Shown: one piece after another, positions 1 to 64,000 of the stretch
Layout of the letters: each line of letters begins with the position of its first letter
Position numbering within the stretch: position 1 is the first letter of the stretch
DNA from: an uncultured Patescibacteria group bacterium
GTDB lineage: Bacteria; Patescibacteriota; Microgenomatia; UBA1400; PJMF01
Length of the DNA: 64,000 nucleotides
NCBI GenBank assembly: GCA_905478415.1
Contig: CAJQIG010000002.1
Span: forward strand, 186,699-250,698
Direction: 5' to 3'
Translations under genes and position numbers: made by a program
The notes under the pieces: generated by a model
The model's database searches: none
The model's input: only the letters and a program-made list of their open reading frames with translations
What the model was told of the DNA's origin: nothing

Positions 1-21
1 ACCGAAACAACGTATCTAGCT

Positions 22-1356
22 ATGCAGGGACTTTCTGTCGAGAGAAGGTCTGCTATTTTGCTTGGAATTTTAAGAAGTTTTCAGCAGCATGCTGGTTCTC
101 AGCTGCTTTGGCAGCACATGGTTGTGGATGTATTGATGCAGTTTGTCTCTGGAACAAAGTTGCTACAGATGGATGTTTTTATTCCCGAAGAATTCAAGCT
201 ATTAGCTCTCTCAGCCAAAGAAAACATGCCTCCTACCAGTAAGTTTTTTGTGAGAGATGCTTTGAAAGCATCAGATAGGTTGGGAGAGTATACGGGGATT
301 GGTCCCTCTCGAGCTGCAGCATCAACAGCTACAGTGCATCCATTGCAAAAAGTAGAAGATGCACCAGGAGAGTACAGCGCTGTATCTAAAACAATCCACG
401 AACATGCGGAGGCACACTTGGATGAAGAGTTTGCAGCATTCCGAGGAGCACTGACCTACCTAGCTCAAGAACTGGGTCTGCAACTGAACGTAGAGGGAAT
501 ACTCCAAGAGTTGCAGCAGCTTGTAAGGGTTGAACTGGATCCATTTGTTGAGTCGGCAAATACCAAAGTACTTCGTAAGTTGCGCAGTCGTCATACAGCT
601 GATTGGGTGCAAGTGCCAGAGATTATTTTTCGTTCTGATAAGCATATCGAGATGAGTATGGCGCCAGGCTATTCACTTCAGTCATTATTGGAAGGTGATG
701 TGCCCGAACAATATAAGCAAGTTAATTGGAAACAAGTATGTTTCTTGATAGTCAGGGATTACTTTCAGCAAGTGTTTGAGTTTGGCATGTTTAATGCTGA
801 TGAACACGCGGGGAATGTATTTGTTCGTTTAAAAGCGTCTTTAAAAAAGCTCATAAAGAGTTCTTCTGCAGACGAATCACCACCTGTAACAGTAATTGAT
901 CATGGGGCAGTGGGGTTTGCTGGATCTCAAGAGAGAAAGAAAGTGTTCTTTTTGTTTGGACTCGGGTTCGAACTTCAGGATGAGTCGATGGTATCCGAGG
1001 CTCTTTTTAACATACTCACAAATAGTGAGTTCAAATCTGCAGAGGCAGTGAAACAACGATTACGAGAATTGCCTGGAACGTTATTTGAGAATGCAGTTGA
1101 ACTACTTGTGCTTTCAGGTAAGGGTGCGGACCTGATTTTATTTGCCAAAGGATTGGCAGCTTTATTTCCACTCATCGAAAAGTTAAGTTTATTTGACAAA
1201 ATGCGAATTGCTATGCCGTATATTCGCAAACTTGGTTTAGAGCCGACGCTCATTAGAAATACTGGTTCTTTAACTCGGTCAGTACTTTCACAAGTATTAA
1301 CAGGTATTCGAGAGAAAAAACAATCATCTCTTGATAAGAACAAAAGTAAAACATAA
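22..1356 (+). CDS. ABC1/UbiB-like atypical kinase family protein (N-terminus may lie upstream of the window)
   Basis: 444-aa ORF. FNADEHAGNVFV resembles the ABC1/UbiB catalytic-loop motif (hADxHPGN). The reading frame stays open back to position 1. Confidence 0.4.
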   Translation: MQGLSVERRSAILLGILRSFQQHAGSQLLWQHMVVDVLMQFVSGTKLLQMDVFIPEEFKLLALSAKENMPPTSKFFVRDALKASDRLGEYTGIGPSRAAASTATVHPLQKVEDAPGEYSAVSKTIHEHAEAHLDEEFAAFRGALTYLAQELGLQLNVEGILQELQQLVRVELDPFVESANTKVLRKLRSRHTADWVQVPEIIFRSDKHIEMSMAPGYSLQSLLEGDVPEQYKQVNWKQVCFLIVRDYFQQVFEFGMFNADEHAGNVFVRLKASLKKLIKSSSADESPPVTVIDHGAVGFAGSQERKKVFFLFGLGFELQDESMVSEALFNILTNSEFKSAEAVKQRLRELPGTLFENAVELLVLSGKGADLILFAKGLAALFPLIEKLSLFDKMRIAMPYIRKLGLEPTLIRNTGSLTRSVLSQVLTGIREKKQSSLDKNKSKT

Positions 1357-1526
1357 AAGTATGTAGTAAATATGCATTGTTTTTTTTAAAAACATGCGCT
1401 ATAGTTCCAAAAGTATGTATAACTTTGTTTGCTTTACCAAGCGCCACACTATTCAACTCTCAATTACAAGGGGTTGCGCTGTGGAAGTTGGAAAATAAAA
1501 CAACAAAGAAACACAACAAAGCGCGC

Positions 1527-1551
1527 AACCTCCTAAAACAGGAGGTTTTTT
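1527..1551 (+). terminator. Intrinsic terminator-like hairpin
   Basis: AACCTCC (1527-1533) pairs with GGAGGTT (1541-1547) and is followed by a T-run. An upstream segment at 1470-1479 can alternatively pair with 1523-1532. Confidence 0.45.
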
Positions 1552-1921
1552 AATAGTAAAAAGTAGCTGCGCGCGAGGAAAGGAAGTATGAAAGATGGCG
1601 AACACATGCCATATTCACCCGAAGGATTGAAAGCATTAGCTTCAACCTTGAAGATTCACAAGTCTCTTCTATGGTTCGATGCCACTAATAGCCGGATTGC
1701 CTTCGCTCAACTTCCATCGCGCGAGTATCAACAAAGCTACGAAGAGGAAGAAGAGTAGCTGAAGGGCAAACTCTTTAGCTGTGCCAAGAGGGCACAGTAG
1801 ATAAAATGAGATGCGCAGTAGCAAGAGTAGAATATGAAAGGGATTGTATCGGTCGGGCGCGTCGCGCCAAGCAAGAGGCTTGGCGCAGTACGCCTTCACT
1901 CTGAGCTTTGTGACAGAGAAG

Positions 1922-2170
1922 ATGATTAACTTGGAACACTTAGAACAAGGCACGAACTATTCATTACTGGGGGGCGACCCCACAGGTGAGTTGTATGTAT
2001 TGTTTACTGGCATTGTTGGTGAAGAAAACGACTCACTCATAGATGACTTTATTGCAGTTGGGATCATTCGATCTTTGCTTCAAAGTGGAGAGTATGTAGC
2101 TATTTCACTGGATACAGAAAATACTGAAACCTCAACTAATTCTTTTGAAGAAATGCGCTCTATGCAGTAG
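1922..2170 (+). CDS. Hypothetical small acidic protein
   Basis: ATG-initiated part of ORF 1844..2170. A strong terminator hairpin follows at 2233-2293. No recognisable motifs. Confidence 0.3.
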   Translation: MINLEHLEQGTNYSLLGGDPTGELYVLFTGIVGEENDSLIDDFIAVGIIRSLLQSGEYVAISLDTENTETSTNSFEEMRSMQ

Positions 2171-2232
2171 TGTGATATACTAGAACCTAGAATGTATAGA
2201 CGAAATAGAACCACGACCACCTCAACTATCAG

Positions 2233-2293
2233 CCCCATGTAGGGAAGAGAGGTTTCGTGTCAAAAAGCAGCTCTCCCACATGGGGGAGTTTTT
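2233..2293 (+). terminator. Rho-independent terminator
   Basis: CCCCATGTAGGGAAGAG pairs with CTCTCCCACATGGGG (about 15 bp with two A bulges), followed by GAGTTTTTATT. Confidence 0.6.
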
Positions 2294-2358
2294 ATTAGAC
2301 ACAAGTCTATTTTATTAATTGTTCAGAATGAACTATACTATCCAAGAAGGAATCACAC

Positions 2359-4143
2359 ATGTCAGACGCACATAACCACAATCACAACCACCTAGCAGAA
2401 CTCGAAGCTTTGGCTCAACTCCGTCACTCTGCCGCTCATTTACTTGCAGCCGCAGTACTCGAACTGTATCCTGATGCCAAACCAACTATTGGTCCAGCAA
2501 CTGATGATGGTTTTTATTACGATTTCGATTTTAGTGAGCCAATCTCAGAGAATGACTTACCTAAAATTGAGAAAAAAATGAAAGAGCTCGTCAAACATTG
2601 GCGAGAGTTTTCTCACCAAGTTGTAACTGCCGATGAAGCCCTAGAACTCTATAAAAAGAACGAATATAAGTCTGAACTTATTCGAGAATTTGCTGGAGAG
2701 AATAGAACACTCACACTCTACATGGCTGGCAATTTCACAGATCTTTGTCGAGGTGGGCACGTTGAGAGTCCTAAGAAAGAACTCAAATTTTTTAAGTTAC
2801 TCTCACTAGCTGGTGCCTATTGGCGTGGGAGCGAAGAGAACAAAATGTTGACTCGTATTTATGGAACTGCTTTCTTCAGCAAAGATGAACTCAAAGAAAA
2901 CCTGCAAATGCGAGAGGATGCAAAAGCTCGTGATCATCGAAAACTGGGTAAAGAACTAGGATTATTTGTCTTTTCGGATACTATTGGCAAAGGTCTGCCG
3001 CTTTGGACAGAAAAGGGGACAACAATCCGCCGAGAACTGGAACGCTTTATTACTGACGAAGAAATTCGTCGTGGTTATAAGCATGTGATGACTCCTGATA
3101 TTGCTAATCTTGATCTGTATCGAAAATCTGGTCACTATCCGTACTACAAGGATTCGATGTATGCGCCAATCAAAATTGAGGATGAAGAGTACATGCTTCG
3201 GCCAATGACCTGTCCACATCATTTTGAGTTATATTCTTCGGCTCCACATTCGTATCGAGAATTGCCAATGCGTATTGCCGAACTAGCTAAGTTGTACCGC
3301 TACGAGCGTTCTGGCGAACTATCTGGATTGATTCGTGTCAGAAGCTTCTGTTTAGCCGATTCTCACATCATCTGTAGCAAAGACCAAGCTAAGGCCGAAA
3401 TTAATGGTGTTCTGGACCTGATAGAGTATATTTCAAGTGTCTTTGGTCTCGAAAAAGGTAAAAACTATTCATATCGCTTGTCACTCGGTGATCGCTCAGA
3501 TGAAAAGAAGTACTTTAAGGATGACGCTTCGTGGGATTTTGCCGAAAAAGTGCTTCGTCAGGTTCTGATTGAGCGAGATGCTGTGTATGTTGAAGCCGAA
3601 GGAGAAGCTGCTTTCTACGGGCCAAAAATTGATGTGCAGATGCGTAATGTTAATGGAAAAGAAGACACAGCTTTTACGGTTCAGTACGACTTTGTTATGC
3701 CAAAGCGATTTGACCTTAAGTTTACAAATGAAGCTGGAGAGGAGGAGCAGCCAGTAGTGGTTCACAGATCTTCGATTGGTGCGATCGAGCGCAGTATTGC
3801 GTTTTTGATCGAACACTATGCCGGTAAGTTCCCGGTTTGGCTTTCGCCAACTCAGGTAAGCATCTTGCCAATTTCTGATAATTATTTGGAGTATGCCGAA
3901 GAAGTCAAAATTGCACTGGCTCGACACAATGTGCGCGTTCACCTTGATGACAGGTCGGAGCGACTCCAAGCCAAAATTCGCCATGCCCAGATGGAACAGA
4001 TTCCGTACATGCTGGTTGTCGGTGAAAAAGAAGTTGCCGATGGCACGGTGGCCGTGCGTCACCGAGACAAAAAAGAGCAGCAAGTGATGAAAATTGCCGA
4101 CTTTGTTTCCTTGGTAGTTTCTGAAATTGCTGAAAAGAAGTAA
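2359..4143 (+). CDS. thrS: Threonyl-tRNA synthetase, short form lacking the N-terminal TGS/N1 region
   Basis: 594-aa ORF. Contains the HSAAHLLA editing-domain motif, the RPMTCPHH zinc site, a class-II aaRS core and a C-terminal anticodon-binding domain (VSILPISD...). Confidence 0.97.
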   Translation: MSDAHNHNHNHLAELEALAQLRHSAAHLLAAAVLELYPDAKPTIGPATDDGFYYDFDFSEPISENDLPKIEKKMKELVKHWREFSHQVVTADEALELYKKNEYKSELIREFAGENRTLTLYMAGNFTDLCRGGHVESPKKELKFFKLLSLAGAYWRGSEENKMLTRIYGTAFFSKDELKENLQMREDAKARDHRKLGKELGLFVFSDTIGKGLPLWTEKGTTIRRELERFITDEEIRRGYKHVMTPDIANLDLYRKSGHYPYYKDSMYAPIKIEDEEYMLRPMTCPHHFELYSSAPHSYRELPMRIAELAKLYRYERSGELSGLIRVRSFCLADSHIICSKDQAKAEINGVLDLIEYISSVFGLEKGKNYSYRLSLGDRSDEKKYFKDDASWDFAEKVLRQVLIERDAVYVEAEGEAAFYGPKIDVQMRNVNGKEDTAFTVQYDFVMPKRFDLKFTNEAGEEEQPVVVHRSSIGAIERSIAFLIEHYAGKFPVWLSPTQVSILPISDNYLEYAEEVKIALARHNVRVHLDDRSERLQAKIRHAQMEQIPYMLVVGEKEVADGTVAVRHRDKKEQQVMKIADFVSLVVSEIAEKK

Positions 4144-4166
4144 CTTTTGTATAGAATTGAATAAAA

Positions 4167-4197
4167 AAGCCTCGACGCGCTGCGTCGGGGCTTTTTA
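4167..4197 (+). terminator. Rho-independent terminator of thrS
   Basis: AGCCTCGACGC pairs with GCGTCGGGGCT, followed by TTTTT, about 25 nt after the thrS stop codon. Confidence 0.8.
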
Positions 4198-4218
4198 CTG
4201 TGTACTACATAATTAAGA

Positions 4219-4249
4219 CAAAAAAACGCCAAGGTAGATCCTTGGCGTT
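4219..4249 (-). terminator. Rho-independent terminator of the minus-strand gene 4261..4584
   Basis: ACGCCAAGG pairs with CCTTGGCGT. The plus-strand A-run before it is a T-run on the minus strand. Confidence 0.75.
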
Positions 4250-4260
4250 TGACATACGTA

Positions 4261-4584
4261 TTATTGATAAAGTTGGCAGACGGCGACTTCGTCACCGATC
4301 TGCCAGGTGCAGACGCCAGTGACATCCTGGTCACTGGTCGAGACAACAAATTGTCTCAGGATAACTTCACCGTCACCGCTCGGTAGAACGGTTTTGTACA
4401 AAGTTACCGCGTTTTCAGAAACTGAAACTCCTGTTTCCTGCTCGAAGAATGTAGCAACTTGAGCCTTGTCAGGTTCGAGCTGACTGACTTGAGATAGAAT
4501 AACAACAGACCATATTCTGATTCCAATAAGAGCCAGTAGCAATACTACAATCAATCCAATCAAGAGGTCTCGTCGATTATACAT
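4261..4584 (-). CDS. Small N-terminally membrane-anchored protein, paralog 1 of a Cys-pair family
   Basis: N-terminal TM segment LLIGLIVVLLLALIGI. C-terminal TGVCTWQIGDEVAVC motif shared with the next two ORFs. Confidence 0.6.
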   Translation of the reverse strand: MYNRRDLLIGLIVVLLLALIGIRIWSVVILSQVSQLEPDKAQVATFFEQETGVSVSENAVTLYKTVLPSGDGEVILRQFVVSTSDQDVTGVCTWQIGDEVAVCQLYQ

Positions 4585-4748
4585 ATTTCTTCATCCCTTT
4601 ATCCAATTTTAAAAAAACTGGGTAAATAAATACGTTTATTAAAGAGTGGCTATTCCAACTTAAATTAAAATAATACAAGTTGAAACAACATCCTATATTA
4701 TATACAAAAATGACAAAAAGTCAAGTGAAATAAATAAAAATGACAGAG

Positions 4749-4780
4749 AAAAGCCCCAGCATGATTGCCGGGGCTTTTTA
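4749..4780. terminator. Hairpin terminator, possibly bidirectional
   Basis: AGCCCCAGC pairs with GCCGGGGCT, with T-runs on both strands. It lies directly after the stop of 4789..5211 (minus strand). Confidence 0.6.
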
Positions 4781-4788
4781 ACAAGTAA

Positions 4789-5211
4789 CTAATCATCGGT
4801 GGTACACACCATTTTTTCGCGGCGCGTACCCCAAATGCATGTACCAATAATTTTATTTCGACCTTCTACATGCACTTCGAAGTCCTGGGAACAGCTGTTG
4901 CCGCCGGTGATTTGGTGGCATGCTTGTTCTAGAAGCACAACGTTCTCAGGCTCGATACCATAATTGGTATACCTTGTCTCGTTACCTAGATAGGTAGCAA
5001 TCCTGGCTTCATTTGGCATTTGGCCAAAGTAGTTACTGACTGCGTTTGTGACAAAGAGTGTTCCTAGTAGGGCGGCCAAAATAATCGAAAGAATAAAGAG
5101 TCCAACGGCTAGATCTTGAACAAACCACTGCCAAATTTTTTGAATTTTGACTTGGCCTTTTTCAAGAGTCTTTAAAACTTTCAGTTTTAACTCATATTTT
5201 TTTTGTTTCAT
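4789..5211 (-). CDS. Small membrane-anchored protein, paralog 2 of the Cys-pair family
   Basis: TM segment LAVGLFILSIILAALLGTLFV. C-terminal IGTCIWGTRREKMVC motif. Its start overlaps the stop of the upstream paralog by 4 bp. Confidence 0.6.
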   Translation of the reverse strand: MKQKKYELKLKVLKTLEKGQVKIQKIWQWFVQDLAVGLFILSIILAALLGTLFVTNAVSNYFGQMPNEARIATYLGNETRYTNYGIEPENVVLLEQACHQITGGNSCSQDFEVHVEGRNKIIGTCIWGTRREKMVCTTDD

Positions 5212-5606
5212 GATTCCTCCAAAAAAGCTAGAACGCCAGGTTTCTGGCGTTGATTAAAATCGTCAATAAAGCACCTTGGAATCGCATAGCTTCCAGTAGT
5301 GCATACACCAGTTGAGTAAGTGTCATCGGTGAAGATGACGTCGAACTTGACTTGGCAGATTTTTTGAATAGTATTTTTTCCATCTAGTTTGCAGTGCCAG
5401 TCAGATTGAAAGGCAATATGTTTTACTAGAAGGGAAGGATTCTCTTCAATCTTTTCTAAATTCTCATTCAAAAGCAGTTCTGCTTGCTGTTCAGTCAGCG
5501 GATGGACTTCGACCAGGGTATACGATAGTAATCCTTGAAAAAGCATCCCAGTACAAAAGAGAATCAGAGCCCACATATGGGGCTCATATTTTTTGAAACG
5601 AGCCAC
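5208..5606 (-). CDS. Small membrane-anchored protein, paralog 3 of the Cys-pair family
   Basis: TM segment WALILFCTGMLFQGLL. C-terminal TGVCTTGSYAIPRC motif. ATGA overlap with the downstream paralog. Confidence 0.6.
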   Translation of the reverse strand: MARFKKYEPHMWALILFCTGMLFQGLLSYTLVEVHPLTEQQAELLLNENLEKIEENPSLLVKHIAFQSDWHCKLDGKNTIQKICQVKFDVIFTDDTYSTGVCTTGSYAIPRCFIDDFNQRQKPGVLAFLEES

Positions 5607-5776
5607 GAGGGCCTCCTTTTGTTTTTTTATAGTTACTTGTTAAAGAAAAACATTACAATTGGGTTGTGAAACACAACTGTAATGTCCTATATTATATATT
5701 AGGAATCATTTTTATTCAAGCAATGGCTTGGAAAAAGACCTATGGTACAATTTGTTTCGTAATTATTTGGAGTTTC

Positions 5777-6640
5777 ATGCAAGAAAATAAAAAAATACTT
5801 TCTATTGGTTCACTGGTTATCGATAGAATTAACGGTAAGAAAAGACCTGGTGGAGAGGCTACTAATGTAGCGGTCAATACACAACGGTTAGGAGTAGATG
5901 CTTCGTTGTTAACAGTTGCTGCGCGCAGCCCAGAGTCGGTTGTGTTGCAGGAGGAAATTGAGGCTTTGGGTGTTTCATTTTTTGCATTATCACAGGTTTT
6001 AGAAAAACTTCCAGAATGTCACATCTATATGGGTGCAGATGGGAAAGAAGAAGGATATGATTGGATTGATAATGGTTTAGAAAGTGCTTATGCAACTTCT
6101 GAAGTTCCTGTTTCACTTGTTCAAGCATACCAAACAGTTTATTTAGCAGCTTGTGAACCAGGATTCGCGTACCGTGTTTCTCAACAGGTGCAATCTCATC
6201 AAACTGTCGTTTTTAATCCTGGCACAAGAATATATGAAGATCCAGGCATGTTTATGCAGACACATAGGCAAAGCTCTATCACATTTATGAATCAATCGGA
6301 GTTCGATCATTTGCAGGTTAAAAAATATGTTAGGACAGAAGAGGATCTTTTATATTCTTCAGAACAGATGGTTATTATTACGGCTGGAAAAAATGGAGCT
6401 CGGTTAGTAACTAAAGAGGGCATAAAAAACTATCCAGCTCAGTTGGTGCCAGCTATTGATGAAACGGGAGCGGGTGACTCCTTTGCTTCTGCAGTGATTT
6501 GGGCTTTAGGTAGAGGTTTAGAAATGGATGCGGCAATGGTCTCAGCAAGCATACTAGCATCACTCGTTGTTCAAAGGGTTGGAGCGCAAATAGATGCAGA
6601 AACGGCTGCTCACTTTATACAGCAAATTGTGAATCAGTAG
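5777..6640 (+). CDS. PfkB-family (ribokinase-like) carbohydrate/nucleoside kinase
   Basis: DETGAGDSFASAV matches the PfkB signature DTxGAGDxF. N-terminus is ILSIGSLVID...GGEATNVAV. ATG 5777 is preferred over GTG 5666 because the longer N-terminus is hydrophobic and implausible. Confidence 0.8.
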   Translation: MQENKKILSIGSLVIDRINGKKRPGGEATNVAVNTQRLGVDASLLTVAARSPESVVLQEEIEALGVSFFALSQVLEKLPECHIYMGADGKEEGYDWIDNGLESAYATSEVPVSLVQAYQTVYLAACEPGFAYRVSQQVQSHQTVVFNPGTRIYEDPGMFMQTHRQSSITFMNQSEFDHLQVKKYVRTEEDLLYSSEQMVIITAGKNGARLVTKEGIKNYPAQLVPAIDETGAGDSFASAVIWALGRGLEMDAAMVSASILASLVVQRVGAQIDAETAAHFIQQIVNQ

Positions 6641-6655
6641 TTACTGGATCAAATT

Positions 6656-7423
6656 TTATGTTACGTGTAAGGGGTGTTCAATTGGTGTGTTAGCCAATAT
6701 TTCAATTACTTGTTGGTAAGTGTGATCAATGTTTCCGAACTTTGGTGTAATTATTTGAATGATTCCATTTTTTTCAAGCAAAGCACAATGAGCTTGATCA
6801 GCTTTTCCTTCAGCAACGCGGATGACTTGTTTTTCTGGAGAGTCTGTGGCTCGTTTTTGTAATGTTTTCTGAGTAAAATTTTCATCGGTGGGTACAACTC
6901 CAACCTTAATGGCTTGGGGAAGAAGGTATTCAACTTCACCTTCTATGCGGTTGGGAGGGGACTCCATAATGAGTTTTTTATTCGCTGCTAATAGTGAATA
7001 AATAATATCGATATCATATGCATAGGCATTACCATAGGCAGTCACAATTAAAAACAATTTTCCTGTTCCTTCCAGAATGTAGAGTTCATCATGAGATATT
7101 CCATATGAGCCTTTCTCGATTTCACCAGGTCTTATGGGTTGTCGAGTGGTGACGTATGGTGCTTCTTGGAAGCCAACTGTGTGTTCTAAAAAGGAGATCA
7201 AGGTGCCTTTTCCAGCTCCAGATGGGCCGGTAATGAGAATAACTTGATTACTTCTTTTTTGTATAAATGATATTTTTTCTTTGAGTTCAGTGGTTATTTT
7301 CTCAAGAGTTAGCATTTCAACTTGGTTGAGTAGCTGAGTGATAAAGTCAGGTCCAAGTGCTAAGAGTCTTTGATCAGTGAGGATATCTGCAGATTGTAGA
7401 GTAATAGGTTTTATTTCTTTCAT
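6656..7423 (-). CDS. Guanylate kinase-like P-loop protein with an N-terminal extension of about 60 aa
   Basis: GPSGAGKGT P-loop and TTRQPIRPGE...GNAYAYD resemble Gmk motifs (TTRxPRxGE...GNxYGT). Confidence 0.65.
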   Translation of the reverse strand: MKEIKPITLQSADILTDQRLLALGPDFITQLLNQVEMLTLEKITTELKEKISFIQKRSNQVILITGPSGAGKGTLISFLEHTVGFQEAPYVTTRQPIRPGEIEKGSYGISHDELYILEGTGKLFLIVTAYGNAYAYDIDIIYSLLAANKKLIMESPPNRIEGEVEYLLPQAIKVGVVPTDENFTQKTLQKRATDSPEKQVIRVAEGKADQAHCALLEKNGIIQIITPKFGNIDHTYQQVIEILANTPIEHPLHVT

Positions 7424-7584
7424 AGTTGAGGATTATACCAGATAATTTTAAAATCCTATAGTTTTGACAAAAGGATCGACAAACTGTATAATTTACGCAT
7501 CAGGTATGTACAATATCTGATTTTTCTTTAACATTCAAAAAAATTGTACGTAAATAGTTTTTTTACCTTCATAAGGAGATAACC

Positions 7585-8988
7585 ATGAGTCAAATGTACG
7601 ATGTAATTATTGTAGGAGCAGGCCCCGGCGGAATGTTCGCAGCAATGGAGTTAATTGGAAAAGGACTCAAGGTCCTTATGTTGGAGCATGGCCGACCGTA
7701 TGCAAAACGGTTGGAATGTCCAATTATGGATTTGGGGCATGAACGATGCCCTGGGTCTGGTTGTGGCGGCAGTTGTAATGTGATAAGCGGGTTTGGTGGT
7801 GCGTTCACTCAACGAAGTGGGGGTACTCTAAGTATGTATCCTGCAGGATCACATCTGTTGAACTATTTTCCTTCAGAGAAAATTTTGATTGCTCGGTACA
7901 ATGAAGTACTGGGTGTTTGGAAAAATTTTGCTGATGGAAGAATGAAATTAGAAGGGGATATCCCCAAAGAGAAGATTTATCGTTTTGGACATGATGTTTC
8001 TCTACAAGGTGGGGTATATAAGCACTGGCAAGGATATAAAATGTCCCGAGAAGTGTTGAATCAAACCACCCAGAAGATGGAAGAACACATTAAGAATGGT
8101 ATCGAAGTAGCCCACAGGAAATCAGTTACTAAAGTTGAAAAACAAGGCAAAATCTGGCATCTCTACTGTGCAGATGGCACAGAGTATATGTCAAAATCTG
8201 TCTTGTTTTCTACTGGTCGAAAAGGCAACTCAGTTGTCTCTCAGATATTAACTGAAGCTGGTATTCAATATGCTCGCTCATCAATCGATATCGGCATTCG
8301 CCTTGAAATCGATGAAGGAATTATTGATCACTTGGCTGAAATTCATCCAGATGTCAAAATTAAATTTGATGTTCATGGCCATGAAGTCAGAACGTTTTGT
8401 TTCTGTCCTGGTGGTCGGATGGCGGTCTTTTCTCAAGACCCAGTTGACGAGATCAGTTGGCAACGCATGCTGTTTTTAGAAGGCTATATTGGCCTTGCCG
8501 AGAGTAGTGGTCGAACTAACATGAGTTTCTTGCATCGGCTGAGTTTTGAAAATTCCGAACAAGTTTGGGATTTTCAGCGCAAGTTTGAGGGTAACTACCA
8601 GAAAATGGGAGGTGTCCCAATTGCGCAGCGGTACACCGATTTGGGTAAACCAGTGTTTCGGGCTCTGCCAGATGGACACACTCTCTCTGTATATCGGATT
8701 GGTGGAGTCATGAACGTGATTCCCAATGATTCTGGTGAAAAAATTCTTGAAGCAATGCGTCGGTTTAACCGACTCATGGGTGGTAAAGTCCTCACGGATC
8801 GCGCTGTCCTCATTGCTCCCGAATTGGGAAACTTTTGGCCAGAGGTAGTCGTGAACAATGATTTTCAGACTTCGCGCGCCGGCATGTTTATGGCTGGCGA
8901 TGGCTTAGGATTTACTCGTGGCGCTTTGCAAGCATCCCTGACGGGAACTGCAGCAGCTCGTGGTATTCAAAACTATCTGTCAGCATAG
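7585..8988 (+). CDS. FAD-dependent dehydrogenase (COG2509-like)
   Basis: YDVIIVGAGPGGMFAA dinucleotide-binding motif. FCFCPGGRM resembles the COG2509 FCMCPGG motif. C-terminal MAGDGLGFTRG. Confidence 0.7.
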   Translation: MSQMYDVIIVGAGPGGMFAAMELIGKGLKVLMLEHGRPYAKRLECPIMDLGHERCPGSGCGGSCNVISGFGGAFTQRSGGTLSMYPAGSHLLNYFPSEKILIARYNEVLGVWKNFADGRMKLEGDIPKEKIYRFGHDVSLQGGVYKHWQGYKMSREVLNQTTQKMEEHIKNGIEVAHRKSVTKVEKQGKIWHLYCADGTEYMSKSVLFSTGRKGNSVVSQILTEAGIQYARSSIDIGIRLEIDEGIIDHLAEIHPDVKIKFDVHGHEVRTFCFCPGGRMAVFSQDPVDEISWQRMLFLEGYIGLAESSGRTNMSFLHRLSFENSEQVWDFQRKFEGNYQKMGGVPIAQRYTDLGKPVFRALPDGHTLSVYRIGGVMNVIPNDSGEKILEAMRRFNRLMGGKVLTDRAVLIAPELGNFWPEVVVNNDFQTSRAGMFMAGDGLGFTRGALQASLTGTAAARGIQNYLSA

Positions 8989-9006
8989 CTGGCAAAGGAG
9001 AACCTT

Positions 9007-10302
9007 GTGACAAATCAAGTAGTTTGGCATGAAATCTCAGCAACTAAGTTGGCAGAAAAAATGGAAACTGGTGACTCTAACAGCGACTTACAACAGGCGC
9101 GTGGAATCAAGTATGGTCACCATACATATGGTGAAATGTATATGATTGAGCGTGAGAAATCACTTGGCCATTGGCCTCATTTCTTTGCTCAATTCTGTGC
9201 ACAACAGCAGTTGAAAGTTACTGGCAACATTACTGTTGTTGGTATCAATGATGGTCAAGAAGTGGCAGTCTTACCAGCTCGTAGTATTGTCGGTTTTGAC
9301 ATTGCTGCAGCGGCACTCGAACGTGGCCGTCAGGCATTTCCATACATTGATTTTAAATTGATGGATATCACGATTGGTGAGTTAGCGGCTAAAAATGCCG
9401 ACGTCTATCTCAGTTTCCGTACTGCCCATATTTTTTTTAATGAGCAGTTGGCTCACATTGTGAGTCAGGCTTATCGGAATTTGAAAGGCGGCGGCAAAGC
9501 TGTATTTTCAGTTCCAGGTGGCTATATGGAAGCAGATGGCACCATAGTGATTGGACAGAAAGTTGAAGGTGGTGTAAATCGCCAAAAACCTTTTGAAGAT
9601 GCCGGACGGATTGCGGAAGCAATGCGTGTTGCAGGCTTCTTAGATGTTGCAATTGTAGATCACGGTATTGAGATTTTTGTTGTTGGTTTGCGACCATGGA
9701 GTATTTTGTTTGTAAACGGCAGTCCTCGTTCAAAAGGGAACTCGGATCAACTGGTTACCTATTTGATGGGAGAAGCACAAGCGATGGGGTTTAGTCCTCA
9801 GTCTGTGAATCTTCGTTCAAAAAAACCAGCTCCGATTGCTTTTTGTACTGGGTGCGATCACTGTCACGCAGTGAAGCACAATGTCTGCGTTTTTAAAAAG
9901 GACTACTTCACGCTTGAGGTCGAACAGCGAATGCTTGATGCAGATGCTGTGTACTTGGTGAGTCCCAGCTACCAAGCTGGGGTCACTGGTTTCATGAAAA
10001 TCTTCATGGACCGGTGTGAAGTCTTCCGTAAAGGACGTTTGCTTAAGAACAAAGTATGTGGAGGAGCTGCTATCGGCGGCTATGCCGGCGGTGGGCAAGA
10101 GTCCATTTTGCATCAAATGCATTTCTTTGCACAAATCCTGGCAATGCGCTGGGTAGGTGCACATGGTAAACGTCGTTCTCACCTTGGTGGGCACCTAATC
10201 GGTTACGATAAGGGTGCTGTCATGGAAGATGAAGACGGCCTAACCAGTGCACGTAATGTGCTGGTTGAAATGCGAAGTTTATTGGAAGATATTGCAAGCT
10301 GA
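9007..10302 (+). CDS. Fusion protein: class-I methyltransferase-like N-domain plus iron-sulfur flavoprotein (Isf / NADPH-dependent FMN reductase-like) C-domain
   Basis: N-half has VVGINDGQE / GFDIAAAAL / LKGGGKAVFSVP. C-half has ILFVNGSPRSKGNSD plus the compact CTGCDHCHAVKHNVC (CX2CX2CX7C) motif. GTG start. Confidence 0.6.
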   Translation: MTNQVVWHEISATKLAEKMETGDSNSDLQQARGIKYGHHTYGEMYMIEREKSLGHWPHFFAQFCAQQQLKVTGNITVVGINDGQEVAVLPARSIVGFDIAAAALERGRQAFPYIDFKLMDITIGELAAKNADVYLSFRTAHIFFNEQLAHIVSQAYRNLKGGGKAVFSVPGGYMEADGTIVIGQKVEGGVNRQKPFEDAGRIAEAMRVAGFLDVAIVDHGIEIFVVGLRPWSILFVNGSPRSKGNSDQLVTYLMGEAQAMGFSPQSVNLRSKKPAPIAFCTGCDHCHAVKHNVCVFKKDYFTLEVEQRMLDADAVYLVSPSYQAGVTGFMKIFMDRCEVFRKGRLLKNKVCGGAAIGGYAGGGQESILHQMHFFAQILAMRWVGAHGKRRSHLGGHLIGYDKGAVMEDEDGLTSARNVLVEMRSLLEDIAS

Positions 10303-10360
10303 ACACATTTTTTTGAAGTTATAGAATGGGCTGGGTGTTTAATAACATCCAGCCCTTTTT

Positions 10361-10783
10361 TTATTTATTTTGTAGTTTTTCAATATCTACCTTGGTTGCA
10401 ACAGAGAGGGGGAGGTGTTGAGCTTCTTCGAGATTGAACCATTGTAGTTGTGAAATTTTTGTTGGTTCAAGGATCGTTGGGGTGCCGGAACGTATAGAGC
10501 AGATAAAAGTGAGTGCTACCCAATGTTGTTTTTCGTTGGTAAGGATATGATCAATGGTGCTCAGCTGGCTCTCTACCTGTATTATTACTCCAATTTCTTC
10601 TTGTACTTCTCTGATAAGAGCTTCTTGAAGTGTTTCACCAAACTCAACGGTACCGCCAGGAATTTCCCAAGTACCACGCTCATTTTTTGCAGCTGGTCCA
10701 CGTAAGCTAAGTAGAATTTTGTTATCAGGGTCTAAGATAACTGCTCCAACCCCAACCCCAATACAGTCTGTTCCTATTTTCAT
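10361..10783 (-). CDS. NUDIX hydrolase
   Basis: Nudix box GGTVEFGETLQEALIREVQEEIGV (GX5EX7REUXEEXGU). Confidence 0.9.
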   Translation of the reverse strand: MKIGTDCIGVGVGAVILDPDNKILLSLRGPAAKNERGTWEIPGGTVEFGETLQEALIREVQEEIGVIIQVESQLSTIDHILTNEKQHWVALTFICSIRSGTPTILEPTKISQLQWFNLEEAQHLPLSVATKVDIEKLQNK

Positions 10784-10844
10784 AGTTTTTTCTATAAAAA
10801 TGCCAGATTCATAGAATCTGGCATTTTAAATAACTTTTTTTTCT

Positions 10845-11561
10845 TTACACCTCAAAATCAACTTTAATCCCAGGACTCATGGTCGCAGAAAGAGTAGATT
10901 TAAGGACTTTTCCTTTAAGAGCAGTCATCAAAGCGTTGTAGTTTTCAACGAGTTCTTTTGTATCCATTGAAACTTTTCCAATGGTTACATGAATAACTGG
11001 TCGTTTCTTTTCTGTCTTAATGATCAGCTCACCTTTTTCAAGATCAGCCTTCTTCTGTTCTGGATTTGCAGTCACAGTACCGTTCTTTGGGTTTGGCATT
11101 AAGCCTCTTGGGCCCAAAACACGAGCGTGTTTGGCTATTTTAGGCATAAACTGTGGAGTCGTGATCAATGCATCAAAATCGATGTTGCCGGCTTCAATTT
11201 CAGCTAGGACAGCGTCATCAACGATAACTACTTTGAGTGATTTTCCAGTAGAGTGGGGAAGCGTAAGCTTGTTTTGGACTCCAGTTTCTCTGACAACTCC
11301 ATCAACAGTAATACTACCGTCGAATTTTGAGTATGAAAGTTTCTTGGTAAGTTCAATCGCAGAGAAAGCGTCGTAGATCTTGGTTTTATCGACCTGTGAA
11401 CGAGTTGCTACATACTTCTTGCTGCGAATTCGAGCAGCTTTTTTTTCTGCTTTTGGAGCAGCTGTTTCAGCATCGCTTTCTACAGCAGGTGCTTGTGTGT
11501 TTTCGACAATTTTGACCTCATCAGTGGTCGCGGACATGTCAACGTTTTTTTTCGATCCCAT
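10845..11561 (-). CDS. rplA: 50S ribosomal protein L1, with an N-terminal extension of about 45 aa
   Basis: GPRGLMPNPKNGTVT and overall L1 similarity. Located downstream of rplK. Confidence 0.95.
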   Translation of the reverse strand: MGSKKNVDMSATTDEVKIVENTQAPAVESDAETAAPKAEKKAARIRSKKYVATRSQVDKTKIYDAFSAIELTKKLSYSKFDGSITVDGVVRETGVQNKLTLPHSTGKSLKVVIVDDAVLAEIEAGNIDFDALITTPQFMPKIAKHARVLGPRGLMPNPKNGTVTANPEQKKADLEKGELIIKTEKKRPVIHVTIGKVSMDTKELVENYNALMTALKGKVLKSTLSATMSPGIKVDFEV

Positions 11562-11616
11562 GGTATCTCCTTAATTCCGTCAAAGCGGGGTATAAGTAAT
11601 TAATACTTTTCGTGCA

Positions 11617-11668
11617 TTGCACCTCTTTTATTCATCTGCTATCGCCAGGCTGAACAAAAGAGGTGCAA
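11617..11668 (-). promoter_or_regulatory. Perfect 13-bp stem-loop in the rplK-rplA intergenic region (candidate L1 autoregulatory/processing element)
   Basis: TTGCACCTCTTTT (11617-11629) pairs with AAAAGAGGTGCAA (11656-11668) around a 26-nt loop. No U-run follows on the coding (minus) strand. Confidence 0.35.
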
Positions 11669-11690
11669 GGTACTCTTTTTCTTCTTACAA

Positions 11691-12116
11691 TTACTCAGCA
11701 ATGGCAACACCCATACTTCGGGCTGCACCCTTGACTGAGTTCATAGCTGCTTCAACATCATTGGTGTTGAGGTCAGGTAGTTTTTCAGTAGCGATAGCTC
11801 GAACTTGATCCATTGTTAGGGTTCCCACTGAGTTGCGACCTGGAGTTTGACTTCCAGATTTGAGTTTGAGCACTTGCTTGATCATAGCTGATACTGGAGG
11901 TAGTTTGAGTTCGTATGTGAATGAACGGTCTGCATAGACAGTGATTTCAGCAGGAATAGTTTGACCTTTTTTGTCTTGAGTAGCAGCATTATACTGCTTC
12001 AAGAAGTCCATCATGTTGATTCCAGCTTGACCAAGAATAGGTCCCACTGGAGGAGCTGGAGTTGCGGTACCAGCTGGAAGATTAAGTTTGAGTTTGTTAA
12101 TTATTTTTTTTGCCAT
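11691..12116 (-). CDS. rplK: 50S ribosomal protein L11
   Basis: PAGTATPAPPVGPILGQAGINMMDF is a typical L11 N-domain. Located downstream of nusG. Confidence 0.97.
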   Translation of the reverse strand: MAKKIINKLKLNLPAGTATPAPPVGPILGQAGINMMDFLKQYNAATQDKKGQTIPAEITVYADRSFTYELKLPPVSAMIKQVLKLKSGSQTPGRNSVGTLTMDQVRAIATEKLPDLNTNDVEAAMNSVKGAARSMGVAIAE

Positions 12117-12136
12117 ACGTTGCTTTTATATTATTC

Positions 12137-12748
12137 TTATACTTTCTTTACTTGGAGGAAATCGAGGGTAACTGGAGTCTCACGACCGAAAATGTTAACC
12201 AGGACTTCGACTTGACCTTTTTCTTCATTAATTGCATTGACTGTTCCGAGGAAGTCGTTGAACGGACCATCGACAATGCGGACCGCTTCGCCTTCGACAT
12301 AATCTGCCTTGTATGAAGGAGCAGCTTGAGTCATGTACTTCATGATGGCTTTGACTTCATGCTTAGGAAGAGCAGTTGGTTTGTTACCAACTCCAACGAA
12401 ACCAGTGACTCCTTGAGTGGTGCGAACAGCTAACCAAGAATCATCTGTGAGTTCCATGTTAACTAACATGTACCCAGGGAAGATTTTTTCGCTGACAGTT
12501 TTTCGAGTTCCGCGTTTGATCTGAATTTTTTCTTGGGTTGGAATCAAAATTCCGAGAATTTTACCAGTTAAGTTCAAAGTTTCGACACGTTGCTTGAGGG
12601 CTTCAGCTACTTTGTTCTCGTGACCAGAGTAGGCGTGAACGACATACCAACGAGCCTTGCGGTTTTCGGCTTCCGAAACAACAATTAAGTTTGGGGTTTG
12701 CACCTTAACTTCTTGAACTTCTGGTGGTGTCATTGTTTGATCTGTCAT
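12137..12748 (-). CDS. nusG: Transcription termination/antitermination factor NusG
   Basis: ARWYVVHAYSGHENKV NGN domain and a C-terminal KOW domain (GEAVRIVDGPFNDFLGTV). secE-nusG-rplK-rplA synteny. Confidence 0.95.
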   Translation of the reverse strand: MTDQTMTPPEVQEVKVQTPNLIVVSEAENRKARWYVVHAYSGHENKVAEALKQRVETLNLTGKILGILIPTQEKIQIKRGTRKTVSEKIFPGYMLVNMELTDDSWLAVRTTQGVTGFVGVGNKPTALPKHEVKAIMKYMTQAAPSYKADYVEGEAVRIVDGPFNDFLGTVNAINEEKGQVEVLVNIFGRETPVTLDFLQVKKV

Positions 12749-12782
12749 ATATTTTCTTTTTAGCTACAACTCCGGGCAGCAG

Positions 12783-12980
12783 TTATACCAATACAGCGAG
12801 TAATTTTGAGAAGATAAAATCTAATACTCCAATGTACAAACCAATTAAAATACTGACGCTGAGAACCAAGATTGTCTTTTCTTGTGTCTGTTCTCTTGAA
12901 GGCCAAGAAACCTTTTTGATTTCGCGGGTTACTTCCTTAAAGTACGTTGCAGGTTTGAACATAGGCAAGTATTGTAACAA
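12783..12980 (-). CDS. secE: Preprotein translocase subunit SecE
   Basis: 65 aa. FKEVTREIKKVSWPSREQT followed by a single TM segment. Immediately upstream of nusG. Confidence 0.9.
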   Translation of the reverse strand: MLQYLPMFKPATYFKEVTREIKKVSWPSREQTQEKTILVLSVSILIGLYIGVLDFIFSKLLAVLV

Positions 12981-13022
12981 AAAAGATCAATTTTTGAAAT
13001 ACCCTAACTTAACGGGGCTTTT

Positions 13023-14753
13023 TTATGATTTATTTGTTGGGACTGTGGGACCACTTGGTGGAGTAATACCCTTACTTTTTACTCGTTCCATCATGCTGGA
13101 GGCAGGTTTTGACTCAGTCGCACTTGCTTGAGCAGGAGCTTGTGTAGCAGCAACCTGTTTTTCCAATGTTGCTTGGGTTGGCATACTTGCGGTTGGTGTT
13201 GTCATGCTGCGAGCAGTGGTTAATGGAGTCTCGATGTTTTGTCGTTTCTCAATATCTTGGGGTGCTGCTGGCTTTGTTGCAGGCGTAACTGGTGTTCCAG
13301 AGCTTTTTTTATTGCCGAGGGCTTTCTTTATAAGTAGCACAATCAGCGCTAGTATAAAGAGTCCGATGCCAGCTCCAATAACAATCAGTGGCAAGGCCGA
13401 ATCTGGTGTGCTCATCATCTGACGAAGGAGGTCGAGAGCACTTTCATTCTCAGCCAATGGAATATTTTCAAGAGTATCTGCTTTTTCCATACCAGGAATG
13501 ACGTTCTCTTGCTCAGGCGTGGTCTCTGTAGTTTCTGTTGTGGCTTCTTCTGTTGCATCGGTGGTTGTTTCTGCAATTTCAGCAGGTTTTCCAGTGTTCT
13601 CTGATTGTGAGTCTGCGCCCTTAGGAGCACTGTAGGTAGTAGAAATAATTGCAACTGTTGAAGGAGTGCAGCTGGTACTACTGACGTTTGTTGCCAGGCG
13701 GCAAGCTCCTTGATAACAGCGAAGATTGATGTCACAGTCGTCATTTGTCGAACAAGCAGTGTTACAGCTTAACGCTAAGTTTTCTTCTTCTTCTGTAGTG
13801 AGCGCAGTACAAGCTGTGTCCTCTGTATTTTGTGGATCTCGGCATTTATTATTCCAGCAGAAGAGGCCATCTTGGCATTCATTAGTGGTGGCACAGCCTT
13901 GGTTACAAGAGTACTCTGGGCCAGATACTGTGGTACTACATTGGTTGTTTGTTGGATTAATGGCTAAGCGACAGACACTTTTTTCACCTAAATCGTAGCA
14001 GCGTTGGTTAATACCGCACTCATCATTACTTGAACAATTGTCATTACAACTGACAACTTCGATGCCCCCAACTGCAGGTGATGGAGAAGGTGACGGAGAG
14101 ACATCTGGTGATGCTGATGGAGAAGGAGAGGGGCTCACTTCTGGATCATCGCTTGGTTCTTCGTTAACAGTTAGGGTGAGTGAAGGCACGTGCTTGAGTT
14201 TGTCCTCGAGAGGATTGCTTCCGTGGAGAATAGAGATTGATTCTTCACGATCAAAGTTAAAAGTAATGGTCCCTGCTTGCGTAGGAATGAAGCTGACTCT
14301 TAGAAAGGCCGCTGGTTCAGCGGTGGTAAATGGTTGTCCAATTTGGGCAGGAAGAGCGAGCGCTTGCACTAGGAAGCCATCTTGCGTACGTTCAACTTGT
14401 GTACCTGCTGCTTGTAGACCAGTGCCAGTAATGACATCGGCAGTGAGCGTATCAAAACTGTCTGAGATAACGTTAAAGAGAACTTGGATTCCATCCGTGG
14501 GGACTGAGTGGGTAGTGACTTTGAAGACAACCTCAGTTTCTTGACCAACAGTAATCTTGGTTCCAGGGGTAACCGTGTTTGAAATTTCGACAACGCCGTT
14601 ATCGATTGATGCTTGTCTTCGAATATCTTGAGGGTTTTGCAGAGGGGCTTGCACAAGGAGCAGGCCGACAACACTAAAAGCTACCGTCAAAACAGCCAGC
14701 AGGACGCCAGTTGTTGATGGTTTTTGAAGAAATGATTTTGTTGTCTTTTTCAT
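13023..14753 (-). CDS. Surface protein: signal/TM segment, cohesin-like beta domain, PS-rich linker, three Cys-rich repeats, acidic T/E-rich region, C-terminal TM anchor
   Basis: N-terminal VLLAVLTVAFSVVGLLLV; SPSPSPSASPDVSPSPSPSP linker. Repeats SCNDNCSSNDECGINQRCY..., SCNQGCATTNECQDGLFCW..., SCNTACSTNDDCDINLRCY.... C-terminal LPLIVIGAGIGLFILALIVLLI. Confidence 0.7.
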   Translation of the reverse strand: MKKTTKSFLQKPSTTGVLLAVLTVAFSVVGLLLVQAPLQNPQDIRRQASIDNGVVEISNTVTPGTKITVGQETEVVFKVTTHSVPTDGIQVLFNVISDSFDTLTADVITGTGLQAAGTQVERTQDGFLVQALALPAQIGQPFTTAEPAAFLRVSFIPTQAGTITFNFDREESISILHGSNPLEDKLKHVPSLTLTVNEEPSDDPEVSPSPSPSASPDVSPSPSPSPAVGGIEVVSCNDNCSSNDECGINQRCYDLGEKSVCRLAINPTNNQCSTTVSGPEYSCNQGCATTNECQDGLFCWNNKCRDPQNTEDTACTALTTEEEENLALSCNTACSTNDDCDINLRCYQGACRLATNVSSTSCTPSTVAIISTTYSAPKGADSQSENTGKPAEIAETTTDATEEATTETTETTPEQENVIPGMEKADTLENIPLAENESALDLLRQMMSTPDSALPLIVIGAGIGLFILALIVLLIKKALGNKKSSGTPVTPATKPAAPQDIEKRQNIETPLTTARSMTTPTASMPTQATLEKQVAATQAPAQASATESKPASSMMERVKSKGITPPSGPTVPTNKS

Positions 14754-14768
14754 AGGTGCCGATACTCC

Positions 14769-15743
14769 TTATTGAGTTACTGTGAATTTTCCTGCCATGA
14801 TTGAGTAATCTTTAATGTCTACACTCGAGTCGCAGTTTATATCTGCGGTAAGCATACTATTCCGAGTTAAGAATTCTCGACTTAAAATAGCAAAGTCTCT
14901 CAGGTCCACTTTTCCATCCGTATTGAGGTCTGGATTGTTAGCACATTTTTTAGCATCAAAGGTGTGTTGGTGTTTATTGTTGTCGTAGTTTGTTTCTTGG
15001 ATGATGGTTTCTCCATGGGTATCAACAGTATCAATACTGAAGAGAAAACGGTTTCTTTCCTGAGCTACGAAAGATCCGGAAAGTTTAGTCATGTAGCCAT
15101 CTTGGTGAGCAGTGAGCATGTTGTAGAAGACAAGATCTCCCGTTTTGTTTCGATTTGATGTGAGTGATACAAAAAAACTTGGAAGTTGTTCAGTGGGACC
15201 TTTCACCAGGTTTTGTAGAGCTACATCGACGCTGAAATAGTAGGTTTTACCAGTCATGAGTTCAGATTCTGGGACTTCGTCAGTGAGAGCTTCATCAAAA
15301 AAGAAGGTTGGGGTATCGAGTTGAGTAGTATCAGTGAAGAAAATATCTTCAATTGGCTGGGTGCAAACAATAATGGGATCACAAGGAGCGGCAAAACACT
15401 CAACCTGTTGGTATCGACATCCAGGAGGAAGTTCGCAGATTCTACGGCTTGCACAACTGCCTTCAGTCAAAGCACCTTCTGTCTCAAGACACACATCTAG
15501 GTTTTGGCACGGTTCTATAACTTCATCTCTAGAAACGGCAACAGTTGCAGTACTAGCATCGGAGCGTACATCGACGGACTTATTTGATTGAAGATCCTGA
15601 AGTACAAAAAATGATCCGATAATACCAGCTACAACTAAGAAGATACTAAATCCAAACAACGCGCCACTGAGTCCATTAGAAAGTCGAGTCAGAGGAGAGT
15701 TCGATAAAGATGTAGTTTTGTGCATAAAAGGCAAACTAGGCAT
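14769..15743 (-). CDS. Membrane-anchored/secreted protein with a C-terminal type-I dockerin-like module
   Basis: TM segment ALFGFSIFLVVAGIIGSFFVL. Two dockerin-like Ca-binding repeats: DLNTDGKVDLRDFAILSREF and DINCDSSVDIKDYSIMAGKF. Confidence 0.7.
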   Translation of the reverse strand: MPSLPFMHKTTSLSNSPLTRLSNGLSGALFGFSIFLVVAGIIGSFFVLQDLQSNKSVDVRSDASTATVAVSRDEVIEPCQNLDVCLETEGALTEGSCASRRICELPPGCRYQQVECFAAPCDPIIVCTQPIEDIFFTDTTQLDTPTFFFDEALTDEVPESELMTGKTYYFSVDVALQNLVKGPTEQLPSFFVSLTSNRNKTGDLVFYNMLTAHQDGYMTKLSGSFVAQERNRFLFSIDTVDTHGETIIQETNYDNNKHQHTFDAKKCANNPDLNTDGKVDLRDFAILSREFLTRNSMLTADINCDSSVDIKDYSIMAGKFTVTQ

Positions 15744-15929
15744 ACTATGTAATAGACTGCATATACATAGTATCGAATTTTTGGCATCTTGTTTAGTCTG
15801 AATTTTTGTCGAGAGAGTATTGGGTGGGAAAAATGTTACAATGTATGAAGAAGTGTGATACTTTTAAGTATAGTGTAAAATGAAATAGTTAAAGACTATT
15901 ATTTTGCGTAACAATAAAAAGGAGAGCAT

Positions 15930-16814
15930 ATGACCGAACATCCAGTTAGAAAAGCCATTATCACTGATGCTGGTTTTGCCAGCCGATATCTTCCCATTAC
16001 TAAATCAGTGCCAAAAGGTATGTTACCACTTGGGAACAAACCAATTATGCAGTTTATGGTTGAGGAATGCGCTGAAGCGGGGATCGAAGAGATTATCATT
16101 GTGGCTACCCCAGAAGGAAAGCCAGTCTACGAAGATTACTTCAACAACAGTGTCAACAGAATTCGTAAGCAGCTAGCTGCTCAAGGCAAAGAAGATCGAT
16201 ACGAACCGGTGCAACATGTGCTTAATTTTCCAAAAATTGTAGTGATTACTCAAGACGAGAGTTTGCCATATGGGAATGGTTCTCCAGTAGCTTCTGCTCA
16301 AAAATTTGTCGAAGGAGAAGAAGCCTTTTTAGTTATGTACAGTGATGATGTCCTGTTTGGCGATCAAGGTGATGCTAAGACAATGGTTGATTTGTACGAA
16401 GCCAATCCAGACGTAGCCGGCATTATTATGTCTCAGGCAGTCAGCCCTAAAGTGGTTGATAAATATGGAATTATCACCTTTAAAGATGGATCTGATACAG
16501 ATCTCGACTTTATTGTTGAGAAACCTGATAAAGGAACAGAACCATCTCTCTTAGCTTCGTATGGACGATATTTGTTAACTCCAGCAGTGTTGCAATATCT
16601 TGTTCCAACAAATACTGGTAAGGATAATGAACTCTGGACTGTAGATGCAATTACCCAGGTTTCAAAAACAAAACGAATTTTAGTTGGTAAGACAAAAGGT
16701 GAGTGGATGACCACCGGTGATCCTGAAAATTACTTCAAGGCCCACCTTAAGTTTGTGCTTAATAACGAGAAGTATGGTTCAAAGGTGTCAGAGTGGGTCA
16801 AAGAGTTGGCCTAG
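15930..16814 (+). CDS. Sugar-1-phosphate nucleotidylyltransferase, GalU-like with a degenerate GxGTR motif
   Basis: KAIITDAGFASRYLPITKSVPKGMLP compared with canonical AGxGTRFLPxTKxxPKEMLP. Paralog of 57809..58666. Confidence 0.7.
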   Translation: MTEHPVRKAIITDAGFASRYLPITKSVPKGMLPLGNKPIMQFMVEECAEAGIEEIIIVATPEGKPVYEDYFNNSVNRIRKQLAAQGKEDRYEPVQHVLNFPKIVVITQDESLPYGNGSPVASAQKFVEGEEAFLVMYSDDVLFGDQGDAKTMVDLYEANPDVAGIIMSQAVSPKVVDKYGIITFKDGSDTDLDFIVEKPDKGTEPSLLASYGRYLLTPAVLQYLVPTNTGKDNELWTVDAITQVSKTKRILVGKTKGEWMTTGDPENYFKAHLKFVLNNEKYGSKVSEWVKELA

Positions 16815-16896
16815 TTTGAGATTTTTGATCATCTTTTGAGATGCTTTGGATAGTTGTATACTGAACCTATTCAAGCAATTGAAGAACATTAATAAA

Positions 16897-17040
16897 CAGT
16901 CCTGTGTGAGAGGTGCGAGTTTTCCCGAATAATTCACGTACGGGTTTATGGATGTTGAAATGCTCTGTGGAGTACTTCACTTCCTACCCACTTTAGTTCC
17001 TGTGGGAATTAGATGCCTCTCACGCAGGGCTGTTTTGTAG
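16897..17040 (+). ncRNA. Candidate structured RNA closed by a 17-bp long-range helix (identity unknown)
   Basis: CAGTCCTGTGTGAGAGG (16897-16913) pairs with CCTCTCACGCAGGGCTG (17016-17032; two G-U pairs). It encloses about 100 nt with internal hairpins (CCCAC/GTGGG) and is followed by TTTTGTAGTTT. No ORF. Confidence 0.4.
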
Positions 17041-17255
17041 TTTAAAGAGACAAGTGTTTGATCTCTATTTAATTCTCAAGGACAACTTGATTTGCATCTT
17101 CAAAAACTTCGTGATGAATTCTTCGATACATAGATTTTAAGCGGGTAAATTACTTCAATTTACAATTGAGTCCTATATGTTATAATATAGGTGCTTAAAC
17201 ATAGTAATTATGTCCGGATTCTTATCTGGCATACCGTTCCTTAAAGGAGAAAACA

Positions 17256-17546
17256 GTGGTTACACCAAATCATTTAGATGTCACAGAAGTTGTTAAAACA
17301 GAAGGTGGTTTTCTAGCAACAAAATCAGTGAAAACCGTTTCGATTACCAACAATCATCAAACTGAGTCAGTTTCAGTAAGGTATTGTCATCACAATGTGA
17401 TGTCGCATTACAGCTACGGAAGCATCCCTCAACAAATAATCTGGCTTACTCCAGGTTTTAGCGTTGATATAATTATGGATCACGACGGCTCCATCGAGAT
17501 ATTCGGAAGTGGGATGCCAGTCAAGTTGATAACTCACTCGACCTAA
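17256..17546 (+). CDS. Hypothetical small protein
   Basis: AAAGGAG Shine-Dalgarno 6 nt upstream of a GTG start. A strong terminator follows at 17575-17602. Confidence 0.5.
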   Translation: MVTPNHLDVTEVVKTEGGFLATKSVKTVSITNNHQTESVSVRYCHHNVMSHYSYGSIPQQIIWLTPGFSVDIIMDHDGSIEIFGSGMPVKLITHST

Positions 17547-17574
17547 TACCTTAGTTTTTATGTTTAATGTACAA

Positions 17575-17602
17575 AGCGCCATTTTTTATGGCGCTTTTTT
17601 TT
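17575..17602 (+). terminator. Rho-independent terminator
   Basis: AGCGCCAT pairs with ATGGCGCT, followed by T8. Confidence 0.8.
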
Positions 17603-17742
17603 GAGGCAATAGACATGCAGGGTGTAGGGGAAACGCTAGGGTACTTTTGGTTACTATTTTATTGAATTGAGATTTAGTAAGCTATGTAGTACACTACATG
17701 TCTTGTACTTGGTACAATGAGAGTTGTAGTGCGTCTAGATTT

Positions 17743-17814
17743 GCCGAAGTGGCTCAGTGGTAGAGCACCATCTTGGTAAGATGGGGGTCACGGGTTCGAT
17801 TCCCGTCTTCGGCT
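17743..17814 (+). tRNA. tRNA-Thr (anticodon GGT)
   Basis: Manual cloverleaf: acceptor GCCGAAG/CTTCGGC, anticodon loop TTGGTAA, T-arm ACGGG-TTCGATT-CCCGT. No encoded CCA. Confidence 0.9.
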
Positions 17815-17941
17815 CAGAGTGGGTAGTTAACTTGAAAAGTTGCCGATTTGCTCAAGATCAAACTATGTCGAGGTGATATAATTTGTGAAGGTTTCTGGAT
17901 GAATAGTGCAGAGATTTTGTTTTTTAATGTCTTTGAAAGAT

Positions 17942-18023
17942 GCCAGGTTACTCAAGCGGTCAACGAGGACAGACTGTAAATCTGTTGGCTCAGCCTTCGT
18001 AGGTTCGAATCCTACACCTGGCA
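17942..18023 (+). tRNA. tRNA-Tyr (anticodon GTA), class II with a long variable arm
   Basis: Acceptor GCCAGGT/ACCTGGC, anticodon loop CTGTAAA, variable arm TGGCTCAGCCTTC, T-arm GTAGG-TTCGAAT-CCTAC. Confidence 0.9.
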
Positions 18024-18041
18024 CAACTATAATAGTAAGGT

Positions 18042-18115
18042 GCCACCTTAGCTCAGTTGGTTAGAGCGACGGTTTTGTAAACCGTAGGTCCAGGGTTCGA
18101 ATCCCTGAGGTGGCT
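18042..18115 (+). tRNA. tRNA-Thr (anticodon TGT)
   Basis: Acceptor GCCACCT/AGGTGGC, anticodon loop TTTGTAA, T-arm CAGGG-TTCGAAT-CCCTG. Confidence 0.9.
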
Positions 18116-18192
18116 CAAGCATTTTGACTGGCGTATTTACGCATGGTCATTCGTTTGATATAATACCCGTCTGAAAAGAAAAGAAAGTTAGT

Positions 18193-18393
18193 ATGGCAAG
18201 CAAGAAAAAAGGTCCACGACAACACGTCGGCTTGAAGTGTAAAGAATGTAACGCTTTTGGGTACGTGACCGCATTTAATAAAAATAATGAACAACTTAAG
18301 AAACAAGCAGGAGGTTCTACTTTCCCGCTGAACAAGTACTGCAAAAAGTGTCGCAAGCACACGGAGCATGTACAGTCTAAGAAACTTAAGTAA
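18193..18393 (+). CDS. rpmG: 50S ribosomal protein L33
   Basis: 66 aa. KCKECNAFGY...NKYCKKCRKHTEHVQSKK has the CxxC...CxxC zinc-ribbon pattern of L33. It follows a tRNA cluster, as in many bacteria. Confidence 0.9.
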   Translation: MASKKKGPRQHVGLKCKECNAFGYVTAFNKNNEQLKKQAGGSTFPLNKYCKKCRKHTEHVQSKKLK

Positions 18394-18417
18394 TCGTTTC
18401 ACCTACATAAAAATTGA

Positions 18418-18446
18418 GAACCGCACTGAAAAGTGCGGTTTTTTGT
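18418..18446 (+). terminator. Rho-independent terminator of rpmG
   Basis: AACCGCACT pairs with AGTGCGGTT, followed by TTTT. Confidence 0.8.
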
Positions 18447-18502
18447 ACTGAAAAATAGTAGTAACATCCCATATGATATAATAGGAGTCTTAAATGAGTA
18501 CC

Positions 18503-18532
18503 AGCACCGGCCTTCGCGCCGGTGCTTTTTTT
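18503..18532 (+). terminator. Terminator hairpin, copy 1 of a duplicated 30-nt sequence
   Basis: AGCACCGGC-CTTC-GCGCCGGTGCT followed by T7. Identical to 19092-19121. Confidence 0.7.
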
Positions 18533-18743
18533 GCTTATATATTGATCTTTTACACCTCATATGATATATTATGAGCTAGTTACATTGCTTTTTAAAATAA
18601 TAACTTTTGGCTACAACAGCGAATACATCATGCTTTTTACGAAGTCTGGGTGTGTTGACTGTTGTGGTCAAGAGTATTGTTACGATTGACTGCACAAAAA
18701 TTTTTTCAACTTTTTCCACCTAATAATCAAAAGGAGCAAGAAA

Positions 18744-19067
18744 ATGGAAAATGAAATGTTGCAGTTAGCTGGTGCTGAGGTTTCAGAACGTGTTGAGTTG
18801 GTAATTGCCGACCCCGAACATGATCGTCACCTGGATCTGTGTGGATTCCTACAAGTCGGACCAACATTGGTGGTCCGGATTCAGGAAGAAACCAGTATCT
18901 ACCAACTCCCCGATGAGTTGGAGTGGGATTGGGACGAGGTCGATTGCGGCCGCGAAACGGCTGGCCAGCTCATGGAGGCTGAGCAACTGCCCTATGAACT
19001 GACCAAGCACTTGGTCATTACAGCAGTCGCCACGAGCATTCTTGAAGCGTTTCTCAGCATGCGGTAG
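18744..19067 (+). CDS. Hypothetical acidic protein
   Basis: 107-aa ORF with an AAAAGGAG Shine-Dalgarno sequence. Locally GC-richer than its flanks. Bracketed by the two identical terminator hairpins. Confidence 0.5.
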   Translation: MENEMLQLAGAEVSERVELVIADPEHDRHLDLCGFLQVGPTLVVRIQEETSIYQLPDELEWDWDEVDCGRETAGQLMEAEQLPYELTKHLVITAVATSILEAFLSMR

Positions 19068-19091
19068 AACCTTCAAGCAGCAATGTAGCAC

Positions 19092-19121
19092 AGCACCGGC
19101 CTTCGCGCCGGTGCTTTTTTT
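19092..19121 (+). terminator. Terminator hairpin, copy 2 (it may double as the transcription-blocking hairpin at the IS200 left end)
   Basis: Identical 30 nt, AGCACCGGCCTTCGCGCCGGTGCTTTTTTT. Confidence 0.7.
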
Positions 19122-19740
19122 CGTAGCGAGGAAACTCCGGACAGTTCATCCATTGGAGCGAAGCGATAGTGTCCGGGGATGAACGCCTCATAGCACCGAA
19201 GGTGCTATGATGTCATCATGAAAACCCGGAAGTTAAATCATAGTGTGTATAAACACCAATATCACTTGGTATGGGGGACGAAATATCGTCGGAAATTTTT
19301 CAAGAAGTATGTTGGAGATGAATTTGAACATCTTCTATACGAATTAGTTAAAAAGAAGTATCCAGATTTATATATCGAAGCGGTTAATACAGACCAGGAT
19401 CATGTACATATACAGATAGAAATACCACCAACATATGCAGTGTCAGACGTAGTAAAGCGAATAAAATGGCATAGTAGTGTGTACCTCAAGAAGAAGTTCA
19501 AATTTATCGATAGAATGTATATAAATGGAAACATTTGGGGTGTGGGATATTACTCATCAACCATAGGATTGGACGAAGAAACAATTAGAAAATACATAGA
19601 ATATCAGGGGAAAGAAGAAGTCCTCCAGACACCGAGTCTATTTGAATAAAATTTTCATGAGAACTTGACCTTTAGGTCATTGCGAAGCAAATAGGAAACC
19701 CCGGACATTGGCGTAGCTGTCCGGGGAGGACGTCATTTTA
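19122..19740 (+). mobile_element. IS200/IS605-family insertion sequence (tnpA only); exact ends uncertain
   Basis: Y1-transposase gene flanked by related subterminal hairpins. Left: CTCCGGACA...TGTCCGGGGA (19135-19179). Right: CCCCGGACA...TGTCCGGGGA (19699-19727). Confidence 0.75.
19218..19649 (+). CDS. tnpA: IS200/IS605-family Y1 (HUH) transposase TnpA
   Basis: 143 aa. YHLVWGTKYRRKFF and DHVHIQIEIPP (HUH motif), then a C-terminal YIEYQ containing the catalytic-Tyr region. Confidence 0.9.
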   Translation: MKTRKLNHSVYKHQYHLVWGTKYRRKFFKKYVGDEFEHLLYELVKKKYPDLYIEAVNTDQDHVHIQIEIPPTYAVSDVVKRIKWHSSVYLKKKFKFIDRMYINGNIWGVGYYSSTIGLDEETIRKYIEYQGKEEVLQTPSLFE

Positions 19741-19791
19741 CAAAAACCAAAAAACACAACTAGTTTTCTCAAGAAAAACCGCTTAGTGGTA

Positions 19792-21108
19792 TTATTTTAC
19801 CGATTTTACAACTTTTATGATATGTTGGGCGCCGTGTGTGAGTGACGTGGGGAGGGCGTGAGCGTTGAGCATAGCTTGTTCAATCCATGAATGTTGTTTA
19901 CCACGGGTTGAAAGTAAGCTTTCGAGCTGAGGCACAATTGAGTCCAAGACAATTCGACGACCAATTTGTTTTTGTTCGAATACTTCACGAATTCGTTCTT
20001 CCCACGGTCCCCATTCGTCCAGTGTCAGCAAAAAGCTGCCGGCAGCAGCTGCATCGTAGGCCATATCGCCGGAAGGTTTGGTGATAAAACCATCGGCCCA
20101 TGGGAAGCCGTAGGTTTGGAGTTTTTCATTCGCGTCTACAATCTGTGGATGGTAGAGAACCCGGAGTGGGGCATTTTTATCTGTTTCATCAAATACTTTG
20201 ACACGGTGTTTTTTTGCGAGTTCGAGTACACTTTTATAAATATCTTCGTGCGTGCCACAGTAGATGAGCAAACTGAGTTTTCGGGTTTTTCTTCTAAGCT
20301 CTGGCAGTAGTTGTTCGAGCGCAATCAGTAGTTCTGGCTTGTTGGTTCCAAGTCCGCCAGTAGTGAGGCAAAGTTTGAGAATTCCACTGCGGTGAGGATG
20401 TTTTGTTTCTTTGGCTTTGAGGGTGCGAGGGTCGATGGGGGCGCCAGTGACAAAAATTCTACTTGGTTCGGCCGCTATCCCAAGCAACGCTGCTTTTTCG
20501 AGAAACTCTGTTTTGGTATTTTCATCAAACACACAGAAGTACATATTTTTTCTATATGAGTTGGTGACGTACTCATCCCGAACATGAGGATCAGTAATGA
20601 CCTGGACGATAGTTTTACCTTGAGAAGCCAAAATATTTCCTGCCGCAATATGAAGTGACAGAATAGGATGTTTAATTCCGGCTGTGACGTATAAAAGTGG
20701 GGGAGTAATACTATCAAGAATCGGTAGCTTACTACGTCCAAACCTGTCAATAAAGGCTTTAATGGTCTGGAGAATACTGTACCGAGCAATAGTCTTGCCA
20801 ATTTCTTCGGTGAGCACAATTGATTTCCAATCTTTTTTGGAAACATAATTCGTTGGGTCAAGGACCCAAGCTTTGGTGTGATCAACTTTTTTGCCCCAAG
20901 CCGCCGTAGCGATTGCTAGAGCCATGGAGTAGTGAGCTCTAGAGAACACAATATCGGGGGTATCGTCCCGAGCGGGGAGGCCATGCATTTCTTTTAGATC
21001 CTCTTTGTAGCTGCTCGAAACGGTGATGATTGGGACTTCAGTTTTTTCGAGAAAGAGCTTATCTTCTTTGAGTGTTTTAATGAGGAAGGGGTCGAATAGT
21101 TCGGGCAT
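19792..21108 (-). CDS. GT-B glycosyltransferase, MGDG-synthase/UgtP-like (GT28-like)
   Basis: QVITDPHVRDEY...VTGAPIDPR, and C-terminal GFITKPSGDMAYDAAAAG resembling the (K/S)PGGxTxxEA motif of diacylglycerol glycosyltransferases. Confidence 0.5.
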   Translation of the reverse strand: MPELFDPFLIKTLKEDKLFLEKTEVPIITVSSSYKEDLKEMHGLPARDDTPDIVFSRAHYSMALAIATAAWGKKVDHTKAWVLDPTNYVSKKDWKSIVLTEEIGKTIARYSILQTIKAFIDRFGRSKLPILDSITPPLLYVTAGIKHPILSLHIAAGNILASQGKTIVQVITDPHVRDEYVTNSYRKNMYFCVFDENTKTEFLEKAALLGIAAEPSRIFVTGAPIDPRTLKAKETKHPHRSGILKLCLTTGGLGTNKPELLIALEQLLPELRRKTRKLSLLIYCGTHEDIYKSVLELAKKHRVKVFDETDKNAPLRVLYHPQIVDANEKLQTYGFPWADGFITKPSGDMAYDAAAAGSFLLTLDEWGPWEERIREVFEQKQIGRRIVLDSIVPQLESLLSTRGKQHSWIEQAMLNAHALPTSLTHGAQHIIKVVKSVK

Positions 21109-21218
21109 ATAGTTTTAGTATAGCGTATTGTGGTTTTTGTTTACATTAGGAAGAAAAGATTCCTTTTTAACCTGTTTTTTGGTAGGCTCAAGATAGTTTT
21201 ATATGAGAAGAGGATAGA

Positions 21219-21650
21219 ATGCTTGAACCAAACTCGTTTTTAAATGAAGGTCACCATGATCATGTGAAGGGGGTACTTGCAAAGTACGAGGACAAACTTT
21301 CAGTGGATGCACTTCGTGATGCTGAAGTACAGAAAAAACTAACCTACGCACTTGAACAGCAACTTCATCAATGGGAAACAATTACTAGCGGAGTCCAGAC
21401 TGCGTTAGATGCCGGGTTGTTTGCGCAAGGAGTTCCGAGAGAGTTTGTTGAATCGTTTTCTCAACAGTTAGAAACAAATAGTGCAAACTTAGACATACTT
21501 TTCAAAGCTGCTGAAGAGGTTAGCACGTTAGTACCCGATGAGAGCGAACTGGTAGATACTCTATCAGAGTACCAAGCCCGAATTAGGATTAGAATAGAAG
21601 AATGTCACTTAGCATTAAAAGAATTAAAAAAAGTCAAAGTAACAGACTAA
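21219..21650 (+). CDS. Hypothetical helical protein
   Basis: 143-aa ORF with no recognisable motifs. Its stop overlaps the convergent lipoprotein gene by 4 bp. Confidence 0.4.
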   Translation: MLEPNSFLNEGHHDHVKGVLAKYEDKLSVDALRDAEVQKKLTYALEQQLHQWETITSGVQTALDAGLFAQGVPREFVESFSQQLETNSANLDILFKAAEEVSTLVPDESELVDTLSEYQARIRIRIEECHLALKELKKVKVTD

Positions 21651-22150
21651 AGTGCTTGGAATATTCCCTCAAGGATGTGTTTAGCAGGCGCAGGATCACC
21701 ATCATCTGGTTCCAGAGTTAGGACGTATTTGCTGTGATCTGTGAGATCTTTGCTATCTATAAATGTATTAGTATAGGTGCCATCTTCACTTTTTTCAGCA
21801 ACCCCTGTGCTAATTATACTTAAAGGAGCAGGGCGTACAATCCAGCCTTCGTAGAAATCTGTACCTTCTGGGTCTGGCAAGTTTTCGAGTGGGGCAATCA
21901 TGCGGTACTCATTTTCAATAAATCCTGCCATAACCGTGCCAGAACCACCACTATTAGCTACGTCCTCAAGGAGTGCTTCGAACTGGTACTGTGTGAGTTG
22001 AGTATCGACTATTTGGTCTGGATTTTCAGTTGCATTTAGAGCTTCAGGAACTTCCGGAGGAAGTGATGGGGTTGCAGGAGTATTTTTTGTGCATCCAGCT
22101 ATCAGTATGCTTGTGGCTCCTAAAAGGAGTAAAAAGAGAGTTTTTTTCAT
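21647..22150 (-). CDS. Lipoprotein with an RskA-C-terminal-like (anti-sigma-K-like) domain
   Basis: Start at M40 of the ORF gives MKKTLFLLLLGATSILIAGC, a signal peptide plus lipobox. YEGWIV...VLTLEPDDGDPAPAKH resembles the RskA C-domain pattern. Confidence 0.6.
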   Translation of the reverse strand: MKKTLFLLLLGATSILIAGCTKNTPATPSLPPEVPEALNATENPDQIVDTQLTQYQFEALLEDVANSGGSGTVMAGFIENEYRMIAPLENLPDPEGTDFYEGWIVRPAPLSIISTGVAEKSEDGTYTNTFIDSKDLTDHSKYVLTLEPDDGDPAPAKHILEGIFQAL

Positions 22151-22182
22151 GTAGTAAAAGTATAGCAGGTTACTGTAGATAA

Positions 22183-22214
22183 TAAAAAAAGGCGGCGAGT
22201 TCGGTGACTCGCCG
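22183..22214 (-). terminator. Minus-strand intrinsic terminator with no annotated upstream minus-strand gene
   Basis: GCGGCGAGT pairs with ACTCGCCGC, followed by T7 on the minus strand. It lies about 35 nt upstream of the lipoprotein start. Confidence 0.55.
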
Positions 22215-22298
22215 CTAGTAGTAACAGAGAATCTAGTCGTTTGGAGAAACAAGAAAGAACGGTCCAAGGATACTTACAGCACTCAGCACTCTCAATAA

Positions 22299-22646
22299 AT
22301 GATAGTATATTCTGAAATGTCAAAAAAACCACATATTTTAGTCATCTGTTCGCGAAACAAGAAAAGAAGTCTGACTGCTGAGAGAATGTATAAAAATGAC
22401 CAGCGTCTTGTAGTACGTTCGGCAGGAACGAGTCCAAGAGCGATACACAGAGTTACGAAGCAGGATATTACTTGGGCAGATAGTATTTTGTGTATGGAAA
22501 ATAAGCATCGAGATATGCTACAAAAAACATTTGGCAAGAGTAGTCTGCCTACGCTTTGGGTAGCAGATATAGAAGACGAATATGAATATATGGATCTAGA
22601 ACTTGTCGAGATGTTACAGGTTGAGATTGAAAGAGTTATTTCATAA
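22299..22646 (+). CDS. Low-molecular-weight phosphatase-like protein (COG4551-type predicted protein tyrosine phosphatase)
   Basis: ILVICSRNKKRSLTAE contains a CX5R(S) P-loop. 115 aa. Confidence 0.6.
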   Translation: MIVYSEMSKKPHILVICSRNKKRSLTAERMYKNDQRLVVRSAGTSPRAIHRVTKQDITWADSILCMENKHRDMLQKTFGKSSLPTLWVADIEDEYEYMDLELVEMLQVEIERVIS

Positions 22647-22726
22647 TAAACGAAGAGCCCCGACAAATCTTCCTCTCACACAGAGCACATTTGCAAATAT
22701 ACTCACGGAGTCTCTATACTAGTAGT

Positions 22727-23362
22727 ATGTCTAACTTTGAAAGAGTAGTGGTGTTTCTGTTGTTTATTGTATTTTGCTTGATCAGCACGCTCTTTGTGCT
22801 TTTTTTTAAGACGGATGCCATCCCAAAAACTATTTCTCAAACTAGTGAGGGCAAAACTGAGAATACAGTTGCTCCATCTCTGCAACAAACTCAAGCGTTA
22901 CTCGAGCAAGTAGATGCATTAGCAGCAAGTTCATCAGCTCTATTAGAGAGAATTCAGATACTTGAAGAAGATTTGCAAAAAAAAACTAGTGTGCAAAAAA
23001 GTGCAGCTCCTGCCTTTCAAAAACAAATTATCTATATTGGATCTGCCAGTACGAAGGAGCGCGAGTGGACGGATTCTGGGGTAGAAGTGACATTGGATAG
23101 TGCTGATTATCCCTCAAATGTCACAGCTGCATTTGAAGTTGGCCTCTCGATTGTGGGAGGAGAGGCTTGGGCCAGGTTGCTCAACAAGACTACTGGAGCT
23201 ATACTGGCTATTACGGAAGTGTCACACGCCTCGAGTACGACGACTTGGAAAACATCCCCAGTATTTACACTACACCCCGGAAAAAATACGTACATACTCG
23301 AGATAAAGTCTAGCAGTGGTGAAACGGCCAGCTTTTCTGGGGCCCGGGTGGTGATAGAGTAA
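22727..23362 (+). CDS. Hypothetical N-terminally membrane-anchored protein
   Basis: Start at M13 gives MSNFERVVVFLLFIVFCLISTLFVLFF. A coiled-coil segment is followed by a beta-rich C-domain. Confidence 0.5.
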   Translation: MSNFERVVVFLLFIVFCLISTLFVLFFKTDAIPKTISQTSEGKTENTVAPSLQQTQALLEQVDALAASSSALLERIQILEEDLQKKTSVQKSAAPAFQKQIIYIGSASTKEREWTDSGVEVTLDSADYPSNVTAAFEVGLSIVGGEAWARLLNKTTGAILAITEVSHASSTTTWKTSPVFTLHPGKNTYILEIKSSSGETASFSGARVVIE

Positions 23363-23430
23363 GTGGAACCTATTTATAGATTAATATCTGTTTTACCCTC
23401 AACATAATCACGAATTAAAACCCCAAGCAG
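23363..23430. repeat. Possible split/inverted remnants of the cassette-boundary repeat
   Basis: GTGGAACCTATTTA (23363-23376) matches the right half of the repeat. GAATTAAAACCCCAAGCAG (23412-23430) matches the reverse complement of the left half. Confidence 0.3.
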
Positions 23431-23497
23431 AGTTTGATATGGAATATTTTTTGCCTTTAAACATACTAGAGTATTTTTACTACACAGACAGGAAATC

Positions 23498-24115
23498 ATG
23501 AGTGAGAACCCCCTGGATAGGATAAAATATAGGCAGTTCCAAAACACCTTAGAGAACAGAGGTGGAAGCGAGACGATTATTCGTAGTATGTCTAACATAC
23601 TAAAAAAGATGGCGGAAAATAACGTTTCGACAGTATTTTTTCTTGATCGATCAGCAAGACCTTTGGCCTATTTAGCCAAGGAAATGTGGCAGGTTATGTA
23701 CCAGGGACGTGAATTTCCCGCGGTACGATTCATAAATATTGGAAAAGAGACGAGTCAAAAAGATATTAATCAATCTGGTGGAGTAGGTGATATCTATTCG
23801 ATTCCAGACGATGGCACTATAATGATTATTGACGAATTTGTGATGCATGGGCACTCTCTCAGGAGAGCCAAAGAGCTCTTAGATAAGTCTTTTCCTAATA
23901 GAGAATTTATTACCATTTCACCGTACTTACATGAATTTAGAGAGTTGCCGGCGATCTTCAAGGGTATTGAAGACAGGTCAGTTGAAGGTCCGATGAAGTT
24001 TGTTGCGCAGCCTCACTCAGATCAAAGTTCAGTTGAAGCACGAATAAAATTGAGGAAATACCTCAAGGAGTTTGTCAAAAATAATGCTGAAAAAATTAAG
24101 GAGACTACGGAGTGA
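23498..24115 (+). CDS. Phosphoribosyltransferase-like protein
   Basis: TIMIIDEFVMHGHSL resembles a PRPP-binding loop (hhhhDDhhxTGxT). Confidence 0.45.
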   Translation: MSENPLDRIKYRQFQNTLENRGGSETIIRSMSNILKKMAENNVSTVFFLDRSARPLAYLAKEMWQVMYQGREFPAVRFINIGKETSQKDINQSGGVGDIYSIPDDGTIMIIDEFVMHGHSLRRAKELLDKSFPNREFITISPYLHEFRELPAIFKGIEDRSVEGPMKFVAQPHSDQSSVEARIKLRKYLKEFVKNNAEKIKETTE

Positions 24116-24125
24116 CTAATTTTGC

Positions 24126-24155
24126 GGGGACTAGTGACGGATGTTCGAACCTATA
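24126..24155. repeat. Cassette-boundary repeat, copy A
   Basis: GGGGACTAGTGACGGATGTTCGAACCTATA. It abuts the stop codon of 24156..24419. Confidence 0.85.
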
Positions 24156-24419
24156 TCAGTATTGATCATGGTTTACTAAATCAAAAAAGATGTAAACATC
24201 ATCTTCTTTAATTGCCAATGCTCTCAAATCTCCTTTTATTCGAATAGCATACTGACTAGATCTTTCACCTTTTAATCTATGCAAACGCAACCCCATATGA
24301 TAGGGATTTTCTTTAAATTTTTTAAACTGTTTTCTAAAAATTTTATCCAAAAGAGGATTTTTATTCTTAAACTTTACTACTTTTCTCTTAAATGACTCTG
24401 TATAAACAACTTTTATCAT
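24156..24419 (-). CDS. RelE/ParE-superfamily type II toxin
   Basis: 87 aa. NPYHMGLRLHRLKGERSSQYAIRIKGDLRAL fits the RelE/ParE pattern. 4-bp overlap with the upstream antitoxin. Confidence 0.8.
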   Translation of the reverse strand: MIKVVYTESFKRKVVKFKNKNPLLDKIFRKQFKKFKENPYHMGLRLHRLKGERSSQYAIRIKGDLRALAIKEDDVYIFFDLVNHDQY

Positions 24420-24673
24420 AAAGAGTCAAAAAATTCATCAACATTAATCATTTCGTGGGTTTTTCCCAAACGATGCTCTTCCAAAGCCTTTAAGCCACTT
24501 TCTTCTGTTTTCTTACTCATTTTAAAAGTTGGAACTTCATTTTTCAAAATTTCTTCTGAGGCTTTACTTATAAAAAAACGAATAGTTTTGGGTAAATTAT
24601 ACCCAAATTGAGAACCATAATTTTTTAAAAGGGTAGCTTCTTGAGTTGTAAGAGTTAATTGAACTTTAGTCAT
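24416..24673 (-). CDS. Type II antitoxin (RHH-like)
   Basis: 85 aa. VQLTLTTQEATLLKNYGSQFGYNLPKTIRFFI is a beta-strand plus helices, RHH-like. Translationally coupled to the toxin. Confidence 0.7.
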   Translation of the reverse strand: MTKVQLTLTTQEATLLKNYGSQFGYNLPKTIRFFISKASEEILKNEVPTFKMSKKTEESGLKALEEHRLGKTHEMINVDEFFDSL

Positions 24674-24740
24674 ATGTATTAGTATTATATTATAAAATCA
24701 TTGTTTTGTAAATACTTTAATACTACTTTTGATATTTCTT

Positions 24741-24770
24741 GGGGATTAGTGAAGGATGTTCGAACCTATT
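24741..24770. repeat. Cassette-boundary repeat, copy B
   Basis: GGGGATTAGTGAAGGATGTTCGAACCTATT. It overlaps the stop codon of 24766..25044. Confidence 0.85.
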
Positions 24771-25044
24771 TGTACACCTGATCATGAGTTCCAAAACTAA
24801 AAAAAACAATTTTAGACATGTTTCCATCCTGATTATAGTAATAAAGTAATCGATGGGACATATCTACAGAAATACTCCAACTCTCTCTTTGACCTCCGCT
24901 CAATTTGTGGAGTCGTAATGACGGATGATTTTTGTTCTGTTCGAACAATACTAACTGCTTTTTAATTTTTGTGAATAACTGTGTATCGTTTTTTTTAACT
25001 CTTTGCAATTGCTTCAAACATTTTGGTGAAAACGCAATTTCCAT
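24766..25044 (-). CDS. RelE/ParE-superfamily type II toxin
   Basis: 92 aa. NKNHPSLRLHKLSGGQRESWSISVDMSHRLLY. Paralogous to 24156..24419. Confidence 0.8.
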   Translation of the reverse strand: MEIAFSPKCLKQLQRVKKNDTQLFTKIKKQLVLFEQNKNHPSLRLHKLSGGQRESWSISVDMSHRLLYYYNQDGNMSKIVFFSFGTHDQVYK

Positions 25045-25046
25045 TG

Positions 25047-25307
25047 CTATAGATCCTGGAGCAACTTGCCAACGTCATTAGTTTGGATTAAATCTCCAGT
25101 TTTTTCTGCCTCTACAGCCTCTTTAAGATCGTTAGTTGATTGACTGGACATTTCAAAAACAGGATAGTCAACGTCTTGAACATCATTTATCACTAAATTT
25201 CTGATGTAAGCTGATAAGCTAAGACCGTATTTATTAGCTTTAGTCTGCAAGTAACCTTGCAACTGGACTGGTAATGTAACTCTAATTTGAGTAGTTTGTG
25301 TTTGCAT
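25047..25307 (-). CDS. Type II antitoxin (ribbon-helix-helix)
   Basis: 86 aa. QIRVTLPVQLQGYLQTKANKYGLSLSAYIRNLV is a typical RHH. Ends 2 nt before the toxin start. Confidence 0.75.
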   Translation of the reverse strand: MQTQTTQIRVTLPVQLQGYLQTKANKYGLSLSAYIRNLVINDVQDVDYPVFEMSSQSTNDLKEAVEAEKTGDLIQTNDVGKLLQDL

Positions 25308-25371
25308 AAAGCCATTATAGTCTAATTAAAGCATTTATCAAGTACTAATCAAGGCTATTTTGTGTACTTTT

Positions 25372-25402
25372 CAGGGCCTAGTGAAAAATGTTGGAACCCA
25401 TA
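25372..25402. repeat. Cassette-boundary repeat, copy C (more divergent)
   Basis: AGGGCCTAGTGAAAAATGTTGGAACCCATAT. It lies 27 nt beyond the stop of 25430..26032. Confidence 0.75.
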
Positions 25403-25429
25403 TCAACTGTAAGTACATGACTTCATTTG

Positions 25430-26032
25430 CTATTTATCAAAAACAACAACAATGCCATCAATGCTTTTCTTAAATTCAGAACATCTTTGATCATTATATC
25501 TTTGGGTGATTTTATCCATTACTTTGGAATCAACCCCGTTAAATTCCCAAGAATCACTTAGCCTGCTGCTAAAAAATAATGTATCGAATTTAATGACAAT
25601 TTTAAGTGTTTTTAAACTATCAGGTGAAAGATTAAAAAACCAATGAATTAAATCATTAAAAGCAGCATGATGACAACCTTCTACAGGAGTTGTTTCCCCA
25701 CCCATTAACATTACTTCCAATAAACTTGCCCCATCTTTTGACAATAATGCCGTTAAGTCTTCGGGGTTGATAATATCATAGTCATGACCATATTTTTTTC
25801 GTCTTTCTAAAGCAATATTGGGATGATTGTTGAGATAGCTAGAGACAACATGTGGAGCATTTACATATAGACCCCAATGTGCATCTTTTGACTTAAAACC
25901 TGTTACACATATATTTAAATTATACCTTTGATCATCAAAAATTGCTTGCATAGCCTCTCGAGCAGGTTCTTTATAATAAACTTCTCTAATAGGGTGTATT
26001 GCTAAAGCAACGCTTAGATTTTCATTTAACAT
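25430..26032 (-). CDS. Hypothetical protein (single-gene cassette)
   Basis: 200-aa ORF with no recognisable motif. Confidence 0.5.
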   Translation of the reverse strand: MLNENLSVALAIHPIREVYYKEPAREAMQAIFDDQRYNLNICVTGFKSKDAHWGLYVNAPHVVSSYLNNHPNIALERRKKYGHDYDIINPEDLTALLSKDGASLLEVMLMGGETTPVEGCHHAAFNDLIHWFFNLSPDSLKTLKIVIKFDTLFFSSRLSDSWEFNGVDSKVMDKITQRYNDQRCSEFKKSIDGIVVVFDK

Positions 26033-26109
26033 ATTTACCTCTATTCTCTTCTAAAATATCTGTTTATATTTTTAATTCAGCATTCAGCAAACTTATATAA
26101 TAAATACAA

Positions 26110-26144
26110 GGGGCTTGTTACTTGAGGGATGTTCGAACCTATTT
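26110..26144. repeat. Cassette-boundary repeat, copy D (about 5-nt insertion in the left half)
   Basis: GGGGCTTGTTACTTGAGGGATGTTCGAACCTATTT. It lies 8 nt beyond the stop of 26153..26806. Confidence 0.8.
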
Positions 26145-26152
26145 TAAGCTCG

Positions 26153-26806
26153 TCACTTCTTCCTAGCAACCACCACAAAATATTTTAATACTCCAAAATA
26201 GCGAAGTGTTTTTTCTTCAACTACTATATTGCCCGCAGCCTTTATGTAATTTGATAGCTCTTTTTGTTTATACATCACATCATAAGGATGATCTAATATT
26301 ATTCTAAGAAGTTTACCTAGCGGAGATTCAAACGTTTCAATTGAAAAATCCTCCATAATTATCAGTCCCTTAGGTTTTAAAGTTCTCGTTATCTCTTTAA
26401 CTGCTTTCTTCCATTCTGGAATGTGATGAAGAACTCCAAAGTCAAACACTGCATCAAAGGTATTGTCTTTGAACGGCAATTTTGTCGTACTTGCTACTTG
26501 AAAATCAATGTTTTTATTAGAATACTTTCCTTGAGCGATACTAATCATTTTTGAATCAAGGTCAGTAGCAATGATTTTTCTGGGAGAAAAGTGCTTCATG
26601 ATAAGTTGACTACCATATCCACTACCACATCCAATTTCTAATGTCTTATTTATCTTCCCTGGATTAACTAACTTTCTGAGTCGTGGTATCTCCAAAGTAC
26701 TTTGAAACAACCGACGCATTGGGTTATTCATTAGTAGGAATTCAATAGTATTGAGAATCATGAATGTAGTATACCATGTGATTAAAAAGAAACCATTTAT
26801 AGGCAA
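26153..26806 (-). CDS. Class I SAM-dependent methyltransferase (true start probably internal, M16 or M26)
   Basis: LEIGCGSGYGS (motif I), ATDLD (post-I), FDAVFDFGVLHH, LKPKGLIIMED. Confidence 0.85.
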   Translation of the reverse strand: MPINGFFLITWYTTFMILNTIEFLLMNNPMRRLFQSTLEIPRLRKLVNPGKINKTLEIGCGSGYGSQLIMKHFSPRKIIATDLDSKMISIAQGKYSNKNIDFQVASTTKLPFKDNTFDAVFDFGVLHHIPEWKKAVKEITRTLKPKGLIIMEDFSIETFESPLGKLLRIILDHPYDVMYKQKELSNYIKAAGNIVVEEKTLRYFGVLKYFVVVARKK

Positions 26807-26821
26807 ATATTGCTGTTTTGC

Positions 26822-26851
26822 AGGGATTAGTGAACTATGTTGGAACCTATT
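26822..26851. repeat. Cassette-boundary repeat, copy E
   Basis: AGGGATTAGTGAACTATGTTGGAACCTATT. It abuts the stop codon of 26852..27178. Confidence 0.85.
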
Positions 26852-27178
26852 TTACCTTTCTCGTAAAACAAAACTCAATTTAATACTATCGTTTAACTCA
26901 ACTTTTTCTTTGTTTCTAACCTTTACTGGTAATGCAATGAAGTGTGTACCATCACCCATAGGGAGAAATGATGTTTTCCAACTACTGCTACCTACTTTTG
27001 CAGTTATAGCTACCAAACCCCTATCTAAAAGATGTTTAGTCTCATTCGTATATTTTTTAGGAACTCTCACATAATGCCAACCCTTTTTTTGGGGAAATAG
27101 TTCTACTTTTCCAGATATTGCAAATTTTTTCTTGGTTAATAATGGGGTCAAATTAGACATATAAAAAATATAGCCCAA
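26852..27178 (-). CDS. DUF1905-like small protein
   Basis: 108 aa. KKGWHYVRVPKKYTNE...WKTSFLPMGDGTHFIALPVKVR resembles the DUF1905 pattern. Confidence 0.5.
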   Translation of the reverse strand: MGYIFYMSNLTPLLTKKKFAISGKVELFPQKKGWHYVRVPKKYTNETKHLLDRGLVAITAKVGSSSWKTSFLPMGDGTHFIALPVKVRNKEKVELNDSIKLSFVLRER

Positions 27179-27180
27179 AT

Positions 27181-27510
27181 TTACATCTCATGAACAGGAT
27201 AAACACTCACCGTACTACCATCGTTATCCATTATCACTGGATGATCTTTTAATAAAGACTGGGCTGCTTCTAGGCTCTCAGCTTGAACTATTCCATATCC
27301 TGTTACATCATCTTCTTGAAGCTTTGAACCATCAACAGAAGTCACATGTTGAGGCCCAACTGGATTTCCAAAATCAACTACAGCATCAACATGAGTTTCT
27401 TTCCACTTCATCCAAACACCCATAACTCCTTGTACTTCTTCTTCTGACATTGACGCAAATTTTTCCATTGCTTCTTTAGGTGAGTGATAAATTAGAAGAA
27501 ACTTTTTCAT
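27181..27510 (-). CDS. YCII/DGPF-related domain protein
   Basis: 109 aa. The MKKFLLIYHSP... start and overall length/pattern resemble YCII-related proteins. Confidence 0.45.
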   Translation of the reverse strand: MKKFLLIYHSPKEAMEKFASMSEEEVQGVMGVWMKWKETHVDAVVDFGNPVGPQHVTSVDGSKLQEDDVTGYGIVQAESLEAAQSLLKDHPVIMDNDGSTVSVYPVHEM

Positions 27511-27573
27511 AGCGTGATCCTTTACTACATGTTTTTATTCTTTATCTTAACATAATTTAGAACCTAATTTATT

Positions 27574-27604
27574 GGGGATAAGTTAACAAAAAAAGAACTA
27601 TAAA
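27574..27604. repeat. Cassette-boundary repeat, copy F (degenerate), nearest the tRNA-Trp 3' end; an extra half-site lies at 27557-27570
   Basis: GGGGATAAGTTAACAAAAAAAGAACTATAAA compared with the consensus GGGGATTAGTGAAGGATGTTCGAACCTAT. TTAGAACCTAATTT lies just upstream. Confidence 0.5.
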
Positions 27605-27623
27605 TAGCTCTAATTCAAAACTG

Positions 27624-27694
27624 CAGGGCCAGAGGGAATCGAACCCCCGTCAAAGGTTTTGGAGACCTCTATTCTACCGCTGAACTATGGCCCT
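27624..27694 (-). tRNA. tRNA-Trp (anticodon CCA)
   Basis: Minus-strand cloverleaf: acceptor AGGGCCA/TGGCCCT, anticodon stem GAGGT/ACCTT with loop CTCCAAA, T-loop TTCGATT. No encoded CCA. Confidence 0.9.
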
Positions 27695-27808
27695 ACGTTG
27701 AGTTGTTAACGTTCAAATTGTATCATTAAGTGCTAGGTTTGCGGAGTAGAGGATTCGATTTTTTAGGCCTGTATCTTGAGAAATTTGCGGATGTTTGGTT
27801 AGCAACAC

Positions 27809-27837
27809 TTGACATAACATTAGTTATAGGATATAAT
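27809..27837 (+). promoter_or_regulatory. Consensus sigma70-type promoter
   Basis: TTGACA (27809-27814), a 17-nt spacer, then TATAAT (27832-27837). Confidence 0.75.
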
Positions 27838-27843
27838 GAAAAG

Positions 27844-28079
27844 TGTTGTGAGAGCGTACAGCAGACACTTCGTCTGCAACTACCTCGAGCAATACTGAAC
27901 CTTAACAGAATACTTACTTTTGTCTCCTTTAGACAGAAAGGACCGCGTATTTGTTGGAATCACCATAGGGTGAAACAGAGGTGTTACTCGAGAGAGTGGC
28001 GCTTGTGTTTCACTCTATTGTTTTGAGACCAGCGATTTTGTTGGTTTCCTTTTTGTTAATATTTTAAGGAGATAGAAAA
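27844..28079 (+). promoter_or_regulatory. Structured 5' leader of about 236 nt (candidate riboswitch/attenuator) upstream of 28080..28646
   Basis: Hairpins GCAGAC/GTCTGC and TGTCT/AGACA. Long-range CTCGAGCAATAC pairs with GTGTTACTCGAG. GTGAAACA/TGTTTCAC stem followed by TCTATTGTTTT. A strong Shine-Dalgarno (AAGGAG) sits only at the end. Confidence 0.45.
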
Positions 28080-28646
28080 ATGCAGGCATTCACTATTCAA
28101 ACAAATGGCGAAACAAAAAAAGGTATCCGCGTAGAACGTTTTGAAAAAACGGGAGCATATCAGATCAGCGTGCTGAAAGGCCGTCGTCCGGTTTTTGTCC
28201 CAATTTTCAAACGTAATCAGATTGTTGGAGAAGGACCTCTTGGTTACCAAATTTTGGAAGCCGGTATTTGGTCTGATTCTCAGACAGGTCGAGTAAAACT
28301 GCAAAATCCAAAAAATGATGCGTGGGAAGCCAGCCGAAACTTGGTTAGTTTGCGCGTGTATTTTGCCGAAGGAGCAGAGTTAGAAATTGCTCCGCCGGTT
28401 GATTCCGCAAGTTTGCCTCTGGCTGTGGCCTATGACCAGATGCGTAATGGCCGGCAGTATTGCGACCTAGTCGCGGTATTGAAGGCCGGCGAGAAGGTTC
28501 GTTTCATCGAGCACGCCCGTATGGGTGTCAAGGTCGTCAAGACCTTGTTGACCGATGAGAACGGAATCCCGCAACTGGTCGACGGGGATGTCCCCGAACC
28601 AGCGATGATGCAAGCCCTGGCCGAAGTCGCGGCTGCAACCAAGTAA
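28080..28646 (+). CDS. Hypothetical protein
   Basis: 188-aa ORF with AAGGAGA 7 nt upstream of the ATG. A terminator hairpin (AGGCCC...GGGGCCTTTTT) follows. No recognised motifs. Confidence 0.6.
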   Translation: MQAFTIQTNGETKKGIRVERFEKTGAYQISVLKGRRPVFVPIFKRNQIVGEGPLGYQILEAGIWSDSQTGRVKLQNPKNDAWEASRNLVSLRVYFAEGAELEIAPPVDSASLPLAVAYDQMRNGRQYCDLVAVLKAGEKVRFIEHARMGVKVVKTLLTDENGIPQLVDGDVPEPAMMQALAEVAAATK

Positions 28647-28776
28647 GTATCTGAAAAAGGAAAGGCCCTAGTTTTACACTGGGGCCTTTTTGCGTCTCAA
28701 ACCCAATCGCCACCAATCTCAAGTATTTTGTTCAAAACTAGCGTATACTACAGTTGTATCAATCTATATCACTAGT

Positions 28777-29694
28777 ATGCCAAAACCATTAGAACAAGAC
28801 CAAGTAACCAAGTTCACAACTTTGTGGCAAGGTTTCCATATCAAGAAAAATGACTCAGCTCAGGCCGCCGACCAGGCAGCTGAAGCTCTTCATGCTCTCG
28901 ATACAGAAAACTTTACCAACACAGAAGTTGCTACTGCGCATGGAGAACTTTCCAGAATAACTGCGGTCTTAGCTCTGAGTGCAGTCAAAAAAGCTAAAAA
29001 TTGGGAGGAAGCTCGTCAATATTTGCTTCTTTCCCTCGAGACAGTGCAGACAAGCTATCCAGTAGCAAAAACCTATGATCAAGCTAAAATCAGGGGAGAG
29101 TACTGGAATCCGGTGTATGGTGAAAGCTGGGCCCAGTTGAGTGCGCTCATGGATGTTCTCGAGTTGGCAAAAGTACTCGTGGTGCTGTACCCCGAAGCCG
29201 AATCGTTTGCTTATTTTAGAGCGGTTCATGAGGCTTTGTTCACAATCATTGCTGATACAGAGAAAAACCGGGAAATACTGGTTTTGATGATCAAACACGG
29301 TGAGTTTGAGTTGGCTCAAGAGGCATACCAAGAGTACCAGAGCTTGTATGGGCCAGAGTCTAAAGCTTTTAGCCCAGACCAGTGGATTACGTTAACCACC
29401 TTGATGATTGGGCAGTTCTTTGGTCACTCTCAAGTTGCAGAGGCCAGAAAGCTTTCTGGAGAACTTGGGAAGGTCTTGATACACCAGAAGGGAATGTCTT
29501 TTTTTGGGATCAGGGAGTTTTTTAAGAATATGTCACCCTCCAGAGGACAAAGACAGCTGGATTCAAAGTTGATTGGTTGGTACTCGGAAGGTGTCAAAAC
29601 TGATCCCGACGTCAGAAAACAAGTAGAAGCGCTTTTCGACCATGTCTTTGTTGGTGTGGGCGAAGAGGTTCAGTATCTCAATACTAAAGAATAA
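28777..29694 (+). CDS. Hypothetical alpha-helical protein
   Basis: ATG at 28777 (M30 of ORF 28690..29694). Helical-repeat-like composition. No recognised motifs. Confidence 0.5.
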   Translation: MPKPLEQDQVTKFTTLWQGFHIKKNDSAQAADQAAEALHALDTENFTNTEVATAHGELSRITAVLALSAVKKAKNWEEARQYLLLSLETVQTSYPVAKTYDQAKIRGEYWNPVYGESWAQLSALMDVLELAKVLVVLYPEAESFAYFRAVHEALFTIIADTEKNREILVLMIKHGEFELAQEAYQEYQSLYGPESKAFSPDQWITLTTLMIGQFFGHSQVAEARKLSGELGKVLIHQKGMSFFGIREFFKNMSPSRGQRQLDSKLIGWYSEGVKTDPDVRKQVEALFDHVFVGVGEEVQYLNTKE

Positions 29695-29916
29695 GCGAGT
29701 CTTCGTTTTTGTTTCGGTTTTTCAATAAAAGTGATTATTATATCAATTTGAAACCATAAAATACTCAAAATAATTAAAAAACATTTATAAATCAATATAT
29801 TATATTTTTCATAAAAACTGAAAAAGAGTGCTTTATTAATAAAAAAGTTACGTTATCTAACTTCGGAACATCACAATAACAGTGAAAAAAATTGGTTTTT
29901 ATTTGGGTACAAACGA

Positions 29917-30579
29917 CTATTCGTCGAATCCAAGGTTCTTCTGTTCAGCTGCAACAGTAGTTGTTTCTCCGTGCCCAGACAGCAGTTGAGTGTTTCCAGG
30001 GTACTCGAGAAGTTTTTTGAGTGAACGCTCCAGATCAAGGGTGTTTGAGTATGAAAAATCAGTTCGACCGACCCCGTTTTTAAAGATGGTGTCACCACAA
30101 AAAATATGGACATCATCTGGTGCAACCGTGGAGACAAAACTGACACTACCAGGAGTGTGACCTGGTGTTTCGATGGTCGTCAGGGAACAGTTGCCAAAGG
30201 AAAAGGTACTACCTGCCCTGAGGAAGTTGGTTGGTTGGGGCACGGGGTCCGCCTGACGATGTAACCAGTGTTCAGCGCTGTCTTTTGCCCCCTTTATGAG
30301 AAAGAGGTCAGCTTGGTGTAAGAAAATAGGGATATCATCAAAGTTAAGTTTCACTTCTAAGAGGCCGAGGACATGGTCGAAGTGACCATGGGTGAGGAGT
30401 ATGGCGGTGGGTTGAAGTCCAAGACGCAGGATTTCTTCCGAGATGGTATCACCTGCATCAGCGGGGTCGATAATCACTGCCTCGAGTGTGTCTGGGCACC
30501 AGGCTAGGTAGCAATTGGTATCGAGTGCACCAAGGGTGAGAGTAGTTACGGTGGGGTGTTTGAACTTCATGCGGTACAA
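29917..30579 (-). CDS. MBL-fold metallo-hydrolase (GloB-like)
   Basis: LLTHGHFDHV (HxHxDH motif), TPGHTPGS, LLSGHG. Confidence 0.9.
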   Translation of the reverse strand: MYRMKFKHPTVTTLTLGALDTNCYLAWCPDTLEAVIIDPADAGDTISEEILRLGLQPTAILLTHGHFDHVLGLLEVKLNFDDIPIFLHQADLFLIKGAKDSAEHWLHRQADPVPQPTNFLRAGSTFSFGNCSLTTIETPGHTPGSVSFVSTVAPDDVHIFCGDTIFKNGVGRTDFSYSNTLDLERSLKKLLEYPGNTQLLSGHGETTTVAAEQKNLGFDE

Positions 30580-30586
30580 TGCAGAT

Positions 30587-31219
30587 ATGACTATTTACTT
30601 CGATATTGATTCTACCTTATTTACGACCAATCTGTTCAAGAAAACAAAAATCGATCCACAACTCGAAGAGTTACTGGGCGTGAGTTTAGAAACATTGCAG
30701 GAGTCTGAAAAAGCATACTTCACTGGACTGGAAAAGGGCACAGACTTCGATTTTCACAATTACTGTGCTTTTATAGCCGAAAAATTCAATGATGTCGGAG
30801 GCAGTGCCTCGAAAGAGCAACTTGAAAAACTTTTCGAGGACCAGGCTTTATATGAGGGGATGGTCTATCCAGACGTATTTCCAACACTCCAACTTCTACA
30901 AGATCGAGGAGATTCGATTGGTATTTTTTCTGAAGGACATACCGATTTTCAAACAAATAAAATTACTTTTACTGGGGTGATGACCTTTGCTGATCCCACA
31001 AAAGTCCATATTGCTCGAAGAAAATTGGAGCCGGAAGTGCTTTCAAAGTTAGAAGCAGGGGCGATTGTGATTGATGACAAAATTGAGTATCTTGAGAATC
31101 TACCAGAAACACTCACTCCAGTTTGGATTAATCGAACCTCAGAAGAAAAACATTCGACTATTGCTACAATTAAATCACTTGAGGAGATTACTCAGTTTTT
31201 ACTTAATAAAAAGGATTAA
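30587..31219 (+). CDS. HAD-superfamily hydrolase
   Basis: Start at M25 of the ORF gives MTIYFDIDSTLF (DxDxT motif I). GIFSEG (motif II-like). IDDK near the C-terminus. Confidence 0.7.
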   Translation: MTIYFDIDSTLFTTNLFKKTKIDPQLEELLGVSLETLQESEKAYFTGLEKGTDFDFHNYCAFIAEKFNDVGGSASKEQLEKLFEDQALYEGMVYPDVFPTLQLLQDRGDSIGIFSEGHTDFQTNKITFTGVMTFADPTKVHIARRKLEPEVLSKLEAGAIVIDDKIEYLENLPETLTPVWINRTSEEKHSTIATIKSLEEITQFLLNKKD

Positions 31220-31220
31220 G

Positions 31221-31718
31221 ATGTCAATATTTGAGAGAAGACAAGGAATTGATCAAGGAAAGAAGTTTGAGCTTCCTTCTTTGAGACCTGGATTGCAAGC
31301 TTTACTAGTACCTTCACTTGAAGCAGAAAAGTTTGGATTAAAAAACCCAAATCTTGAAATCCAACAGCTTATACAGACAGTAAGTGAGTTACTTATAGAA
31401 AAAAACTCTGAATTACAGACTACCGTTGCTTTGGGTGGGGTAGATGGTGGATTTGTGGGACTGCTCATTGTGGTTAGAAACCAGGATGATACACCACCAG
31501 TTGAAAATGTTGGCAATACACAACGAATAGAAACAGTTTTAATTGAGTCAAAGCTGGCGAAAGCCTGGGGTTCTCGAGATATTTTGGGTGAATTGACTGA
31601 AGCGCTAGACACAAAGCTTCAGACCTTACCAGAAAGCACCGAGCTTATCTCAATAAATGCAGTACCCTCTCCATCAGGAAGAACAATTGGTTTAGTGTTA
31701 GTGATAAAAAATTCTTAG
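31221..31718 (+). CDS. Hypothetical protein
   Basis: ATG 31221 lies 1 nt after the HAD gene's stop codon (31217-31219). 165 aa. No recognised motifs. Confidence 0.45.
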   Translation: MSIFERRQGIDQGKKFELPSLRPGLQALLVPSLEAEKFGLKNPNLEIQQLIQTVSELLIEKNSELQTTVALGGVDGGFVGLLIVVRNQDDTPPVENVGNTQRIETVLIESKLAKAWGSRDILGELTEALDTKLQTLPESTELISINAVPSPSGRTIGLVLVIKNS

Positions 31719-32371
31719 CCAACCAGAATTGAAACGATCATCGAAATAATCGGACTAATCAGCGTAGCTACTGCTGAGGTTCCATTCCAAGGCACTATCA
31801 ACATCAAAAGCACAACTGAACCATATCGATGCATAAACGACTCATATGCTAACGCATTTTCTGGAGGCAATATCGACTCGAGGATTTTTGATCCATCGAG
31901 CGGATAGACTGGTACTAAGTTGAAAATTGCGAGCATGACGTTGATATATAAAATAAAGTACAAAGCGGGAGCAAGGAGTGTGCTAAAAAAGACTCCAGCA
32001 GGTAAAAAATTGAGCACCAGCGCGAGTAGTACGGCAAGTATGAGGTTGCTAGCAGGGCCTGCGAGTGCAATTAAGGCAGTGTCACGTTTAGGATCTTTTA
32101 AGTTAAAGGGATCGAACTGGACGGGTTTTCCCCAGCCAAAGCCGATTAGTAGAATTGCGAGTGTTCCCATGGGATCAAGATGAGCGAGTGGATTAAGAGT
32201 GACTCTGCCCTGATAGGTAGGGGTAGGATCACCAAGCTTATCTGCTACGAATGCATGGGCAAACTCGTGAATTGTGAGGGCAACAACCAGGCCAATAGCA
32301 CTGATAAAGAAGAGTAGGGGGTTAGTGAAGAGGGTTGCAAGCATCATACGTTTGGCCATTATAGCAGTCAA
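31715..32371 (-). CDS. Site-2 protease family (peptidase M50) membrane metalloprotease
   Basis: HEFAHAFVADKLGD (HExxH) and a multi-TM protein with NLVPVYPLDGS (the NxxPxxxLDG motif). Confidence 0.85.
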   Translation of the reverse strand: MTAIMAKRMMLATLFTNPLLFFISAIGLVVALTIHEFAHAFVADKLGDPTPTYQGRVTLNPLAHLDPMGTLAILLIGFGWGKPVQFDPFNLKDPKRDTALIALAGPASNLILAVLLALVLNFLPAGVFFSTLLAPALYFILYINVMLAIFNLVPVYPLDGSKILESILPPENALAYESFMHRYGSVVLLMLIVPWNGTSAVATLISPIISMIVSILVG

Positions 32372-32476
32372 TGATTTTGACTGCTAGACACAATCCTCTC
32401 GAGAGGTTTCGTTTGATGTTTCTTTCTTATTTTCCCGTTTGGAAAAATTCTGCCTTGATGATATAATCACAGTCTT

Positions 32477-32695
32477 ATGTCAAGCTTTACATTCAAGTTC
32501 CCAGTAACTGCTCATATCGGTAATAAGGTTTCTCACGCTAAAAATAGAAGCAAGAGAAAATTTAAGTACAACCTTCACACAGTGACAATGATAGTTGATG
32601 GACAAAAGCAGCGTCTTCGAGTACCTACCAAGGTGCTGAGAATGCTCAAGAAGTCCGGAATGACTACGCACTGGAAGAAACCTGTAAAAGAATAA
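32477..32695 (+). CDS. rpmB: 50S ribosomal protein L28
   Basis: 72 aa. GNKVSHAKNRSKRKFKYNLH is a typical L28 core. Confidence 0.85.
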   Translation: MSSFTFKFPVTAHIGNKVSHAKNRSKRKFKYNLHTVTMIVDGQKQRLRVPTKVLRMLKKSGMTTHWKKPVKE

Positions 32696-32786
32696 ATTTT
32701 TACAGTTTCTGTAGTGCATTTGCAGTTATAAATAAAATCTAAAAATACCTGAGAAATTCTCAGGTTTTTTGGGACCTTTTTTTCTT

Positions 32787-33752
32787 TTAGTTAAGCAGGG
32801 TGTTTTTTATTTGGTTGAACAGAGCTGGAGTTTTACCTTCAAGCTGCACAGTTTCAAGTGTTAGAGATTCATTTGCAGTAGTTGTTTTTGGAGTTACCAC
32901 AGCGGAGATAATCTTCATCCGTTTTTCTCCCTGCTTAGTTTCAACTTTGGTCCAAAGATTAGGCCAAGGTGAGAAAGCTTTAGTGGCGGCAACAAGGAGG
33001 GCTGGAAGAGAAGTGTGTGCAGTTCGAGCCGCTTCGAGTAACGGAGGGAGCGTTATAAAACTTGGTTCTACTCCTTTTCGAGCCAGTGCGATCACATTCC
33101 AAGGTACAAAGGCATCATCTTTAGTAAGTTTTCTAGCAGTTGGTGTTGGTGATGAGACAGGTTGTGGTTGGCTTTTTTTGTTTGAAATATATGTTTTGAG
33201 TATATTAGGGAGTTCTGGAGCAAGCAGCTCAAAACTATGCTGGTAATACTGTTCGGCGGTCCATGCAGTATCAACGTTAAAAGGGAGTGCGGCTACGATA
33301 GGACCTTGGTCTAGCTGTGCATTCATCTCGATCAGCGTAATAGCTGATTTTTTTTCTCCATACAAGAGCGCAAACTGACCAGGAGAACTACCTCTCCATT
33401 TTGGCAGTTCGGACGGGTGAATATTGAGTGGAGCAATTTGGGGAAGTGCCAGAAGCCAGCTCGGGACAAGGTAGCCAAAGTCTACAACAAGGAGGATGTC
33501 TACCTGTGGTTGTTGTGTTATCTCTTGTCTTGTTACAGAGGTGATCTTATTTTTGATAAGTAGAGTTGGGATAGATTGTTCAGTTGCAAAACTATGCAGG
33601 GGGTTAGGGGTGATAACCTTTTTTCTTCCAAGAGGTTTTGGTTCTGGCGTTACAATCCAGGTTATTTCAAAATCTTCTGCTTGACTGAGAGCTTCGGCAC
33701 AGAGGCGGGTTCGTTGAGTTGTGCCAGCAATGGCAATTGAGATTTTTGGCAT
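32787..33752 (-). CDS. fmt: Methionyl-tRNA formyltransferase
   Basis: PLNIHPSELPKWRGSSP (compare NVHASLLPRWRGAAP). Located adjacent to def. Confidence 0.9.
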   Translation of the reverse strand: MPKISIAIAGTTQRTRLCAEALSQAEDFEITWIVTPEPKPLGRKKVITPNPLHSFATEQSIPTLLIKNKITSVTRQEITQQPQVDILLVVDFGYLVPSWLLALPQIAPLNIHPSELPKWRGSSPGQFALLYGEKKSAITLIEMNAQLDQGPIVAALPFNVDTAWTAEQYYQHSFELLAPELPNILKTYISNKKSQPQPVSSPTPTARKLTKDDAFVPWNVIALARKGVEPSFITLPPLLEAARTAHTSLPALLVAATKAFSPWPNLWTKVETKQGEKRMKIISAVVTPKTTTANESLTLETVQLEGKTPALFNQIKNTLLN

Positions 33753-33756
33753 TACT

Positions 33757-34323
33757 TTATATCATCTCGAAGAGAGCAGGATCAACTTCTTCGAGTTTTT
33801 TAGTTATTTTAGTTTCTTTGTAGATGGGAAGTCCGTGTTTGATGGCATGATCGGTAAAGAGAATACCGTGCAGATGATCAAGTTCATGTTGCATGACTCG
33901 GGAAGCGAAATCTCTGAAAGTAGTTTCCTGATCAATCAACTCATTCCCTTTTACTTGTTGAAAGCGAAATGTGGTCCATGAGTGCCGAGGAACAGGACCA
34001 TAGATTCCAGGCATAGAGAGACAGCCTTCTAAACTAGTTTCGTCCTCGGTTGGTCCTAAAATAAGTTCGTCTGAAGCATCTACGATTGTAGGATTAATAA
34101 AAATGCGTTGCGTATTCTTTCCTTGCTCGTCCTCAAGTAGGGTAGTGAAAAGAGACCAGTTTTTATCTACCTGTGGTGCAGCTAATCCAACTCCTTGAGG
34201 ATTTTTTTTGTTTGCTAGCGTTTTTTCGAGATCGCTAATAAATCGAAGTAGTTTTTTATCTACATGGGTGACGGGCTCAGCTTCTTGTCGAAGGGCGCTG
34301 TGGGGGATAGTTACTATTTTCAT
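33757..34323 (-). CDS. def: Peptide deformylase
   Basis: GVGLAAPQV, EGCLSMPG and HELDHLHG motifs. Start at M39 of the ORF avoids overlap with the upstream gene. Confidence 0.92.
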   Translation of the reverse strand: MKIVTIPHSALRQEAEPVTHVDKKLLRFISDLEKTLANKKNPQGVGLAAPQVDKNWSLFTTLLEDEQGKNTQRIFINPTIVDASDELILGPTEDETSLEGCLSMPGIYGPVPRHSWTTFRFQQVKGNELIDQETTFRDFASRVMQHELDHLHGILFTDHAIKHGLPIYKETKITKKLEEVDPALFEMI

Positions 34324-34399
34324 ATATTTTTTGAGGCTGTAAGCTTTGGAGGGTATTGTCTCCCATCTTGATGGTATTTTCAAGCTTGGCCTCTTGTAG

Positions 34400-36508
34400 T
34401 TACTGTTCGGCTGCCGCGAGTTGTTCGAGTTTTTCAAGAGCGGTCTGGTTTTGAGGGTCTATATTTTTGAGAATATACTTAAATTGCTCTCTGGCTTTTT
34501 CTAGTTCGGCACTGTTGATGTAGGCCTCTCCAAGCTGAATTCTGGCAGCGAGGTAGTTCGGCTTGAGTGTAATAGTTTCCTCGAGTAGTGTGCGTCCTTC
34601 ATCCGTGTTGCCCATAGTTGTTTCAACTACTGCCAAGTTGTAAAAAAGTTTGGGATCGTTCGGTGCACGCTCGATGCCAGCTAAGAGTGTGTTTTTTGCC
34701 TCTAGCAACAATTGGGGTTCGAGTTGAGCGAGTGTGATGAACATTCGAGCACGAGTTTTATAGAAATTGAGATGTACTGGGTTAAGGTTGAGGGCGGTGT
34801 CACTCATGGTGATAGCAGTCTGGGCAACCCGAGCTGCCGTAGTAGCTTCATTTTGTTCGGCCAAAGCCACGGCCAATCGAGAGAGCTCGCCAGAGAATGT
34901 ATCGTAAAAGAGCGCTTCATTGGGAGATTTTTGTAGAGCTTCTTCCATTTCAGCAACTCCTGTTTGATAGTTTCCCGATTTGAGTAAGGTTTTTGCTGTT
35001 GAGTAATGCACATCCGCACTCCAGTAGGTATACACTTTTGTGAGCAGGAAGAGGGTGGCTATAGCAGTGATTGTTAAGAAGGTGTATTGACTTCCAATTA
35101 GTTCACTGGTTGTTGCTTTAGTACCTTTTTCTTTTGGCATGAGGATGACTGCACAGGCTCCAAAAAAGACAAACATAGTGAGAGAAACAGCAACAGTTGA
35201 AAAGCCGAAGAAGTTAGAAATACTCAGAGCTCCAACTCCTGTTCCCAGCGCGAGCAGCACTAGTTTTTGTTTTTCAGAGACTTTCGTAGTACCCAGCACT
35301 GTTTTTGCAATGAAGTAAAAAACAGTTCCCAACAAGAAGAGGTAACTACCCAAGCCCGCTATCCCCGATGTAGACAAATAATTCAAAAATTCGTTGTGGG
35401 CTTTGTTGTAGAGAAAATCCCATTCGGAAACAAGGTTATGCTCCTGAGGTCGATCTTTGTAATAACTATACGCAAATGTTTCGACACCTGAACCTAAAAT
35501 AGGGTATCGTTTCCAGATAGCAAGCGCTCCTTGCCAGACAATTTTTCTAATCTCACCTGAATCTGTACCACCAACTTCTAATCTATCTGTTGCCGGTGCA
35601 GTTGTTTCCACGGGTGCTGTGACAGCTGGTTGGAGGAGCTGACTGAGTGAGGGAGTATAAATAGTACCGGTTATTAAGGTGGTTATCCCAATAAAAACAG
35701 TAGTAATTACTATGGGGGACCATTTTTTTAGATCTTCTTCAGACTTTTTGAGTATACTGACAATGGTGTATCCATACATAATCAGCAGTTCGGCAACAAA
35801 TGCTATAAAGCCAGATCGAGATCGGGTGAAGGAAAGCGCTGCTATTGCTAGAACAAGCGTGGTTCGATAGAGAATTTTTTCTAGCAATACTTTTTTATGC
35901 GAAAAACTTTGGATGAGTACCAAGGGAAGCACGAGCACAATAAATGCAGCCATCCAGTTTGGTTGCCCAAACGAGGCATAGACGCGGTTTTGGACATCTT
36001 GAACCCAACAGGCAGTGTTGAATTCCCCAGTCAGGATTGAGCAGCTCAGCGAGTGTCCAAAGTGCTCAAAAATGCCCCAAATTGAGACCAGACTCAAGCT
36101 AGTAAATAAGGCCCCAAAGAGTGGTAAAATTTGTTTTTTTGTAATGTTTGAGACAAAGGCGTAGTACAGTAGTGTATAGCTGAGTGTTGACATGAATCCG
36201 CCATGAAATCGGGAGTAGTAACCCAAAAACGAAGTTCTAGGATGCATCGAAAGGAGTGATGCTAAAAGCTGAATTGTGACAAATAAGAGTAGAGGAAAGT
36301 CAAGAAAAGTGCGTTTAAAAACCCACCTTTTTTCGACAATCATCCGGGCAATCCAGGTTCCAGTAATAAGGACTGTGCCAGCATATACCAGAATCATTTT
36401 ATTGAATTCGAAAAGTTCTGTGGTGATAAATCTAAAGTAGAGAGGAGTTGCCAGAAGTAAAAAGTAAAAGAGGACAAGAATGCTGTTTTGAAATGTTTGG
36501 GGTTTCAT
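34400..36508 (-). CDS. O-antigen ligase/polymerase-like polytopic membrane protein with C-terminal TPR repeats
   Basis: About 12 predicted TM segments with a Wzy_C-like central loop (FTRSRSGF). The C-terminal ~220 aa have TPR-like periodicity. Confidence 0.6.
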   Translation of the reverse strand: MKPQTFQNSILVLFYFLLLATPLYFRFITTELFEFNKMILVYAGTVLITGTWIARMIVEKRWVFKRTFLDFPLLLFVTIQLLASLLSMHPRTSFLGYYSRFHGGFMSTLSYTLLYYAFVSNITKKQILPLFGALFTSLSLVSIWGIFEHFGHSLSCSILTGEFNTACWVQDVQNRVYASFGQPNWMAAFIVLVLPLVLIQSFSHKKVLLEKILYRTTLVLAIAALSFTRSRSGFIAFVAELLIMYGYTIVSILKKSEEDLKKWSPIVITTVFIGITTLITGTIYTPSLSQLLQPAVTAPVETTAPATDRLEVGGTDSGEIRKIVWQGALAIWKRYPILGSGVETFAYSYYKDRPQEHNLVSEWDFLYNKAHNEFLNYLSTSGIAGLGSYLFLLGTVFYFIAKTVLGTTKVSEKQKLVLLALGTGVGALSISNFFGFSTVAVSLTMFVFFGACAVILMPKEKGTKATTSELIGSQYTFLTITAIATLFLLTKVYTYWSADVHYSTAKTLLKSGNYQTGVAEMEEALQKSPNEALFYDTFSGELSRLAVALAEQNEATTAARVAQTAITMSDTALNLNPVHLNFYKTRARMFITLAQLEPQLLLEAKNTLLAGIERAPNDPKLFYNLAVVETTMGNTDEGRTLLEETITLKPNYLAARIQLGEAYINSAELEKAREQFKYILKNIDPQNQTALEKLEQLAAAEQ

Positions 36509-36623
36509 AGCTAGCAGTATACAAGACTCTGTTCAAAATAACACTTAGTTTTCACCTTGTATTCCAAAATAAAACTCTGTACTATTAGTAGTACATAAGT
36601 AATATAGTTTATAGCCTGCCGCC

Positions 36624-37157
36624 ATGAATACAAACTCCTCCTATAGTGACGAATACACTCCACCAGTTAGTGCTGCTACAGCACCAGCGAGTTCTGTTGA
36701 TCCAACTGAGACCAGTGGTAAGCAAAAACTCGAAGATCAAAACATTTTCACTCTTCTGGGAGTGAGTGATGGAAATGAGAGTGAAAAGTCACAATTTTTA
36801 GATCAACTACAACAAGTCATTTGGGAAGATTTTCTTGAGAATGACGTCTCACTCTTAGTCCTTGATTCAGAGCATCAAAAACTTAAAGAGCTTATTGGAG
36901 AAAACACTGCCAGTTTGTCTATTGAGACACAAGAAAAAGTGATTGAGTATCTCGAAGAACTAATTCCTGATTTAGAAGAAATAATGGTCGACAAGGCTAT
37001 TCGACTCAAGGCTGATCTTTTTAGAGAACGCATCGAAAGTATGAAGACTTTATTTGCTGGTGATGCTGCAAAGCTTCAAAAAGTAACTGAAGCTGAGTCG
37101 TTTGTTCAATCTGGAAGTTGGGCTTCTGCAGCTGACGTTCTTAACACGCTCAAGTAA
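36624..37157 (+). CDS. Hypothetical acidic protein
   Basis: 177-aa ORF, helical and acidic. No recognised motifs. Confidence 0.45.
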   Translation: MNTNSSYSDEYTPPVSAATAPASSVDPTETSGKQKLEDQNIFTLLGVSDGNESEKSQFLDQLQQVIWEDFLENDVSLLVLDSEHQKLKELIGENTASLSIETQEKVIEYLEELIPDLEEIMVDKAIRLKADLFRERIESMKTLFAGDAAKLQKVTEAESFVQSGSWASAADVLNTLK

Positions 37158-37257
37158 TTCTCTTTTTTTAATTTTTTAACTTAGTTTTAGACAGGTCATA
37201 TGTTTCTTGGCGTGACTGCCCTTGTACTATCGGGTTTTTTTGATGTATTCTAGCGGC

Positions 37258-38298
37258 ATGAGTAGAGTTGCACAGTTACTATCAACTTTTTCGGGATTTT
37301 CTAAAAACCAACCGTTGTTATTCGATTGCGGATCGACAGTGACGCGAGTGTTTTTTGAGGGCAAGTTGTTAGCCGAAGAGCCAACCTGTATTGCAGTTCA
37401 TGCTGAGTCGGGCTCGACAGTTGCTGTGGGGGCGAAGGCTGTTTCGCTGCTGGGTAAAGTATCAGACAAGTTTCAGGTTGAGTTTCCAATAGCGCACGGT
37501 GAAATTAGCAGTCCGTCTTTACTGCAAAAATTTTTAGAAGTAGTAGTTTCAAAATTTGATACCACTGTGTTTTCAAAAGTAATGGGCTTTCCAGTTGTCC
37601 TAGTGGTGCCAAGCGAACTGTCTCCTGTCCAAAAAACTATTTTTGAAGAGACGTTTAAAAAGGCTGGATTTCGCTCAGTAGTGCTCATTCCCCAAGCTGA
37701 GACATTACTTGAGAAACTAGGTGCGGGTGGAGAACATGAAAGTTTCTGTTACCTTGATTTTGGTGGGCAGAAAAGTGAGTTCGGTATTTTTACTCTCAAC
37801 GAAAAAATTAAAAGTATGACCGTTAGAACCGGTGGTGTTCAGCTGACAGAAATTATTCAGGAGCACATACGCTTAGTGCATAATCTGGAAGTTAGTTGGC
37901 ATGTGGCGGAGCAAGTCAAACGGGAAGCCTGTAGCTTTGTGGGCTTGGTCCCTGGAGGAGGCAGAGTAGCTGCTACTAAAGTAGCAATTAGGGGAAAGGA
38001 TGTGGTGACGCAGGCGGGAAAAACAGTCACGGTTTCATCAGCTGATTTTCTAGAATCATTTGGATTTGTCGTCGAAGAGTTGATTGACGCGCTTCAGTTC
38101 TTTTTTGCAAGTGTTCCGGCTCACTTAGTGGCTTCTTCACTTGAAGATGGCATTTTTATGACGGGAGGAATGAGTCAGATGACCGGTCTGAAAGAGCTGC
38201 TTGAACATACTTTTTCAAGTCCAGTGTACGTACATAAGCATCCAGATTTAGATAGTATTGAGGGACTACATCTTCGAGTAAGTAAGCATGAAATATAA
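37258..38298 (+). CDS. mreB: Divergent MreB-like actin-fold protein
   Basis: Collinear with MreB by eye: FDCGSTVTRV, VVLVVPSELSPVQK, LDFGGQKSEF, MTGGMSQMTGL. Located upstream of mreC-mreD-PBP2. Confidence 0.7.
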   Translation: MSRVAQLLSTFSGFSKNQPLLFDCGSTVTRVFFEGKLLAEEPTCIAVHAESGSTVAVGAKAVSLLGKVSDKFQVEFPIAHGEISSPSLLQKFLEVVVSKFDTTVFSKVMGFPVVLVVPSELSPVQKTIFEETFKKAGFRSVVLIPQAETLLEKLGAGGEHESFCYLDFGGQKSEFGIFTLNEKIKSMTVRTGGVQLTEIIQEHIRLVHNLEVSWHVAEQVKREACSFVGLVPGGGRVAATKVAIRGKDVVTQAGKTVTVSSADFLESFGFVVEELIDALQFFFASVPAHLVASSLEDGIFMTGGMSQMTGLKELLEHTFSSPVYVHKHPDLDSIEGLHLRVSKHEI

Positions 38299-39079
38299 GA
38301 TACTCAGACCAAAAGAAGAACTGTGGGGACACAGAGTCCTGATGGCAGTGATGGTGGTTGGGGCGATGGTTCTCATTTCTATTAGTGGTTGGTATACACC
38401 AATTCAGAATACTTTACTGACAGCCAGTGCTCCCTTTTTGCGAGTGACTTCACGAGTGGTGTCAGTAGCTCTGTTACCGGTTAAGGGTGTATTTTCTGGA
38501 GCAAATTCCCAAGATAAAATCAGACAACTATCTGCAGAGGCTAGTATTTTGCAGGCTCGTATCGCAGAGTTAGAATACGTTGAAAAAGAAAATGAGGCAT
38601 TGAAGAATATTCTTGAAAATTCAGATAGAACTCTCGATGAGATGTATATTGCTTCTCCGATCTTATCACTCTCATATCCAGCAATTGGGGTAGGGGAACG
38701 AGAAGGAGTGTTACCTCAACAAGCGGTGGTGTTATCTGGAACATTAATAGGCACAATTTCCGAGGTGTACCCAACTCAGTCGAAAGTCAGTTTACTCTCA
38801 AGTCAAACGGCATCACCACTGTTAGTGAGGACGGAGACCGGTATTGAAGGAATAATTATTGGAGACGGAAAGAACGTGATTATGCGCCACATCCCCAGAG
38901 AAATTCAGGTTAAAGAGGGGGAGCGTGTTTTTACTATTGGTCAAGAAGGTATTAGAAAAAATATGTTTGTAGGTCGAGTTTCGCAGGTTGTGGCTGAGCC
39001 AAGTTCTCCAACTCAGGAGGCCACTATTTCTCAATACGTTTCATTTTATGATGCGGTACTTGTGGAGGTTTGGCAATGA
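38288..39079 (+). CDS. mreC: Rod shape-determining protein MreC
   Basis: N-terminal TM segment, a coiled coil (LQARIAELEYVEKENEALKN) and a beta-barrel C-domain. Overlaps mreB-like and mreD. Confidence 0.8.
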   Translation: MKYKILRPKEELWGHRVLMAVMVVGAMVLISISGWYTPIQNTLLTASAPFLRVTSRVVSVALLPVKGVFSGANSQDKIRQLSAEASILQARIAELEYVEKENEALKNILENSDRTLDEMYIASPILSLSYPAIGVGEREGVLPQQAVVLSGTLIGTISEVYPTQSKVSLLSSQTASPLLVRTETGIEGIIIGDGKNVIMRHIPREIQVKEGERVFTIGQEGIRKNMFVGRVSQVVAEPSSPTQEATISQYVSFYDAVLVEVWQ

Positions 39080-39561
39080 GGACTGCTTGGCCAAAATCAC
39101 TACTATTAATTATACTTTTGTTTCTGTCTCTCTCTTTTGAGAGAGTCATTGGTGTGCCTCTTATTTCGTTGATAGTATTTTATCATCTTTTTTTTACCGC
39201 CCGTACTTCAGTCCAGGGGATATCGCTGCTTCTTTTTTCATTGTTGGTTGCCGCTCTCTATACTACAGATCCTGTTTTGACAGCCATTTTGATGGTTGGT
39301 TTTTTCCTTGTACTTAAAAGCATTTCGGGCACAATGGGGTCATTACTGAGTTGGCAACTCCTAGCACTTTCTTGTGTTCAAGCAGTGGTTTTGGGGTATT
39401 TGGCCCACTTGGAGATCACGTTCATATCCCTCTTTGCCGGAGTATTACAATTTTTAGTTTCAGTCTTTTTTATTAGGAAAGTGATGTTTAAGGATATTCA
39501 ACAATCATTTACCTGGAAGCAGAAGATTTTTTCTTCTAAAGTGTATGAGAAAACCGTATAA
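39070..39561 (+). CDS. mreD: MreD-like polytopic membrane protein
   Basis: 163 aa with 4-5 TM segments. Positioned between mreC and PBP2. Confidence 0.6.
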   Translation: MAMRTAWPKSLLLIILLFLSLSFERVIGVPLISLIVFYHLFFTARTSVQGISLLLFSLLVAALYTTDPVLTAILMVGFFLVLKSISGTMGSLLSWQLLALSCVQAVVLGYLAHLEITFISLFAGVLQFLVSVFFIRKVMFKDIQQSFTWKQKIFSSKVYEKTV

Positions 39562-41482
39562 TCACACGTATACTCGGCAGATAGCTTTTGTAATTGTAGT
39601 GGTGGGGACTATTTTCGCACTTCTTTTCTTACGATTACTTGATCTACAAGTTGTGCGTGGAGCATTTTTTCGAGCTAAGGCTGATGGAAACAGATTTTAT
39701 ACACGGTACGTACCAGCCGAGCGTGGCGTTTTCTTTGACAGGTTTGGTGAACCACTTGTAGTTAATGTTCCGAAATACTATCTCCTCGAGGATAGAGATT
39801 CCCTGTACAGTCCAAGAAAAGCAATTTCTCACCAAGAAGCTCTAGAAGAAATGAGTAGAAACAGTGATACTGTTGATTTTGAAATTGAACGACACTATCT
39901 TTTCCCAGAATCAACCTCACACATCATGGGATATGTGGGTTCGGTGACAGCTGAAGATTTGGCAAAAAACTCGTCTCTTCCAAGAAATGCCCAGATTGGC
40001 AAGATGGGGCTTGAGAATGTTTTTGACGAAGTAATTCGAGGTACAAGTGGTTCAGTTACGTACGAAATTAATGCGCTTGGGAAAAAACAGCGTACTGTTG
40101 TCACTCAACCAGGATCTCCAGGAGAGAGTATAGAAACATCTTTAGATCCATATCTGTCCGAAGTGGCATTTCGAGCTCTGGGTGATCAAAGGGGAGCAGT
40201 AGTAATCTTGGATGCAGATACAGGTCGAGTACTTTCGTTAGTGAGCGCCCCAACATTTAATTCTTCTGTAATGAGCCGAACTGCTATCGATATTTCTTTG
40301 GAGCGAGCACGCCGTAAGCAAGTGCAGGAATACTTTAGTAATCCTCTACAGCTCTTTTTTAATCGTACGACGGCAGGCGCCTATCCGCCTGGTTCTGTGT
40401 TTAAACTGATCACTGCACTTTCGGGTCTGGAGAAAGGTGTTCTTACTAAAGATACAACTGTTATTGATGAGGGAACACTAGATCTGGGTGAATATAGTTA
40501 TGCCAACTGGTACTTCACTCAATATGGTCGAGTTGAGGGAGAGATTAATCTGGTTCGGTCTATTGCTCGGAGTAATGACATCTTCTTTTATAAAGCTGCT
40601 GAGGCGATTGGTCCGACTCAGTTGGCCGAGGATGCTCACTTATTTGGTTTAGGTGAAAAGACAGGTATTGAACTTCCTGGTGAGGTTACAGGTTTAGTGC
40701 CTACCCCAGAGTGGAAAGAACAAGTAGTTGGTGAAAAATGGTACACAGGTAATACCTTCCACATGGGTATTGGACAGGGGGATGTGTTAGTTTCTCCGAT
40801 TCAACTAGCTGCAGCTATCCAGACTATAGCGAAACGGGGGGCTCACTGCCTTCCTCGAATAACGAGCAGTACTGCTCAAAATACGCAACGCTGTGCCGAG
40901 TTGGGGATTCAAGAAGATCATTTACAGATAGTTGTTGAAGGGATGCTCGATGCTTGTTCTGAAGGAGGCACGGCCTATCCTTTCTTTGCACATAATAAGG
41001 AAGCCCGCAAACCAGAACTAGATCCCTATGCCCAGGTTAAAAGTGGAGGAGTGGCCTGCAAAACGGGAACCTCAGAGTTTGGGGGTGTCGATGAAGAAGG
41101 CTACAGAAATACTCACGCCTGGTTTTCATTGTTTTTTTCTTTGAATCCAGAGATGAAAGCTCGGGCTGAAGCAGTTGAAAGCAAAGATACAATAGTTGAG
41201 GCGGTCGCAACTGGTTCGGGTGAACTTGTGAGTGATGTCCAACAGCCATTCGATACAACTCTGACTCTAAAAAAGAGTGCCGAAGAGTATTCACTTGAGG
41301 AACTCTATCAGCTTTGGAGTCAAAAGATGCTGACAGGGTATCCTAAAAATATAGTGATGGTTGTGCTGATTGAAAGTGACGAAGCAAATCAGTTTAAAGA
41401 GGGGTCTCGAGATGCAGCCCCCGTGGCCAAGAGTGTTTTTGACTGGATGTTAGGAGAAATACCAACGACGGTTACTCCGTAA
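39545..41482 (+). CDS. mrdA: Penicillin-binding protein 2 (elongasome transpeptidase)
   Basis: SVFK (SxxK), RSND (SxN) and KTGT motifs, with an N-terminal TM anchor. Confidence 0.9.
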   Translation: MRKPYNHTYTRQIAFVIVVVGTIFALLFLRLLDLQVVRGAFFRAKADGNRFYTRYVPAERGVFFDRFGEPLVVNVPKYYLLEDRDSLYSPRKAISHQEALEEMSRNSDTVDFEIERHYLFPESTSHIMGYVGSVTAEDLAKNSSLPRNAQIGKMGLENVFDEVIRGTSGSVTYEINALGKKQRTVVTQPGSPGESIETSLDPYLSEVAFRALGDQRGAVVILDADTGRVLSLVSAPTFNSSVMSRTAIDISLERARRKQVQEYFSNPLQLFFNRTTAGAYPPGSVFKLITALSGLEKGVLTKDTTVIDEGTLDLGEYSYANWYFTQYGRVEGEINLVRSIARSNDIFFYKAAEAIGPTQLAEDAHLFGLGEKTGIELPGEVTGLVPTPEWKEQVVGEKWYTGNTFHMGIGQGDVLVSPIQLAAAIQTIAKRGAHCLPRITSSTAQNTQRCAELGIQEDHLQIVVEGMLDACSEGGTAYPFFAHNKEARKPELDPYAQVKSGGVACKTGTSEFGGVDEEGYRNTHAWFSLFFSLNPEMKARAEAVESKDTIVEAVATGSGELVSDVQQPFDTTLTLKKSAEEYSLEELYQLWSQKMLTGYPKNIVMVVLIESDEANQFKEGSRDAAPVAKSVFDWMLGEIPTTVTP

Positions 41483-41516
41483 TCTCTTTGTCAGAAAGAC
41501 AGAGTACTCTGTCAGT

Positions 41517-42641
41517 ATGGATTTTGTTTCTCTAGATTTCCTTTCTTTGCTTGATCAAAAAATCTTGGTTTTCTTTCTTTTAGCTCAAAAGGGGATTGGC
41601 CGACAGCGGGCACGGGCTATTTTATTAGAACTTTCAAAAACACAGATAAAACCCAAAGAGATTCGGAAGTATTTACAACCCCTTTTAATAAAATATAAGT
41701 GTAAAAATATATTTGATAAATCAATTTCATGGAATGAAATAGAGAACTTTTATTACTCAAACAGTGAGGCGTTTTTAGCAAGAGGTGTTTCGGTTGTCTA
41801 TTATAGAGAAAAAGCATTTCCTCATTCATTGCGGTCAATTGCTGACTCACCACTGCTCCTTTTCTATAAAGGTTCTGGTGGATTGTTCTCCCAAAGAGGG
41901 GTGGCTATGGTTGGGACACGAAAGATTACTCCCTATGGGAAACTCGTCACAAAAAAAATCACAGCCGAAGTCGTTGCAGATGGATTTGTGACCATTTCTG
42001 GTTGTATGTATGGTGTTGACGAGCTTGTTCATCGAGAGACGATGAAGTATAGGGGGAAAACGATCGCTGTGCTTGGCTACGGTTTTGATTATTTTTATCC
42101 ATCACAGGCTCAAGCTCTTCAAGAGGCTATTATTGCTGCGGGTGGCACGGTAGTCACAGAATATTTCCCTTGGATAGAGCCTCGGCCAGGTTTCTTTTTA
42201 GATAGGAATCGTTTGATTGCTGGCCTCAGTCAAGCAACTATTGTCCTTGAAGCAGCTGAAAAATCGGGAAGTCATAGAACTGCCGTATCAGCTGCCGAGA
42301 ATGGTCGTCAAGTTTTTGCAGTTCCTGGTCCCATTACTAATCCCTACTCTGAAGGTACTAAATGGCTCATAAATCAGGGGGCACTGTTGATTACCTCAGG
42401 GTTTGAGGTGGCGCAACACTTGGGCGTAGCCTCCTCACCAGTGAGGAGCAGCAACAAAAACCTTTTTGTCGAGGGAGATGCAACCAATTCAGTGATCCAG
42501 GTTTTACAGTCTGGGCCAAGTACGGTAGAGGATCTGGCTTGTAAAACCAGTTTGTCGTTACGCGAAGTATTGCGGACGCTCGGATATATGGAGTTAGATG
42601 GTACACTTGCCAAAGATGGTATACTCTGGTATCTGAAGTAA
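41517..42641 (+). CDS. dprA: DNA processing protein DprA (Smf)
   Basis: GVAMVGTRKITPYG, SGCMYGVDELVH and VVLEAAEKSGS motifs, with a C-terminal winged-helix domain. Confidence 0.9.
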   Translation: MDFVSLDFLSLLDQKILVFFLLAQKGIGRQRARAILLELSKTQIKPKEIRKYLQPLLIKYKCKNIFDKSISWNEIENFYYSNSEAFLARGVSVVYYREKAFPHSLRSIADSPLLLFYKGSGGLFSQRGVAMVGTRKITPYGKLVTKKITAEVVADGFVTISGCMYGVDELVHRETMKYRGKTIAVLGYGFDYFYPSQAQALQEAIIAAGGTVVTEYFPWIEPRPGFFLDRNRLIAGLSQATIVLEAAEKSGSHRTAVSAAENGRQVFAVPGPITNPYSEGTKWLINQGALLITSGFEVAQHLGVASSPVRSSNKNLFVEGDATNSVIQVLQSGPSTVEDLACKTSLSLREVLRTLGYMELDGTLAKDGILWYLK

Positions 42642-42738
42642 CGTGTCAGCTTTTGTCTCTTACAGAACTGTGCGCCTCTTTGATAGAGTAGAAGAACCTG
42701 ATTTTTGATTAAAGTAATACGGAAAGTACAACACTGCC

Positions 42739-44943
42739 ATGCATTTAGTTATTGTTGAGTCACCCACTAAGGCTCGAAAGTTGAGTGGGTATTTGGGAAA
42801 AGAGTTTAGAGTTGAAGCCTCGGTTGGACATGTTCGTGATTTACCAAAAAGTGGCCTCGGGGTTGATGAAGAAACACTGGAGCCAACCTACGAAGTGAAT
42901 GAAGACAAGAAAAAGGTAGTGAGTAACCTCAAGAAACAAGCAAAAGATGCTGAGCTTGTGTATTTGGCAACTGACCCTGACCGAGAAGGTGAAGCAATTG
43001 CTTGGCATATTCAGGCTCTATTGTCGGAGGCGAAGGGGAGTACTAAAAAACCAAGTGATTTTCGTCGAGCAACCTTTCATGAAATTACAAAATCTGCAGT
43101 ATTAAAAGCTATGGAAAAGCCAACTGAGTTGAATATGCATCTCGTAGATGCACAGCAAGCTCGGAGAGTTTTGGACCGTTTGGTGGGATATAAAGTTTCG
43201 CCGGTGCTTTGGAAGAAGATTCGTCGGGGACTCTCTGCAGGTCGAGTTCAGTCGGTGGCCCTCAGGCTTTTAGCAGAGCGTGAGCGAGAAATTGAAGCTT
43301 TTATTCCAGATGAGTATTGGGAAGTGGATGTAGCTCTTGCTAAGGAAACTCAGAAAGCTGAAATTTTTGTCGAAGGCAAAGCGGTGAAAGAAATTCCTGA
43401 AGGAATTTTGATGGGGTCTGTTCAGACAGTGAATGGCAAAAAATTTGCACCAAAAGTGGAGGCAGATGTAGTTGATCTTAAGAAGGTCATCCCGAGTGCT
43501 ACTATGGTTATTTCTGACATAGAAAAGAAAGGTCGCAAACGCAGTAGTTTGCCGCCATTTACAACTTCTTCTTTGCAGCAAAAAGCCGCTACCACCTATG
43601 GCTTTAGTGGTAAAAAAACTATGCAGTTGGCTCAACATTTATATGAAGAAGGTTTAATTACGTATCACAGAACTGATTCATTTAACCTCTCAACTCAGGC
43701 GTTGGATATGGCGCGTGCGCATATTTCAGAAAAGTATGGAGCCGATTATTTACCTGCAACACCCAAACAGTTTGCAACTAAAAGTAAGAATGCACAAGAA
43801 GCTCACGAAGCAATTCGTGTGACTGATATCTCGATTTTTGGTGATGACATTGTAGCCAAGAGTACCAAGTTTACCGCGCAGCATGTGAAGTTGTATTCTC
43901 TGATTTGGAATCGATATGTTGCGAGTCAAATGACGGCTGCTCAGTATGAACAGACAGCTGTCACCGTTGCTTTCACACCGAAAGAAGAGGGAACAGCAGT
44001 GAAAGAAGGTGAAATTAGGGTATCTGGTTCGATTTTGAAGTTTGATGGTTGGACACGCTTGTTTCCAAACAGAGAAGATACTCTCTTGCCAGAAGTTGAA
44101 AAAGGAGATGTCTTACATCATGTTGATAGCCTATTCGCTCAGAAATTTACTCAACCACCAGCTCGATTTAATGATGCCTCACTAATTAAGGAACTGGAAA
44201 AGAGAGGCATTGGTCGTCCAAGTACCTACGCTTCGATTATTTCAGTAGTAGTTGACCGTGGCTATGTTGAGCGTAAAGAAAAGCGTTTCTTTACTAGTCC
44301 GGTAGGATTAACGGTCAGTGATTTTTTAATCGAGAGCTTCCCCGAATTTATGGAGTATGAATTCACCGCTGAGATGGAAGAAGATTTAGATAGAATTGCT
44401 CGAGGAGAGCGCGAATGGAAAAAAGTTGTTGCTAGTTTATATAATCCGCTCAGTAAAAAAATTGCTAAAGTAACTGACACAGCCGAGCGCAAACAAATTC
44501 CTGTCGAAAAAACTGGTGAGGTGTGTCCAGATTGTGGCAAAACTGACCACGGTGAAATTGTGATTCGCACTGGCAGATATGGAAAATTCAAAAGTTGTAG
44601 TCGCTTCCCTGACTGTAAGTTCACAGAAAATATCAGTGAAAAGCTTGAAGATGTTAAATGTCCTTTGTGTCAAAAGGGAGATGTCGTCATCAAAAACTCT
44701 CGATGGGGAAAATCGTTCTTTGGATGTGAGCGATACCCAGAGTGTGATTGGGCTTCATGGAAAAAACCAGAAAAAGGTGAGCTTGTTACAGCGGCCGACT
44801 GGAAAGTAATGCAAGAAAAGCGAGCTGAACGCAAGAAAAAGTGGCTTGAAAGCAGAAAAAAAACTACTGGAGCTAAAAAGCCTGCGGCGAAGAAAAAGCC
44901 AACTAAGAAAAAAGCTGCTGCCAAGAAAAAAACTAAAAAATAG
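42739..44943 (+). CDS. topA: DNA topoisomerase I
   Basis: LVIVESPTKA Toprim domain, DPDREGEAIAWH, ITYHRTDS (catalytic Tyr), C-terminal Zn ribbons (CPDCG, CPLCQ) and a Lys-rich tail. Confidence 0.97.
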   Translation: MHLVIVESPTKARKLSGYLGKEFRVEASVGHVRDLPKSGLGVDEETLEPTYEVNEDKKKVVSNLKKQAKDAELVYLATDPDREGEAIAWHIQALLSEAKGSTKKPSDFRRATFHEITKSAVLKAMEKPTELNMHLVDAQQARRVLDRLVGYKVSPVLWKKIRRGLSAGRVQSVALRLLAEREREIEAFIPDEYWEVDVALAKETQKAEIFVEGKAVKEIPEGILMGSVQTVNGKKFAPKVEADVVDLKKVIPSATMVISDIEKKGRKRSSLPPFTTSSLQQKAATTYGFSGKKTMQLAQHLYEEGLITYHRTDSFNLSTQALDMARAHISEKYGADYLPATPKQFATKSKNAQEAHEAIRVTDISIFGDDIVAKSTKFTAQHVKLYSLIWNRYVASQMTAAQYEQTAVTVAFTPKEEGTAVKEGEIRVSGSILKFDGWTRLFPNREDTLLPEVEKGDVLHHVDSLFAQKFTQPPARFNDASLIKELEKRGIGRPSTYASIISVVVDRGYVERKEKRFFTSPVGLTVSDFLIESFPEFMEYEFTAEMEEDLDRIARGEREWKKVVASLYNPLSKKIAKVTDTAERKQIPVEKTGEVCPDCGKTDHGEIVIRTGRYGKFKSCSRFPDCKFTENISEKLEDVKCPLCQKGDVVIKNSRWGKSFFGCERYPECDWASWKKPEKGELVTAADWKVMQEKRAERKKKWLESRKKTTGAKKPAAKKKPTKKKAAAKKKTKK

Positions 44944-44945
44944 AG

Positions 44946-45512
44946 ATGCACAGAAAAAAAATTGCTTTGTTTGGAGGTGCCTTTGATCCTCCGCATCTTG
45001 GTCACCAAAAAGTTGCCAGCGTTGTCACTGCCGATTTTATTGATGAAGTTTGGTTTGTGCCAGTCTTTACGCACCCTTGGGCAAAAAAGTATCATAAAGA
45101 AAGTTTGGTCCGGTATGAAGACCGGCTTCAGATGTTGGAATTTCTGGTAGCAAAGAATCAAAAAATTGCTGAGTATCGTCAAGTGAGTTTTACGTATCCA
45201 ACACTCAAATTTTTTGAAGAACGGTATCCAGATTACGAGTTTTCATGGATCATGGGTTCAGAGTATATTGGTCGATTTGACGCGTTTCTTGAGGGTCACC
45301 CGAAGCTAAAAAACTTTACCTTTTATATCTATCCCCGAAAAGGATATCCCCTAGAAAACCTGCACCCAAACATGGTGGGTTTGTCTCAGATGAAGGAGAT
45401 TGATATCTCTTCGACTCAAGTCAAAGAACTGATTGAAAAAAAAGAGTCATTGGAAGATGTTGTTCTTCCTGAAGTCGCAGCCTACATCGAGTCCCATCAG
45501 CTCTACCAGTAG
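44946..45512 (+). CDS. nadD: Nicotinate-nucleotide adenylyltransferase
   Basis: IALFGGAFDPPHLGH (HxGH) and ISST motifs. Confidence 0.9.
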   Translation: MHRKKIALFGGAFDPPHLGHQKVASVVTADFIDEVWFVPVFTHPWAKKYHKESLVRYEDRLQMLEFLVAKNQKIAEYRQVSFTYPTLKFFEERYPDYEFSWIMGSEYIGRFDAFLEGHPKLKNFTFYIYPRKGYPLENLHPNMVGLSQMKEIDISSTQVKELIEKKESLEDVVLPEVAAYIESHQLYQ

Positions 45513-45546
45513 TCAGAATGCGTATCTTTCGTTATAAAAGAAGGTA

Positions 45547-46434
45547 ATGTCAAAACCACATACCCGCACTCCCGATACTCAATACCGAGAATTACTCGCT
45601 GAAATTTTAGAACATGGCGTCCGCACTCCTTCGCAGCAAGGGGTTGATGCTTTAACCTTGATTGGGCCAAAGCCACTCCATTTTAAGTTGAAAAATGGTT
45701 TTCCAATTATCACCGAACGAAAAATTAGTAAAAAAATTTGGAGCCAGGCTATTGGTGAGATTATTGGATTTATTAATGGGGCTCGTACCCAAGAAGAACT
45801 AGCAGAGTATGGTTGTAAGTGGTGGCATGCTTGGGTGACCGAAGCCAAATGTCATAAACGGGGTCTTGAAACTGGTGATATGGGTCCTGGAAGCTATGGC
45901 GCAGCTTTTCACGATTTTCCTACTGCCGAAGGGCCCACATTCAATCAATTTCAGAACATCATCGAGCAAATAAAAGAGAAACCCCAGCTTCGTACTCATT
46001 TCATTTCTCCCTGGATTCCTCAATACACTATTCGAGGGAAGGGAAAGCAACAAAAAGTCGTTGTTTGTCCGTGCCACGGTTGGATTCACATCAGAATTAT
46101 TGATGGAAAACTAACACTTCACATGTTCCAACGCAGTAGTGATACCCCGGTGGGGCTCCCTGCAAATTTGGCCCAGTATGCAGCGCTCACCATGATGATT
46201 GCTCAAGCTACCGGTTATGAAGCCTATGAGTATGTACACAGCTTTAGCGATGCTCATATTTATGTAGATCAACTTGATCATGTTAAAGAATTGTTAAAAC
46301 GAGAGCCAAAATCGCTTCCTGTTATGAAGATGAACCCCGACAAAAAAGACTTGTTTGAGTTTAGAGTCGAAGATTTTAAGTTAACCGAATATGACTACCA
46401 CCCAGGAATGTGGGACATTCCAGTAGCTATTTAG
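45547..46434 (+). CDS. thyA: Thymidylate synthase ThyA-family protein (divergent)
   Basis: CPCHG (catalytic Cys), FQRSSDTPVGLPANLAQYA, SDAHIY and a C-terminal PVAI. Several phosphate-binding Arg positions appear substituted (alignment by eye). Confidence 0.8.
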   Translation: MSKPHTRTPDTQYRELLAEILEHGVRTPSQQGVDALTLIGPKPLHFKLKNGFPIITERKISKKIWSQAIGEIIGFINGARTQEELAEYGCKWWHAWVTEAKCHKRGLETGDMGPGSYGAAFHDFPTAEGPTFNQFQNIIEQIKEKPQLRTHFISPWIPQYTIRGKGKQQKVVVCPCHGWIHIRIIDGKLTLHMFQRSSDTPVGLPANLAQYAALTMMIAQATGYEAYEYVHSFSDAHIYVDQLDHVKELLKREPKSLPVMKMNPDKKDLFEFRVEDFKLTEYDYHPGMWDIPVAI

Positions 46435-46446
46435 GAAAGTATCCAT

Positions 46447-46905
46447 ATGGTAGATAAACCTGTTGTAGATCTAGATAATTATAGAGAGCCAGAGCAACTT
46501 GAGGTTATGCAGCAAATCCAAAAGGATGGAGTTTGTCCGTTCTGCATGGATGAATTTACAAAACACCAAACTGAAGAGACATTATTCGATGGTAAGTACT
46601 GGCTTTTAACGTATAACCGCTGGCCCTATAAAAACACTAAAGTCCATTTATTGGCAATTTATAAAGAACACGCTGAGCATATTTTAGAAGTTGAGCCGGC
46701 CGCAGGGGCAGAGTTAATTGAGGTATTCCAGTGGGCTTCCACACACTTTACTGTGCCAGGTGGTGGTTTTGTAATGCGATTTGGAGATACTAATTATTCG
46801 GCGGGGAGTGTGCAACATTTGCATGCCCAGTTTATACAGCCTGATATTGATGCTGCTACTTACGAGCCGGTGCGGGTGAAGTTGGGGAAGAGTAGGAAAG
46901 AGTAA
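46447..46905 (+). CDS. HIT-superfamily protein with a variant histidine triad
   Basis: VQHLHAQFIQP (HxHxQ instead of HxHxH) and an N-terminal CPFC. Confidence 0.6.
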   Translation: MVDKPVVDLDNYREPEQLEVMQQIQKDGVCPFCMDEFTKHQTEETLFDGKYWLLTYNRWPYKNTKVHLLAIYKEHAEHILEVEPAAGAELIEVFQWASTHFTVPGGGFVMRFGDTNYSAGSVQHLHAQFIQPDIDAATYEPVRVKLGKSRKE

Positions 46906-47051
46906 CTACTTTGTTTTAATCCTATATTTTTTTAAAGTATGCTATATACTATAATTTAGCGAGTACTTGCGCATTTTTTGTGCGGGTATGTAGCTGTTTT
47001 TTAACAATACTTTAACCGCATGTTTTTCAAAAAAACGAGGAGGTTTTTTTT

Positions 47052-47513
47052 ATGAACGTGACCGTCAATTGGTGGAGATCATTAATTTTTGTAGCACTGA
47101 TGATGATGACAACTCTACTCTGTGTTCAAGGTGCGGAGTTTACAATTCACAGGACAATTCCTGCGAATTCATACAAGCAGTTAAATCGGGGTTATGTGTA
47201 TACCACAGAGTCTGGTGAACCTGTTTCGATGGAGTTATATTCGGACTCAGAGTTTGTGATTGAGTGTGATGGAGAAATACCGGCTGACAACCCTAATGGG
47301 CTTGAAGGTATTCCTCAGACTTCATACTTTAATTTCAAACAAACAGTGACTTGTGAGAGGTTCATTGTGTTGATTGGCTACCCATATCTCAACGCTCCAG
47401 GAATTGTTCAAGGGAATGATATTGTTCCCTTCAATAATATTTTTGGGATGATTATCTTGGGTTTGGTACTGATGGCTCTTTGGTTCTGTCTCTGTTTTGT
47501 TTGGAAGAGGTAA
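47052..47513 (+). CDS. Hypothetical secreted protein with a C-terminal TM anchor
   Basis: GAGG Shine-Dalgarno sequence, N-terminal signal-like LIFVALMMMTTLLCVQG, and C-terminal IILGLVLMALWFCLCFVW. Confidence 0.55.
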   Translation: MNVTVNWWRSLIFVALMMMTTLLCVQGAEFTIHRTIPANSYKQLNRGYVYTTESGEPVSMELYSDSEFVIECDGEIPADNPNGLEGIPQTSYFNFKQTVTCERFIVLIGYPYLNAPGIVQGNDIVPFNNIFGMIILGLVLMALWFCLCFVWKR

Positions 47514-47575
47514 CGCACTAAAGTTGGTGTAGAAGATATTGTTATATAGCAGCCCGGTTTATTCGGGCTGCTTTT

Positions 47576-48394
47576 TTATCCTAAATGCGCAAGTACCACT
47601 CCAGCTTGTTGTAATATAGTTTCCCCATCGAGCATGCTATAGCCCTCAGAAAAATACAGTTTTGAGATACCACTACATGCAATCAATTTTGCGCACACAG
47701 GGCAAGGAAAAGTGGTGACATACAGTTCGGCGCCATCGAGCGACAGTCCTTTTTTAGCCGCATCTGCAATCAGGGCAGCTTCGGCATGAATAGCGGTAGA
47801 AAGATCGATGTGTTCACCTTTGTGGAATGAATTGCGAGGGTCACTGTCAATGTATGGCGTGTAGGGAGAGGGCAAATGATGGTTGTGAGTTACCGAAATA
47901 ATCTCTCCCTTTTGAACCAGAGCGCAGCCAACTTGGCGCCACCAATCACTACTATGCTCAGCCACTTCAAATGTTGCTGCAGTTATGGAATCTGGTTCAT
48001 GTTGAGTTAGAGTGTTATCTCGATTCCACCGTAAAAATGTTTGGTTATATGTTATTTGCGCTTTTGAAAGTTTTTTTTCTGCCAGCCATAGGAAGATATC
48101 TTCATCTGGAAGTATGAGTTGTTGATTTTCAATAGCTAGTTGTTGGAGTTTTTTGGGATCTAAGAGAGAGATGTTTTTCTTGGGGAAGATTGCTCTGAGG
48201 CTTGTTAGGGCATTTTCTGGAGAGAGGGCTCTAATTTCTTTTCGCAAGTAATCAAAGTGGGTATCAATAAGTGCAATCATTTTTTCATCTAAGATATACA
48301 CAGTTGTTTCGTCAGTCAGTTGGGATACGAAGTCAAGATATCCTTTATGGAGAACGGGAAGGTAGAGAAGTGCTGCTGTTTTTGGAGTTGGCAT
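47576..48394 (-). CDS. dCMP/CMP deaminase-domain protein with an N-terminal extension of about 130 aa
   Basis: HAEAALIADA and TFPCPVCAKLI form the zinc motif HAE...PCxxC. The N-terminal region carries PVLHKGY (HxGH-like). Confidence 0.8.
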   Translation of the reverse strand: MPTPKTAALLYLPVLHKGYLDFVSQLTDETTVYILDEKMIALIDTHFDYLRKEIRALSPENALTSLRAIFPKKNISLLDPKKLQQLAIENQQLILPDEDIFLWLAEKKLSKAQITYNQTFLRWNRDNTLTQHEPDSITAATFEVAEHSSDWWRQVGCALVQKGEIISVTHNHHLPSPYTPYIDSDPRNSFHKGEHIDLSTAIHAEAALIADAAKKGLSLDGAELYVTTFPCPVCAKLIACSGISKLYFSEGYSMLDGETILQQAGVVLAHLG

Positions 48395-48954
48395 TAGTGA
48401 TGACTTTTAAGTTCTTCAAGTATTTCTTCCATGGCTGAAATAACTTTGTGAGATAATGTTTTACTAATTTTTTTAGCCATTCCAAGTTGGACAAGGCGTA
48501 GTTTGGCACTGGTTGAAGTGGTCGCCATAGGATCAAGCACAACTACTTCACCACAGATTTTTTTGAGTTTAGTCAGTTGCACTTTAGAATAAGTTTCTTT
48601 AGTGGTGATTAACACATTCGGTGAGATGAGACGAATCAGTTCCCATTTGGGTTCTGTTAGGTTTTTAATAACTGCATGATCAACGGCGGTAATGTAGGTA
48701 ACCATTTCGAGTCGTTCAGTTTCTGGGACAATGGGTCGATCTGGACCCTTTCGCTTCTTAATTTTTTCATCCGAATCAATCCCCACAAACAGGACATCAC
48801 CATAGGTTTTGGCAGTAGTCAGGTAGCGACCGTGTCCAATATGAAGCATATCAAAGGAGCCTTGTGTAAGGATAATTTTTTTACCTGCCTTGCGGTAGTG
48901 CTCGGCTAGTTGGGCAATATCGGAGTAATCGTTGACCATTTTTTCTTCGTTCAT
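48394..48954 (-). CDS. Cytidylyltransferase-fold nucleotidyltransferase (RfaE-II/TagD-like)
   Basis: ILTQGSFDMLHIGHGRYL (HxGH). Confidence 0.75.
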   Translation of the reverse strand: MNEEKMVNDYSDIAQLAEHYRKAGKKIILTQGSFDMLHIGHGRYLTTAKTYGDVLFVGIDSDEKIKKRKGPDRPIVPETERLEMVTYITAVDHAVIKNLTEPKWELIRLISPNVLITTKETYSKVQLTKLKKICGEVVVLDPMATTSTSAKLRLVQLGMAKKISKTLSHKVISAMEEILEELKSHH

Positions 48955-49013
48955 AGTACGTATCGTAGCATGCCGAAATCGTTTTGTCAGAGAATCTGTG
49001 GTAGAGTACTGGT

Positions 49014-49523
49014 ATGAAAGTTACCTTAATCGCAGCTGTCACCATTGATGGTTTTATTGCTCGGGATGATGTCCATTTATCTACTCGTTGGACTAGTAAA
49101 GAAGACACTCGTTTTTTTAGAAGGTTGTCTGCTAAAGTCGGCCATATGGTAGTTGGTTCAAAAACCTTTAAAACATTTGATAGAAAAATGGCTGGGCGAA
49201 AGATCTATGTGTACTCGCACAAACAAACAGTCGAAAATAGTTCTGAAAACGATATTGAGGTAGTGTCTGCCTCCCCCAAAAAATTTATTACAGACCTTGA
49301 ATCTAGGGGCGTTGCGGAAGTGCTGATCTGTGGTGGATCATCAATATATACTCTTTTTATGAAGGCAGGGGTTGTTGACCGGTTGTTGCTGACTCAAGAG
49401 TCTACTATTTTTGGAGCCGGTGTCCCGTTGTTTTCGGAGCCACTCAAGACAAAGGTCAGTTTAGATATTATTCACAACTTATCAGACCAAACAAAAGTTT
49501 TTGAGTATGAGGTGATGAAATGA
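49014..49523 (+). CDS. Dihydrofolate reductase-family protein (RibD C-terminal-type)
   Basis: MKVTLIAAVTIDGFIARDD...VVGSKTF...ICGGSSIY. Confidence 0.7.
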   Translation: MKVTLIAAVTIDGFIARDDVHLSTRWTSKEDTRFFRRLSAKVGHMVVGSKTFKTFDRKMAGRKIYVYSHKQTVENSSENDIEVVSASPKKFITDLESRGVAEVLICGGSSIYTLFMKAGVVDRLLLTQESTIFGAGVPLFSEPLKTKVSLDIIHNLSDQTKVFEYEVMK

Positions 49524-49960
49524 AAACATTAACCGTTACGTTTAAGCGTTTTGATACCTCTTTGCCAATTCCAGAATATAAAACTTCTGGAGCTGCAGCT
49601 TTTGATTTATATGCTCGTGAGGAAACAACGATCGCGGCTGGAAAAATTGGCTACATTCCACTCAATATTGCTTTACAGTTGCCCGAAGAGTACTGGGCAT
49701 TGGTATCGGCACGGAGTTCACTGCATAAACGCGGGCTACTTTTAGCCAATGGTATTGGTGTGGGAGACTATGACTTTAGAGGGCCGAACGATGAATATAA
49801 GGCTCCAGTTCTTAATTTTTCTGATGTTGAAGTGACTATCGAAAAGGGTGAGCGGGTAGTGCAGATGATTATTATGCATCGTCACCCAGTTTCTCTTGTC
49901 GAGCTGAAAGAATTTGAGGGTCAAAATCGTGGGGGATTTGGTACCACTGGTCGTAAATAA
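49520..49960 (+). CDS. dut: dUTP diphosphatase
   Basis: SGAAAFDL, GVGDYDFRG and NRGGFGTTG motifs. 4-bp overlap with the upstream gene. Confidence 0.88.
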   Translation: MKTLTVTFKRFDTSLPIPEYKTSGAAAFDLYAREETTIAAGKIGYIPLNIALQLPEEYWALVSARSSLHKRGLLLANGIGVGDYDFRGPNDEYKAPVLNFSDVEVTIEKGERVVQMIIMHRHPVSLVELKEFEGQNRGGFGTTGRK

Positions 49961-50103
49961 GTAGGTTACATATCCATTCTGTACATTTTTTGTTCAATAC
50001 TGCTCAATGTGCCCATACGGCTTCTTTTCATTTTGGGAGAGACACGAAATGTGGTAATTTAGAGCTTGCACACCCACTACATCTTGTGGTTTTATTGTAA
50101 GGT

Positions 50104-51114
50104 ATGTCTGCCGCAATTACGAAAGAAATCCGCCACACTTATTCACTTTCTGAGTCAGAATCTCTTTGGAAAAATGAGAAACCAGACCTGATTGTTTTCT
50201 CTTCTTCGAGTGTCCGCAAGGCACTCATTTTTTCTTGGGCACTGCATGATTTTTCTTTTGATCATGTTGATCAAATGGGTCTGACGATCAAAGGGCCAGG
50301 GTTAAAAGGTCTTACAACTCCAGCTGAGATTCAAGAGTATTTCAATACTTATATCTATAATGGTGATATGGCCCTTCGGCAACAAGTTTGCCTAGGTGAA
50401 TTCGAAGGGGTCCCCGTTTGGGCGTACCCTCAAACAACTGAATCAGATAAAAATGATGATCCCATAGCCGAGGCTCGTAACAAAGCAACTGCTTTTGCAG
50501 ATCAATTTGCTGGTCGAAATGTTTTTTTTATTGCCAGTGATGTGGTGGGCACATCTTCTAACTTTATTGATGAAGTAGGTACACAAATTAAAATGGGCAA
50601 GCCAATAAACTTTAGATCCAGTTTAGAGGTAGAAGCTGCAGAACAGGGATCTCAGACACCGTTATGGGAATCTCCCGAAGCCTTCATTGCTTGGTATAAG
50701 GAGGTTGTGTTTGAAGTTAACTCTACTTTAGGACACATTTCTGGAGTAGTCGTACTTGATGCAGCAGAACACCAACTGTATGCCACCGAAGTTGAACTGT
50801 ACCATCAGCTTTCAGCCGAACTACACCAACACTTAGAAGTGTTATCCGATGCGGGTTTAGGCGGTGCTTGGCAGCAGATACAAGCGTATTTACAAGATTC
50901 TTTAACCTTGCTGGGAGATGCTGTTGTAGACATTATCCCAACTCACGCTGATCCAGACGAAGAAACTACAGAACAGCTAGTCTTTGCTCATATGATTGGG
51001 GTTCAAGTTCTGGCATTTTTAGAACTTTTAGTGGGCGTACAGCGAGATGAAGTAGCGGTGCTCTCGGCAAAGAAACCAGTACAAAATCTTATTTTTGATG
51101 GGGAGAGTCGCTAA
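50104..51114 (+). CDS. Hypothetical protein with a divergent Maf-like (nucleotide pyrophosphatase) region
   Basis: LIVFSSSSVRKAL (compare Maf LILASxSPRRxxLL), FIASDVV (compare vigADTvv), GLGGAWQQIQ (compare DKAGAYGIQ). Similarity is weak. Confidence 0.4.
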   Translation: MSAAITKEIRHTYSLSESESLWKNEKPDLIVFSSSSVRKALIFSWALHDFSFDHVDQMGLTIKGPGLKGLTTPAEIQEYFNTYIYNGDMALRQQVCLGEFEGVPVWAYPQTTESDKNDDPIAEARNKATAFADQFAGRNVFFIASDVVGTSSNFIDEVGTQIKMGKPINFRSSLEVEAAEQGSQTPLWESPEAFIAWYKEVVFEVNSTLGHISGVVVLDAAEHQLYATEVELYHQLSAELHQHLEVLSDAGLGGAWQQIQAYLQDSLTLLGDAVVDIIPTHADPDEETTEQLVFAHMIGVQVLAFLELLVGVQRDEVAVLSAKKPVQNLIFDGESR

Positions 51115-51860
51115 TGTCACATCCATTTATTGAAGCTCGGGAAAAGGTCGATGAAATGCGTCGTCAAGCTAATTTACTCGAGGCTGTTGATCAGTTTGCA
51201 GCTCCCGAATTTTTACTTTCAATGGCAGTTACCGAGTTGCACGAGTATGCTCAGGAACAAGAAAAATATGGAACTCCAAACTACGATGTAGTAGCTACCA
51301 ATGGTGAGTTTGATGATATTGCTGTTTTCTTTTTTTCTTGGATCCAAACGTATGCCGCTAACGTCGATATGTTGCAAACAATTCATTCTGCTAATGGCTA
51401 TGGCAGTCATTCTGCAGCATTAGAGCAGTTGGGCCCCGTTATTCAAGATGCCGCAGATGATCTGCGAGCAGTTCCAGAAGTTATTACTCGGTTAGCTTCG
51501 ATTGGTATGCACATGCCAGTTCCGTATGTAGCTTTTGAAGGTATGGACAGGACAGTGAATAAAGTGCTTTCAAACCGTCCACCAGCGTTATATTCAGTCT
51601 TTTGCCCTAGTAAAGGTAGAGAATTGAAGGATGAGGAGTTAGTACGCAAGTACCAGCATTTGGAGAAGGGGACGCGCATGATTCGTAACAAGGTGGGGCG
51701 AACCTTGCAACCTGCAGATTGGCAGCCATACTATCAACAGTTGGTTGGTTGGACTCAGTCAGAAACGAACTTAACAGTACTCCAGCATCAACTGGCTCAA
51801 GGGATGCCGGTTACGCCAGTTCAATTAGAGAATGCTAAAACAAAGCTGTATACTAGCTAA
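51114..51860 (+). CDS. Hypothetical protein, possibly a MazG-like all-alpha NTP pyrophosphohydrolase
   Basis: Stop/start overlap with the upstream gene. ELHEYAQEQ...EFDDIAVFFFSWI loosely resembles the MazG EExxE/D helix pair. Confidence 0.3.
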   Translation: MSHPFIEAREKVDEMRRQANLLEAVDQFAAPEFLLSMAVTELHEYAQEQEKYGTPNYDVVATNGEFDDIAVFFFSWIQTYAANVDMLQTIHSANGYGSHSAALEQLGPVIQDAADDLRAVPEVITRLASIGMHMPVPYVAFEGMDRTVNKVLSNRPPALYSVFCPSKGRELKDEELVRKYQHLEKGTRMIRNKVGRTLQPADWQPYYQQLVGWTQSETNLTVLQHQLAQGMPVTPVQLENAKTKLYTS

Positions 51861-51902
51861 AAGTAAATAAAAATCAATAGAGTTGTGTAACGGAGGGAAC
51901 GT

Positions 51903-52544
51903 ATGAACGAGTCTACAAATAAAGGCTTTTTGCTTACGCTTGAAGGTGGTGAGGGTGGTGGAAAGACCACACAGATAGTGCGCCTCAAAGATCGCTTATT
52001 CAAAGAGGGTAAAGATGTGGTGGTGCTTCGTGAGCCGGGTGGAACGGTTATCAGTGAGCAAATTCGAGATGTAGTGTTATCTTCAAAAAATATTGGTATT
52101 GCCTTTACAGCAGAGGTACTTTTATTTCAGGCTGCTCGGGCACAAATTTATCGAGAAATTGTTTTGCCCTCACTTGAAGCTGGCAAGATAGTCATTATGG
52201 ATCGCTCGCGCGACAGCTCTGTAGTCTATCAAGGCATGGTCCGAGGTTTCGGGAAAGATATGATTGAAAAACTCAACGACCTCTCAACGAGAGATACTTA
52301 TCCAGATGCAACATTTTTACTTGATTTACCAGCTGAAATCGGATTACAAAGAAGACAGGAATCTGGCAAGCTTGATCGTTTAGATATGGAAGGAAATGAG
52401 TTTCATTTCAAAATTCGAAAAGCATATCTTGAGCTTGCCGAAAGCGATACTACTGGTCGATGGCAGGTGATTGATGCTTCAAAGTCTCTCGAAGAAGTTG
52501 AGGCTGCTTTGTGGAAAAAAACAAAACAAGTATTGGGTTTATAA
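51903..52544 (+). CDS. tmk: Thymidylate kinase
   Basis: LTLEGGEGGGKTTQ P-loop, DRSRDSSVVYQG (DR(Y/F) motif region) and a lid region. Confidence 0.9.
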   Translation: MNESTNKGFLLTLEGGEGGGKTTQIVRLKDRLFKEGKDVVVLREPGGTVISEQIRDVVLSSKNIGIAFTAEVLLFQAARAQIYREIVLPSLEAGKIVIMDRSRDSSVVYQGMVRGFGKDMIEKLNDLSTRDTYPDATFLLDLPAEIGLQRRQESGKLDRLDMEGNEFHFKIRKAYLELAESDTTGRWQVIDASKSLEEVEAALWKKTKQVLGL

Positions 52545-52584
52545 GCGTCTTCTCTTATAGATCGTTAGAGACTATCATGGTTCT

Positions 52585-53979
52585 ATGGTAGAAAAAAATT
52601 CACACGTTGCTAGCTTAGAAGAAGATGCACCTTCTGTAGAAGAAGAGTATGCGTCTTTTTCATTTTTGGCAACTACTTCACCAGATCAAACGTTTCGAGT
52701 AGCTCAAGAGCATCTAGAAGAAATTTTTGGAGATTTAACTGATAAAAAAGGTCGCAATCTATTGGAACACTATGGTGAAGCCGAGTGTTTATCTGTTTTG
52801 GCTCGGGTAGAGTATATTGCTCAAGAATTGCAAGCTGCGCTAGTTGACTCAGATATTTTAGAAAGTGAGTCAATTAGGAGCGCTGTTTCTGACAAAGTAG
52901 TCGAAAAAGTTCGTCGGTTTTTAATTGATCTTACGCCTTTGGGAAGTACTGCTCCAGATGCTGTTTGGTCTGAGTATGCTCCACAAGTTCGGGAACATGA
53001 TACGGAACGTGCGAAGAAATATGGATATGAGAGTGGGGGTGTCTACCTGAATCCCGAATGGGATCAGCTTGATCGTGCTTCTGAAAAAAGTAAGAACCAA
53101 CCAGAAACTCGGCAAGAAATTAATTTTTATCAGCGTTTGTTAACGCACGTGATGATGACTACTATTTTTGTTGAGAAGTTGGGAACTCAAATCAATGCGG
53201 TTCTAGAGCTAGCAAATCGTGATGGAACTGCCTTGGATGAAGGTGCGTTTGGTTACCTGAAAGAGAAGAATGGCCAGTATCGCACCATTGATCTTAATCG
53301 GATGAAGGTGCGAATGTTAGTGCACGATATTGGTCGTTGGGCGACGCATCACCCGGTTCTGCACGAAACGCTACCTGACTTACTAGCACATTATTTAGGA
53401 GTGACACCGCCCCTAATTCAATATGAATTCAATCATCAAGAGCGGTATTTCTCAGGAACAGTAGATACGGTGAATCCTCAAAACATACCGATTGAAGAAT
53501 CTCTGTTTCACTTTATTGATTTTATTGCGAAGCGTGATGATGAAAGCGATCTTGAGTCGGTAAAAGTTCGTCGCTTAGACCAATTGGCAGAACATGCTAT
53601 TGCTCGAGCCTCTGGATACAATGGTAAGCTTAAGGAATTTTGGGAGGCACAGCTGCGAATGCGGTTAGAGGGGGGCACGTTATCTCTTGAAGATTTAATT
53701 CGGAAAGCCTTGGAAATACTGAGTGATTCACATGACCCGGGTCAGGCAGAGTTCTATAAGATGGAGCTGCAGTTTCTGCAAAATATTTTGCCTTTTTTAG
53801 GAACACAAAAAGAACCAGGTTTATTTCAAACAGTCGGAACTTCTCTTGAGGAACAGATTGCGTTTGGAGAGCAGGAATTTGAACAACAGATCGATTCGGG
53901 TGAATTGCTTGGATATCAAGATATTCCGGTCAGTAGCGTAGTTGCTACTTCTATTACCACTGCTTTAACTGGAAAGTAA
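52585..53979 (+). CDS. Hypothetical protein with a possible HD-domain core
   Basis: 464 aa. LLTHVMMT...MLVHDIGRWATHHP is compatible with the H...HD motif. Confidence 0.35.
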   Translation: MVEKNSHVASLEEDAPSVEEEYASFSFLATTSPDQTFRVAQEHLEEIFGDLTDKKGRNLLEHYGEAECLSVLARVEYIAQELQAALVDSDILESESIRSAVSDKVVEKVRRFLIDLTPLGSTAPDAVWSEYAPQVREHDTERAKKYGYESGGVYLNPEWDQLDRASEKSKNQPETRQEINFYQRLLTHVMMTTIFVEKLGTQINAVLELANRDGTALDEGAFGYLKEKNGQYRTIDLNRMKVRMLVHDIGRWATHHPVLHETLPDLLAHYLGVTPPLIQYEFNHQERYFSGTVDTVNPQNIPIEESLFHFIDFIAKRDDESDLESVKVRRLDQLAEHAIARASGYNGKLKEFWEAQLRMRLEGGTLSLEDLIRKALEILSDSHDPGQAEFYKMELQFLQNILPFLGTQKEPGLFQTVGTSLEEQIAFGEQEFEQQIDSGELLGYQDIPVSSVVATSITTALTGK

Positions 53980-54022
53980 TTAACTCTTGGCTAAGCTGGC
54001 GATAACTTGTAGGATGTGGGCT

Positions 54023-54637
54023 ATGAGTTCAATCAAATTACCACGAGCAGTCACCGATTTAGTCGATAGTTTTGAAAAACTGCCAGGTGTTGGGCCAAAA
54101 TCTGCCCAGCGACTAGTTTTTTATTTACTGCATAATCCTGAGCGCGAGTTAGAATCTTTTGCTGAGAATTTGTTGAAGCTTAAAAAGAATACTGTTCTTT
54201 GTGAGCAGTGCCATAATGTCAGTGAAACAAATCCGTGTCCCATTTGTGCAGACGAGAGTCGCGATGACAGTATGCTCTGCATAGTAGAGCAACCACTTGA
54301 TGTGTTGGCTCTTGAGCGCTCAGATGCGTATAAGGGGCGGTACCATGTACTGCATGGTTCTATAGCCCCTCTCAACAACATTGGGCCCGAACAGTTGTAT
54401 TTGCACGACATTGTGAAGCGACTTGAGGGAGTAGCTGAGATTGTGTTAGCTACAAACCCCACCATGGAGGGGGAGGCCACGGCACTCTATATTACGGAGT
54501 ACTTAACGCAAGCCAGTGTTCCTACTACTGAGATTGTGATGACCAGAATCGGCCATGGGTTACCCATTGGGGCAGATATTGAGTACGCTGATGGCATGAC
54601 GCTCTCACGAGCTCTTGAGGGGCGCCGAAAAGTGTAA
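54023..54637 (+). CDS. recR: Recombination protein RecR
   Basis: LPGVGPKSAQRL HhH motif, CEQCHNVSETNPCPIC zinc finger, and a Toprim domain (CIVEQPLDV). Confidence 0.93.
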   Translation: MSSIKLPRAVTDLVDSFEKLPGVGPKSAQRLVFYLLHNPERELESFAENLLKLKKNTVLCEQCHNVSETNPCPICADESRDDSMLCIVEQPLDVLALERSDAYKGRYHVLHGSIAPLNNIGPEQLYLHDIVKRLEGVAEIVLATNPTMEGEATALYITEYLTQASVPTTEIVMTRIGHGLPIGADIEYADGMTLSRALEGRRKV

Positions 54638-54838
54638 AACTAGCACTTTTTTCTGATGGTTTAGTACCCAGTTTGATTTCTTGCTGTTTTGGTTTTATTT
54701 GGTACTATATAAGTACATGGCGCAAGTCAAAACACATACTTCAATCCGCTGTTCTTTTGAAAGAAAGAGGCGGTTTTTTCGTTTACAGCTTGAATGAGTA
54801 GCAATACGTTTCACTTCGGTGAAATGGAAAGGGATACT

Positions 54839-55204
54839 ATGACAGTCATTGTCGAGTCCAAACGCATGAAAGTAACGAAGGCACTTCGGGACTTCATTGA
54901 GAAGCAAACTCAAAAAATAGTGAAACTCAATAAGAAGGCTACTCAGGTGCGCGTTCACCTCGAGACCAACCAGCGAAAATCAAACGATCCACTTTCGAAC
55001 GTGGTCACTTTTTTAGTTGAGATTCCTGGAAAAAACATTGTGATCACTAAGCATGCCGTCAACATGTACGATGCCATCGTCGATGCTGCAGCTGGAGCTG
55101 CCAGGCAACTTCGAAAAAAGCATGAGAAGCGAATGACAAATCAGAGAAATCAGCGCGCAACGGTAGCTTTGGAGGTTGAGGAAGAACCTGTCGCTGTAGG
55201 TTAG
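54839..55204 (+). CDS. hpf: Ribosome hibernation promoting factor / RaiA family (short form)
   Basis: MTVIVESKRMKVTKALRDFIEKQ...NMYDAIVDAAAGAARQLRK matches the HPF pattern (DMYAAID...L.RQL.K). Confidence 0.8.
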   Translation: MTVIVESKRMKVTKALRDFIEKQTQKIVKLNKKATQVRVHLETNQRKSNDPLSNVVTFLVEIPGKNIVITKHAVNMYDAIVDAAAGAARQLRKKHEKRMTNQRNQRATVALEVEEEPVAVG

Positions 55205-55305
55205 GCTTGATTTAAACCTTCTCTCTAGAGTATCTTAAGGGTATGCCCATTTGGGTAGTACTTAATGTACGCGAAGGTAACTAACTAGACAAAAAAGGAC
55301 GTTTT

Positions 55306-55680
55306 ATGGCAGACGACGCACAAACACCACCAGCACAAGATGACAAAAATCCACTTGATGTTTTAGAAGAACTTTTAAAAGATTCTGGATCGGGAAGTGG
55401 TTCTGGCTCCAGTGGTGGAGCTGCACCAGCTAAAGAAGGTGAGCTCACAGAAGAAGAGCTTGCTCAAAAACGGCTCGAGTTTGAACAAAAGAAGGCTGAC
55501 CAGGCGGTGGTAGATACCGCAGACATTGAAAAGCAGAAGGCATTGCTTGAAACTATTACGCAAACACCAGCCTATCAGGCTCGGGTTCAACAGGAAGAAG
55601 CAGCTGTTGAACAAACAGTTAAAAATGAAGAAGCTGCTGTAGGTTTTGACATAAAACAGCTTGAGCACGATAAAATTTAA
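55306..55680 (+). CDS. Hypothetical acidic low-complexity protein
   Basis: 124 aa. GSGSGSGSSGG tract and E/Q/A-rich helices. AAAAAGGA Shine-Dalgarno-like sequence upstream. Confidence 0.45.
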   Translation: MADDAQTPPAQDDKNPLDVLEELLKDSGSGSGSGSSGGAAPAKEGELTEEELAQKRLEFEQKKADQAVVDTADIEKQKALLETITQTPAYQARVQQEEAAVEQTVKNEEAAVGFDIKQLEHDKI

Positions 55681-55713
55681 GTCGATTTTTAGATACAAGA
55701 ACGGAGAAACGGT

Positions 55714-56334
55714 ATGCCCGGTCCAAAACCAGGTGGTTCCAGCACAGCTATGCGTCCAGGCGGTGGATTTAATTCCATGCCAGGTGGCATGTCCGAACAT
55801 ATGGACGATGCAGCGCTGCAGAGCGCTATGACCCAGAAGGCTGGATCGCAACAAGCTGGTCAAATTTCACCTCAACAAATGGCGCAAGCTGCGGCTGGAT
55901 CGTCTCAACAACAAAAAAAACCTCCTCGCGAAGTGGGGACGATCGGTGAAGAACTCCAGAGAGTTGGAGCTGATTTATTTGAAGGTGTCAAAGATTTATT
56001 TAGTTTTTCTGCTTGGTTTGGTATTAACTCTGACACGCTTTCTCCAGATGAAAAGCAACGGATGAAAGTGGTTCATCAAAATTTTCAAAAACTTGACCAA
56101 GAACAGCAAGCATATGCTCGTCAAAAGTATCAGGAAGAGCAACAGCGCAAAAAGATGCAAGAAGAAGAGGCCCGCCAACGAAGACAACAAGAAGAAGCTG
56201 CCCAAAGTCAGATGGTGATGCCAAGTGGTCCAAGTAAGGGAGCCCAAGGACCTGGTGGCAGTAAGAAACAAAAAGCTACCCAGATGCTTCAGGATAAGCG
56301 CAAGAAGCTGGGTGGTCCGGGGGATGTGAATTAA
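55714..56334 (+). CDS. Hypothetical G/P/Q-rich low-complexity protein
   Basis: 206 aa. GGAGAAAC Shine-Dalgarno-like sequence upstream. The N-terminus is G/P-rich. The C-terminus has a charged QEEQQRKKMQEEEARQRRQQEE helix. Confidence 0.45.
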   Translation: MPGPKPGGSSTAMRPGGGFNSMPGGMSEHMDDAALQSAMTQKAGSQQAGQISPQQMAQAAAGSSQQQKKPPREVGTIGEELQRVGADLFEGVKDLFSFSAWFGINSDTLSPDEKQRMKVVHQNFQKLDQEQQAYARQKYQEEQQRKKMQEEEARQRRQQEEAAQSQMVMPSGPSKGAQGPGGSKKQKATQMLQDKRKKLGGPGDVN

Positions 56335-56379
56335 CGGTTTTTTGTTTCAATGTTATACTAAGCCCGCTGAAGGAAAAAT

Positions 56380-57807
56380 ATGAAGTTATACAATACTCTG
56401 AGCCGAAAAGTTGAAGAATTTCAACCTGCAAATGCACCGAAAGTGAGCCTCTATGCCTGCGGCTTCACCGTCTACGACTACACCCACTTGGGGCATCTTC
56501 GCAAATACTCTATGGATGATATCCTGATTCGTACACTTAAGTACTTTGGGTATGAAGTTACCTTTGTTCAAAATGTGACTGATGTAGGTCACTTGGCTTC
56601 AGATGCCGATACGGGCGAGGATAAACTCGAAAAAGGGGCCAAAAAATATGGCCAATCAGTCTATGACATTGCCCACAAATTTGAAGACTACTTCTTTGAA
56701 AGCATGGATGCTATGGGTAACCTTCGTCCCGATGTTAGCTGTCGAGCTACTGACCACATTGAGCAACAGTTAGCAATGGTTTTGGAGTTAGAAAAAAAAG
56801 GTTTTACCTATGTTATTGATGGCGATGGTGTCTATTTTGACACCTCAAAATTGAGTGATTATGGCAAGCTGGCGCGACTCAACTTGGAGCAGCAGAAAGA
56901 AGGCGCTCGAGTTGATGTGGTGGTAGGCAAGCGAAATCCTGCGGATTTCGCGCTCTGGAAGTTCGAAAAACCAGGAGAAAACAGAGCTATGGTGTGGCCA
57001 AGTCCTTGGTCGGAACGGAGTTTTCCCGGTTGGCACATCGAGTGTAGCGCCATGAGTATGGAGTACCTTGGAGATCAAATTGATATTCACACTGGTGGCA
57101 TTGACCACATTCCTGTGCATCATACCAATGAAATTGCTCAGGCCGAAGCCGTCACCGGCAAAAAACCTTTTGTAAAATACTGGGTGCATCATAATTTTCT
57201 TCGGGTTGAGAATGAGAAGATGAGCAAATCGCTGGGTAATTTTTTTACCATTGATGATGTGATCAAAAAAGGATTTCATCCCAAGGCTCTCAGACTTCTT
57301 TTCTTGAGTTCGCACTACCGAAGTGAGTTGAACTTTACGTGGGACTCATTAGCTGGTGCCCAAAAGGCACTTGAAAAGTTGGTTGCACAGCTAGGTGAAC
57401 ATCTCTCTGAAGAAAGCATAAACATCAAAGATGTATCGCCAGCTGCACTCGATTTTAAAGATCGATTCGTAGCCGCTATGGGGAATGATCTTGATACGCC
57501 TCAGGCGGTAGCAACACTTTGGGAGGTGCTCAAATCTTCACTTTCAGGTGCAGAAAAGGCAGTTTTACTCAGTGAATTTGACCAGCTGCTTGGATTTGAT
57601 TTTAAAGGTCTCGTGACAGAGTTTTCTCAAGAAGTTGTAGATCTAACCAAGTTGCCAGAGGAAGTTCGGACACTCCTAGATCAGCGAAAAGAAGCCCGAG
57701 CCAATAAAAATTGGCAGCGATCAGATGAGCTAAGATCTGCCTTGTTAGAGCAGGGTTTTTCGGTCGAAGACACTGCTGATGGGCAAGAGTTACATCGACA
57801 GAAGTAA
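56380..57807 (+). CDS. cysS: Cysteinyl-tRNA synthetase
   Basis: HLGHLR (HIGH) and KMSKSLGN (KMSKS) motifs, and the GWHIECS zinc site. Confidence 0.96.
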   Translation: MKLYNTLSRKVEEFQPANAPKVSLYACGFTVYDYTHLGHLRKYSMDDILIRTLKYFGYEVTFVQNVTDVGHLASDADTGEDKLEKGAKKYGQSVYDIAHKFEDYFFESMDAMGNLRPDVSCRATDHIEQQLAMVLELEKKGFTYVIDGDGVYFDTSKLSDYGKLARLNLEQQKEGARVDVVVGKRNPADFALWKFEKPGENRAMVWPSPWSERSFPGWHIECSAMSMEYLGDQIDIHTGGIDHIPVHHTNEIAQAEAVTGKKPFVKYWVHHNFLRVENEKMSKSLGNFFTIDDVIKKGFHPKALRLLFLSSHYRSELNFTWDSLAGAQKALEKLVAQLGEHLSEESINIKDVSPAALDFKDRFVAAMGNDLDTPQAVATLWEVLKSSLSGAEKAVLLSEFDQLLGFDFKGLVTEFSQEVVDLTKLPEEVRTLLDQRKEARANKNWQRSDELRSALLEQGFSVEDTADGQELHRQK

Positions 57808-57808
57808 T

Positions 57809-58666
57809 TTATTTTTCAAGTTTTTTGAGTGCAGCCACAGTGTTGTTTGATGCCAGCCAGGACTCTGGTGTGCCACAATCCAAGTATTGGCTCTGCGGTG
57901 TATAAATCACGACAGGAAACTGGCCGGCCAGAATTGTTGCTGTATCGGTAATGTAGAGTTCTCCAGAATGTGGATTAGGAAGCTGGGTTTCGACGATCTC
58001 GAATACCGTAGGTGTAAAAATGTATTTGCTAATATTAGCTAAGTTTGATGGGGCAGTGCCAGGAGCTGGTTTTTCAACCAGCGTATCTAAGTAGTTGAGT
58101 CCTTTTTCGGTGTGCATTTTGGCAATGCCATATTTAGAGAGGTCTGCTTCTGGACGTTCTAGGCAAGTCACCAAGCCTTGCGCTTGGTTTTTTTCGTGAG
58201 CCGCAAGAAAGTGTGAAATCATAATGCCAGTTTCGCTGAATTTTTCGCCATTGTAGAGGAAGTCATCACCCATTAAGACCAGAAAAGCTTCTTCGTCAAG
58301 AAAGTATTCTTTGGCAACTTTGAGAGGTACGGCGGTGCCATACCCATCTGCAACTTTTTGGGTGACAAAGGTAAAGGTAGCCTTTTCATGTAGGGTAGTG
58401 AGGTGGTCTGCAGCTGCGTGTTTTCCTAAACTTCGAAGCTCGGCTACCAGGTGTTTGTTAGGAGAGTAGTACTCTTCAATTTGGGTGCTCGATTCGTTGA
58501 CTACAATCACAAACTCGGTAATACCACCTTGAATACAGTCGTCGACTAAGTAGTCGATAACTGGCTTGTTGAAGACTGGCAACATTTCTTTTTCGATTGT
58601 TTTTGTAATTGGAAGAAAGCGAGTTCCCATGCCTGCTGCCGTGATGAGTGCTTTTTTGATGTGCAT
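57809..58666 (-). CDS. galU: UTP--glucose-1-phosphate uridylyltransferase
   Basis: KALITAAGMGTRFLPITKTIEKEMLPV is the canonical GalU N-terminus. Confidence 0.88.
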   Translation of the reverse strand: MHIKKALITAAGMGTRFLPITKTIEKEMLPVFNKPVIDYLVDDCIQGGITEFVIVVNESSTQIEEYYSPNKHLVAELRSLGKHAAADHLTTLHEKATFTFVTQKVADGYGTAVPLKVAKEYFLDEEAFLVLMGDDFLYNGEKFSETGIMISHFLAAHEKNQAQGLVTCLERPEADLSKYGIAKMHTEKGLNYLDTLVEKPAPGTAPSNLANISKYIFTPTVFEIVETQLPNPHSGELYITDTATILAGQFPVVIYTPQSQYLDCGTPESWLASNNTVAALKKLEK

Positions 58667-58750
58667 ATGGATAAGTATAACTCATCAATGAGTTCTCGGT
58701 AGGGAAGAACTGGGCTGTGTCTTGAAAAGAGACTGAGATCTTGAGATACT

Positions 58751-58951
58751 GTGGTCGATATGGCCAAACGAAAACTGATTATTCCTAAAAATAACAAAGT
58801 CTTTCTGGGTGTAGCTGCAGCTTTTGCAAACTATTTTAAGATTGATGTCACTCTGATACGAATTATCTGGGTACTTTTGCTGTTGCCAGGAGGTTTGCCC
58901 GGATTAATTCCTTACCTGATTAGTTGGCTGCTTATTCCAGAACGCGAATAG
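58751..58951 (+). CDS. PspC-domain membrane protein
   Basis: LGVAAAFANYFKIDVTLIRIIWVLLLL is a typical PspC domain. Confidence 0.8.
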   Translation: MVDMAKRKLIIPKNNKVFLGVAAAFANYFKIDVTLIRIIWVLLLLPGGLPGLIPYLISWLLIPERE

Positions 58952-59008
58952 CTACTTTAATAAAGCAACTTTGTTGCAATATTTAATAGTTCGTGGTACG
59001 ATTCAGCA

Positions 59009-59926
59009 ATGAAACGTCTTTTTTTGTTACTTCCAATTTTAGTAGCCACAGTGGTTCTGGCCGGATGTAGTTTTCAAACTCCAGCAGTTACCAATGAGAA
59101 CTCGGATGAAACAGTACGTATTGCTGTCAGTATTGTGCCGTATGTTGATTTAGTCGAACAAGTTGGTGGTGACAGAGTAACTGTATTTTCCATTATTCCA
59201 GAAGGGTTTAGCCCTGAAGTCTATGAACCAACACCGCAAGAAATGCGAAAGTTAGCACAGGCTGATATTGTAGTTCTCAATGGAGGTCTGTCATTTGAAA
59301 CAGCGCTTGAAGAAAAAATTAGAGAAAGTAATCCATCAGCTCGAATCATCAGATTGAATGATGCCTTGCGCCCTGAAGATCTAGTATCTCTTGAGTCACA
59401 TGCGCACGATGATGGGGAAGTTCCTGATGCCAATACAGGAGGAGTAGATCCGCACACTTGGCTTTCTCCGAGTGTACTAGCTCGTCAAATTCCCAGTATT
59501 GTTACTGCTCTGCAACAAGTTGATGAAGCCTCGGCCCAAGAGTACCAATTTAGAGGTGAAGAGACAGTTGCAACCCTGACCGACTTGGCGGCCGAGTTGC
59601 AAGCAGCGCTCGCACCCTTTCAGGGCAGAGCTTTTTTGGTATACCACCCGGCTTTTGGATACTTTGCTCATGAATTCGGGCTAGAACAGCATTTTATTGA
59701 AGTTGAGGGTAAAGAACCTTCGGCTGCACAGTTGAAAGAGAGTATAGAAGCTATTAGGTCTGAGAATATTCGCGTCGTATTTTTAGAAAAACAATTTAGC
59801 ACTCGCTCCGCCGAGGCTTTAGCTCAAGAAATTGACGCCGAAGTGGTCTATGTGAATCCATTGGCTCAAAATTATTCTGAAAATCTACATACTTTAGCAA
59901 ATCACATTATCAATAGTTTATACTAG
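59009..59926 (+). CDS. znuA: Metal (Zn/Mn) ABC transporter substrate-binding lipoprotein, ZnuA/TroA family
   Basis: Lipobox VLAGC, DPHTWLSP, and an acidic/His loop HAHDDGEVPD. Confidence 0.85.
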   Translation: MKRLFLLLPILVATVVLAGCSFQTPAVTNENSDETVRIAVSIVPYVDLVEQVGGDRVTVFSIIPEGFSPEVYEPTPQEMRKLAQADIVVLNGGLSFETALEEKIRESNPSARIIRLNDALRPEDLVSLESHAHDDGEVPDANTGGVDPHTWLSPSVLARQIPSIVTALQQVDEASAQEYQFRGEETVATLTDLAAELQAALAPFQGRAFLVYHPAFGYFAHEFGLEQHFIEVEGKEPSAAQLKESIEAIRSENIRVVFLEKQFSTRSAEALAQEIDAEVVYVNPLAQNYSENLHTLANHIINSLY

Positions 59927-59932
59927 GTACAT

Positions 59933-60703
59933 ATGCAGGCACTTTCGGTTACTAATCTTTCAGTTCAGTATCCTCATGACTCTAAACGGGCTGTTGATGC
60001 AGTTTCTTTTGCACTCGAAAAAGGTTCGATTGCTGTTTTGATTGGCCCCAATGGTTCGGGGAAGTCGAGTGTTTTGAAAGCTTTGCTGGGTTTGTTAGAT
60101 TCGACGGGAGAAGTTTTATTCTTTGGTAAGCCTCTCGAAAAGGTGCGCGGCAAAGTTGGCTATGTGCCCCAGCGCTACAGCGTTGATACTACCATTCCAG
60201 TTACCGTGTATGAATTTTTGATGCTTGGGCTTCTGACCTGTCAACATTCTGATCGAGAGAAGCGAGAAATGATTACCACCGTTCTGGAAAAGGTTAATGT
60301 ACTGGGTAAAGAAAAGGAAAAAATTGCTGATCTCTCAGGTGGGCAACTACAACGTTTATTACTAGCTCGGGCGATTATTCATTCACCCAAGTTCCTTATC
60401 CTTGATGAACCAGAAGCCGGTGTTGATGCTGGTGGAGAACAGCTTTTTTACACCCTATTGAAAAAACTTTCTAAAGAAGATGGTGTCACCATTTTGCTAG
60501 CCTCTCACGAAGTAGCTCTGATTCATGAATTCGCCGATGCTGTTATCTGTATCAATAAAGAATTGGTGTGTTACGGCAAGCCAAAAAAAGTTTTGACAGC
60601 TGATACATTTAAAAAACTGTATGGGAGTGGCGTTATGTATTATAGTCATCAGGGACATGAACATCACCACCATGCTGATACCCACCAGAAAGGGGAGCAG
60701 TAA
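59933..60703 (+). CDS. znuC: Metal ABC transporter ATP-binding protein with a His-rich C-terminal tail
   Basis: GPNGSGKSS Walker A, LSGGQLQR signature, ILDEPEAG Walker B, and the tail HQGHEHHHHADTH. Confidence 0.9.
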   Translation: MQALSVTNLSVQYPHDSKRAVDAVSFALEKGSIAVLIGPNGSGKSSVLKALLGLLDSTGEVLFFGKPLEKVRGKVGYVPQRYSVDTTIPVTVYEFLMLGLLTCQHSDREKREMITTVLEKVNVLGKEKEKIADLSGGQLQRLLLARAIIHSPKFLILDEPEAGVDAGGEQLFYTLLKKLSKEDGVTILLASHEVALIHEFADAVICINKELVCYGKPKKVLTADTFKKLYGSGVMYYSHQGHEHHHHADTHQKGEQ

Positions 60704-61527
60704 TGCTAGCAGAATTTACCTCCCTCTTTGAGTTCGCCTTTTTCCAGAGAGCCCTGGTTGCGGGATTTTTGCTAGCAATCTTGGCTGGCATTGTAGGCGT
60801 ATTTAGCTCGATCAGAAAATCGACTTTTTTTGGTGATGCCATTGCTCACTCAGCTTTAGCTGGGGTTGCCCTAGGACTTTTTTTCAATGTGAATCCGCTG
60901 CTTTCTGCCGCAATCTATGCCGTGATAATTTCTGTGGCCTTGCCATGGTTTAAGAAACAGACGGGTTTTTCATTTGATTCGCTCCTAGGTATTTTGTTAC
61001 CAGTTTCAATGGGATTGGGAGTGATTATTTTTGCTTTACTGCCGGGATATCAACCAAATTTGTTAAGTTTTCTTTTTGGAAATTTACTGGCCGTCACCAG
61101 TACAGATTTGTATTTTTTGCTTGGATTATTTGTGGTGGTAGTAGGTGCACTACCTTTTTTTGGTCGAAAACTTTTATTTGTTTCACTTGATCCAGAGCAG
61201 GCTCAGTTGTTGGGTATCCCCGTTGCTTTTTACGAGTTGGTCTATCACTTTTTGATTGCACTTACCGTTGTTTCTGGAGTTCGGCTTGTTGGAGTCGTAT
61301 TGATTAATGCCTTTTTAGTTATTCCTTCGATGGTTGTGAGTTTACACGCTCGTTCACTGCAACAGTTATTTGTACTAACTCCGGTTGTGGCCTTTCTCTC
61401 AGTTGTGGGTGGGTTATTTCTTTCAGTTATTTTCAATTTACCCTCTGGAGCAACGATTGCAGTTTTTTCTGGTTTCGTATTTCTATGCAGTGTGAGTGTA
61501 AAAAAATTGAGGGGTGGTACCACATGA
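60703..61527 (+). CDS. znuB: Metal ABC transporter permease
   Basis: Polytopic ABC-3 family pattern (FGDAIAHSALAGVALG). Overlaps neighbouring genes at both ends. Confidence 0.88.
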   Translation: MLAEFTSLFEFAFFQRALVAGFLLAILAGIVGVFSSIRKSTFFGDAIAHSALAGVALGLFFNVNPLLSAAIYAVIISVALPWFKKQTGFSFDSLLGILLPVSMGLGVIIFALLPGYQPNLLSFLFGNLLAVTSTDLYFLLGLFVVVVGALPFFGRKLLFVSLDPEQAQLLGIPVAFYELVYHFLIALTVVSGVRLVGVVLINAFLVIPSMVVSLHARSLQQLFVLTPVVAFLSVVGGLFLSVIFNLPSGATIAVFSGFVFLCSVSVKKLRGGTT

Positions 61528-61916
61528 AAAAGAGAAATCTTAAACAATTAGTTGTACAGATTTTAGAAGCTAATCATTATCTTACGGTCAGTGAAGTCAT
61601 GGTTGAACTAGAAAAGGTGGGGCACTCGTTCAACAAAACTAGTGTGTACCGGAACATTGAAAAGCTGAGCGAAGAGAAGCAGGTTTGTCGCCACTCATTC
61701 GGCACAGATAAAGTCTACTATGAGTTGCGTAGACTCGACGAGCACCATCACCATGATCATTTTGTATGCGAAGGTTGCCACAAGATAGAACCACTCGATT
61801 GTAGTGTAGAAGTGGTGAATACACCTACTAATTATAAGGTTGACCACCATCACATGACCATTTTTGGCACCTGTGATCAGTGTCAAAAATATGACCGAAC
61901 ACATTCGCCTAGCTAA
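61524..61916 (+). CDS. zur: Fur-family metalloregulator (Zur-like)
   Basis: ATGA overlap with znuB. Winged helix (LTVSEVMVELEK...SVYRNIEKL), HHHHDHFVCEGC...CDQC. Confidence 0.85.
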   Translation: MKKRNLKQLVVQILEANHYLTVSEVMVELEKVGHSFNKTSVYRNIEKLSEEKQVCRHSFGTDKVYYELRRLDEHHHHDHFVCEGCHKIEPLDCSVEVVNTPTNYKVDHHHMTIFGTCDQCQKYDRTHSPS

Positions 61917-62943
61917 TCCACAACCAAAAATTTGGTTGATTCTGGTTCTATTCCTGACAGCCTTAGGGCTACTCCTTGTCTCATTGTTCATTACTACTGG
62001 CGGTTGGCAGCAAGATCAATCCTCATGGTTTGGTGAGCAACTTGAAAGTCCGGCCGAGGTGCCGAAAATAGAGCCAGAGCTTGAAATCCCTCAAGAAATA
62101 GAAAAAAGGTCAGTCACCCTTCTTTTTGGCGGAGACCTACAGTTTGATCGCTATATTCGACGCCAGGCAATGGGCCATGGAAGTTACGAATACATATTTA
62201 AAGAACTCGAATCACTCTTTGCAGAAGTTGACGGAGTTATCGCCAATCTAGAAGGGCCGGTGACCAGTTTTGATTCAGTCAGTCTCGGTTCAGTTGTTGG
62301 TAGTCGCGATAACTATATATTCACTTTCAGTCCAGAGGTTGTGCCGGTACTTAAAAATCTGGGTTTTGTGTTACTAAACCTGGGAAATAATCATATTTTA
62401 AATTTTGGTCAGGATGGCTTGGAAGAAACAAAGCAGTTGCTGGATGATGCCCAGATTGGGTATTGGGGAAATACTGGCGGCGAAACCTGGCTCGATGATT
62501 CGTTTTATTTGTACGAGCAGCATGGTGTTCAAATTTTATTTGTAAACTACAATGAATTCCTGTTTGGCGACAGAGAAGAACTGTTAGTCGAGATGCGAGT
62601 GCGTAAGGAACGACTCCAACCTGATTTTATGGTGGTCTACACTCACTGGGGGACTGAGTATCAGCAAGTTGCTAGTGAGTACTATCAGGATTTGGCTACC
62701 GAACTTGTCATAGCCGGAGCCGATATGATAATCGGTTCTCATCCACATGTGATCCAACAGCACCAGCAAATAGGCTCTGCGATGGTGTATTATTCTTTGG
62801 GGAATTTTGTATTTGATCAATATTTCGAAACAGCAGTGCGCAAGGGAACTTTGCTAAAAACAACCTTTACTGCCGGTGAAGAACTGAGTGTTTCAGAAGT
62901 GCCTATTTTCTTAGAAGGCACGGGAAAAACAGTTTTGGAGTAG
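61891..62943 (+). CDS. CapA/PGA_cap-family metallophosphatase-fold membrane-anchored protein
   Basis: N-terminal TM segment IWLILVLFLTALGLLLVSLF. LNLGNNHILNFGQDGL, VYTHWGTEY and IGSHPHV motifs. Confidence 0.8.
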   Translation: MTEHIRLANPQPKIWLILVLFLTALGLLLVSLFITTGGWQQDQSSWFGEQLESPAEVPKIEPELEIPQEIEKRSVTLLFGGDLQFDRYIRRQAMGHGSYEYIFKELESLFAEVDGVIANLEGPVTSFDSVSLGSVVGSRDNYIFTFSPEVVPVLKNLGFVLLNLGNNHILNFGQDGLEETKQLLDDAQIGYWGNTGGETWLDDSFYLYEQHGVQILFVNYNEFLFGDREELLVEMRVRKERLQPDFMVVYTHWGTEYQQVASEYYQDLATELVIAGADMIIGSHPHVIQQHQQIGSAMVYYSLGNFVFDQYFETAVRKGTLLKTTFTAGEELSVSEVPIFLEGTGKTVLE

Positions 62944-63017
62944 CAATTTGACTCTTTTTGAGCGAGTAACTTCAGACCAATTTCCTCGAGAAGCACTCTC
63001 CTTAGTGTGAAAAAGTA

Positions 63018-63046
63018 TTGACAAAGCCCATAACTAATGTTATTAT
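63018..63046 (+). promoter_or_regulatory. Near-consensus sigma70-type promoter (copy 1 of a duplicated promoter)
   Basis: TTGACA (63018-63023), a 17-nt spacer, then TATTAT (63041-63046). About 80% identical over ~45 nt to the promoter at 63648. Confidence 0.7.
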
Positions 63047-63052
63047 ACTTAT

Positions 63053-63586
63053 GTTGTTGTTTTCAACGCGCTTTTCTAAGTGTGGCTGAGAAAAACACGT
63101 ACATTAACAGACATTAGAAAAAATTCATTGTAAAACGTGAGTTTCCGGATGTCGTTAGAATTGATCAACATTGGTCTGTTCTCACGACTTCCGGAATATC
63201 TCACAAAAATGGGTGAGTGACCGGAATATATGCATCGCGCTGTAGTCGCAGCTGGATCGGTGCATCTTTACCCTCTTTTTAGAGGGCCGTTCGCCGACAA
63301 GGAAGTCGGCAGGGGTTTAGATGGGCAAATGTACCTCTTATACCAATTGCCTAGGTTGGAAGTCATCCTGTGATTAAAAACTTCCACTCTTATTCCATGT
63401 GCCTTTTTAGGCACGTCGCTCAAAGCCTGCCCGGCGAGCGACCACTCGAGGGTAGCAAGCGCAGCTACCCAACACTCAGTCCCCAAAATGGGGCCGGAAG
63501 CAATGGATTAATGACATCGCGCTGGTCATATCTAATGCTTCTGAGGGGTGTGGTTCGACTTTTGTTTCGAACCCACCCCTTTTTTT
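63053..63586 (+). ncRNA. ORF-free, hairpin-rich RNA of about 530 nt and unknown class
   Basis: Bounded by the promoter at 63018 and a 13-bp terminator. Contains at least 10 short perfect hairpins, e.g. GCCGAC/GTCGGC, GTGCCT/AGGCAC, GGGTAGC/GCTACCC, GTCGCTC/GAGCGAC. No convincing ORF or Shine-Dalgarno sequence. Confidence 0.55.
63545..63586 (+). terminator. Strong Rho-independent terminator
   Basis: GGGGTGTGGTTCGA pairs with TCGAACCCACCCC (13 bp with one bulge), followed by T7. A second hairpin, CCTCT/AGAGG with a T-run, follows at 63595-63615. Confidence 0.85.
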
Positions 63587-63647
63587 ATTTTTTCCTCTTT
63601 TATAGAGGATTTTTTGTATCTGAAATGGAGGAGAGTAGTCCCAGATA

Positions 63648-63676
63648 TTGACAAATCCCATAATATTTGTTATAAT
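63648..63676 (+). promoter_or_regulatory. Consensus sigma70-type promoter (copy 2)
   Basis: TTGACA (63648-63653), a 17-nt spacer, then TATAAT (63671-63676). Confidence 0.7.
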
Positions 63677-63682
63677 AATTGA

Positions 63683-64000
63683 TATTGTTGGGACGTTTGT
63701 TCCAACTGCACATTTACTACTTTGGCCAATCTTCAGTGAGCGGCCAATTTGGATCATGTACAACTCTAAGTACGTGGTCCATATTGGCTGTTTGCTGGAC
63801 TATGGGGATTAGCATCCCACCATAGATTCAGAGCCCACAAGCACCACCACCCCAATCTCGAAAGTGGGTGGTAAACACTTCGTCTCTAGCTCCAGAGTGA
63901 GTTTTAGAGATAGGGCAACGATCCATTCTTAGTACTTTCACCTGAAAAGATCAGGGCAACAGGCACGTTGCATAAGTACTAATGGCCGGCAAGGTAGTGC
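63683..64000 (+). ncRNA. Structured untranslated transcript running to the window edge (stable-RNA gene or rRNA leader; identity unresolved)
   Basis: No plus-strand ORF of 60 aa or more. Hairpins CTATGGGGAT/ATCCCACCATAG, ACCACCC/GGGTGGT and TTGGGA/TTCCAA. Driven by a consensus promoter. Confidence 0.4.

Follow-up and report, generated by a model that had tools for sequence, protein, structure and literature searches.

Pairs of cohesin and dockerin are familiar above all from cellulosomes, and to our knowledge little has been learned of what they do beyond cellulose degradation. The question raised by a stretch of 64,000 nucleotides from an uncultured Patescibacteria bacterium (here called the window) is whether two neighboring genes directly upstream of secE encode such a pair and, if so, what it would do at the cell surface. 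A sequence-only reading had described a 324-aa protein ending in two dockerin repeats beside a 576-aa protein starting with a cohesin-like domain, and had seen in them a minimal surface scaffold; the observation itself was confirmed, and the interpretation was partly supported. We propose, with a probability of roughly 0.6, that the 576-aa protein is a transmembrane (TM)-anchored single-cohesin surface scaffold of a Patescibacteria (Pacebacteria/Microgenomates-type) bacterium, with a cognate dockerin partner.

The two open reading frames (ORFs) lie 15 nt apart in the same frame of the minus strand, and their coordinates place them directly upstream of secE, as had been claimed:

10845..12748 (-): nusG (12137-12748), rplK (11691-12116) and rplA (10845-11561), from ORFs and the Pfam labels of orthologous genes
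12783..12980 (-): secE, 42 nt downstream of the 576-aa gene, from the ORF and related loci
13023..14753 (-): gene of the 576-aa bitopic membrane protein with predicted cohesin fold and Cys modules, from the ORF, 68 homologues and their alignment
14769..15743 (-): gene of the 324-aa dockerin-bearing protein, from the ORF, 8 close homologues (all with PF00404) and their alignment
15930..16814 (+): divergent NTP_transferase gene (PF00483, E=1.3e-27), a conserved upstream boundary kept in related loci

Promoter, terminator and Rfam scans of this neighborhood gave nothing informative besides tRNAs.

The C-terminus of the 324-aa protein is a genuine type I dockerin. It matched PF00404 (Dockerin_1) at aa 272-317 with an E value of 3.5e-7 and 30.8 bits, above the gathering score of 22.9, and among PDB sequences it matched the crystallized type I dockerins 4fl4_A (E=9.7e-5) and 2vn5_B (E=5e-4), so that the two repeats first noticed, and the HMM check proposed for them, were borne out. 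The same Pfam model was matched by all 8 close homologues. The whole protein is organized as follows:

15603..15659 (-): N-terminal TM helix or signal anchor, aa 29-47 (hydropathy of 2.46 over 19 aa)
15555..15578 (-): motif SVDVRSDA(S) next to the membrane, one version of the [SP]QD[IVL]Rx[QD]AS motif seen across the family
15363..15509 (-): eight-Cys region, aa 79-127, with 8/8 Cys invariant in 8 homologues
14955..15356 (-): "cargo" domain predicted to be rich in beta strands, aa 130-263
14778..14945 (-): type I dockerin, aa 267-322, with Ca loops DLNTDGKVDLRD and DINCDSSVDIKD, from Pfam, PDB matches and alignments

Read directly, the dockerin consists of two duplicated segments of loop plus helix, DLNTDGKVDLRD-FAILSREF and DINCDSSVDIKD-YSIMAGKF. 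We looked for a 12-residue EF-hand-like Ca loop (D1, N/D3, D5, D/N9, D12) followed by a helix, and both loops are intact, with the canonical D-x-N-x-D-x3-D-x2-D; their Asp/Asn positions are invariant among dockerin neighbors from 6 lineages (see below). The helices were predicted at aa 282-288 and 310-314, a low-confidence region of the model. The pair C267/C304, which could act as a clamp on the dockerin module, is found without exception in the 8 close homologues, and it recurs in some, not all, dockerin neighbors of other lineages. The start of the protein is probably M7 (position 15725), the shared first residue of all homologues. As for the cargo domain, it is probably an Ig-like sandwich and a Pfam search returned no match for it; a CARDB assignment, suggested by the motif "ETNYDNN", likewise found no support in Pfam.

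The 576-aa protein has the following parts:

14652..14708 (-): TM helix 1, aa 16-34, after the basic N-terminus MKKTTKSFLQK (hydropathy 2.74)
14607..14630 (-): conserved juxtamembrane motif QDIRRQAS, aa 42-49, from the alignment, model pLDDT and a motif survey
14154..14606 (-): domain of predicted cohesin fold, aa 50-200, modeled as a beta sandwich of nine strands
14055..14153 (-): linker rich in Ser and Pro, aa 201-233, evident from the sequence itself
13929..14054 (-): 6-Cys module 1, aa 234-275, from the alignment and Cys positions
13800..13913 (-): 6-Cys module 2, aa 281-318, from the alignment and Cys positions
13659..13772 (-): 6-Cys module 3, aa 328-365, from the alignment and Cys positions
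13398..13658 (-): Thr/Glu-rich low-complexity spacer, aa 366-452 (T16, E13 and A10 of 87 residues)
13329..13385 (-): TM helix 2, aa 457-475, followed by KKALGNKK (hydropathy 3.14)
13026..13319 (-): predicted cytoplasmic tail, aa 479-576 (about 100 aa), from the positive-inside rule and the alignment
13050..13106 (-): conserved C-terminal motif PASSMMERVKSKGITPPSG, from the alignment and a regex survey

The linker, the three tandem Cys-rich modules and the Thr/Glu-rich stretch were thus all found as first described. The modules share the spacing C-x3-C-x5-C-x5-C-x4/8-C-x10-C and contain all 18 cysteines of the protein, every one of them invariant across 24 homologues. Sequence HMMs of three knottin-like candidates (DUF7107, Dumpy DPY and the carboxypeptidase A inhibitor) were compared, and the 68 family members gave sub-threshold matches only: 18 to DUF7107, 17 to Dumpy_DPY and 13 to CarbpepA_inh, with best E values of 1e-4 to 3e-3. 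In module 2 of the window protein, Dumpy_DPY matched aa 287-307 with an E value of 0.0085 and 16.5 bits, below the cut-off of 27. What had been called a C-terminal TM anchor required revision, as TM helix 2 precedes a conserved tail of about 100 aa that is positively charged at its start and is therefore probably cytoplasmic; with this topology, which we infer, about 420 of the 576 residues would be extracellular. The tail ends in the conserved motif SSMMERVKSKGITPP, and the pattern S[ST]M[ML]xR[LVM]KxKG[IV] had 23 regex matches, all in this family and all C-terminal. At the other end, A48 and S49 of QDIRRQAS are invariant and Q42 and R45 near-invariant in the family alignment. In the model this motif stands outside the folded domain, the segment that holds it having a mean pLDDT of 54 for model residues 1-10 and of 73 for residues 11-20. 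Dockerin proteins and members of the cohesin-like family have in common a motif of the [SP]QD[IVL]Rx[QD]AS type. With 68 word-indexed homologues of the 576-aa protein and 566 clusters (at 50% identity) of its N-domain, these features of the locus are not a matter of chance.

The N-domain is predicted to have a cohesin fold. In the predicted structure it is a nine-stranded flattened beta sandwich (jelly roll) with cohesins as its nearest structural neighbors, about 4 Z units above every other fold class and at near full-length coverage. Sequence comparisons gave no such match. The Pfam Cohesin HMM (PF00963) found nothing at an E value of ≤10 in the 576-aa protein, nothing at ≤1 in 68 sequences (the N-domain of the window and 67 relatives) and nothing at ≤0.01 in 55 distant family members. 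The family profile met no cohesin at an E value of ≤10 among PDB sequences, and hhalign gave probabilities of <0.1% against both the CipA cohesin (1AOH) and a 7-sequence cohesin alignment, a profile that is shallow because a protein search with the CipA cohesin returned 11 close relatives only. The sequence-only reading had tied its cohesin-like domain to either an HMM or a structural match; the latter was found in the predicted fold, whereas the Cohesin HMM and profile searches were negative. The locus shows a predicted cohesin-fold family that the sequence models tried (Pfam-A and NCBIfam) leave undetected and that occurs widely within one branch of Patescibacteria. Within the domain, conservation is higher in strands 3, 5, 6 and 8 than in strands 1, 2, 4, 7 and 9 (2.56 versus 1.92 bits, p=5e-4); in cohesins, the dockerin-binding sheet is formed by strands 8-3-6-5.

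The conservation of the pair was followed through 35 non-redundant Patescibacteria loci, located with a full-length family alignment. A dockerin gene lies immediately upstream on the same strand in 23 of them, with gaps between the ORFs of -58 to +162 nt, and 11 hold the family protein with no adjacent dockerin gene (the twelfth locus without such a neighbor, L039, is truncated by the end of its contig and says nothing on this point). The side-by-side arrangement is accordingly conserved, although these 11 loci make secE, and not the dockerin gene, the strictly conserved partner. The upstream neighbors share the dockerin alone, and their lengths run from roughly 100 to roughly 600 aa (131, 322, 471 and 508 aa in the four whose genes were called). 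One of the cargoes is a pectate-lyase-like beta-helix, and most are unknown domains. Some neighbors (131-176 aa) have little beyond a TM helix and the dockerin, without cargo. Further dockerin genes of the related loci carry Zn-metallopeptidase and SASA esterase domains, and among the 27 dockerin-bearing proteins of these loci the only domains recognized were a beta-helix, a SASA esterase and metallopeptidases, with no cellulases. A shared dockerin with variable cargo is the pattern expected for interchangeable cargo on a common socket.

A different explanation of the same arrangement is that the N-domain, although shaped like a cohesin, serves as an adhesin or binding module for something other than the neighbor's dockerin (a host-cell or glycan ligand, or dockerins encoded elsewhere), the two genes being adjacent only as co-regulated envelope genes. 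We consider this unlikely. The lead of cohesins over other folds extends over nearly the full length of the domain, and the adjacency is far above background, the only dockerin match in the 64-kb window being the 324-aa neighbor. The distances of the two modules also co-vary more closely than those of domains in one chain: in a mirror-tree comparison of 20 paired loci, a crude statistic confounded by phylogeny, the correlation between cohesin-like and dockerin modules was 0.77, against 0.53 between the cohesin-like and Cys modules of a single chain and 0.67 and 0.59 with nusG, and the cohesin-dockerin partial r was 0.63 (permutation p=2e-4). Moreover, single chains with both cohesin-like and dockerin modules, scaffoldin-like in build, exist in L007, L033 and 6 of the 55 distant members. 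The cohesin-like domain therefore co-occurs with dockerins, in the same locus and in some cases in the same protein.

The position of the gene allows another view, in which the 576-aa protein would above all be a housekeeping part of the envelope that goes with the secE-nusG-rplKA operon (a stalk present in large amounts, an anchor of an S-layer, or a membrane protein of secretion that acts via its cytoplasmic C-terminal motif) and dockerin docking would be a lineage-specific accessory. In 33 of the 35 loci, secE follows within 400 nt downstream although the family diverges down to 27% identity, no terminator was predicted between the 576-aa gene and secE in the window, and in L040 and L042 the same slot holds shorter Cys-module proteins with no cohesin-like domain. 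The C-terminal motif, family-specific and strictly terminal, also speaks for this explanation. However, gene order beside a highly conserved operon can last without functional coupling, the absence of Pfam and NCBIfam matches leaves the protein with no resemblance to known Sec accessory factors, and its presumed extracellular residues are built as a display stalk. We regard it as rather improbable as the full account. It is compatible with a scaffold and does not exclude one.

A stalk domain of the CnaA/CLIPPER type, stabilized like those of pilins and fibrillar adhesins by an isopeptide bond within the molecule, is very improbable: CLIPPER domains are defined by a Lys-Asn pair and a catalytic Asp (PMC12617251), whereas the N-domain (aa 36-205) has no Lys at invariant or near-invariant positions, so that the Lys of a Lys-Asn/Asp bond with its catalytic Asp/Glu is missing, the 576-aa protein has no Pfam DUF11 or Cna match, and cohesins score higher with more residues aligned.

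Under the scaffold reading that we prefer, the basic N-terminus and TM helix 1 would insert the chain in the membrane. Outside it would stand the cohesin-fold domain, the Ser/Pro linker, the three 6-Cys modules, knotted by disulfides into a stalk, and the Thr/Glu-rich spacer, and TM helix 2 would take the chain back into the cytoplasm, where the tail with its family-specific terminal motif may have a role of its own. The upstream gene is probably co-transcribed, and co-transcription may extend to secE; its product would be secreted or N-terminally anchored and would combine the eight-Cys region, the Ig-like beta domain and the C-terminal Ca-binding type I dockerin. This dockerin would bind the cohesin-fold domain, with the 8-3-6-5 sheet as its most likely site, and so tether its cargo at the cell surface, other lineages presenting other cargoes on the same socket. 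The pairing, kept beside secE in many related genomes, would point to a minimal plug-and-socket arrangement by which proteins become attached at the surface. As the cohesin-like domain is only about 15 residues from TM helix 1, the socket would sit at the membrane and not at the tip of the stalk, unless this helix is cleaved off; that the 20-residue hydrophobic segment is more anchor-like than signal peptide-like counts against the scaffold, as do the negative sequence comparisons with cohesins, the 11 loci with no adjacent dockerin gene and the neighbors with no cargo.

A more far-reaching version, which we offer as speculation and consider doubtful, is that of a lineage-wide, constitutive "docking post," in which a sequence-orphan branch of the cohesin fold within the secE-nusG-ribosomal operon captures dockerin-tagged proteins, perhaps polymerizes via chains with both modules into a surface lattice or host-attachment structure, and couples assembly to the secretion or processing machinery via the C-terminal motif and QDxRxQAS. 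If this were true, cohesin-dockerin plugs would be a core principle of envelope building in episymbiont-like bacteria and not a cellulosome accessory.

Under either version, a predicted cohesin-fold family is joined to a membrane anchor and a cytoplasmic tail inside one of the most conserved operons of bacteria. Should the two proteins bind, they would provide a simple model for the assembly and exchange of surface proteins (adhesins, hydrolases) in ultra-small host-dependent bacteria, extend cohesin annotation to hundreds of "hypothetical" proteins and offer protein engineers a small, orthogonal plug-and-socket pair. A literature search found no account of the secE-linked locus or of the cohesin-like family. 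A Patescibacteria protein that is comparable by description is SEML1_0315 of the saccharibacterium Southlakia epibionticum, reported as an essential dockerin-domain protein of the cell envelope for which host-glycan targeting was speculated (PMC10633639). Both are dockerin-bearing cell-envelope proteins, although SEML1_0315 comes from another class of Patescibacteria and has no cohesin partner described (PMC10633639). That such a protein is essential in a cultivated saccharibacterium suggests that this biology may matter for the epibiotic lifestyle.

The dockerin of the 324-aa protein is itself close to known type I dockerins (PF00404), passing the threshold with its Ca loops and duplicated segment and matching the GH9, Cel5A and CelS dockerins of PDB, and differs from them by C267/C304, the N-terminal TM helix and the lineage-specific juxtamembrane motif of its protein. 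For the 576-aa protein, close known systems are the single-cohesin anchoring scaffoldins OlpA and OlpC of Clostridium thermocellum and ScaE of Ruminococcus flavefaciens. Scaffoldins of these types use SLH repeats or sortase for anchoring. Here, a TM helix with a conserved cytoplasmic tail would serve as the anchor, the stalk is made of 6-Cys modules, and PF00963 similarity is undetectable. Searches of the 576-aa protein gave no Pfam or NCBIfam match and no SLH or other anchor domain, LPxTG-like signals being confined to related Cys-module proteins without the cohesin-like domain (P0063-P0066). Neither the SLH/LPXTG anchor nor the plant-cell-wall-degrading partner enzymes of cellulosomal scaffoldins were found, and in place of a cellulosomal enzyme context there is a cargo that is probably Ig-like and has no Pfam match. 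Among non-cellulosomal pairs, the Clostridium perfringens toxin complexes of GH33 NanJ and GH84 NagJ/NagH and the Archaeoglobus fulgidus cohesin 2xdh have cohesins that are recognizable by sequence and lie within soluble multi-domain enzymes. Unlike these, the domain described here is a sequence orphan, always N-terminal beside a TM helix, part of a bitopic protein and held in fixed synteny with secE.

Both genes were found on the minus strand exactly where the sequence-only reading had placed them, as a side-by-side pair directly upstream of secE. The two ORFs are in the same frame with 15 nt between them, and nusG, rplK and rplA come after secE on the same strand.

Features of the locus (window coordinates)
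12783-12980, minus strand: secE, 42 nt downstream of the 576-aa ORF
13023-14753, minus strand: 576-aa ORF
14769-15743, minus strand: 324-aa ORF
15930-16814, divergent, upstream of the pair: NTP_transferase gene (Pfam E = 1.3e-27)

A pattern scan predicted no intrinsic terminator between the 324-aa and 576-aa genes or before secE, which makes co-transcription plausible, and an Rfam scan of the window from 9.5 to 18.5 kb returned three tRNAs and nothing else. The 324-aa gene probably starts at 15725 instead of 15743, since all its homologues (eight close ones and no more in a word-indexed database) begin at the Met equivalent to M7. Elsewhere in the window, a low-GC stretch (24000-28000; GC of 0.32 to 0.35 versus about 0.42, with reversed GC skew) adjoining tRNA-Trp (27623-27694, minus strand) looks like a small accessory island, with a YafQ-like toxin, a class I methyltransferase, DUF1905 and a YCII-like gene. 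The organism is also contained in SOLA marine metagenomes, in contigs of up to 658 kb.

The dockerin proposed for the end of the 324-aa protein, the single one found in the 64-kb window, was confirmed. Pfam Dockerin_1 matched aa 272-317 with 30.8 bits (cut-off, 22.9), the loops DLNTDGKVDLRD and DINCDSSVDIKD have Asp/Asn at the canonical ligand positions, and crystallised type I dockerins were matched as well (4fl4_A, E = 9.7e-5; 2vn5_B, E = 5e-4; CelS 1daq, E = 8.6e-4). Two cysteines flank it, C267 (14943-14945) just ahead of loop 1 and C304 (14832-14834) within loop 2 (DINCD); invariant in 8/8 close homologues and also present in the neighbours of the related loci L001, L003 and L007, they could clamp the dockerin through a disulfide bond. 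The cargo is probably an Ig-like domain.

Other features of the 324-aa protein
aa 29-47: N-terminal hydrophobic helix
window 15555-15578: short conserved motif SVDVRSDAS
aa 79-127: eight-Cys region
aa 130-263: beta-rich domain, no Pfam match

The 576-aa protein belongs to a well-populated family (68 matches) labelled "hypothetical," whose architecture was constant across 24 aligned homologues.

Features of the 576-aa protein
aa 16-34: TM1, with a basic N terminus
aa 42-49 (window 14607-14630): juxtamembrane motif QDxRxQAS
aa 50-200: beta domain (N-domain)
aa 201-233: S/P linker
aa 234-275, 281-318 and 328-365: three 6-Cys modules
aa 366-452: T/E-rich spacer
aa 457-475: TM2
aa 479-576: variable Pro-rich tail
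within aa 550-568 (window 13050-13106): conserved terminal motif SSMMERLKxKGITPP

The Cys-rich modules, linker and T/E-rich stretch described from the sequence were all present, with all 18 Cys invariant in the 24 homologues; the TM anchor exists too but is not C-terminal, as the tail extends beyond it. By the positive-inside rule, the positively charged residues that follow TM2 and precede TM1 suggest that both termini are cytoplasmic, leaving ~420 residues between the helices outside. In all the fetched DNA, matches to the terminal motif S[ST]M[ML]xR[LVM]KxKG[IV]TPP belonged to this family (23/23), always at the very C terminus and predicted to be cytoplasmic.

Members of the cohesin-like family, several of the dockerin neighbours and at least one further ORF have the juxtamembrane motif, in the general form [SP]QD[IVL]Rx[QD]AS, 5 to 10 residues past the N-terminal hydrophobic helix (window 14607-14630 and 15555-15578; L001, L007, L010, L013, L014 and L032:11808-12179). 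Its presence in both groups of proteins and its disorder in the AF2 model point to a possible signal for processing or sorting that is specific to the lineage. If TM1 and QDxRxQAS stay uncleaved, the socket would be at the membrane, not atop the stalk.

The 6-Cys modules gave only subthreshold matches to the DUF7107, Dumpy DPY and carboxypeptidase-A-inhibitor models, and we describe them as knottin-like disulfide modules assigned to no family. They also appear without the cohesin-like domain, both in the related proteins P0063 to P0066, whose C termini combine LPxTG-like sortase signals (LPETG, LPASG) with a hydrophobic tail, and in shorter proteins occupying the same slot upstream of secE (L040:5893-6612 and L042:80-961). 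Eleven family members matched the Pfam CARDB model, and in P0047 an additional segment (precomputed PF07705) separates the cohesin-like domain from the Cys modules. Inserted modules seem to be tolerated in the stalk.

Whether the beta domain is a cohesin, which the sequence-only reading suggested from its pattern, depends on fold versus sequence. Pfam Cohesin found no match in the 576-aa protein (E ≤ 10), in the 68 sequences of the N-domain alignment (E ≤ 1) or in 55 distant family members (E ≤ 0.01), and the family profile found no cohesin among PDB sequences. With hhalign, the probability was <0.1% against both the CipA cohesin (sequence checked against 1AOH) and a shallow seven-sequence cohesin alignment. 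The AF2 model built from the 68-sequence alignment, however, was all-beta with high confidence (pLDDT 92.5, pTM 0.85), and Foldseek independently ranked cohesins at the top (2vo8, E = 1e-6, TM 0.72). The domain is therefore a cohesin by predicted fold, not by sequence, in a family outside Pfam Cohesin that probably works like one. The alternative of a CLIPPER/isopeptide domain fails its defining test, as the N-domain lacks a conserved Lys. Canonical cohesins bind dockerins with the 8-3-6-5 sheet; model strands 3, 5, 6 and 8, their sheet membership assumed from canonical cohesins, were more conserved than strands 1, 2, 4, 7 and 9 (2.56 versus 1.92 bits; Mann-Whitney P = 5e-4).

To compare gene neighbourhoods, we analysed loci from seven homologue look-ups together with 34 loci obtained by scanning GTDB species representatives, annotated with local HMMs (cohesin-like domain, dockerin) and phmmer (Cys-module region, secE, nusG, NTP_transferase). 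After de-duplication, a gene combining the cohesin-like domain with Cys modules was present in 35. Of these, 33 have secE ≤400 nt downstream, and 23 have a same-strand dockerin-bearing gene as the immediate upstream neighbour; in another 11, lacking it, the divergent NTP_transferase gene abuts directly, while L039 ends at a contig edge and carries no upstream information. Pfam Dockerin_1 was confirmed in 22 of the 27 dockerin-model-positive proteins, which have the dockerin alone in common and vary in length between about 100 and about 600 aa; the four immediate neighbours with called genes measure 131, 322, 471 and 508 aa. Outside the dockerin, the proteins were mostly without known domains, with a pectate-lyase-like beta-helix, a SASA carbohydrate esterase and Zn-metallopeptidases also seen, and some neighbours were cargo-less (TM plus dockerin only). 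L032 (4083-11773) has four dockerin-bearing genes around the family gene, one with a SASA sialate O-acetylesterase-type domain, and no secE within the fetched 12-kb locus, which reaches about 4.6 kb downstream. In L044, an ENA record of the window's organism, secE is uncalled and a 99-aa antisense ORF is annotated instead (2623-2922). Record titles from the GTDB scan include Patescibacteria, Pacebacteria, Paceibacterota and Microgenomates. Titles reading "(uncultured) Pseudomonadales bacterium," mostly TPA assemblies (L010-L013, L016, L018, L023-L025, L028-L029, L038-L039, L043), look like taxonomic mislabels, since these records carry the Patescibacteria-type locus in its typical gene order.

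In a mirror-tree comparison over 20 paired loci, cohesin-like and dockerin distances correlated at r = 0.77 (Spearman 0.46), against 0.53 (Spearman 0.15) for the cohesin-like domain paired with the same chain's Cys modules, 0.60 for dockerin and Cys modules, and 0.67 and 0.59 for cohesin-like domain and dockerin, respectively, with nusG. Controlling for nusG left a partial correlation of 0.63 (permutation P = 2e-4). Since partial Mantel tests are liberal for sequences with a common phylogeny, the covariation is no more than suggestive.

The N-domain profile, used in an exhaustive HMMER search, matched 566 clusters at 50% identity, 308 of them with E ≤ 1e-10. In the 150 best matches listed, the domain lay at residues about 5-250, right behind an N-terminal hydrophobic helix. 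Among 55 diverse members, 6 chains also contained a Pfam dockerin, and others contained PKD, TSP_3, CBM_2 or CARDB. The upstream protein combines cohesin-like domain and dockerin in both L007 (3571-4995, one chain) and L033, where three tandem cohesin-like genes precede secE (1486-7020; 537, 343 and 963 aa, the second with a C-terminal dockerin, the third with Cys modules). Head-to-tail assemblies are possible.

The original idea of a cognate pair is largely right: the feature itself, the dockerin and, by prediction, the cohesin fold stand, the proposed Pfam Cohesin check was negative, and the "C-terminal" anchor falls. We favour, with a probability of roughly 0.6, a TM-anchored single-cohesin surface scaffold that is the putative receiver of its co-encoded neighbour's dockerin. 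The dockerin of the 324-aa protein would dock into the cohesin-fold domain, and in other lineages the same scaffold would take other dockerin-tagged cargo, hydrolases among it. Neither the family nor the locus turned up in full-text literature searches; the closest relevant paper (PMC10633639) describes an envelope protein with a dockerin domain that is essential in the saccharibacterium Southlakia. Functionally, the 576-aa protein resembles the single-cohesin anchoring proteins OlpA, OlpC and ScaE, while its N-domain is structurally closest to the noncellulosomal cohesins of C. perfringens toxins and of A. fulgidus. What sets the 576-aa protein apart from all of these is the lack of detectable similarity to PF00963 at the sequence level, together with a strictly N-terminal cohesin-like domain, a Cys-module stalk, a predicted membrane anchor whose cytoplasmic tail is conserved and a fixed synteny with secE.

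Follow-up and report, generated by a model that had tools for sequence, protein, structure and literature searches.

6S RNA is a small RNA that acts as a mimic of an open promoter and holds RNA polymerase; nearly all bacteria are described as having it. In the literature that we searched, no paper named 6S RNA alongside Patescibacteria, Saccharibacteria, or the candidate phyla radiation.

The fold that defines 6S RNA is rod-like, with a closing stem formed by the two ends of the molecule, an apical stem-loop, and a largely unpaired central bubble; the arms of canonical members are broken by bulges (PMC8876501). Two kinds of release element have been published, a 3'-bubble hairpin (E. coli type) and a bubble-collapse helix (B. 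subtilis and Aquifex type), and in the 6S RNAs of E. coli and B. subtilis the 5' bubble strand serves as the template for a product RNA (PMC8876501).

Here we describe an RNA encoded in a 64,000-nt window (the whole stretch of DNA that was analyzed) of a Patescibacteria genome. It is most likely a divergent, unannotated member of the 6S RNA kind that goes undetected by the standard RNA-family library. Compared by description, it resembles the Ms1 RNA of actinobacteria, which is outlined as a lineage-specific, 6S-related structure that standard 6S models miss and that was discovered through synteny and structure rather than through sequence; Ms1 differs in being ~300 nt long and in binding the core enzyme, not the holoenzyme (PMC9130861).

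Structure and conservation of the RNA downstream of galU

The RNA lies 78 nt 3' of the stop codon of a galU-like gene, on the same strand. A preliminary description of this region had pointed to a 17-bp helix with two G-U pairs, which was borne out: the 5' arm CAGTCCTGTGTGAGAGG (16897 to 16913) and the 3' arm CCTCTCACGCAGGGCTG (17016 to 17032) form 17 bp, including the pairs U16900-G17029 and U16905-G17024, and pairing of AAA (16894 to 16896) with UUU (17033 to 17035) extends the helix to 20 bp. The closing stem thus consists of a 5' strand at 16894 to 16913 and a 3' strand at 17016 to 17035. The G-U pairs in this helix identify the + strand as the transcribed one. The + strand of 16890 to 17045 has a predicted folding energy of -62.7 kcal/mol, compared with -37.1 +/- 3.8 kcal/mol for shuffled sequences (z = -6.8; 0 of 200 shuffles folded equally well), and the - strand of the same interval is less stable, at -50.1 kcal/mol. 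We found no meaningful open reading frame (ORF) in the RNA region, as the preliminary description had also stated; the only one that overlaps it is a 49-aa GTG ORF on the - strand.

Homologs were sought with nhmmer and a covariance model, and metagenomes were searched by a pattern scan. The RNA is conserved at ~155 loci in Patescibacteria genomes and metagenomes, which we divide into two subfamilies. One copy per locus was found in the window, in locus L057, and in almost every one of the galU loci L001 to L044, giving 42 clear matches; the match was weak or absent in L005, L013, L019, and L043. The metagenome pattern scan added 120 loci, 113 of which were confirmed by nhmmer or the covariance model.

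Covariation across 42 homologs was pervasive, with 94.1% of cells paired and double changes at 37 of 43 pairs. None of 500 shuffles did as well, and slid controls reached ~48% paired. RNAalifold likewise reported compensatory changes at 34 of 40 pairs. The closing helix, on whose conservation in relatives the preliminary description had staked its reading, is retained and shows compensatory changes: all but one of its 21 model pairs changed on both sides, compensatory changes reach each of the outer pairs, and 94 to 96% of cells were paired.

Upstream of the closing stem, a -35-like hexamer, TTGAGA (16836 to 16841, + strand; consensus resemblance only), is followed after a 15-nt spacer by an extended -10-like element at 16855 to 16862 (TG at 16855 to 16856 and TATACT at 16857 to 16862). 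The short spacer explains why a simple promoter scan missed this promoter. TTGAGT or TTGATT, again with that spacing, is found in L001, L003, and L004, the closest relatives. The elements of the candidate promoter that had been noted at 16836 to 16862 are present, and its -10 box recurs 5' of the stem in most relatives. In most subfamily-1 loci a box of the TGTATACT, TGTATAAT, or TGnTATAAT type lies 12 to 45 nt 5' of the closing stem, within intergenic regions that are otherwise unalignable. In subfamily 2, a textbook TGnTATAAT box directly abuts the closing stem, 2 to 4 nt away. From these elements, transcription in the window is predicted to start near 16869.

At the other end, the 3' strand of the stem runs into a T-run (17033 to 17036) followed by GTAGTTT, which together form a T-rich tail (TTTTGTAGTTT, 17033 to 17043, + strand). 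The closing stem and this tail are likely to constitute an intrinsic terminator, at which the RNA would have its 3' end. The arrangement is shared with L001, L003, L004, and subfamily 2, and the U-run is absent from most other subfamily-1 copies among the relatives compared, so that a reading as U-run and terminator holds for the window clade and subfamily 2 and fails for most subfamily-1 relatives. We predict a stand-alone small noncoding RNA gene of ~165 to 170 nt, extending from the start near 16869 to the T-run at ~17040. The earlier proposal of a discrete structured RNA of ~140 to 170 nt with its own promoter is supported by the conserved -10 box and by the differing neighborhoods of the two subfamilies.

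Comparison with 6S RNA

Inside the closing stem, the window RNA has an internal loop of 8 by 7 nt. Its 5' side (16914 to 16921) varies in sequence and length among homologs and in some lineages pairs with the 5' bubble strand as an alternative hairpin; its 3' side lies at 17009 to 17015. The loop lies below a 6-bp helix that closes the central bubble on its downstream side, in which UUCCCG (16922 to 16927) pairs with UGGGAA (17003 to 17008). UUCCCG belongs to the most conserved motif of the family, UUUUCCUS-AAY. In an anchored count over 42 sequences, four pairs of this helix were formed in all 42, and the last pair was C-G in 24, G-C in 13, A-U in 1, and G-U in 1, with mismatches in 3. The base after CCU changes in step with the one 5' of the G-run (UUCCUG accompanies CGGG, UUCCUC accompanies a G-run of at least 4, and UUCCUA accompanies UGGG), and the helix is still 87% paired on an alignment fitted to the competing hairpin discussed below.

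Family-wide, the bubble-closing helix measures 6 to 8 bp and the central bubble ~14 by 13 nt. The 5' bubble strand of the window, AAUAAUUCACGUAC (16928 to 16941), is 13 to 18 nt long among 81 distinct members and opens with AAC in 31 of the 41 members of subfamily 1 and with AAU in 36 of the 40 members of subfamily 2. The 3' bubble strand, ACUUUAGUUCCUG (16990 to 17002), is 10 to 15 nt long among the 81 members and opens with an invariant A-C directly after CCC. Between the two strands rises the apical stem (16942 to 16989), which has three interruptions and a UGUG loop (16966 to 16969). Its base, GGG (16942 to 16944) paired with CCC (16987 to 16989), is invariant (42 of 42), 15 of its 17 model pairs changed on both sides, and its loop in the family is C-YGNG-G. 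Two internal stem-loops drawn in the preliminary description, CCCAC-N10-GTGGG and CCCG-N13-CGGG, are not conserved: the CCC of the former is the partner of this invariant GGG in the apical stem, and the CCCG of the latter (16924 to 16927) is part of the bubble-closing helix.

Several of these features are those of 6S RNA. A closing stem and an apical stem flank a central bubble of 13 to 18 by 10 to 15 nt, and the predicted span of ~16869 to 17040, the single copy per locus, and the conserved -10 box agree with a stand-alone 6S gene of ~150 to 200 nt. For the interruptions of the helical arms, a 6S trait associated with mimicry of B-DNA, the picture is mixed: the apical stem has three, and an internal loop of 8 by 7 nt follows the 6-bp helix below the bubble, but in the window the outer closing stem runs through 20 contiguous pairs, which counts against 6S RNA.

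The standard library gave a graded answer. An Rfam scan, which had been suggested as a check, returned no match to the 6S model (RF00013) on the window copy, and the window RNA matched no Rfam family at gathering score or at E <= 10. Two subfamily-1 members, L057 and L016, likewise had no RF00013 match at E <= 10, and there was no canonical 6S match anywhere in the 64,000-nt window. Divergent members did match RF00013, at 20.6 to 35.4 bits (L126, 33.2; L186, 35.4; L117, 35.3; L188, 28.6; L192, 25.4; L190, 23.6; L090, 28.5; L158, 20.6), with a best E value of 1.5e-5 (L126). All eight scores are below the RF00013 gathering score of 46.4 bits, which is an operational cutoff and not a biological feature. 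All eight matches span model positions 1 to 187, and they fall exactly on the RNA and nowhere else; in L090 and L158, the same intervals are matched by the window-derived model, with 48 and 43 bits. Because the window copy and two subfamily-1 members are unmatched, the link of the window copy to 6S RNA is transitive, by way of its divergent relatives. RNase P RNA was found at full score in the same contigs as family members, which indicates that Rfam works on these genomes. Since the RF00013 model leaves the copies below threshold, annotation pipelines would miss them.

Conserved bases point in the same direction. In the RF00013 alignment of L126, CCUG, GGG, and CACCCACCU fall on the consensus positions at the bubble boundaries (...CuGA..., GGG, and CCCACCU...), of which GGG and CCCACCU are upper-case. 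The UUCCCG-type 5' strand aligns to the RF00013 helix below the central bubble, and UUUUCCUG and CGGGGAA occupy both strands of that helix. The consensus bases are invariant or nearly so in 35 to 42 subfamily-1 sequences, and the window has UUUUCCCGAA, GGG, and CCCAC-U; the few invariant bases of the family (CCUG/A, GGG, and CCCACCU) are those that the 6S consensus conserves. The annotated E. coli ssrS carries CCCCUGAGCC...CACCUUG...GGGUUCAAGGG in the same order, with CACCUUG at the place of the 3' bubble strand. The earlier suggestion of a 6S-like RNA thus gains support from the full-length RF00013 matches on relatives, which are significant although below threshold, the shared consensus bases, and the bubble architecture. 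We consider it probable that the window RNA is a very divergent 6S RNA (SsrS) of this Patescibacteria genome.

Set beside RF00013 and its well-described members (E. coli ssrS, B. subtilis 6S-1, and Aquifex aeolicus 6S), the RNA shares the stand-alone small RNA gene; the succession of closing stem, bubble of ~14 by 13 nt, and apical stem; CCUG(A), GGG, and CCCACCU(G) at corresponding places; a short helix below the bubble whose 3' strand is able to form a 3'-bubble hairpin instead (E. coli type); and a possible bubble-collapse-like pairing (B. subtilis and Aquifex type). It differs in its length, ~145 nt from stem to stem against ~185 to 200 nt in 6S RNA, and in its almost uninterrupted closing stem. 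The apical stem of the family has just 17 bp and a conserved C-YGNG-G loop, conservation of the core motif UUUUCCUS-AAY is strong, and the gene abuts tRNA-Pro in one subfamily. The family also differs in scoring below the gathering threshold, with the window copy undetected.

If these RNAs are 6S RNAs, tiny host-dependent bacteria would retain RNA-decoy global control of RNA polymerase despite massive gene loss. In that case, ~155 new sequences would be available that could extend the 6S covariance model, and the family would offer a natural minimal 6S RNA, with short arms, a strongly conserved bubble-closing helix, and a release hairpin, for testing the universal parts of the mechanism. The intergenic region after galU in the window would then be an RNA gene, not a terminator.

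Competing pairings and the proposed release mechanism

The 3' bubble strand of the window can form an alternative hairpin of 9 bp, UUUAGUUCC-UGUG-GGAAUUAGA (16992 to 17013, + strand), which is part of the minimum-energy fold. This hairpin and the bubble-closing helix use the same 3' strand and are therefore mutually exclusive. Predicted energies are -66.4 kcal/mol for the hairpin state and -64.1 kcal/mol for the one with the bubble-closing helix, a gap within 2.3 kcal/mol. In relatives, the equivalent 3'-bubble hairpin covaries in its distal pairs and is better matched within sequences than when cross-paired (0 of 5000 permutations). The segment at 17009 to 17015 can, in many relatives, also pair with the distal 5' bubble strand, in a manner resembling the bubble-collapse helix, and this pairing too is better matched within sequences than across them (0 of 5000 permutations). 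At the level of sequence capacity only, the window RNA could thus undergo a 6S-type rearrangement.

On the model of the 6S RNAs of E. coli and B. subtilis, we postulate that the RNA would mimic an open promoter and bind the housekeeping sigma-RNA polymerase holoenzyme. Given an ample supply of nucleotides, the polymerase would copy the 5' bubble strand, starting at the conserved AAY (16928 to 16930) and proceeding into UUUUCCCG and the closing stem, with a predicted product of 5'-AUUCGGGAAAACUCGC...; the predicted window product complementary to the UUUUCCUS-AAY region would read 5'-AUUCGGGAAAAC.... Synthesis of the product would unwind the helix formed by 16922 to 16927 and 17003 to 17008, and the freed 3' strand would snap into the 9-bp hairpin at 16992 to 17013, whereupon the RNA would be released.

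An alternative hypothesis, which we regard as possible but rather doubtful, is that these are lineage-specific structured small RNAs that only resemble 6S RNA, such as the partner of another protein or a ligand-binding RNA. Their core would be a four-way junction at which the closing stem, a hairpin with UUUUCCUS in its loop, the long hairpin, and a fourth hairpin meet, and the UUUUCCUS loop would form a pseudoknot with SGGGAA. The branched form is indeed the minimum-energy fold of the window RNA, the window copy lacks an Rfam match, and the core (loop motif, GGG/CCCAC, and C-YGNG-G loop) is unusually conserved for a 6S RNA. The hairpin that encloses the motif is strong and covaries in subfamily 2 (AUAUGAU/AUCAUAU, AAAGUUU/AAACUUU, and UAAU/AUUA), and in subfamily 1 it is better matched than when cross-paired. 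It is also a point against 6S RNA in itself, since it allows the 5' bubble strand of subfamily 2 to close into a stable AUAUGAU...AUCAUAU hairpin around the conserved motif, whereas in canonical 6S RNA this strand is open. Against the hypothesis, the bases in question are those of the 6S consensus, RF00013 matches eight members over the full length of the model and nowhere else, and what would be the pseudoknot is, in the RF00013 alignment, the canonical bubble-closing helix. This pseudoknot and the fourth hairpin have 2 to 5 nt in common and hence cannot coexist, an overlap that suits a 6S rearrangement and is awkward for one fixed fold.

We accordingly rejected the four-way junction with its loop-to-tail pseudoknot as the primary fold, given this overlap and the alignment of the pseudoknot with a nested helix below the bubble. 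A structure that combines UUUUCCUS:SGGGAA with pairing between the 5' bubble strand (S2) and the segment just 3' of GGGAA (S3) was also discarded, as a linker of 2 to 3 nt cannot span ~12 bp; the two pairings are alternatives. A trans-acting anti-Shine-Dalgarno loop (UUUUCCUC, complementary to GAGGAAAA) was rejected because the last base covaries with its intramolecular partner, occurring as C:G, G:C, and A:U instead of as a constant C.

Genomic neighborhood and cis-acting readings

In both subfamilies, a same-strand tRNA gene lies 3' of the RNA. tRNA-Thr(GGU) nearly always follows in subfamily 1 and is no more than 1 kb away in 37 of 42 loci and in 56 of 59. In 23 of 43 subfamily-2 loci, tRNA-Pro(GGG) starts 2 to 20 nt after the RNA (10 to 28 nt after the closing stem), a distance too short for a separate promoter, which implies that the abutting genes are cotranscribed. 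We think it improbable, on balance, that the RNA is a new structured-RNA class that forms the 5' part of tRNA precursors and is no polymerase decoy, in which the competing folds would set read-through into the tRNA genes or RNase P would make the 3' end. A milder version is possible, in which a true 6S RNA has its maturation coupled to tRNA processing in these reduced genomes.

Quite improbable is a cis-acting, riboswitch-like leader or attenuator that would control read-through into the downstream tRNA genes, with the stem and U-run as a regulated terminator. Such a role would fit the tRNA genes that follow in both subfamilies, the closeness of tRNA-Pro, and the mutually exclusive pairings. 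It would also fit L007, L008, L009, and L042, where a perfect complement of the 3' strand of the closing stem lies downstream and could form an alternative hairpin, followed by U6 in L042. However, most subfamily-1 spacers contain a -10 box belonging to the tRNA operon, in the window the tRNA lies 705 nt beyond the RNA, past an ORF that has a promoter and a terminator of its own, and the next gene in 20 of 43 subfamily-2 loci is a protein gene, with no tRNA. At 20 to 27 bp, the closing stem is much too stable for a switch helix, the U-run is missing in most subfamily-1 copies, and the alternative pairings are explained by the 6S match. A riboswitch was rejected for lack of a family match in Rfam, the excessive length of the closing stem, and the variation in downstream genes, which differ among loci.

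On the upstream side, galU directly precedes the RNA in the 42 clearly matching genome loci and in 50 of 61 metagenome loci with enough upstream sequence. The closing stem begins within ~6 nt of the galU stop codon in L023, L034, L035, and L024 and overlaps the stop codon in L024. In 41 of 43 subfamily-2 loci there is no galU, the neighborhood being a different, conserved one; eight strong subfamily-1 members also lack galU, and in L086, L170, L183, L032, and L033 the RNA is 0.6 to 3 kb away from it. At the level of sequence comparison, these arrangements confirm that the RNA is a gene independent of galU. Despite the short distance to galU in the window, the frequent galU upstream in subfamily 1, and the four loci in which the stem adjoins or overlaps the stop codon, it is very improbable that the RNA is an oversized terminator or stabilizing structure in the galU 3' untranslated region (UTR), in view of the loci without or far from galU, the conserved -10 box between galU and the RNA, and a covarying interior of 110 nt that has no role in a terminator. 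Large intrinsic terminators and 3'-UTR small RNAs share with the family a long G+C-containing stem, a U-run, and a coding gene upstream on the same strand; the family differs from them in its own conserved promoter, in the conserved interior, and in its occurrence away from galU.

Other candidates were considered and set aside. At E <= 10, Rfam did not match the element to SRP RNA, RNase P RNA, tmRNA, Y-RNA-like RNA, 5S rRNA, or self-cleaving ribozymes. A retron or other mobile-element RNA was rejected because no reverse transcriptase is nearby, the RNA occurs as one syntenic copy per locus, and viral contigs yielded 0 matches to it. The small ORF after GGGAA (AUG at 17013 to 17015, 10 codons in the window) is not conserved among relatives. 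A boxA-like antitermination site, seen as GCUCUUUAACAG in the 5' closing-stem strand of some members, was rejected because the positions covary with the 3' strand, changing to CCGUGACA, GAGGACGG, or AUAAACAG. Canonical RNase P RNA occurs separately in the contigs of family members. Y-RNA-like Rfam matches fall on tRNA clusters, away from the RNA.

Fold, conservation and independence of the RNA

Comparison with relatives indicates that the RNA 3' of the galU-like gene is most likely a divergent 6S RNA of Patescibacteria that scores below the Rfam threshold. In the window, the helix arms of the preliminary description, CAGTCCTGTGTGAGAGG (16897-16913) and CCTCTCACGCAGGGCTG (17016-17032), lie exactly where it placed them, and their perfect 17-bp pairing, including two G-U pairs, was reproduced; three A-U pairs (16894-16896 with 17033-17035) lengthen the helix to 20 bp. 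The U-run reported after the helix is TTTT (17033-17036), followed by a T-rich tail. On the + strand, positions 16890-17045 fold at -62.7 kcal/mol versus -37.1 ± 3.8 for dinucleotide shuffles (z = -6.8); the - strand of the element reaches only -50.1. We read the element from the + strand because the family's many G-U pairs are A-C mismatches on the - strand. As described before, no ORF of note overlaps the element, and the upstream gene (15930-16814) encodes a galU-type nucleotidyl-transferase (Pfam PF00483). Upstream of galU, a 324-aa ORF on the - strand (14769-15743), whose product ends in a type I dockerin domain (PF00404, E = 3.5e-7), adjoins a 576-aa ORF without a Pfam match.

Searching species-representative genomes with the galU-like protein yielded 80 loci, of which the close ones are Patescibacteria of the Pacebacteria/Microgenomates type. 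With the window RNA as the query, nhmmer found a homolog just 3' of galU in about 37 loci, and 35 of these homologs were used to construct a covariance model, R1. This model detected one copy each, on the + strand, in the window (123 bits), the relative locus L057, and nearly all of loci L001 to L044; matches were weak in L013, L019, and L043, and scans of L005 and of Saccharibacteria, Dojkabacteria, Woesebacteria, and other loci gave none. Many contigs (L002, L003, L005, L008, L009, L011-L013, L014, and others) are titled "uncultured Pseudomonadales" or "Vitreimonas sp."; their galU is 78 to 90% identical to that of the window and they have the same RNA. The titles probably assign these assemblies to the wrong taxon.

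Standard pairs made up 94.1% of cells in a 42-sequence alignment, both sides had changed in 37 of 43 pairs, and 0 of 500 shuffles matched the observed pairing and covariation values; therefore, the closing helix survives the refutation test of the preliminary description, which concerned compensatory changes in relatives. Sliding the 3' partners by 1 to 3 columns as a control lowered pairing to 47 to 52%, and RNAalifold counted 34 of 40 pairs as compensatory in a structure-blind MAFFT alignment.

The element is an independent gene, not an appendage of galU. Most loci have a -10-like box (TGTATACT, TGTATAAT, TGATATAAT, or similar) 12 to 45 nt 5' of the closing stem, in intergenic regions that are otherwise unalignable, and the TG plus TATACT (16855-16862) of the promoter candidate proposed earlier is one of these boxes. 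In metagenomes, a degenerate pattern built on the conserved core matched at least 120 loci; the same pattern had no match in viral contigs. Among the matches listed, at least 65 loci belong to the window's type (subfamily 1), with galU directly 5' in 50 of the 65. Eleven have upstream room without galU directly 5', and eight of those are strong members (116 to 140 bits).

Relationship to 6S RNA

At gathering scores, Rfam identified only four tRNAs in the whole window, and a permissive scan of 16700-17300 gave no match on the element at E ≤ 10. The Rfam search proposed in the preliminary description had a divided outcome: the window copy matches nothing, and divergent relatives match the 6S model (RF00013) below its gathering score. 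The suggestion of a 6S-like RNA is supported by these relatives, in which the matches span model positions 1 to 187, lie exactly on the RNA, and all score below 46.4 bits. In a divergent type from another gene neighborhood (subfamily 2), L126 has a full-length match at 7367-7521 (33.2 bits; E = 1.5e-5 in a permissive 186-nt search), and five more members score 23.6 to 35.4 bits. Two divergent members located 5' of a tRNA cluster as in subfamily 1, L090 and L158, score 28.5 and 20.6 bits; because R1 finds the same intervals (48 and 43 bits), they connect subfamily 1, that of the window, with RF00013.

The RF00013 alignment of L126 places the invariant GGG and CACCCACCU on upper-case consensus positions and aligns UUUUCCUG and CGGGGAA with the opposing strands of the helix immediately beneath the central bubble. 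Our first model, a four-way junction with a pseudoknot, was therefore rejected as the primary fold, as the supposed pseudoknot is an ordinary nested bubble-closing helix. In the annotated Escherichia coli ssrS gene, CCCCUGAGCC is likewise followed by an A/U-rich strand, then by the apical stem and CACCUUG..., and last by GGGUUCAAGGG. Two reservations about the 6S reading are that RF00013 misses the window copy and that the outer closing stem is unusually perfect. Although 6S RNA is known as a kind, a divergent Patescibacteria lineage under the Rfam threshold is new; we found no mention of one in the literature searched.

Subfamily 2 comprises at least 48 further metagenome loci (25 to 52 bits with R1), with galU absent nearby, among the matches listed. 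Its neighborhood is conserved and unlike that of subfamily 1: a predicted 210-aa membrane protein gene stops about 20 nt upstream, and tRNA-Pro(GGG), with a Nudix/RNase H-like gene after it, often lies downstream (both protein assignments read from translation). A textbook TGnTATAAT ends 2 to 4 nt before the closing stem, which is followed by a U-run. About 1.1 kb 3' of the 6S-like gene, subfamily 2 contigs encode class A RNase P RNA (254 to 264 bits; L126 8687-9036, L165 4175-4508, L097 3090-3430, L142 4311-4650), so that 6S-like RNA, tRNA-Pro, and RNase P RNA form a small stable-RNA gene cluster.

Central bubble and predicted product RNA

Both subfamilies share invariant elements, and their closing-stem sequences differ. 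These elements are UUUUCCUS followed by AAY; GGG...CCCAC, the base of an interrupted 17-bp hairpin with a C-YGNG-G loop; CCU...GGG; and GGGRA. In the 6S reading, the bubble has 13 to 18 nt on its 5' side and 10 to 15 nt on its 3' side (81 distinct members). The last pair of UUCCUS:SGGGAA covaries strikingly: it is C-G in 24 sequences, G-C in 13, A-U in 1, and G-U in 1, versus 3 mismatches, of which 2 can pair if the register shifts by one base. This helix overlaps by 2 to 5 nucleotides the 3' arm of a local hairpin (CCUGN...NCGGG) that covaries in its distal pairs too. A further reservation about the 6S reading is that subfamily 2 can form a 7-bp hairpin enclosing the UUUUCCUG motif. The segment 5' of GGG likewise has two partner options, just 3' of the closing stem's 5' strand or just 3' of GGGAA, and both match better within than across sequences (0 of 5,000 permutations).

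RNA polymerase uses the 5' bubble strand of 6S RNA as the template for a short product RNA and, on reading into the adjoining lower helix, unwinds it (PMC8876501). The freed 3' strand and 3' bubble strand then form a hairpin of about 9 bp in the E. coli type, and in Bacillus subtilis and Aquifex the distal 5' bubble strand pairs with the region's 3' strand in a "central bubble collapse helix" (PMC8876501). Judging from sequence, the capacity for both release hairpin and collapse helix is present and conserved in the family. The window has an E. coli-type hairpin of 9 bp, UUUAGUUCC-UGUG-GGAAUUAGA (16992-17013), and this state (-66.4 kcal/mol) is nearly equal in energy to that with the bubble-closing helix (16922-16927 with 17003-17008; -64.1 kcal/mol). 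The conserved AAY directly after the helix (AAC in 31/41 subfamily 1 and AAU in 36/40 subfamily 2 members) occupies the position of the E. coli-type template start; we infer that the window's product RNA would begin 5'-AUUCGGGAAAAC...

Linkage to tRNA genes and neighboring features

A less likely alternative is that the RNA has a cis-acting or processing-coupled role, for which its tight linkage to a following same-strand tRNA gene in both subfamilies speaks. Subfamily 1 has tRNA-Thr(GGU), then Tyr and Thr(UGU) (17743-18116 in the window), with tRNA-Thr(GGU) within 1 kb in 37/42 and 56/59 loci among the matches listed. In subfamily 2, tRNA-Pro(GGG) starts 2 to 20 nt past the RNA in 23 of 43 loci among the matches listed, leaving no room for a tRNA promoter, which implies cotranscription; RNase P possibly forms the 3' end of the RNA there.

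The gap between the RNA and tRNA-Thr is 56 to 130 nt in most relatives and about 1.1 kb in L001 and L004. In the window it contains a 96-aa ORF without a Pfam match (17256-17546). This ORF is preceded by its own near-consensus promoter at 17159-17186 (TTTACA-16-TATAAT plus TG) and followed by a clean terminator at 17573-17597, and 17159-17597 has the appearance of an inserted cassette. Over the ORF's promoter and leader (17176-17258), a weak match resembling a preQ1-II riboswitch (16.6 bits against a gathering score of 47; E = 7.1) is most likely due to chance. Just past the tRNA cluster, a 143-aa ORF (19218-19649) has an IS200-like Y1 transposase domain (PF01797, E = 9e-31).

The 5' strand of the closing stem reads GCUCUUUAACAG or GUUCUUUAACAG in some members (L035 6886-6897, L034 4514-4525, L023, L008, and others), close to the ribosomal-operon boxA sequence, GCUCUUUAACAA. 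This likeness is probably a coincidence; these bases change together with their partners in the 3' strand and vary among members. In some loci, a stretch about 20 to 30 nt 3' of the RNA, such as AGCCGGGCGUGAAGGG in L007, is perfectly complementary to the 3' strand of the closing stem (L007 7123-7165, L008 2000-2040, L009 7166-7205, L042 7119-7160), so the extended sequence favors an alternative hairpin of 16 to 20 bp over the closing stem. The L042 hairpin looks like the real terminator because U6 follows it.

Follow-up and report, generated by a model that had tools for sequence, protein, structure and literature searches.

Arrays of small gene cassettes at the 3' end of tRNA-Trp in Patescibacteria: a possible integron-like platform

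The stretch of DNA analysed here (64 kb from an uncultured, ultra-small patescibacterium, referred to as the window) contains a ~33-nt repeat at 24.1-27.6 kb, in five direct copies and a decayed sixth, which delimit five minus-strand cassettes. One boundary of this array is the 3' end of a tRNA-Trp(CCA) gene (27623-27694; ARAGORN; Rfam tRNA, 67.5 bits), which ends in ...GGCCCTGC followed by A at 27623 and forms the head of the array. All features of the array are on the minus strand and are given, from the tRNA outward, in plus-strand coordinates. The decayed repeat R6 (27567-27607) comes first; as judged by alignment, only its 3' half is kept (CTTATCCCCAATAAAT on the tRNA strand). Cassette 1 (26853-27566) encodes a YCII-like protein of 109 aa (27181-27510) and a DUF1905 protein of 108 aa (26852-27178), the stop codon of which adjoins the closing repeat R5 (26817-26852; AAATAGGTTCCAACATAGTTCACTAATCCCTGCAAAA on the tRNA strand; nhmmer E=6e-13). 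Cassette 2 (26145-26816) encodes a class I SAM-dependent methyltransferase (26153-26806) and is closed by R4 (26106-26144), which has a 5-nt insertion, is diverged in its 3' part and is matched only partially by nhmmer (26123-26146, E=3e-6). Cassette 3 (25404-26105), closed by R3 (25368-25403; ATATGGGTTCCAACATTTTTCACTAGGCCCTGAAAA; E=7e-11), encodes a 200-aa protein of unknown function (25430-26032). Cassette 4 (TA2; 24772-25367) combines an 86-aa RHH-type antitoxin (25047-25307) with a 92-aa RelE/YafQ-like toxin (24766-25044), whose TAG stop codon sits within the ATAG of the closing repeat R2 (24736-24771; E=3e-11). Cassette 5 (TA1; 24157-24735) combines an 85-aa antitoxin (24416-24673) with an 87-aa RelE/YafQ-like toxin (24156-24419) and is closed by the distal repeat R1 (24121-24156; E=6e-13), which adjoins the stop codon of a convergent gene for a 205-aa PRTase-like protein.

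All five repeats R1-R5 were recovered by an nhmmer profile; a repeat search and a pattern search allowing three mismatches (4 matches versus 0 expected, 100 shuffles) placed copies at the same positions, and neither the pattern search nor the profile yielded a further significant copy outside the array in the 64 kb. The array is also a low-GC island (32.5% versus 42%; 0.31-0.34 in the array, ~0.42 in the flanks), at which the GC skew flips sign. These results bear out most of a preliminary description, made from sequence alone, which had listed five repeat copies beside tRNA-Trp(CCA) and, by eye, an AT-rich region. The degenerate sixth copy that it proposed is real, but amounts to just the 3' half of a repeat, and the half-sites that it suggested at 23363 (12 nt, E=0.83), 23412 and 27557 did not hold, being weak or at chance level.

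The cargo that it listed was also confirmed (Pfam, NCBIfam, PADLOC), the toxins and the YCII-like protein being the weak assignments. DUF1905 is supported by a Pfam match at 1.8e-13 and its YCII partner only at 1.6e-4, under the cut-off; the methyltransferase matches Methyltransf_11 in Pfam (8e-26) and generic families only in NCBIfam. Both toxins score under the curated cut-offs, and each has a small upstream partner, one of which is a weak RHH/NikA-like match. The TA2 antitoxin family comprises 71 homologues, whose source names, where given, are all Pacebacteria/Patescibacteria. The 200-aa protein of cassette 3 had no match in Pfam, NCBIfam or PADLOC and no homologue in the other arrays compared. 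A promoter scan predicted TTGATA-16-TATAAT for TA2 (25341 to 25314; 11 of 12) and TTTACA-17-TATAAT for TA1 (24712 to 24684), and the toxin-antitoxin cassettes at least thus bring promoters of their own.

R6, about 15 nt past the tRNA 3' end, carries at 27567-27582 the sequence ATTTATTGGGGATAAG, an exact R2 variant, and the exact ATTTNTTGGGGATNAG that it contains is otherwise found only in R2 (2 matches versus 0.04 expected). R6 is what is left of a first cassette that was emptied or deleted. The window array is itself probably quiescent, since sites R3, R4 and R6 have decayed and all sampled contigs are identical: the 18 population contigs are all >=99.9% identical, and they gave no sign of a circular cassette, an empty site or polymorphism within the population. 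The presence/absence polymorphism that the preliminary description had proposed to look for was not found in the population of the window organism.

The repeat has the consensus AAATAGGTTCNAACATCCTTCACTAGTCCCTGCAAA on the tRNA strand. The palindromic core proposed earlier, GTTCGAAC, was rejected as a conserved feature: its central base varies (C in 23, G in 20 and T in 9 of 52 copies), and the palindrome is incidental. On neither strand does the repeat fold better than shuffled sequences (MFE 0 to -2.6 kcal/mol, z +0.6 to +1.0), its alignment shows no compensatory variation, and it is neither terminator-like nor matched in Rfam. An attC identity was rejected because the repeat lacks a hairpin, a conserved palindrome and an Rfam match. 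The weak likeness to the T-arm and acceptor end of tRNA-Trp that had been pointed out holds in part. The last 9 nt of the repeat equal the tRNA-Trp 3' end plus trailer, and CCCTGCAAA is common to the repeat and every tRNA-Trp; the likeness of the left part to a T-arm is generic, as tRNA-Tyr scores equal to tRNA-Trp. The repeat and the tRNA 3' end have just 9 + 7 nt in common, and the repeat has a consensus of its own, 5 nt longer than the tRNA end, for which it cannot substitute. Between lineages with a core-protein identity of only 50-65%, the repeat hardly changes; this conservation across lineages is shown.

Same-strand arrays of AAATAGGTTCNAACATCCTTCACTAGTCCCTGCAAA were found at 43 loci, nearly all in Patescibacteria, and together hold 133 repeats with a median spacing of 804 nt and never on mixed strands. 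A 23-nt pattern matched 16 contigs in 185,579 species genomes (~4 matches expected by chance, by our own estimate), 14 of them Patescibacteria-type with arrays, and a metagenome scan added 26 loci; the arrangement occurs in related bacteria worldwide. The loci were gathered using the repeat as bait, which inflates both its conservation and its prevalence, and how often arrays truly occur among genomes of these bacteria (also known as CPR) is unknown. The anatomy is directly observed: the units are compact (~0.6-1.7 kb, median 0.8 kb) and precisely bounded, and each holds one to three genes, which are intact, mostly co-directional with the tRNA and in some cases equipped with their own promoter. 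Co-directional ORFs make up 85/100 non-identical array ORFs, with a stop codon <=10 nt from the repeat in 32/85, and array GC is 0.32-0.40 in 12/12 genomes checked, never above the flanks. Locus L032 contains a two-cassette block duplicated exactly in tandem. The preliminary description had named two outcomes that would refute it, and neither held: the repeat is not a REP or terminator element scattered genome-wide, and related genomes do not have identical gene content, since their cassette sets differ.

Wherever a locus includes the tRNA-Trp gene, all repeats lie 3' of it and on the same strand (22/22), and the tRNA-Trp 3' terminus is CCCTGC followed by A in 8/8 genes examined. The exclusive link to tRNA-Trp is an observation. 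Arrays L064 and L068 do not adjoin an intact tRNA-Trp, and true partial tRNA-Trp 3' ends are present in L021, L032, L034, L056 and L068. We lean towards the view that the tRNA-Trp 3' end is the docking site, an analogue of attI/attB.

Different cassette sets are bounded by the same repeat in related genomes. L050, the closest syntenic relative, has only TA2 in common with the window. Homologous toxin-antitoxin cassettes turn up in different arrays, where their positions and neighbourhoods also differ, and they resemble one another more closely than core genes do, which shows that cassettes are shared between arrays. TA1 has a counterpart in a Crystal Geyser Pacebacteria MAG (L026/L043/L051) with 89% nucleotide and 80-92% amino-acid identity, so that its sharing spans a marine genome (the window) and a groundwater one, and the similarity ends where the repeat ends. 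TA2 is 82% identical in nucleotides to the first cassette of L063 (core genes 64-74%) and has homologues in L050, L051, L049, L064 and L056 in differing contexts; its pair of neighbours is distinct in each of seven loci (the window, L050, L051, L049, L063, L056 and L064). Similarity between homologous cassettes starts directly after the upstream ...CCCTGCAA and stops at their own ...CCCTGCAA. The 5' end of TA2 follows the ...CCCTGC of a repeat in five loci and that of the real tRNA-Trp, at the same position, in L063. This junction position is shown, and it places the exchange point within the shared CCCTGCA. Conservation is restricted to one side of this proposed crossover, which is unusual for the core site of a double-strand tyrosine or serine recombinase.

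On balance, we favour an integron-like cassette platform, recurrent in Patescibacteria, that docks at tRNA-Trp and depends on an unidentified recombinase acting in trans. In this model, the tRNA-Trp gene would offer its 3' end (...CCCTGC followed by A) as the docking site, and each cassette would end, on its 3' side, in an unstructured ~33-bp site of conserved sequence (AAATAGGTTCNAACATCCTTCACTAGTCCCTGCAAA). A free, probably circular cassette would use this site to recombine with either the tRNA 3' end or another cassette's site, and strand exchange would occur inside the CCCTGCA common to both partners. Exchange at this point would leave the tRNA intact, with the new cassette adjoining it and older cassettes displaced outward. 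The circular intermediate and the direction of growth are inferred and remain possibilities. The same applies to the enzyme, which would have to act in trans because no gene for it lies in or next to the arrays, and would be chromosomal or borne by a helper element, most plausibly a tyrosine recombinase. The two readings offered by the preliminary description, an integron-like array and serial integration at a tRNA site, both hold and come down to the same thing; its inference that cassettes are captured by a system not covered by the classical definition of an integron is supported, with the mechanism inferred.

A recombinase near other copies was looked for and not found. Pfam detected none of any class among ~200 array-linked ORFs of >=140 aa from related loci, nor in window positions 0-55 kb or five further 20-kb contexts. 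Across the 43 loci, no integrase gene or recognisable integrase fragment was found, and intI lies beside none of ~12 distinct arrays. Viral-contig scans and blastn against plasmids and phages gave no autonomous element carrying the site next to an integrase. Two of the recombinase scans list the top 25 families only and may hide a weak singleton match. The central step is thus unproven and the mechanism only inferred, because no recombinase was found. The genome encodes DprA.

Three other explanations were weighed. Cassettes could move without a dedicated recombinase, by natural transformation and RecA-dependent homologous recombination, the repeat and tRNA-Trp serving as portable homology anchors that flank them. 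The absence of a detected recombinase near any of the 43 arrays favours this, as do the DprA gene, the high identity of the repeat, which homology-driven exchange needs, and the exact tandem duplication in L032, as from unequal crossing-over; moreover, CPR bacteria are thought to take up DNA. We nevertheless consider it unlikely: 33-36 bp is at or under the efficient length for RecA, and the tRNA end and the repeat have only 9 + 7 nt in common, yet cassettes meet both at the identical nucleotide. Homologous recombination also leaves unexplained why a sharply bounded, oriented, tRNA-like 33-nt block lies 3' of every unrelated cassette and why this block hardly varies when core proteins are only 50-65% identical.

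Slightly less likely still in our view is ordinary serial integration at tRNA-Trp, in the manner of tycheposons or genomic islands, of integrase-carrying elements that later lost their integrases, with the repeats as their displaced or partial att sites. When elements integrate repeatedly at a tRNA gene, the known result is tandem elements with partial tRNA copies between them (bioRxiv 10.1101/2020.12.28.424599), the repeat is tRNA-like, and partial tRNA-Trp 3' ends do occur in the five loci named above. However, no integrase gene or fragment, and no autonomous element combining site and integrase, came out of the searches described; the units are compact, with intact genes and precise boundaries, unlike decaying remnants; a distinct consensus characterises the repeat and is kept across lineages better than a neutral relic would be; and one single cassette recurs beside different neighbours. 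We regard as very improbable that the repeat is a cis-acting transcript signal (such as a terminator or a tRNA-like element for 3' processing or stability) at a hypervariable locus, with no role in DNA movement. It does lie 3' of co-directional genes, often overlapping the stop codon, its transcribed strand is T-arm- and acceptor-like, and in some cassettes its TTCACT is, as inferred from the flanks, at -35 distance from the TATAAT of the next cassette. Against this, it has no fold beyond shuffled, compensatory variation, terminator character or Rfam match, and a signal of this kind would leave unexplained why the repeat is confined to one locus per genome, why it is anchored at tRNA-Trp and why cassette boundaries coincide with its end.

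No description of such a platform was found in the literature searched. The integron-like platform that we favour resembles sedentary chromosomal integrons and CALINs (clusters of attC sites without integrase) in its one-directional array, cassettes of one to three genes with a 3' recombination site, single fixed head site, frequent toxin-antitoxin cassettes, cassettes common to arrays of different hosts, and sites similar within an array, as in Vibrio VCRs. However, attC sites are 55-141 nt long, conserved in structure and recombined as hairpins, whereas the site here is 33 bp, conserved in sequence and non-folding; the head is the 3' end of a tRNA gene and not attI, no intI adjoins, and at least the toxin-antitoxin cassettes bring promoters. 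With integrative elements that target tRNA genes, and the islands that these form, such as Prochlorococcus tycheposons (bioRxiv 10.1101/2020.12.28.424599), the arrays share insertion 3' of a specific tRNA that is left intact, tandem units with tRNA-like direct repeats between them, newer units expected beside the tRNA, and a low-GC, cargo-rich island. By contrast, a tycheposon spans several kb, encodes its own tyrosine or large serine recombinase, often together with replication genes, and has true partial tRNA copies at its flanks; the units here are ~0.6-1.7 kb without an integration module, and their site is diverged, matching the tRNA only in CCCTGCAAA and the T-loop-like GGTTCGA.

CIMEs and accretion arrays likewise consist of integrase-less, att-bounded units in tandem at the 3' end of a conserved gene, presumably moved by a recombinase from another element (PMC5704250). 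CIMEs are decay products of ICEs or IMEs, adjoining or mobilised in cis by an incoming integrase-bearing element, and no such partner is seen at the tRNA-Trp arrays. Acinetobacter pdif modules and further Xer-dependent elements (IMEX) are also small, often encode toxin-antitoxin pairs, have ~28-30 bp sites and no recombinase of their own, and rely on a housekeeping recombinase in trans (PMC9771954). The pdif site comprises two 11-bp inverted Xer-binding arms and a 6-bp spacer, in alternating orientation, whereas the sites here lack dyad symmetry, are all direct and target a tRNA gene, not dif. Finally, staphylococcal SCC elements use one conserved gene, rlmH (orfX), at whose 3' end they form composite arrays in tandem, separated by short direct repeats that contain the integration core and including recombinase-less 'pseudo-SCC' units; unlike the arrays described here, they have Ccr serine recombinases on at least one unit, and their units measure 3-60 kb.

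Direct repeats of one family recur in the window at 24.1, 24.7, 25.4, 26.1 and 26.8 kb, laid out 3' of a tRNA-Trp(CCA) gene (27623–27694, minus strand) whose 3' end points toward the array. Four copies were matched by the 20-nt consensus with up to 3 mismatches, without any other match in 64 kb (0 expected from 100 shuffles), and an nhmmer profile recovered all five, with no further significant site in the window: R1 (24121–24156, the distal array end), R2 (24736–24771), R3 (25368–25403), R4 (26106–26144, which carries a 5-nt insertion) and R5 (26817–26852). The preliminary description, made from sequence alone, had also proposed a degenerate sixth copy beside the tRNA gene and extra half-sites at 23363, 23412 and 27557. 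The sixth copy (R6) is real, with its 3' half alone retained: ATTTATTGGGGATAAG at 27567 matches the variant of R2 exactly (2 matches vs 0.04 expected). The half-sites failed, being no better than chance. The open reading frames and cargo annotated there held, namely two RelE/YafQ-like toxins with small upstream partners (TA1, cassette 5, 24157–24735; TA2, cassette 4, 24772–25367), a SAM methyltransferase, an unannotated 200-aa protein, and a DUF1905 protein together with a weak YCII-like protein. So did the claim that the region is AT-rich: the computed GC profile gives 32.5% for the array vs 42.3% for the remaining window, and the GC skew of the array is opposite in sign. The cumulative GC skew of the window gave no sign of a replication terminus.

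The window's copy of the array is likely quiescent. No strain-level cassette polymorphism was found among 18 contigs from several samples that carry the same flanking proteins, their cassette content being identical and their identity to the window at least 99.9%; R3, R4 and R6 are diverged copies; and the block formed by tRNA-Trp and the array is inverted relative to the usual order (a gene for a 438-aa protein, then tRNA-Trp, then the array), which splits the 438-aa gene from the array. In the related locus L063, additional decayed sites lie downstream of its one intact cassette.

We scanned one genome per species (185,579 species) for exact TAGTGANNNATGTTSGAACCYAT, which returned 16 contigs where we estimate about 4 chance matches. 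Fourteen come from Patescibacteria-type (CPR) MAGs, titled Pacebacteria, Amesbacteria, Lloydbacteria, 'Paceibacterota' or 'Patescibacteria group', except for four that bear the titles Gammaproteobacteria or Pseudomonadales. In two loci with such titles, L027 and L032, the tRNA-Trp 5' flank is visible and the gene neighbourhood is that of CPR; a further locus, L034, shares its contig with L032 (isolate 'HK-STAS-PATE-15'). The remaining two contigs (Thioglobus and Bathyarchaeum) are likely chance matches. A stricter pattern returned 26 metagenome contigs, and since a profile search added more, diverged repeat copies around every seed, each seed locus is an array. The pooled set comprises 43 loci and 133 repeats, with a median repeat spacing of 804 nt (range 224–4397) and not one locus with repeats on both strands.

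Wherever a tRNA-Trp(CCA) gene is present (22 loci), the gene is intact, the array begins directly 3' of it, all repeats lie on that side and on the same strand, and the first repeat is found 413–1750 nt from the tRNA end. The array ORFs mostly follow the direction of the tRNA (85 of 100 non-identical ORFs), and 32 of these 85 stop inside the next repeat or within 10 nt of it. Array GC is 0.32–0.40 in 12 genomes, with flanks at 0.35–0.45. Because gene content 5' of tRNA-Trp varies among lineages and the array invariably follows the tRNA, it is the tRNA gene, not a neighbouring gene, that defines the site. Note that the same array recurs across samples, so that the deduplicated total is about 12 distinct arrays; that 8–20 kb were read per related locus; and that the repeat itself served as bait, which overestimates its conservation and means that prevalence among CPR cannot be derived from these counts.

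The gapless alignment of 52 copies reads AAATAGGTTCNAACATCCTTCACTAGTCCCTGCAAA on the tRNA strand, with nearly all positions at least 85% conserved, the exception being the central N (C in 23 copies, G in 20, T in 9). Because this base varies, the sole palindrome, GTTCGAAC, found in 20 of the 52 copies, is an accident of some copies; the conserved positions lack dyad symmetry. The palindromic core noted earlier therefore fails as a conserved property, and we rejected it as a recombinase dyad. No hairpin or attC-like fold was detected: as single-stranded DNA the core repeat has minimum free energies of 0 and −0.4 kcal/mol (z of +0.9 to +1.0 vs shuffles), and a 75-nt extended form present in some cassettes folds no better than shuffles (z +0.6), neither strand being better. 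The repeat alignment shows no compensatory variation, and no terminator-like site was found at the repeats. Searches of the window region and five related loci against Rfam 15 at permissive thresholds returned only tRNAs as significant matches, and membership of a known RNA or attC family was rejected on that ground.

Two blocks of the repeat resemble a tRNA. Its final 9 bases, CCCTGCAAA, equal the terminus of each tRNA-Trp gene that was examined together with the first trailer bases; the repeat and tRNA-Trp have both CCCTGCAAA and GGTTCGA in common, and their local alignment scores above all of 2000 shuffles. The TAGGTTCGAA..TCCT block is a generic T-arm likeness, for which tRNA-Tyr and tRNA-Trp score equally well. 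Exceeding the matching tRNA segment by 5 nt, the repeat is incapable of replacing it. True partial tRNA-Trp ends are present in some related arrays and absent from the window. As a separate observation, some cassettes of five related loci (L021, L023, L026, L032 and L034) carry an extended site of about 72 nt (TTATTATAAGCCCAAAACCACCTCCCAACTCGAGGAAAAATAGG...; for example L032 3115–3187). Its upstream part resembles the tRNA-Trp anticodon loop (CCAAAACC) and is followed by a CCTC-N7-GAGG hairpin like a long extra arm; most copies are non-coding.

Comparison of homologous cassettes locates the junction. Similarity begins directly after the upstream ...CCCTGCAA, spans a conserved promoter and then the genes (the promoter reads TTGATA-16-TATAAT or TTTACA-17-TATAAT, which ranked as the top two promoter-like sites when the region was scanned), and stops at the cassette's own ...CCCTGCAA. 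The downstream repeat diverges along with the cassette (2 mismatches in TA1), whereas the upstream repeat has about 7 mismatches; since only the downstream repeat tracks the cassette, the repeat belongs to the cassette 3' end. In L063, where TA2 is first in the array, its 5' end (AAAATACATAG.., homologous to AAAGTACACAA.. of other loci) comes immediately after the genuine tRNA-Trp 3' end ...GGCCCTGC. In the window and in L050, L051, L049 and L064, the TA2 5' end follows ...CCCTGC of a repeat, at the same position as in L063. Either end, that of the tRNA or that of a repeat, can therefore serve as left partner, and the exchange point lies within or at the common CCCTGCA, with the junction at ...CCCTGC|A. 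Had the crossover been placed further 5', such as in the T-loop-like block, the tRNA would have been destroyed, and all tRNAs are intact.

Individual cassettes are common to different arrays. TA1 has a counterpart cassette in a Pacebacteria MAG from Crystal Geyser groundwater, to which it is 89% identical at the DNA level and 80–92% at the protein level. TA2 has homologues in six other loci (L050, L051, L049, L063, L056 and L064), and the pair of neighbours differs in each. The window and L063 copies of TA2 are 82% identical at the nucleotide level, where conserved core genes of the same two genomes (such as nusG, rplK, an NTP-transferase gene and the 438-aa gene) reach 64–74%. In L050, the nearest syntenic relative (same genes 5' of tRNA-Trp, core proteins 53–75% identical), TA2 is placed at another position and the cassette set otherwise differs. 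In a database of 5.8 billion proteins the TA2 antitoxin family counts 71 members, and all source names given are Pacebacteria or Patescibacteria. It is from the homologous loci and from such source names that the window was assigned to Patescibacteria. The preliminary description had named, as its check, gene content that differs between relatives exactly at repeat boundaries, and as its refutation a REP or terminator motif scattered genome-wide. The check is met. The refutation is not borne out: no copy was found outside the array in 64 kb, nor in the flanks of the related loci (up to 10 kb per side), which hold single oriented arrays only.

We looked for the enzyme and for a carrier. No tyrosine or serine recombinase or array-associated transposase was found in the first 55 kb of the window (precomputed Pfam), in the related loci, where about 200 ORFs with a length of 140 aa or more were scanned (Pfam), or in five additional 20-kb contexts; no integrase was found in any cassette or flank searched. 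It should be kept in mind that two of the recombinase scans list the top 25 families alone, so that weak singleton matches are possibly hidden. The site was not found in IMG/VR by exact-pattern scans, and neither PLSDB nor INPHARED gave a blastn match to the two cassettes queried; a phage or plasmid vehicle was rejected for want of a carrier in these three collections. As no enzyme was detected in the arrays and contexts searched, and no phage or plasmid with the site, we infer that the recombining enzyme is encoded elsewhere.

Four local candidates were rejected. Y1 (IS200-like) transposase genes occur at just two loci (window 19218–19649; L047 1381–1842) and belong to ordinary insertion sequences with flanking hairpins of their own, unrelated to the repeat; the window element (19130–19740) has ..CCGGACAG..TGTCCGGGGA, and the L047 element, 39% identical to it, lies just past the last repeat of that locus. 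No end hairpins were found on the cassettes. An IS30-family transposase (HTH_38 + rve) beside or inside some arrays also belongs to an ordinary insertion sequence, whose terminal inverted repeats are 29 bp long (CCTGCATTCGCACATGAAGTGCAACACTT) and which has landed between two of the repeats in one array (L042 8172–end joined to L067 1–1095); a 76%-identical copy sits near the end of another array (L038 about 2890–3975), and both are likely opportunistic insertions into a dispensable locus. The 438-aa protein (window 19792–21108, minus strand) is the product of a syntenic core gene, 50–65% identical in 11 related loci, where it adjoins tRNA-Trp; it bears no sign of a recombinase and has no significant Pfam or NCBIfam match, and by eye could be a GT-B glycosyltransferase. 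Finally, a 188-aa gene divergent from tRNA-Trp, considered as an intI analogue, is not conserved between the window and L050 and has no domain.

The anatomy is shown directly: a conserved, oriented 33-bp site at each cassette 3' end, arrays that begin at the tRNA-Trp 3' end, cassettes common to several arrays, and junctions at CCCTGC|A. The mechanism is inferred. Cassettes would travel in free form, probably as circles; strand exchange within CCCTGCA, joining a cassette site to the tRNA end or to a second site, would be carried out by a site-specific recombinase acting in trans; and new cassettes would enter next to the tRNA. We lean toward this model of recombination between cassette site and tRNA-Trp, taken as a whole, without having demonstrated present-day mobility. 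CCCTGCA is 7 bp long, and the usual overlap region of tyrosine recombinases is 7 bp. Conservation is one-sided, extending over 24 nt 5' of the overlap, with A/T-richness alone on the 3' side. Such one-sidedness is unusual for a duplex core site; comparable geometry arises in integrons from hairpin folding, which is unavailable to this repeat. It could reflect arm-type binding limited to a single side, or an enzyme of another kind.

Three other explanations fare less well. Transformation followed by RecA exchange, with the repeats as homology anchors, appears unlikely, as the precise tRNA junction and the very existence of a site are hard to reconcile with it. Still less probable is that the cassettes are decayed elements that once bore an integrase: the units are compact and intact, and not one integrase remnant was found at the 43 loci. 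Least likely of all is a signal acting at the RNA level, against which stand the lack of structure and the restriction to a single locus.

Site-specific cassette capture is a known kind of system, of which this platform is an undescribed form in the literature we searched: no description of it was found in full texts, either by repeat sequence or by concept. Functionally, it is nearest to a sedentary chromosomal integron or a CALIN, and meets one of their features in having co-oriented cassettes, each with one or more ORFs and one 3' site, that are exchangeable between arrays. A complete integron needs an adjacent divergent intI at the array head (a CALIN lacks intI by definition), whereas no Phage_integrase or other recombinase domain was found in the stretches searched here. 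attC sites are 55–141 nt long and consist of imperfect inverted repeats (R''-L''...L'-R') forming single-stranded hairpins, whose conservation is structural and not one of sequence, with R' being GTTRRRY, whereas the repeat is about 33 nt long and nearly invariant in sequence over 52 copies, its GTTCGAA departing from GTTRRRY and having a variable central base. Lacking both an attC fold and intI, the array is not an integron. Topologically, it is nearest to tRNA-anchored serial-integration islands such as tycheposons, with which it has in common insertion at a tRNA 3' end that leaves the tRNA intact. Such tRNA-targeting elements encode their own tyrosine or large serine recombinase, whereas neither cassettes nor flanks here revealed an integrase; for this reason, the cassettes are not tRNA-targeting integrative elements. 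In those elements the flanking direct repeat is also a true partial copy of the tRNA 3' segment; the repeat here has the stretches given above in common with tRNA-Trp and is 5 nt longer.

As integrase-less units that would be moved in trans, the cassettes also bring to mind CIMEs, pdif modules and pseudo-SCC elements. A pdif/Xer site spans about 28 bp, with inverted 11-bp arms and a 6-bp spacer, and pdif sites alternate in orientation; the repeat has no dyad symmetry and all sites are direct in 43 of 43 loci, so that an Xer-dependent module (pdif or IMEX) is excluded. REP/BIME repeats are hairpin-forming palindromes present in many copies between core genes genome-wide, which the absence of dispersion within the stretches read, and of any fold or terminator-like site, rules out. 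Lastly, IS200/IS605 elements (Y1 HUH) have subterminal hairpins at both ends and a TnpA (Y1) gene inside them or close by; the cassettes, without hairpins and with only an unrelated Y1 gene nearby, do not meet these features.

A bolder reading can be put as one joint claim, on which we are evenly divided: that CPR have an integron analogue of their own, capturing genes in several lineages with tRNA-Trp as attI; that its cassette site is a sequence-defined, unstructured 33-bp element mimicking the tRNA end; that the recombinase resides elsewhere in the genome and is possibly of a type not yet tied to cassette capture; that recognition differs from that at classical double-strand tyrosine or serine core sites, as the one-sided geometry suggests; and that the cargo forms a CPR-restricted pool of toxin-antitoxin, Fic/DOC and other accessory genes that circulates across marine, groundwater and sludge lineages. 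CPR make up a large share of bacterial diversity, have tiny genomes with few mobile elements described, and little is understood of how accessory and conflict genes pass between them. If true, a conserved cassette platform at one locus would offer a concrete, testable route for that exchange, anchored on a universal tRNA gene in lineages whose core proteins are merely 50–65% identical, and would be an independent solution to the problem solved by integrons. The 33-nt tag provides a handle for mining the flexible CPR gene pool in metagenomes, much as attC-targeted PCR does for integrons, and the repeat with the tRNA-Trp 3' end makes a defined substrate pair for recombinase discovery. The platform also offers an account of contig breaks and binning losses near core tRNA and ribosomal-protein genes in CPR MAGs. 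An enzyme that recognises a one-sided, tRNA-like site might be of interest as a site-specific integration tool, and the platform could count as a new category should the recombinase prove unusual.

Several further elements were observed in the related arrays and in the window. A second recurrent unit, absent from the window, is non-coding, GC-richer, 150–190 nt long and preceded by an intrinsic terminator; it was located in L032 (3221–3366, 4953–5098 and 6685–6830), L034 (245–390 and 1833–1978), L056 (1214–1365 and 2955–3101) and L021 (4807–4992), and weakly in L041 (7453–7579). It begins with ATGGGGTYGATAGG and terminates in a true partial tRNA-Trp 3' end (..CGCAGATTCCCTCTGGCCCTGCA), with which its 5' end is able to pair, and has an internal GCGAAGC hairpin with two compensatory changes; its folding energy is no better than that of shuffles (z −0.2 to −0.9) and it has no Rfam match. 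In L021 it comes straight after the genuine tRNA-Trp. The unit may represent either a cassette for a small RNA, with a 'type B' site, or what is left of a different element that targeted tRNA-Trp. In L032, a block made of this element, a 196-aa cassette and a 147-aa cassette is exactly duplicated in tandem (3221–4952 and 4953–6684; period 1732 nt, 100% at the protein level), possibly by recent recombination between sites or as an assembly artefact.

In the window, a 205-aa PRTase-like gene (23364–24115; Pfam below cut-off, weak PADLOC ShosT match) converges on the last repeat, and ahead of it 12 nt match the repeat's 5' part (23364–23375, E=0.83). An old cassette in inverted orientation is one possibility for this gene, although its GC is host-like and the other arrays contain no homologue. 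Two copies of one intrinsic-terminator hairpin (AGCACCGGCCTTCGCGCCGGTGCT then a T run; 18503–18533 and 19092–19121), about 590 nt apart, lie on either side of a 107-aa ORF that is situated between rpmG and the IS200-like element.

An ectopic three-cassette array was seen in L068 (about 9880–12500), directly after tRNA-Leu(CAA) and between dnaB and lgt; it holds a TA2-like pair, a TA1-like pair and an SNase with a 54-aa ORF. At its head stands a partial copy of the tRNA-Trp 3' end (GTTAGATTCGAGTCCTAGTAGGCCTGCAAAT), a 24-nt insertion interrupts one of the repeats, and the cassettes are absent from the corresponding position of the syntenic L065/L066. L064 contains a small array (9920–12000) whose repeat is a lineage-specific variant (AGGTTCTGACATCCTCCATCAGTCCCTGCAA) accompanied by more degenerate copies; as it has no tRNA-Trp within 10 kb, arrays are able to sit off the tRNA or outlive it.
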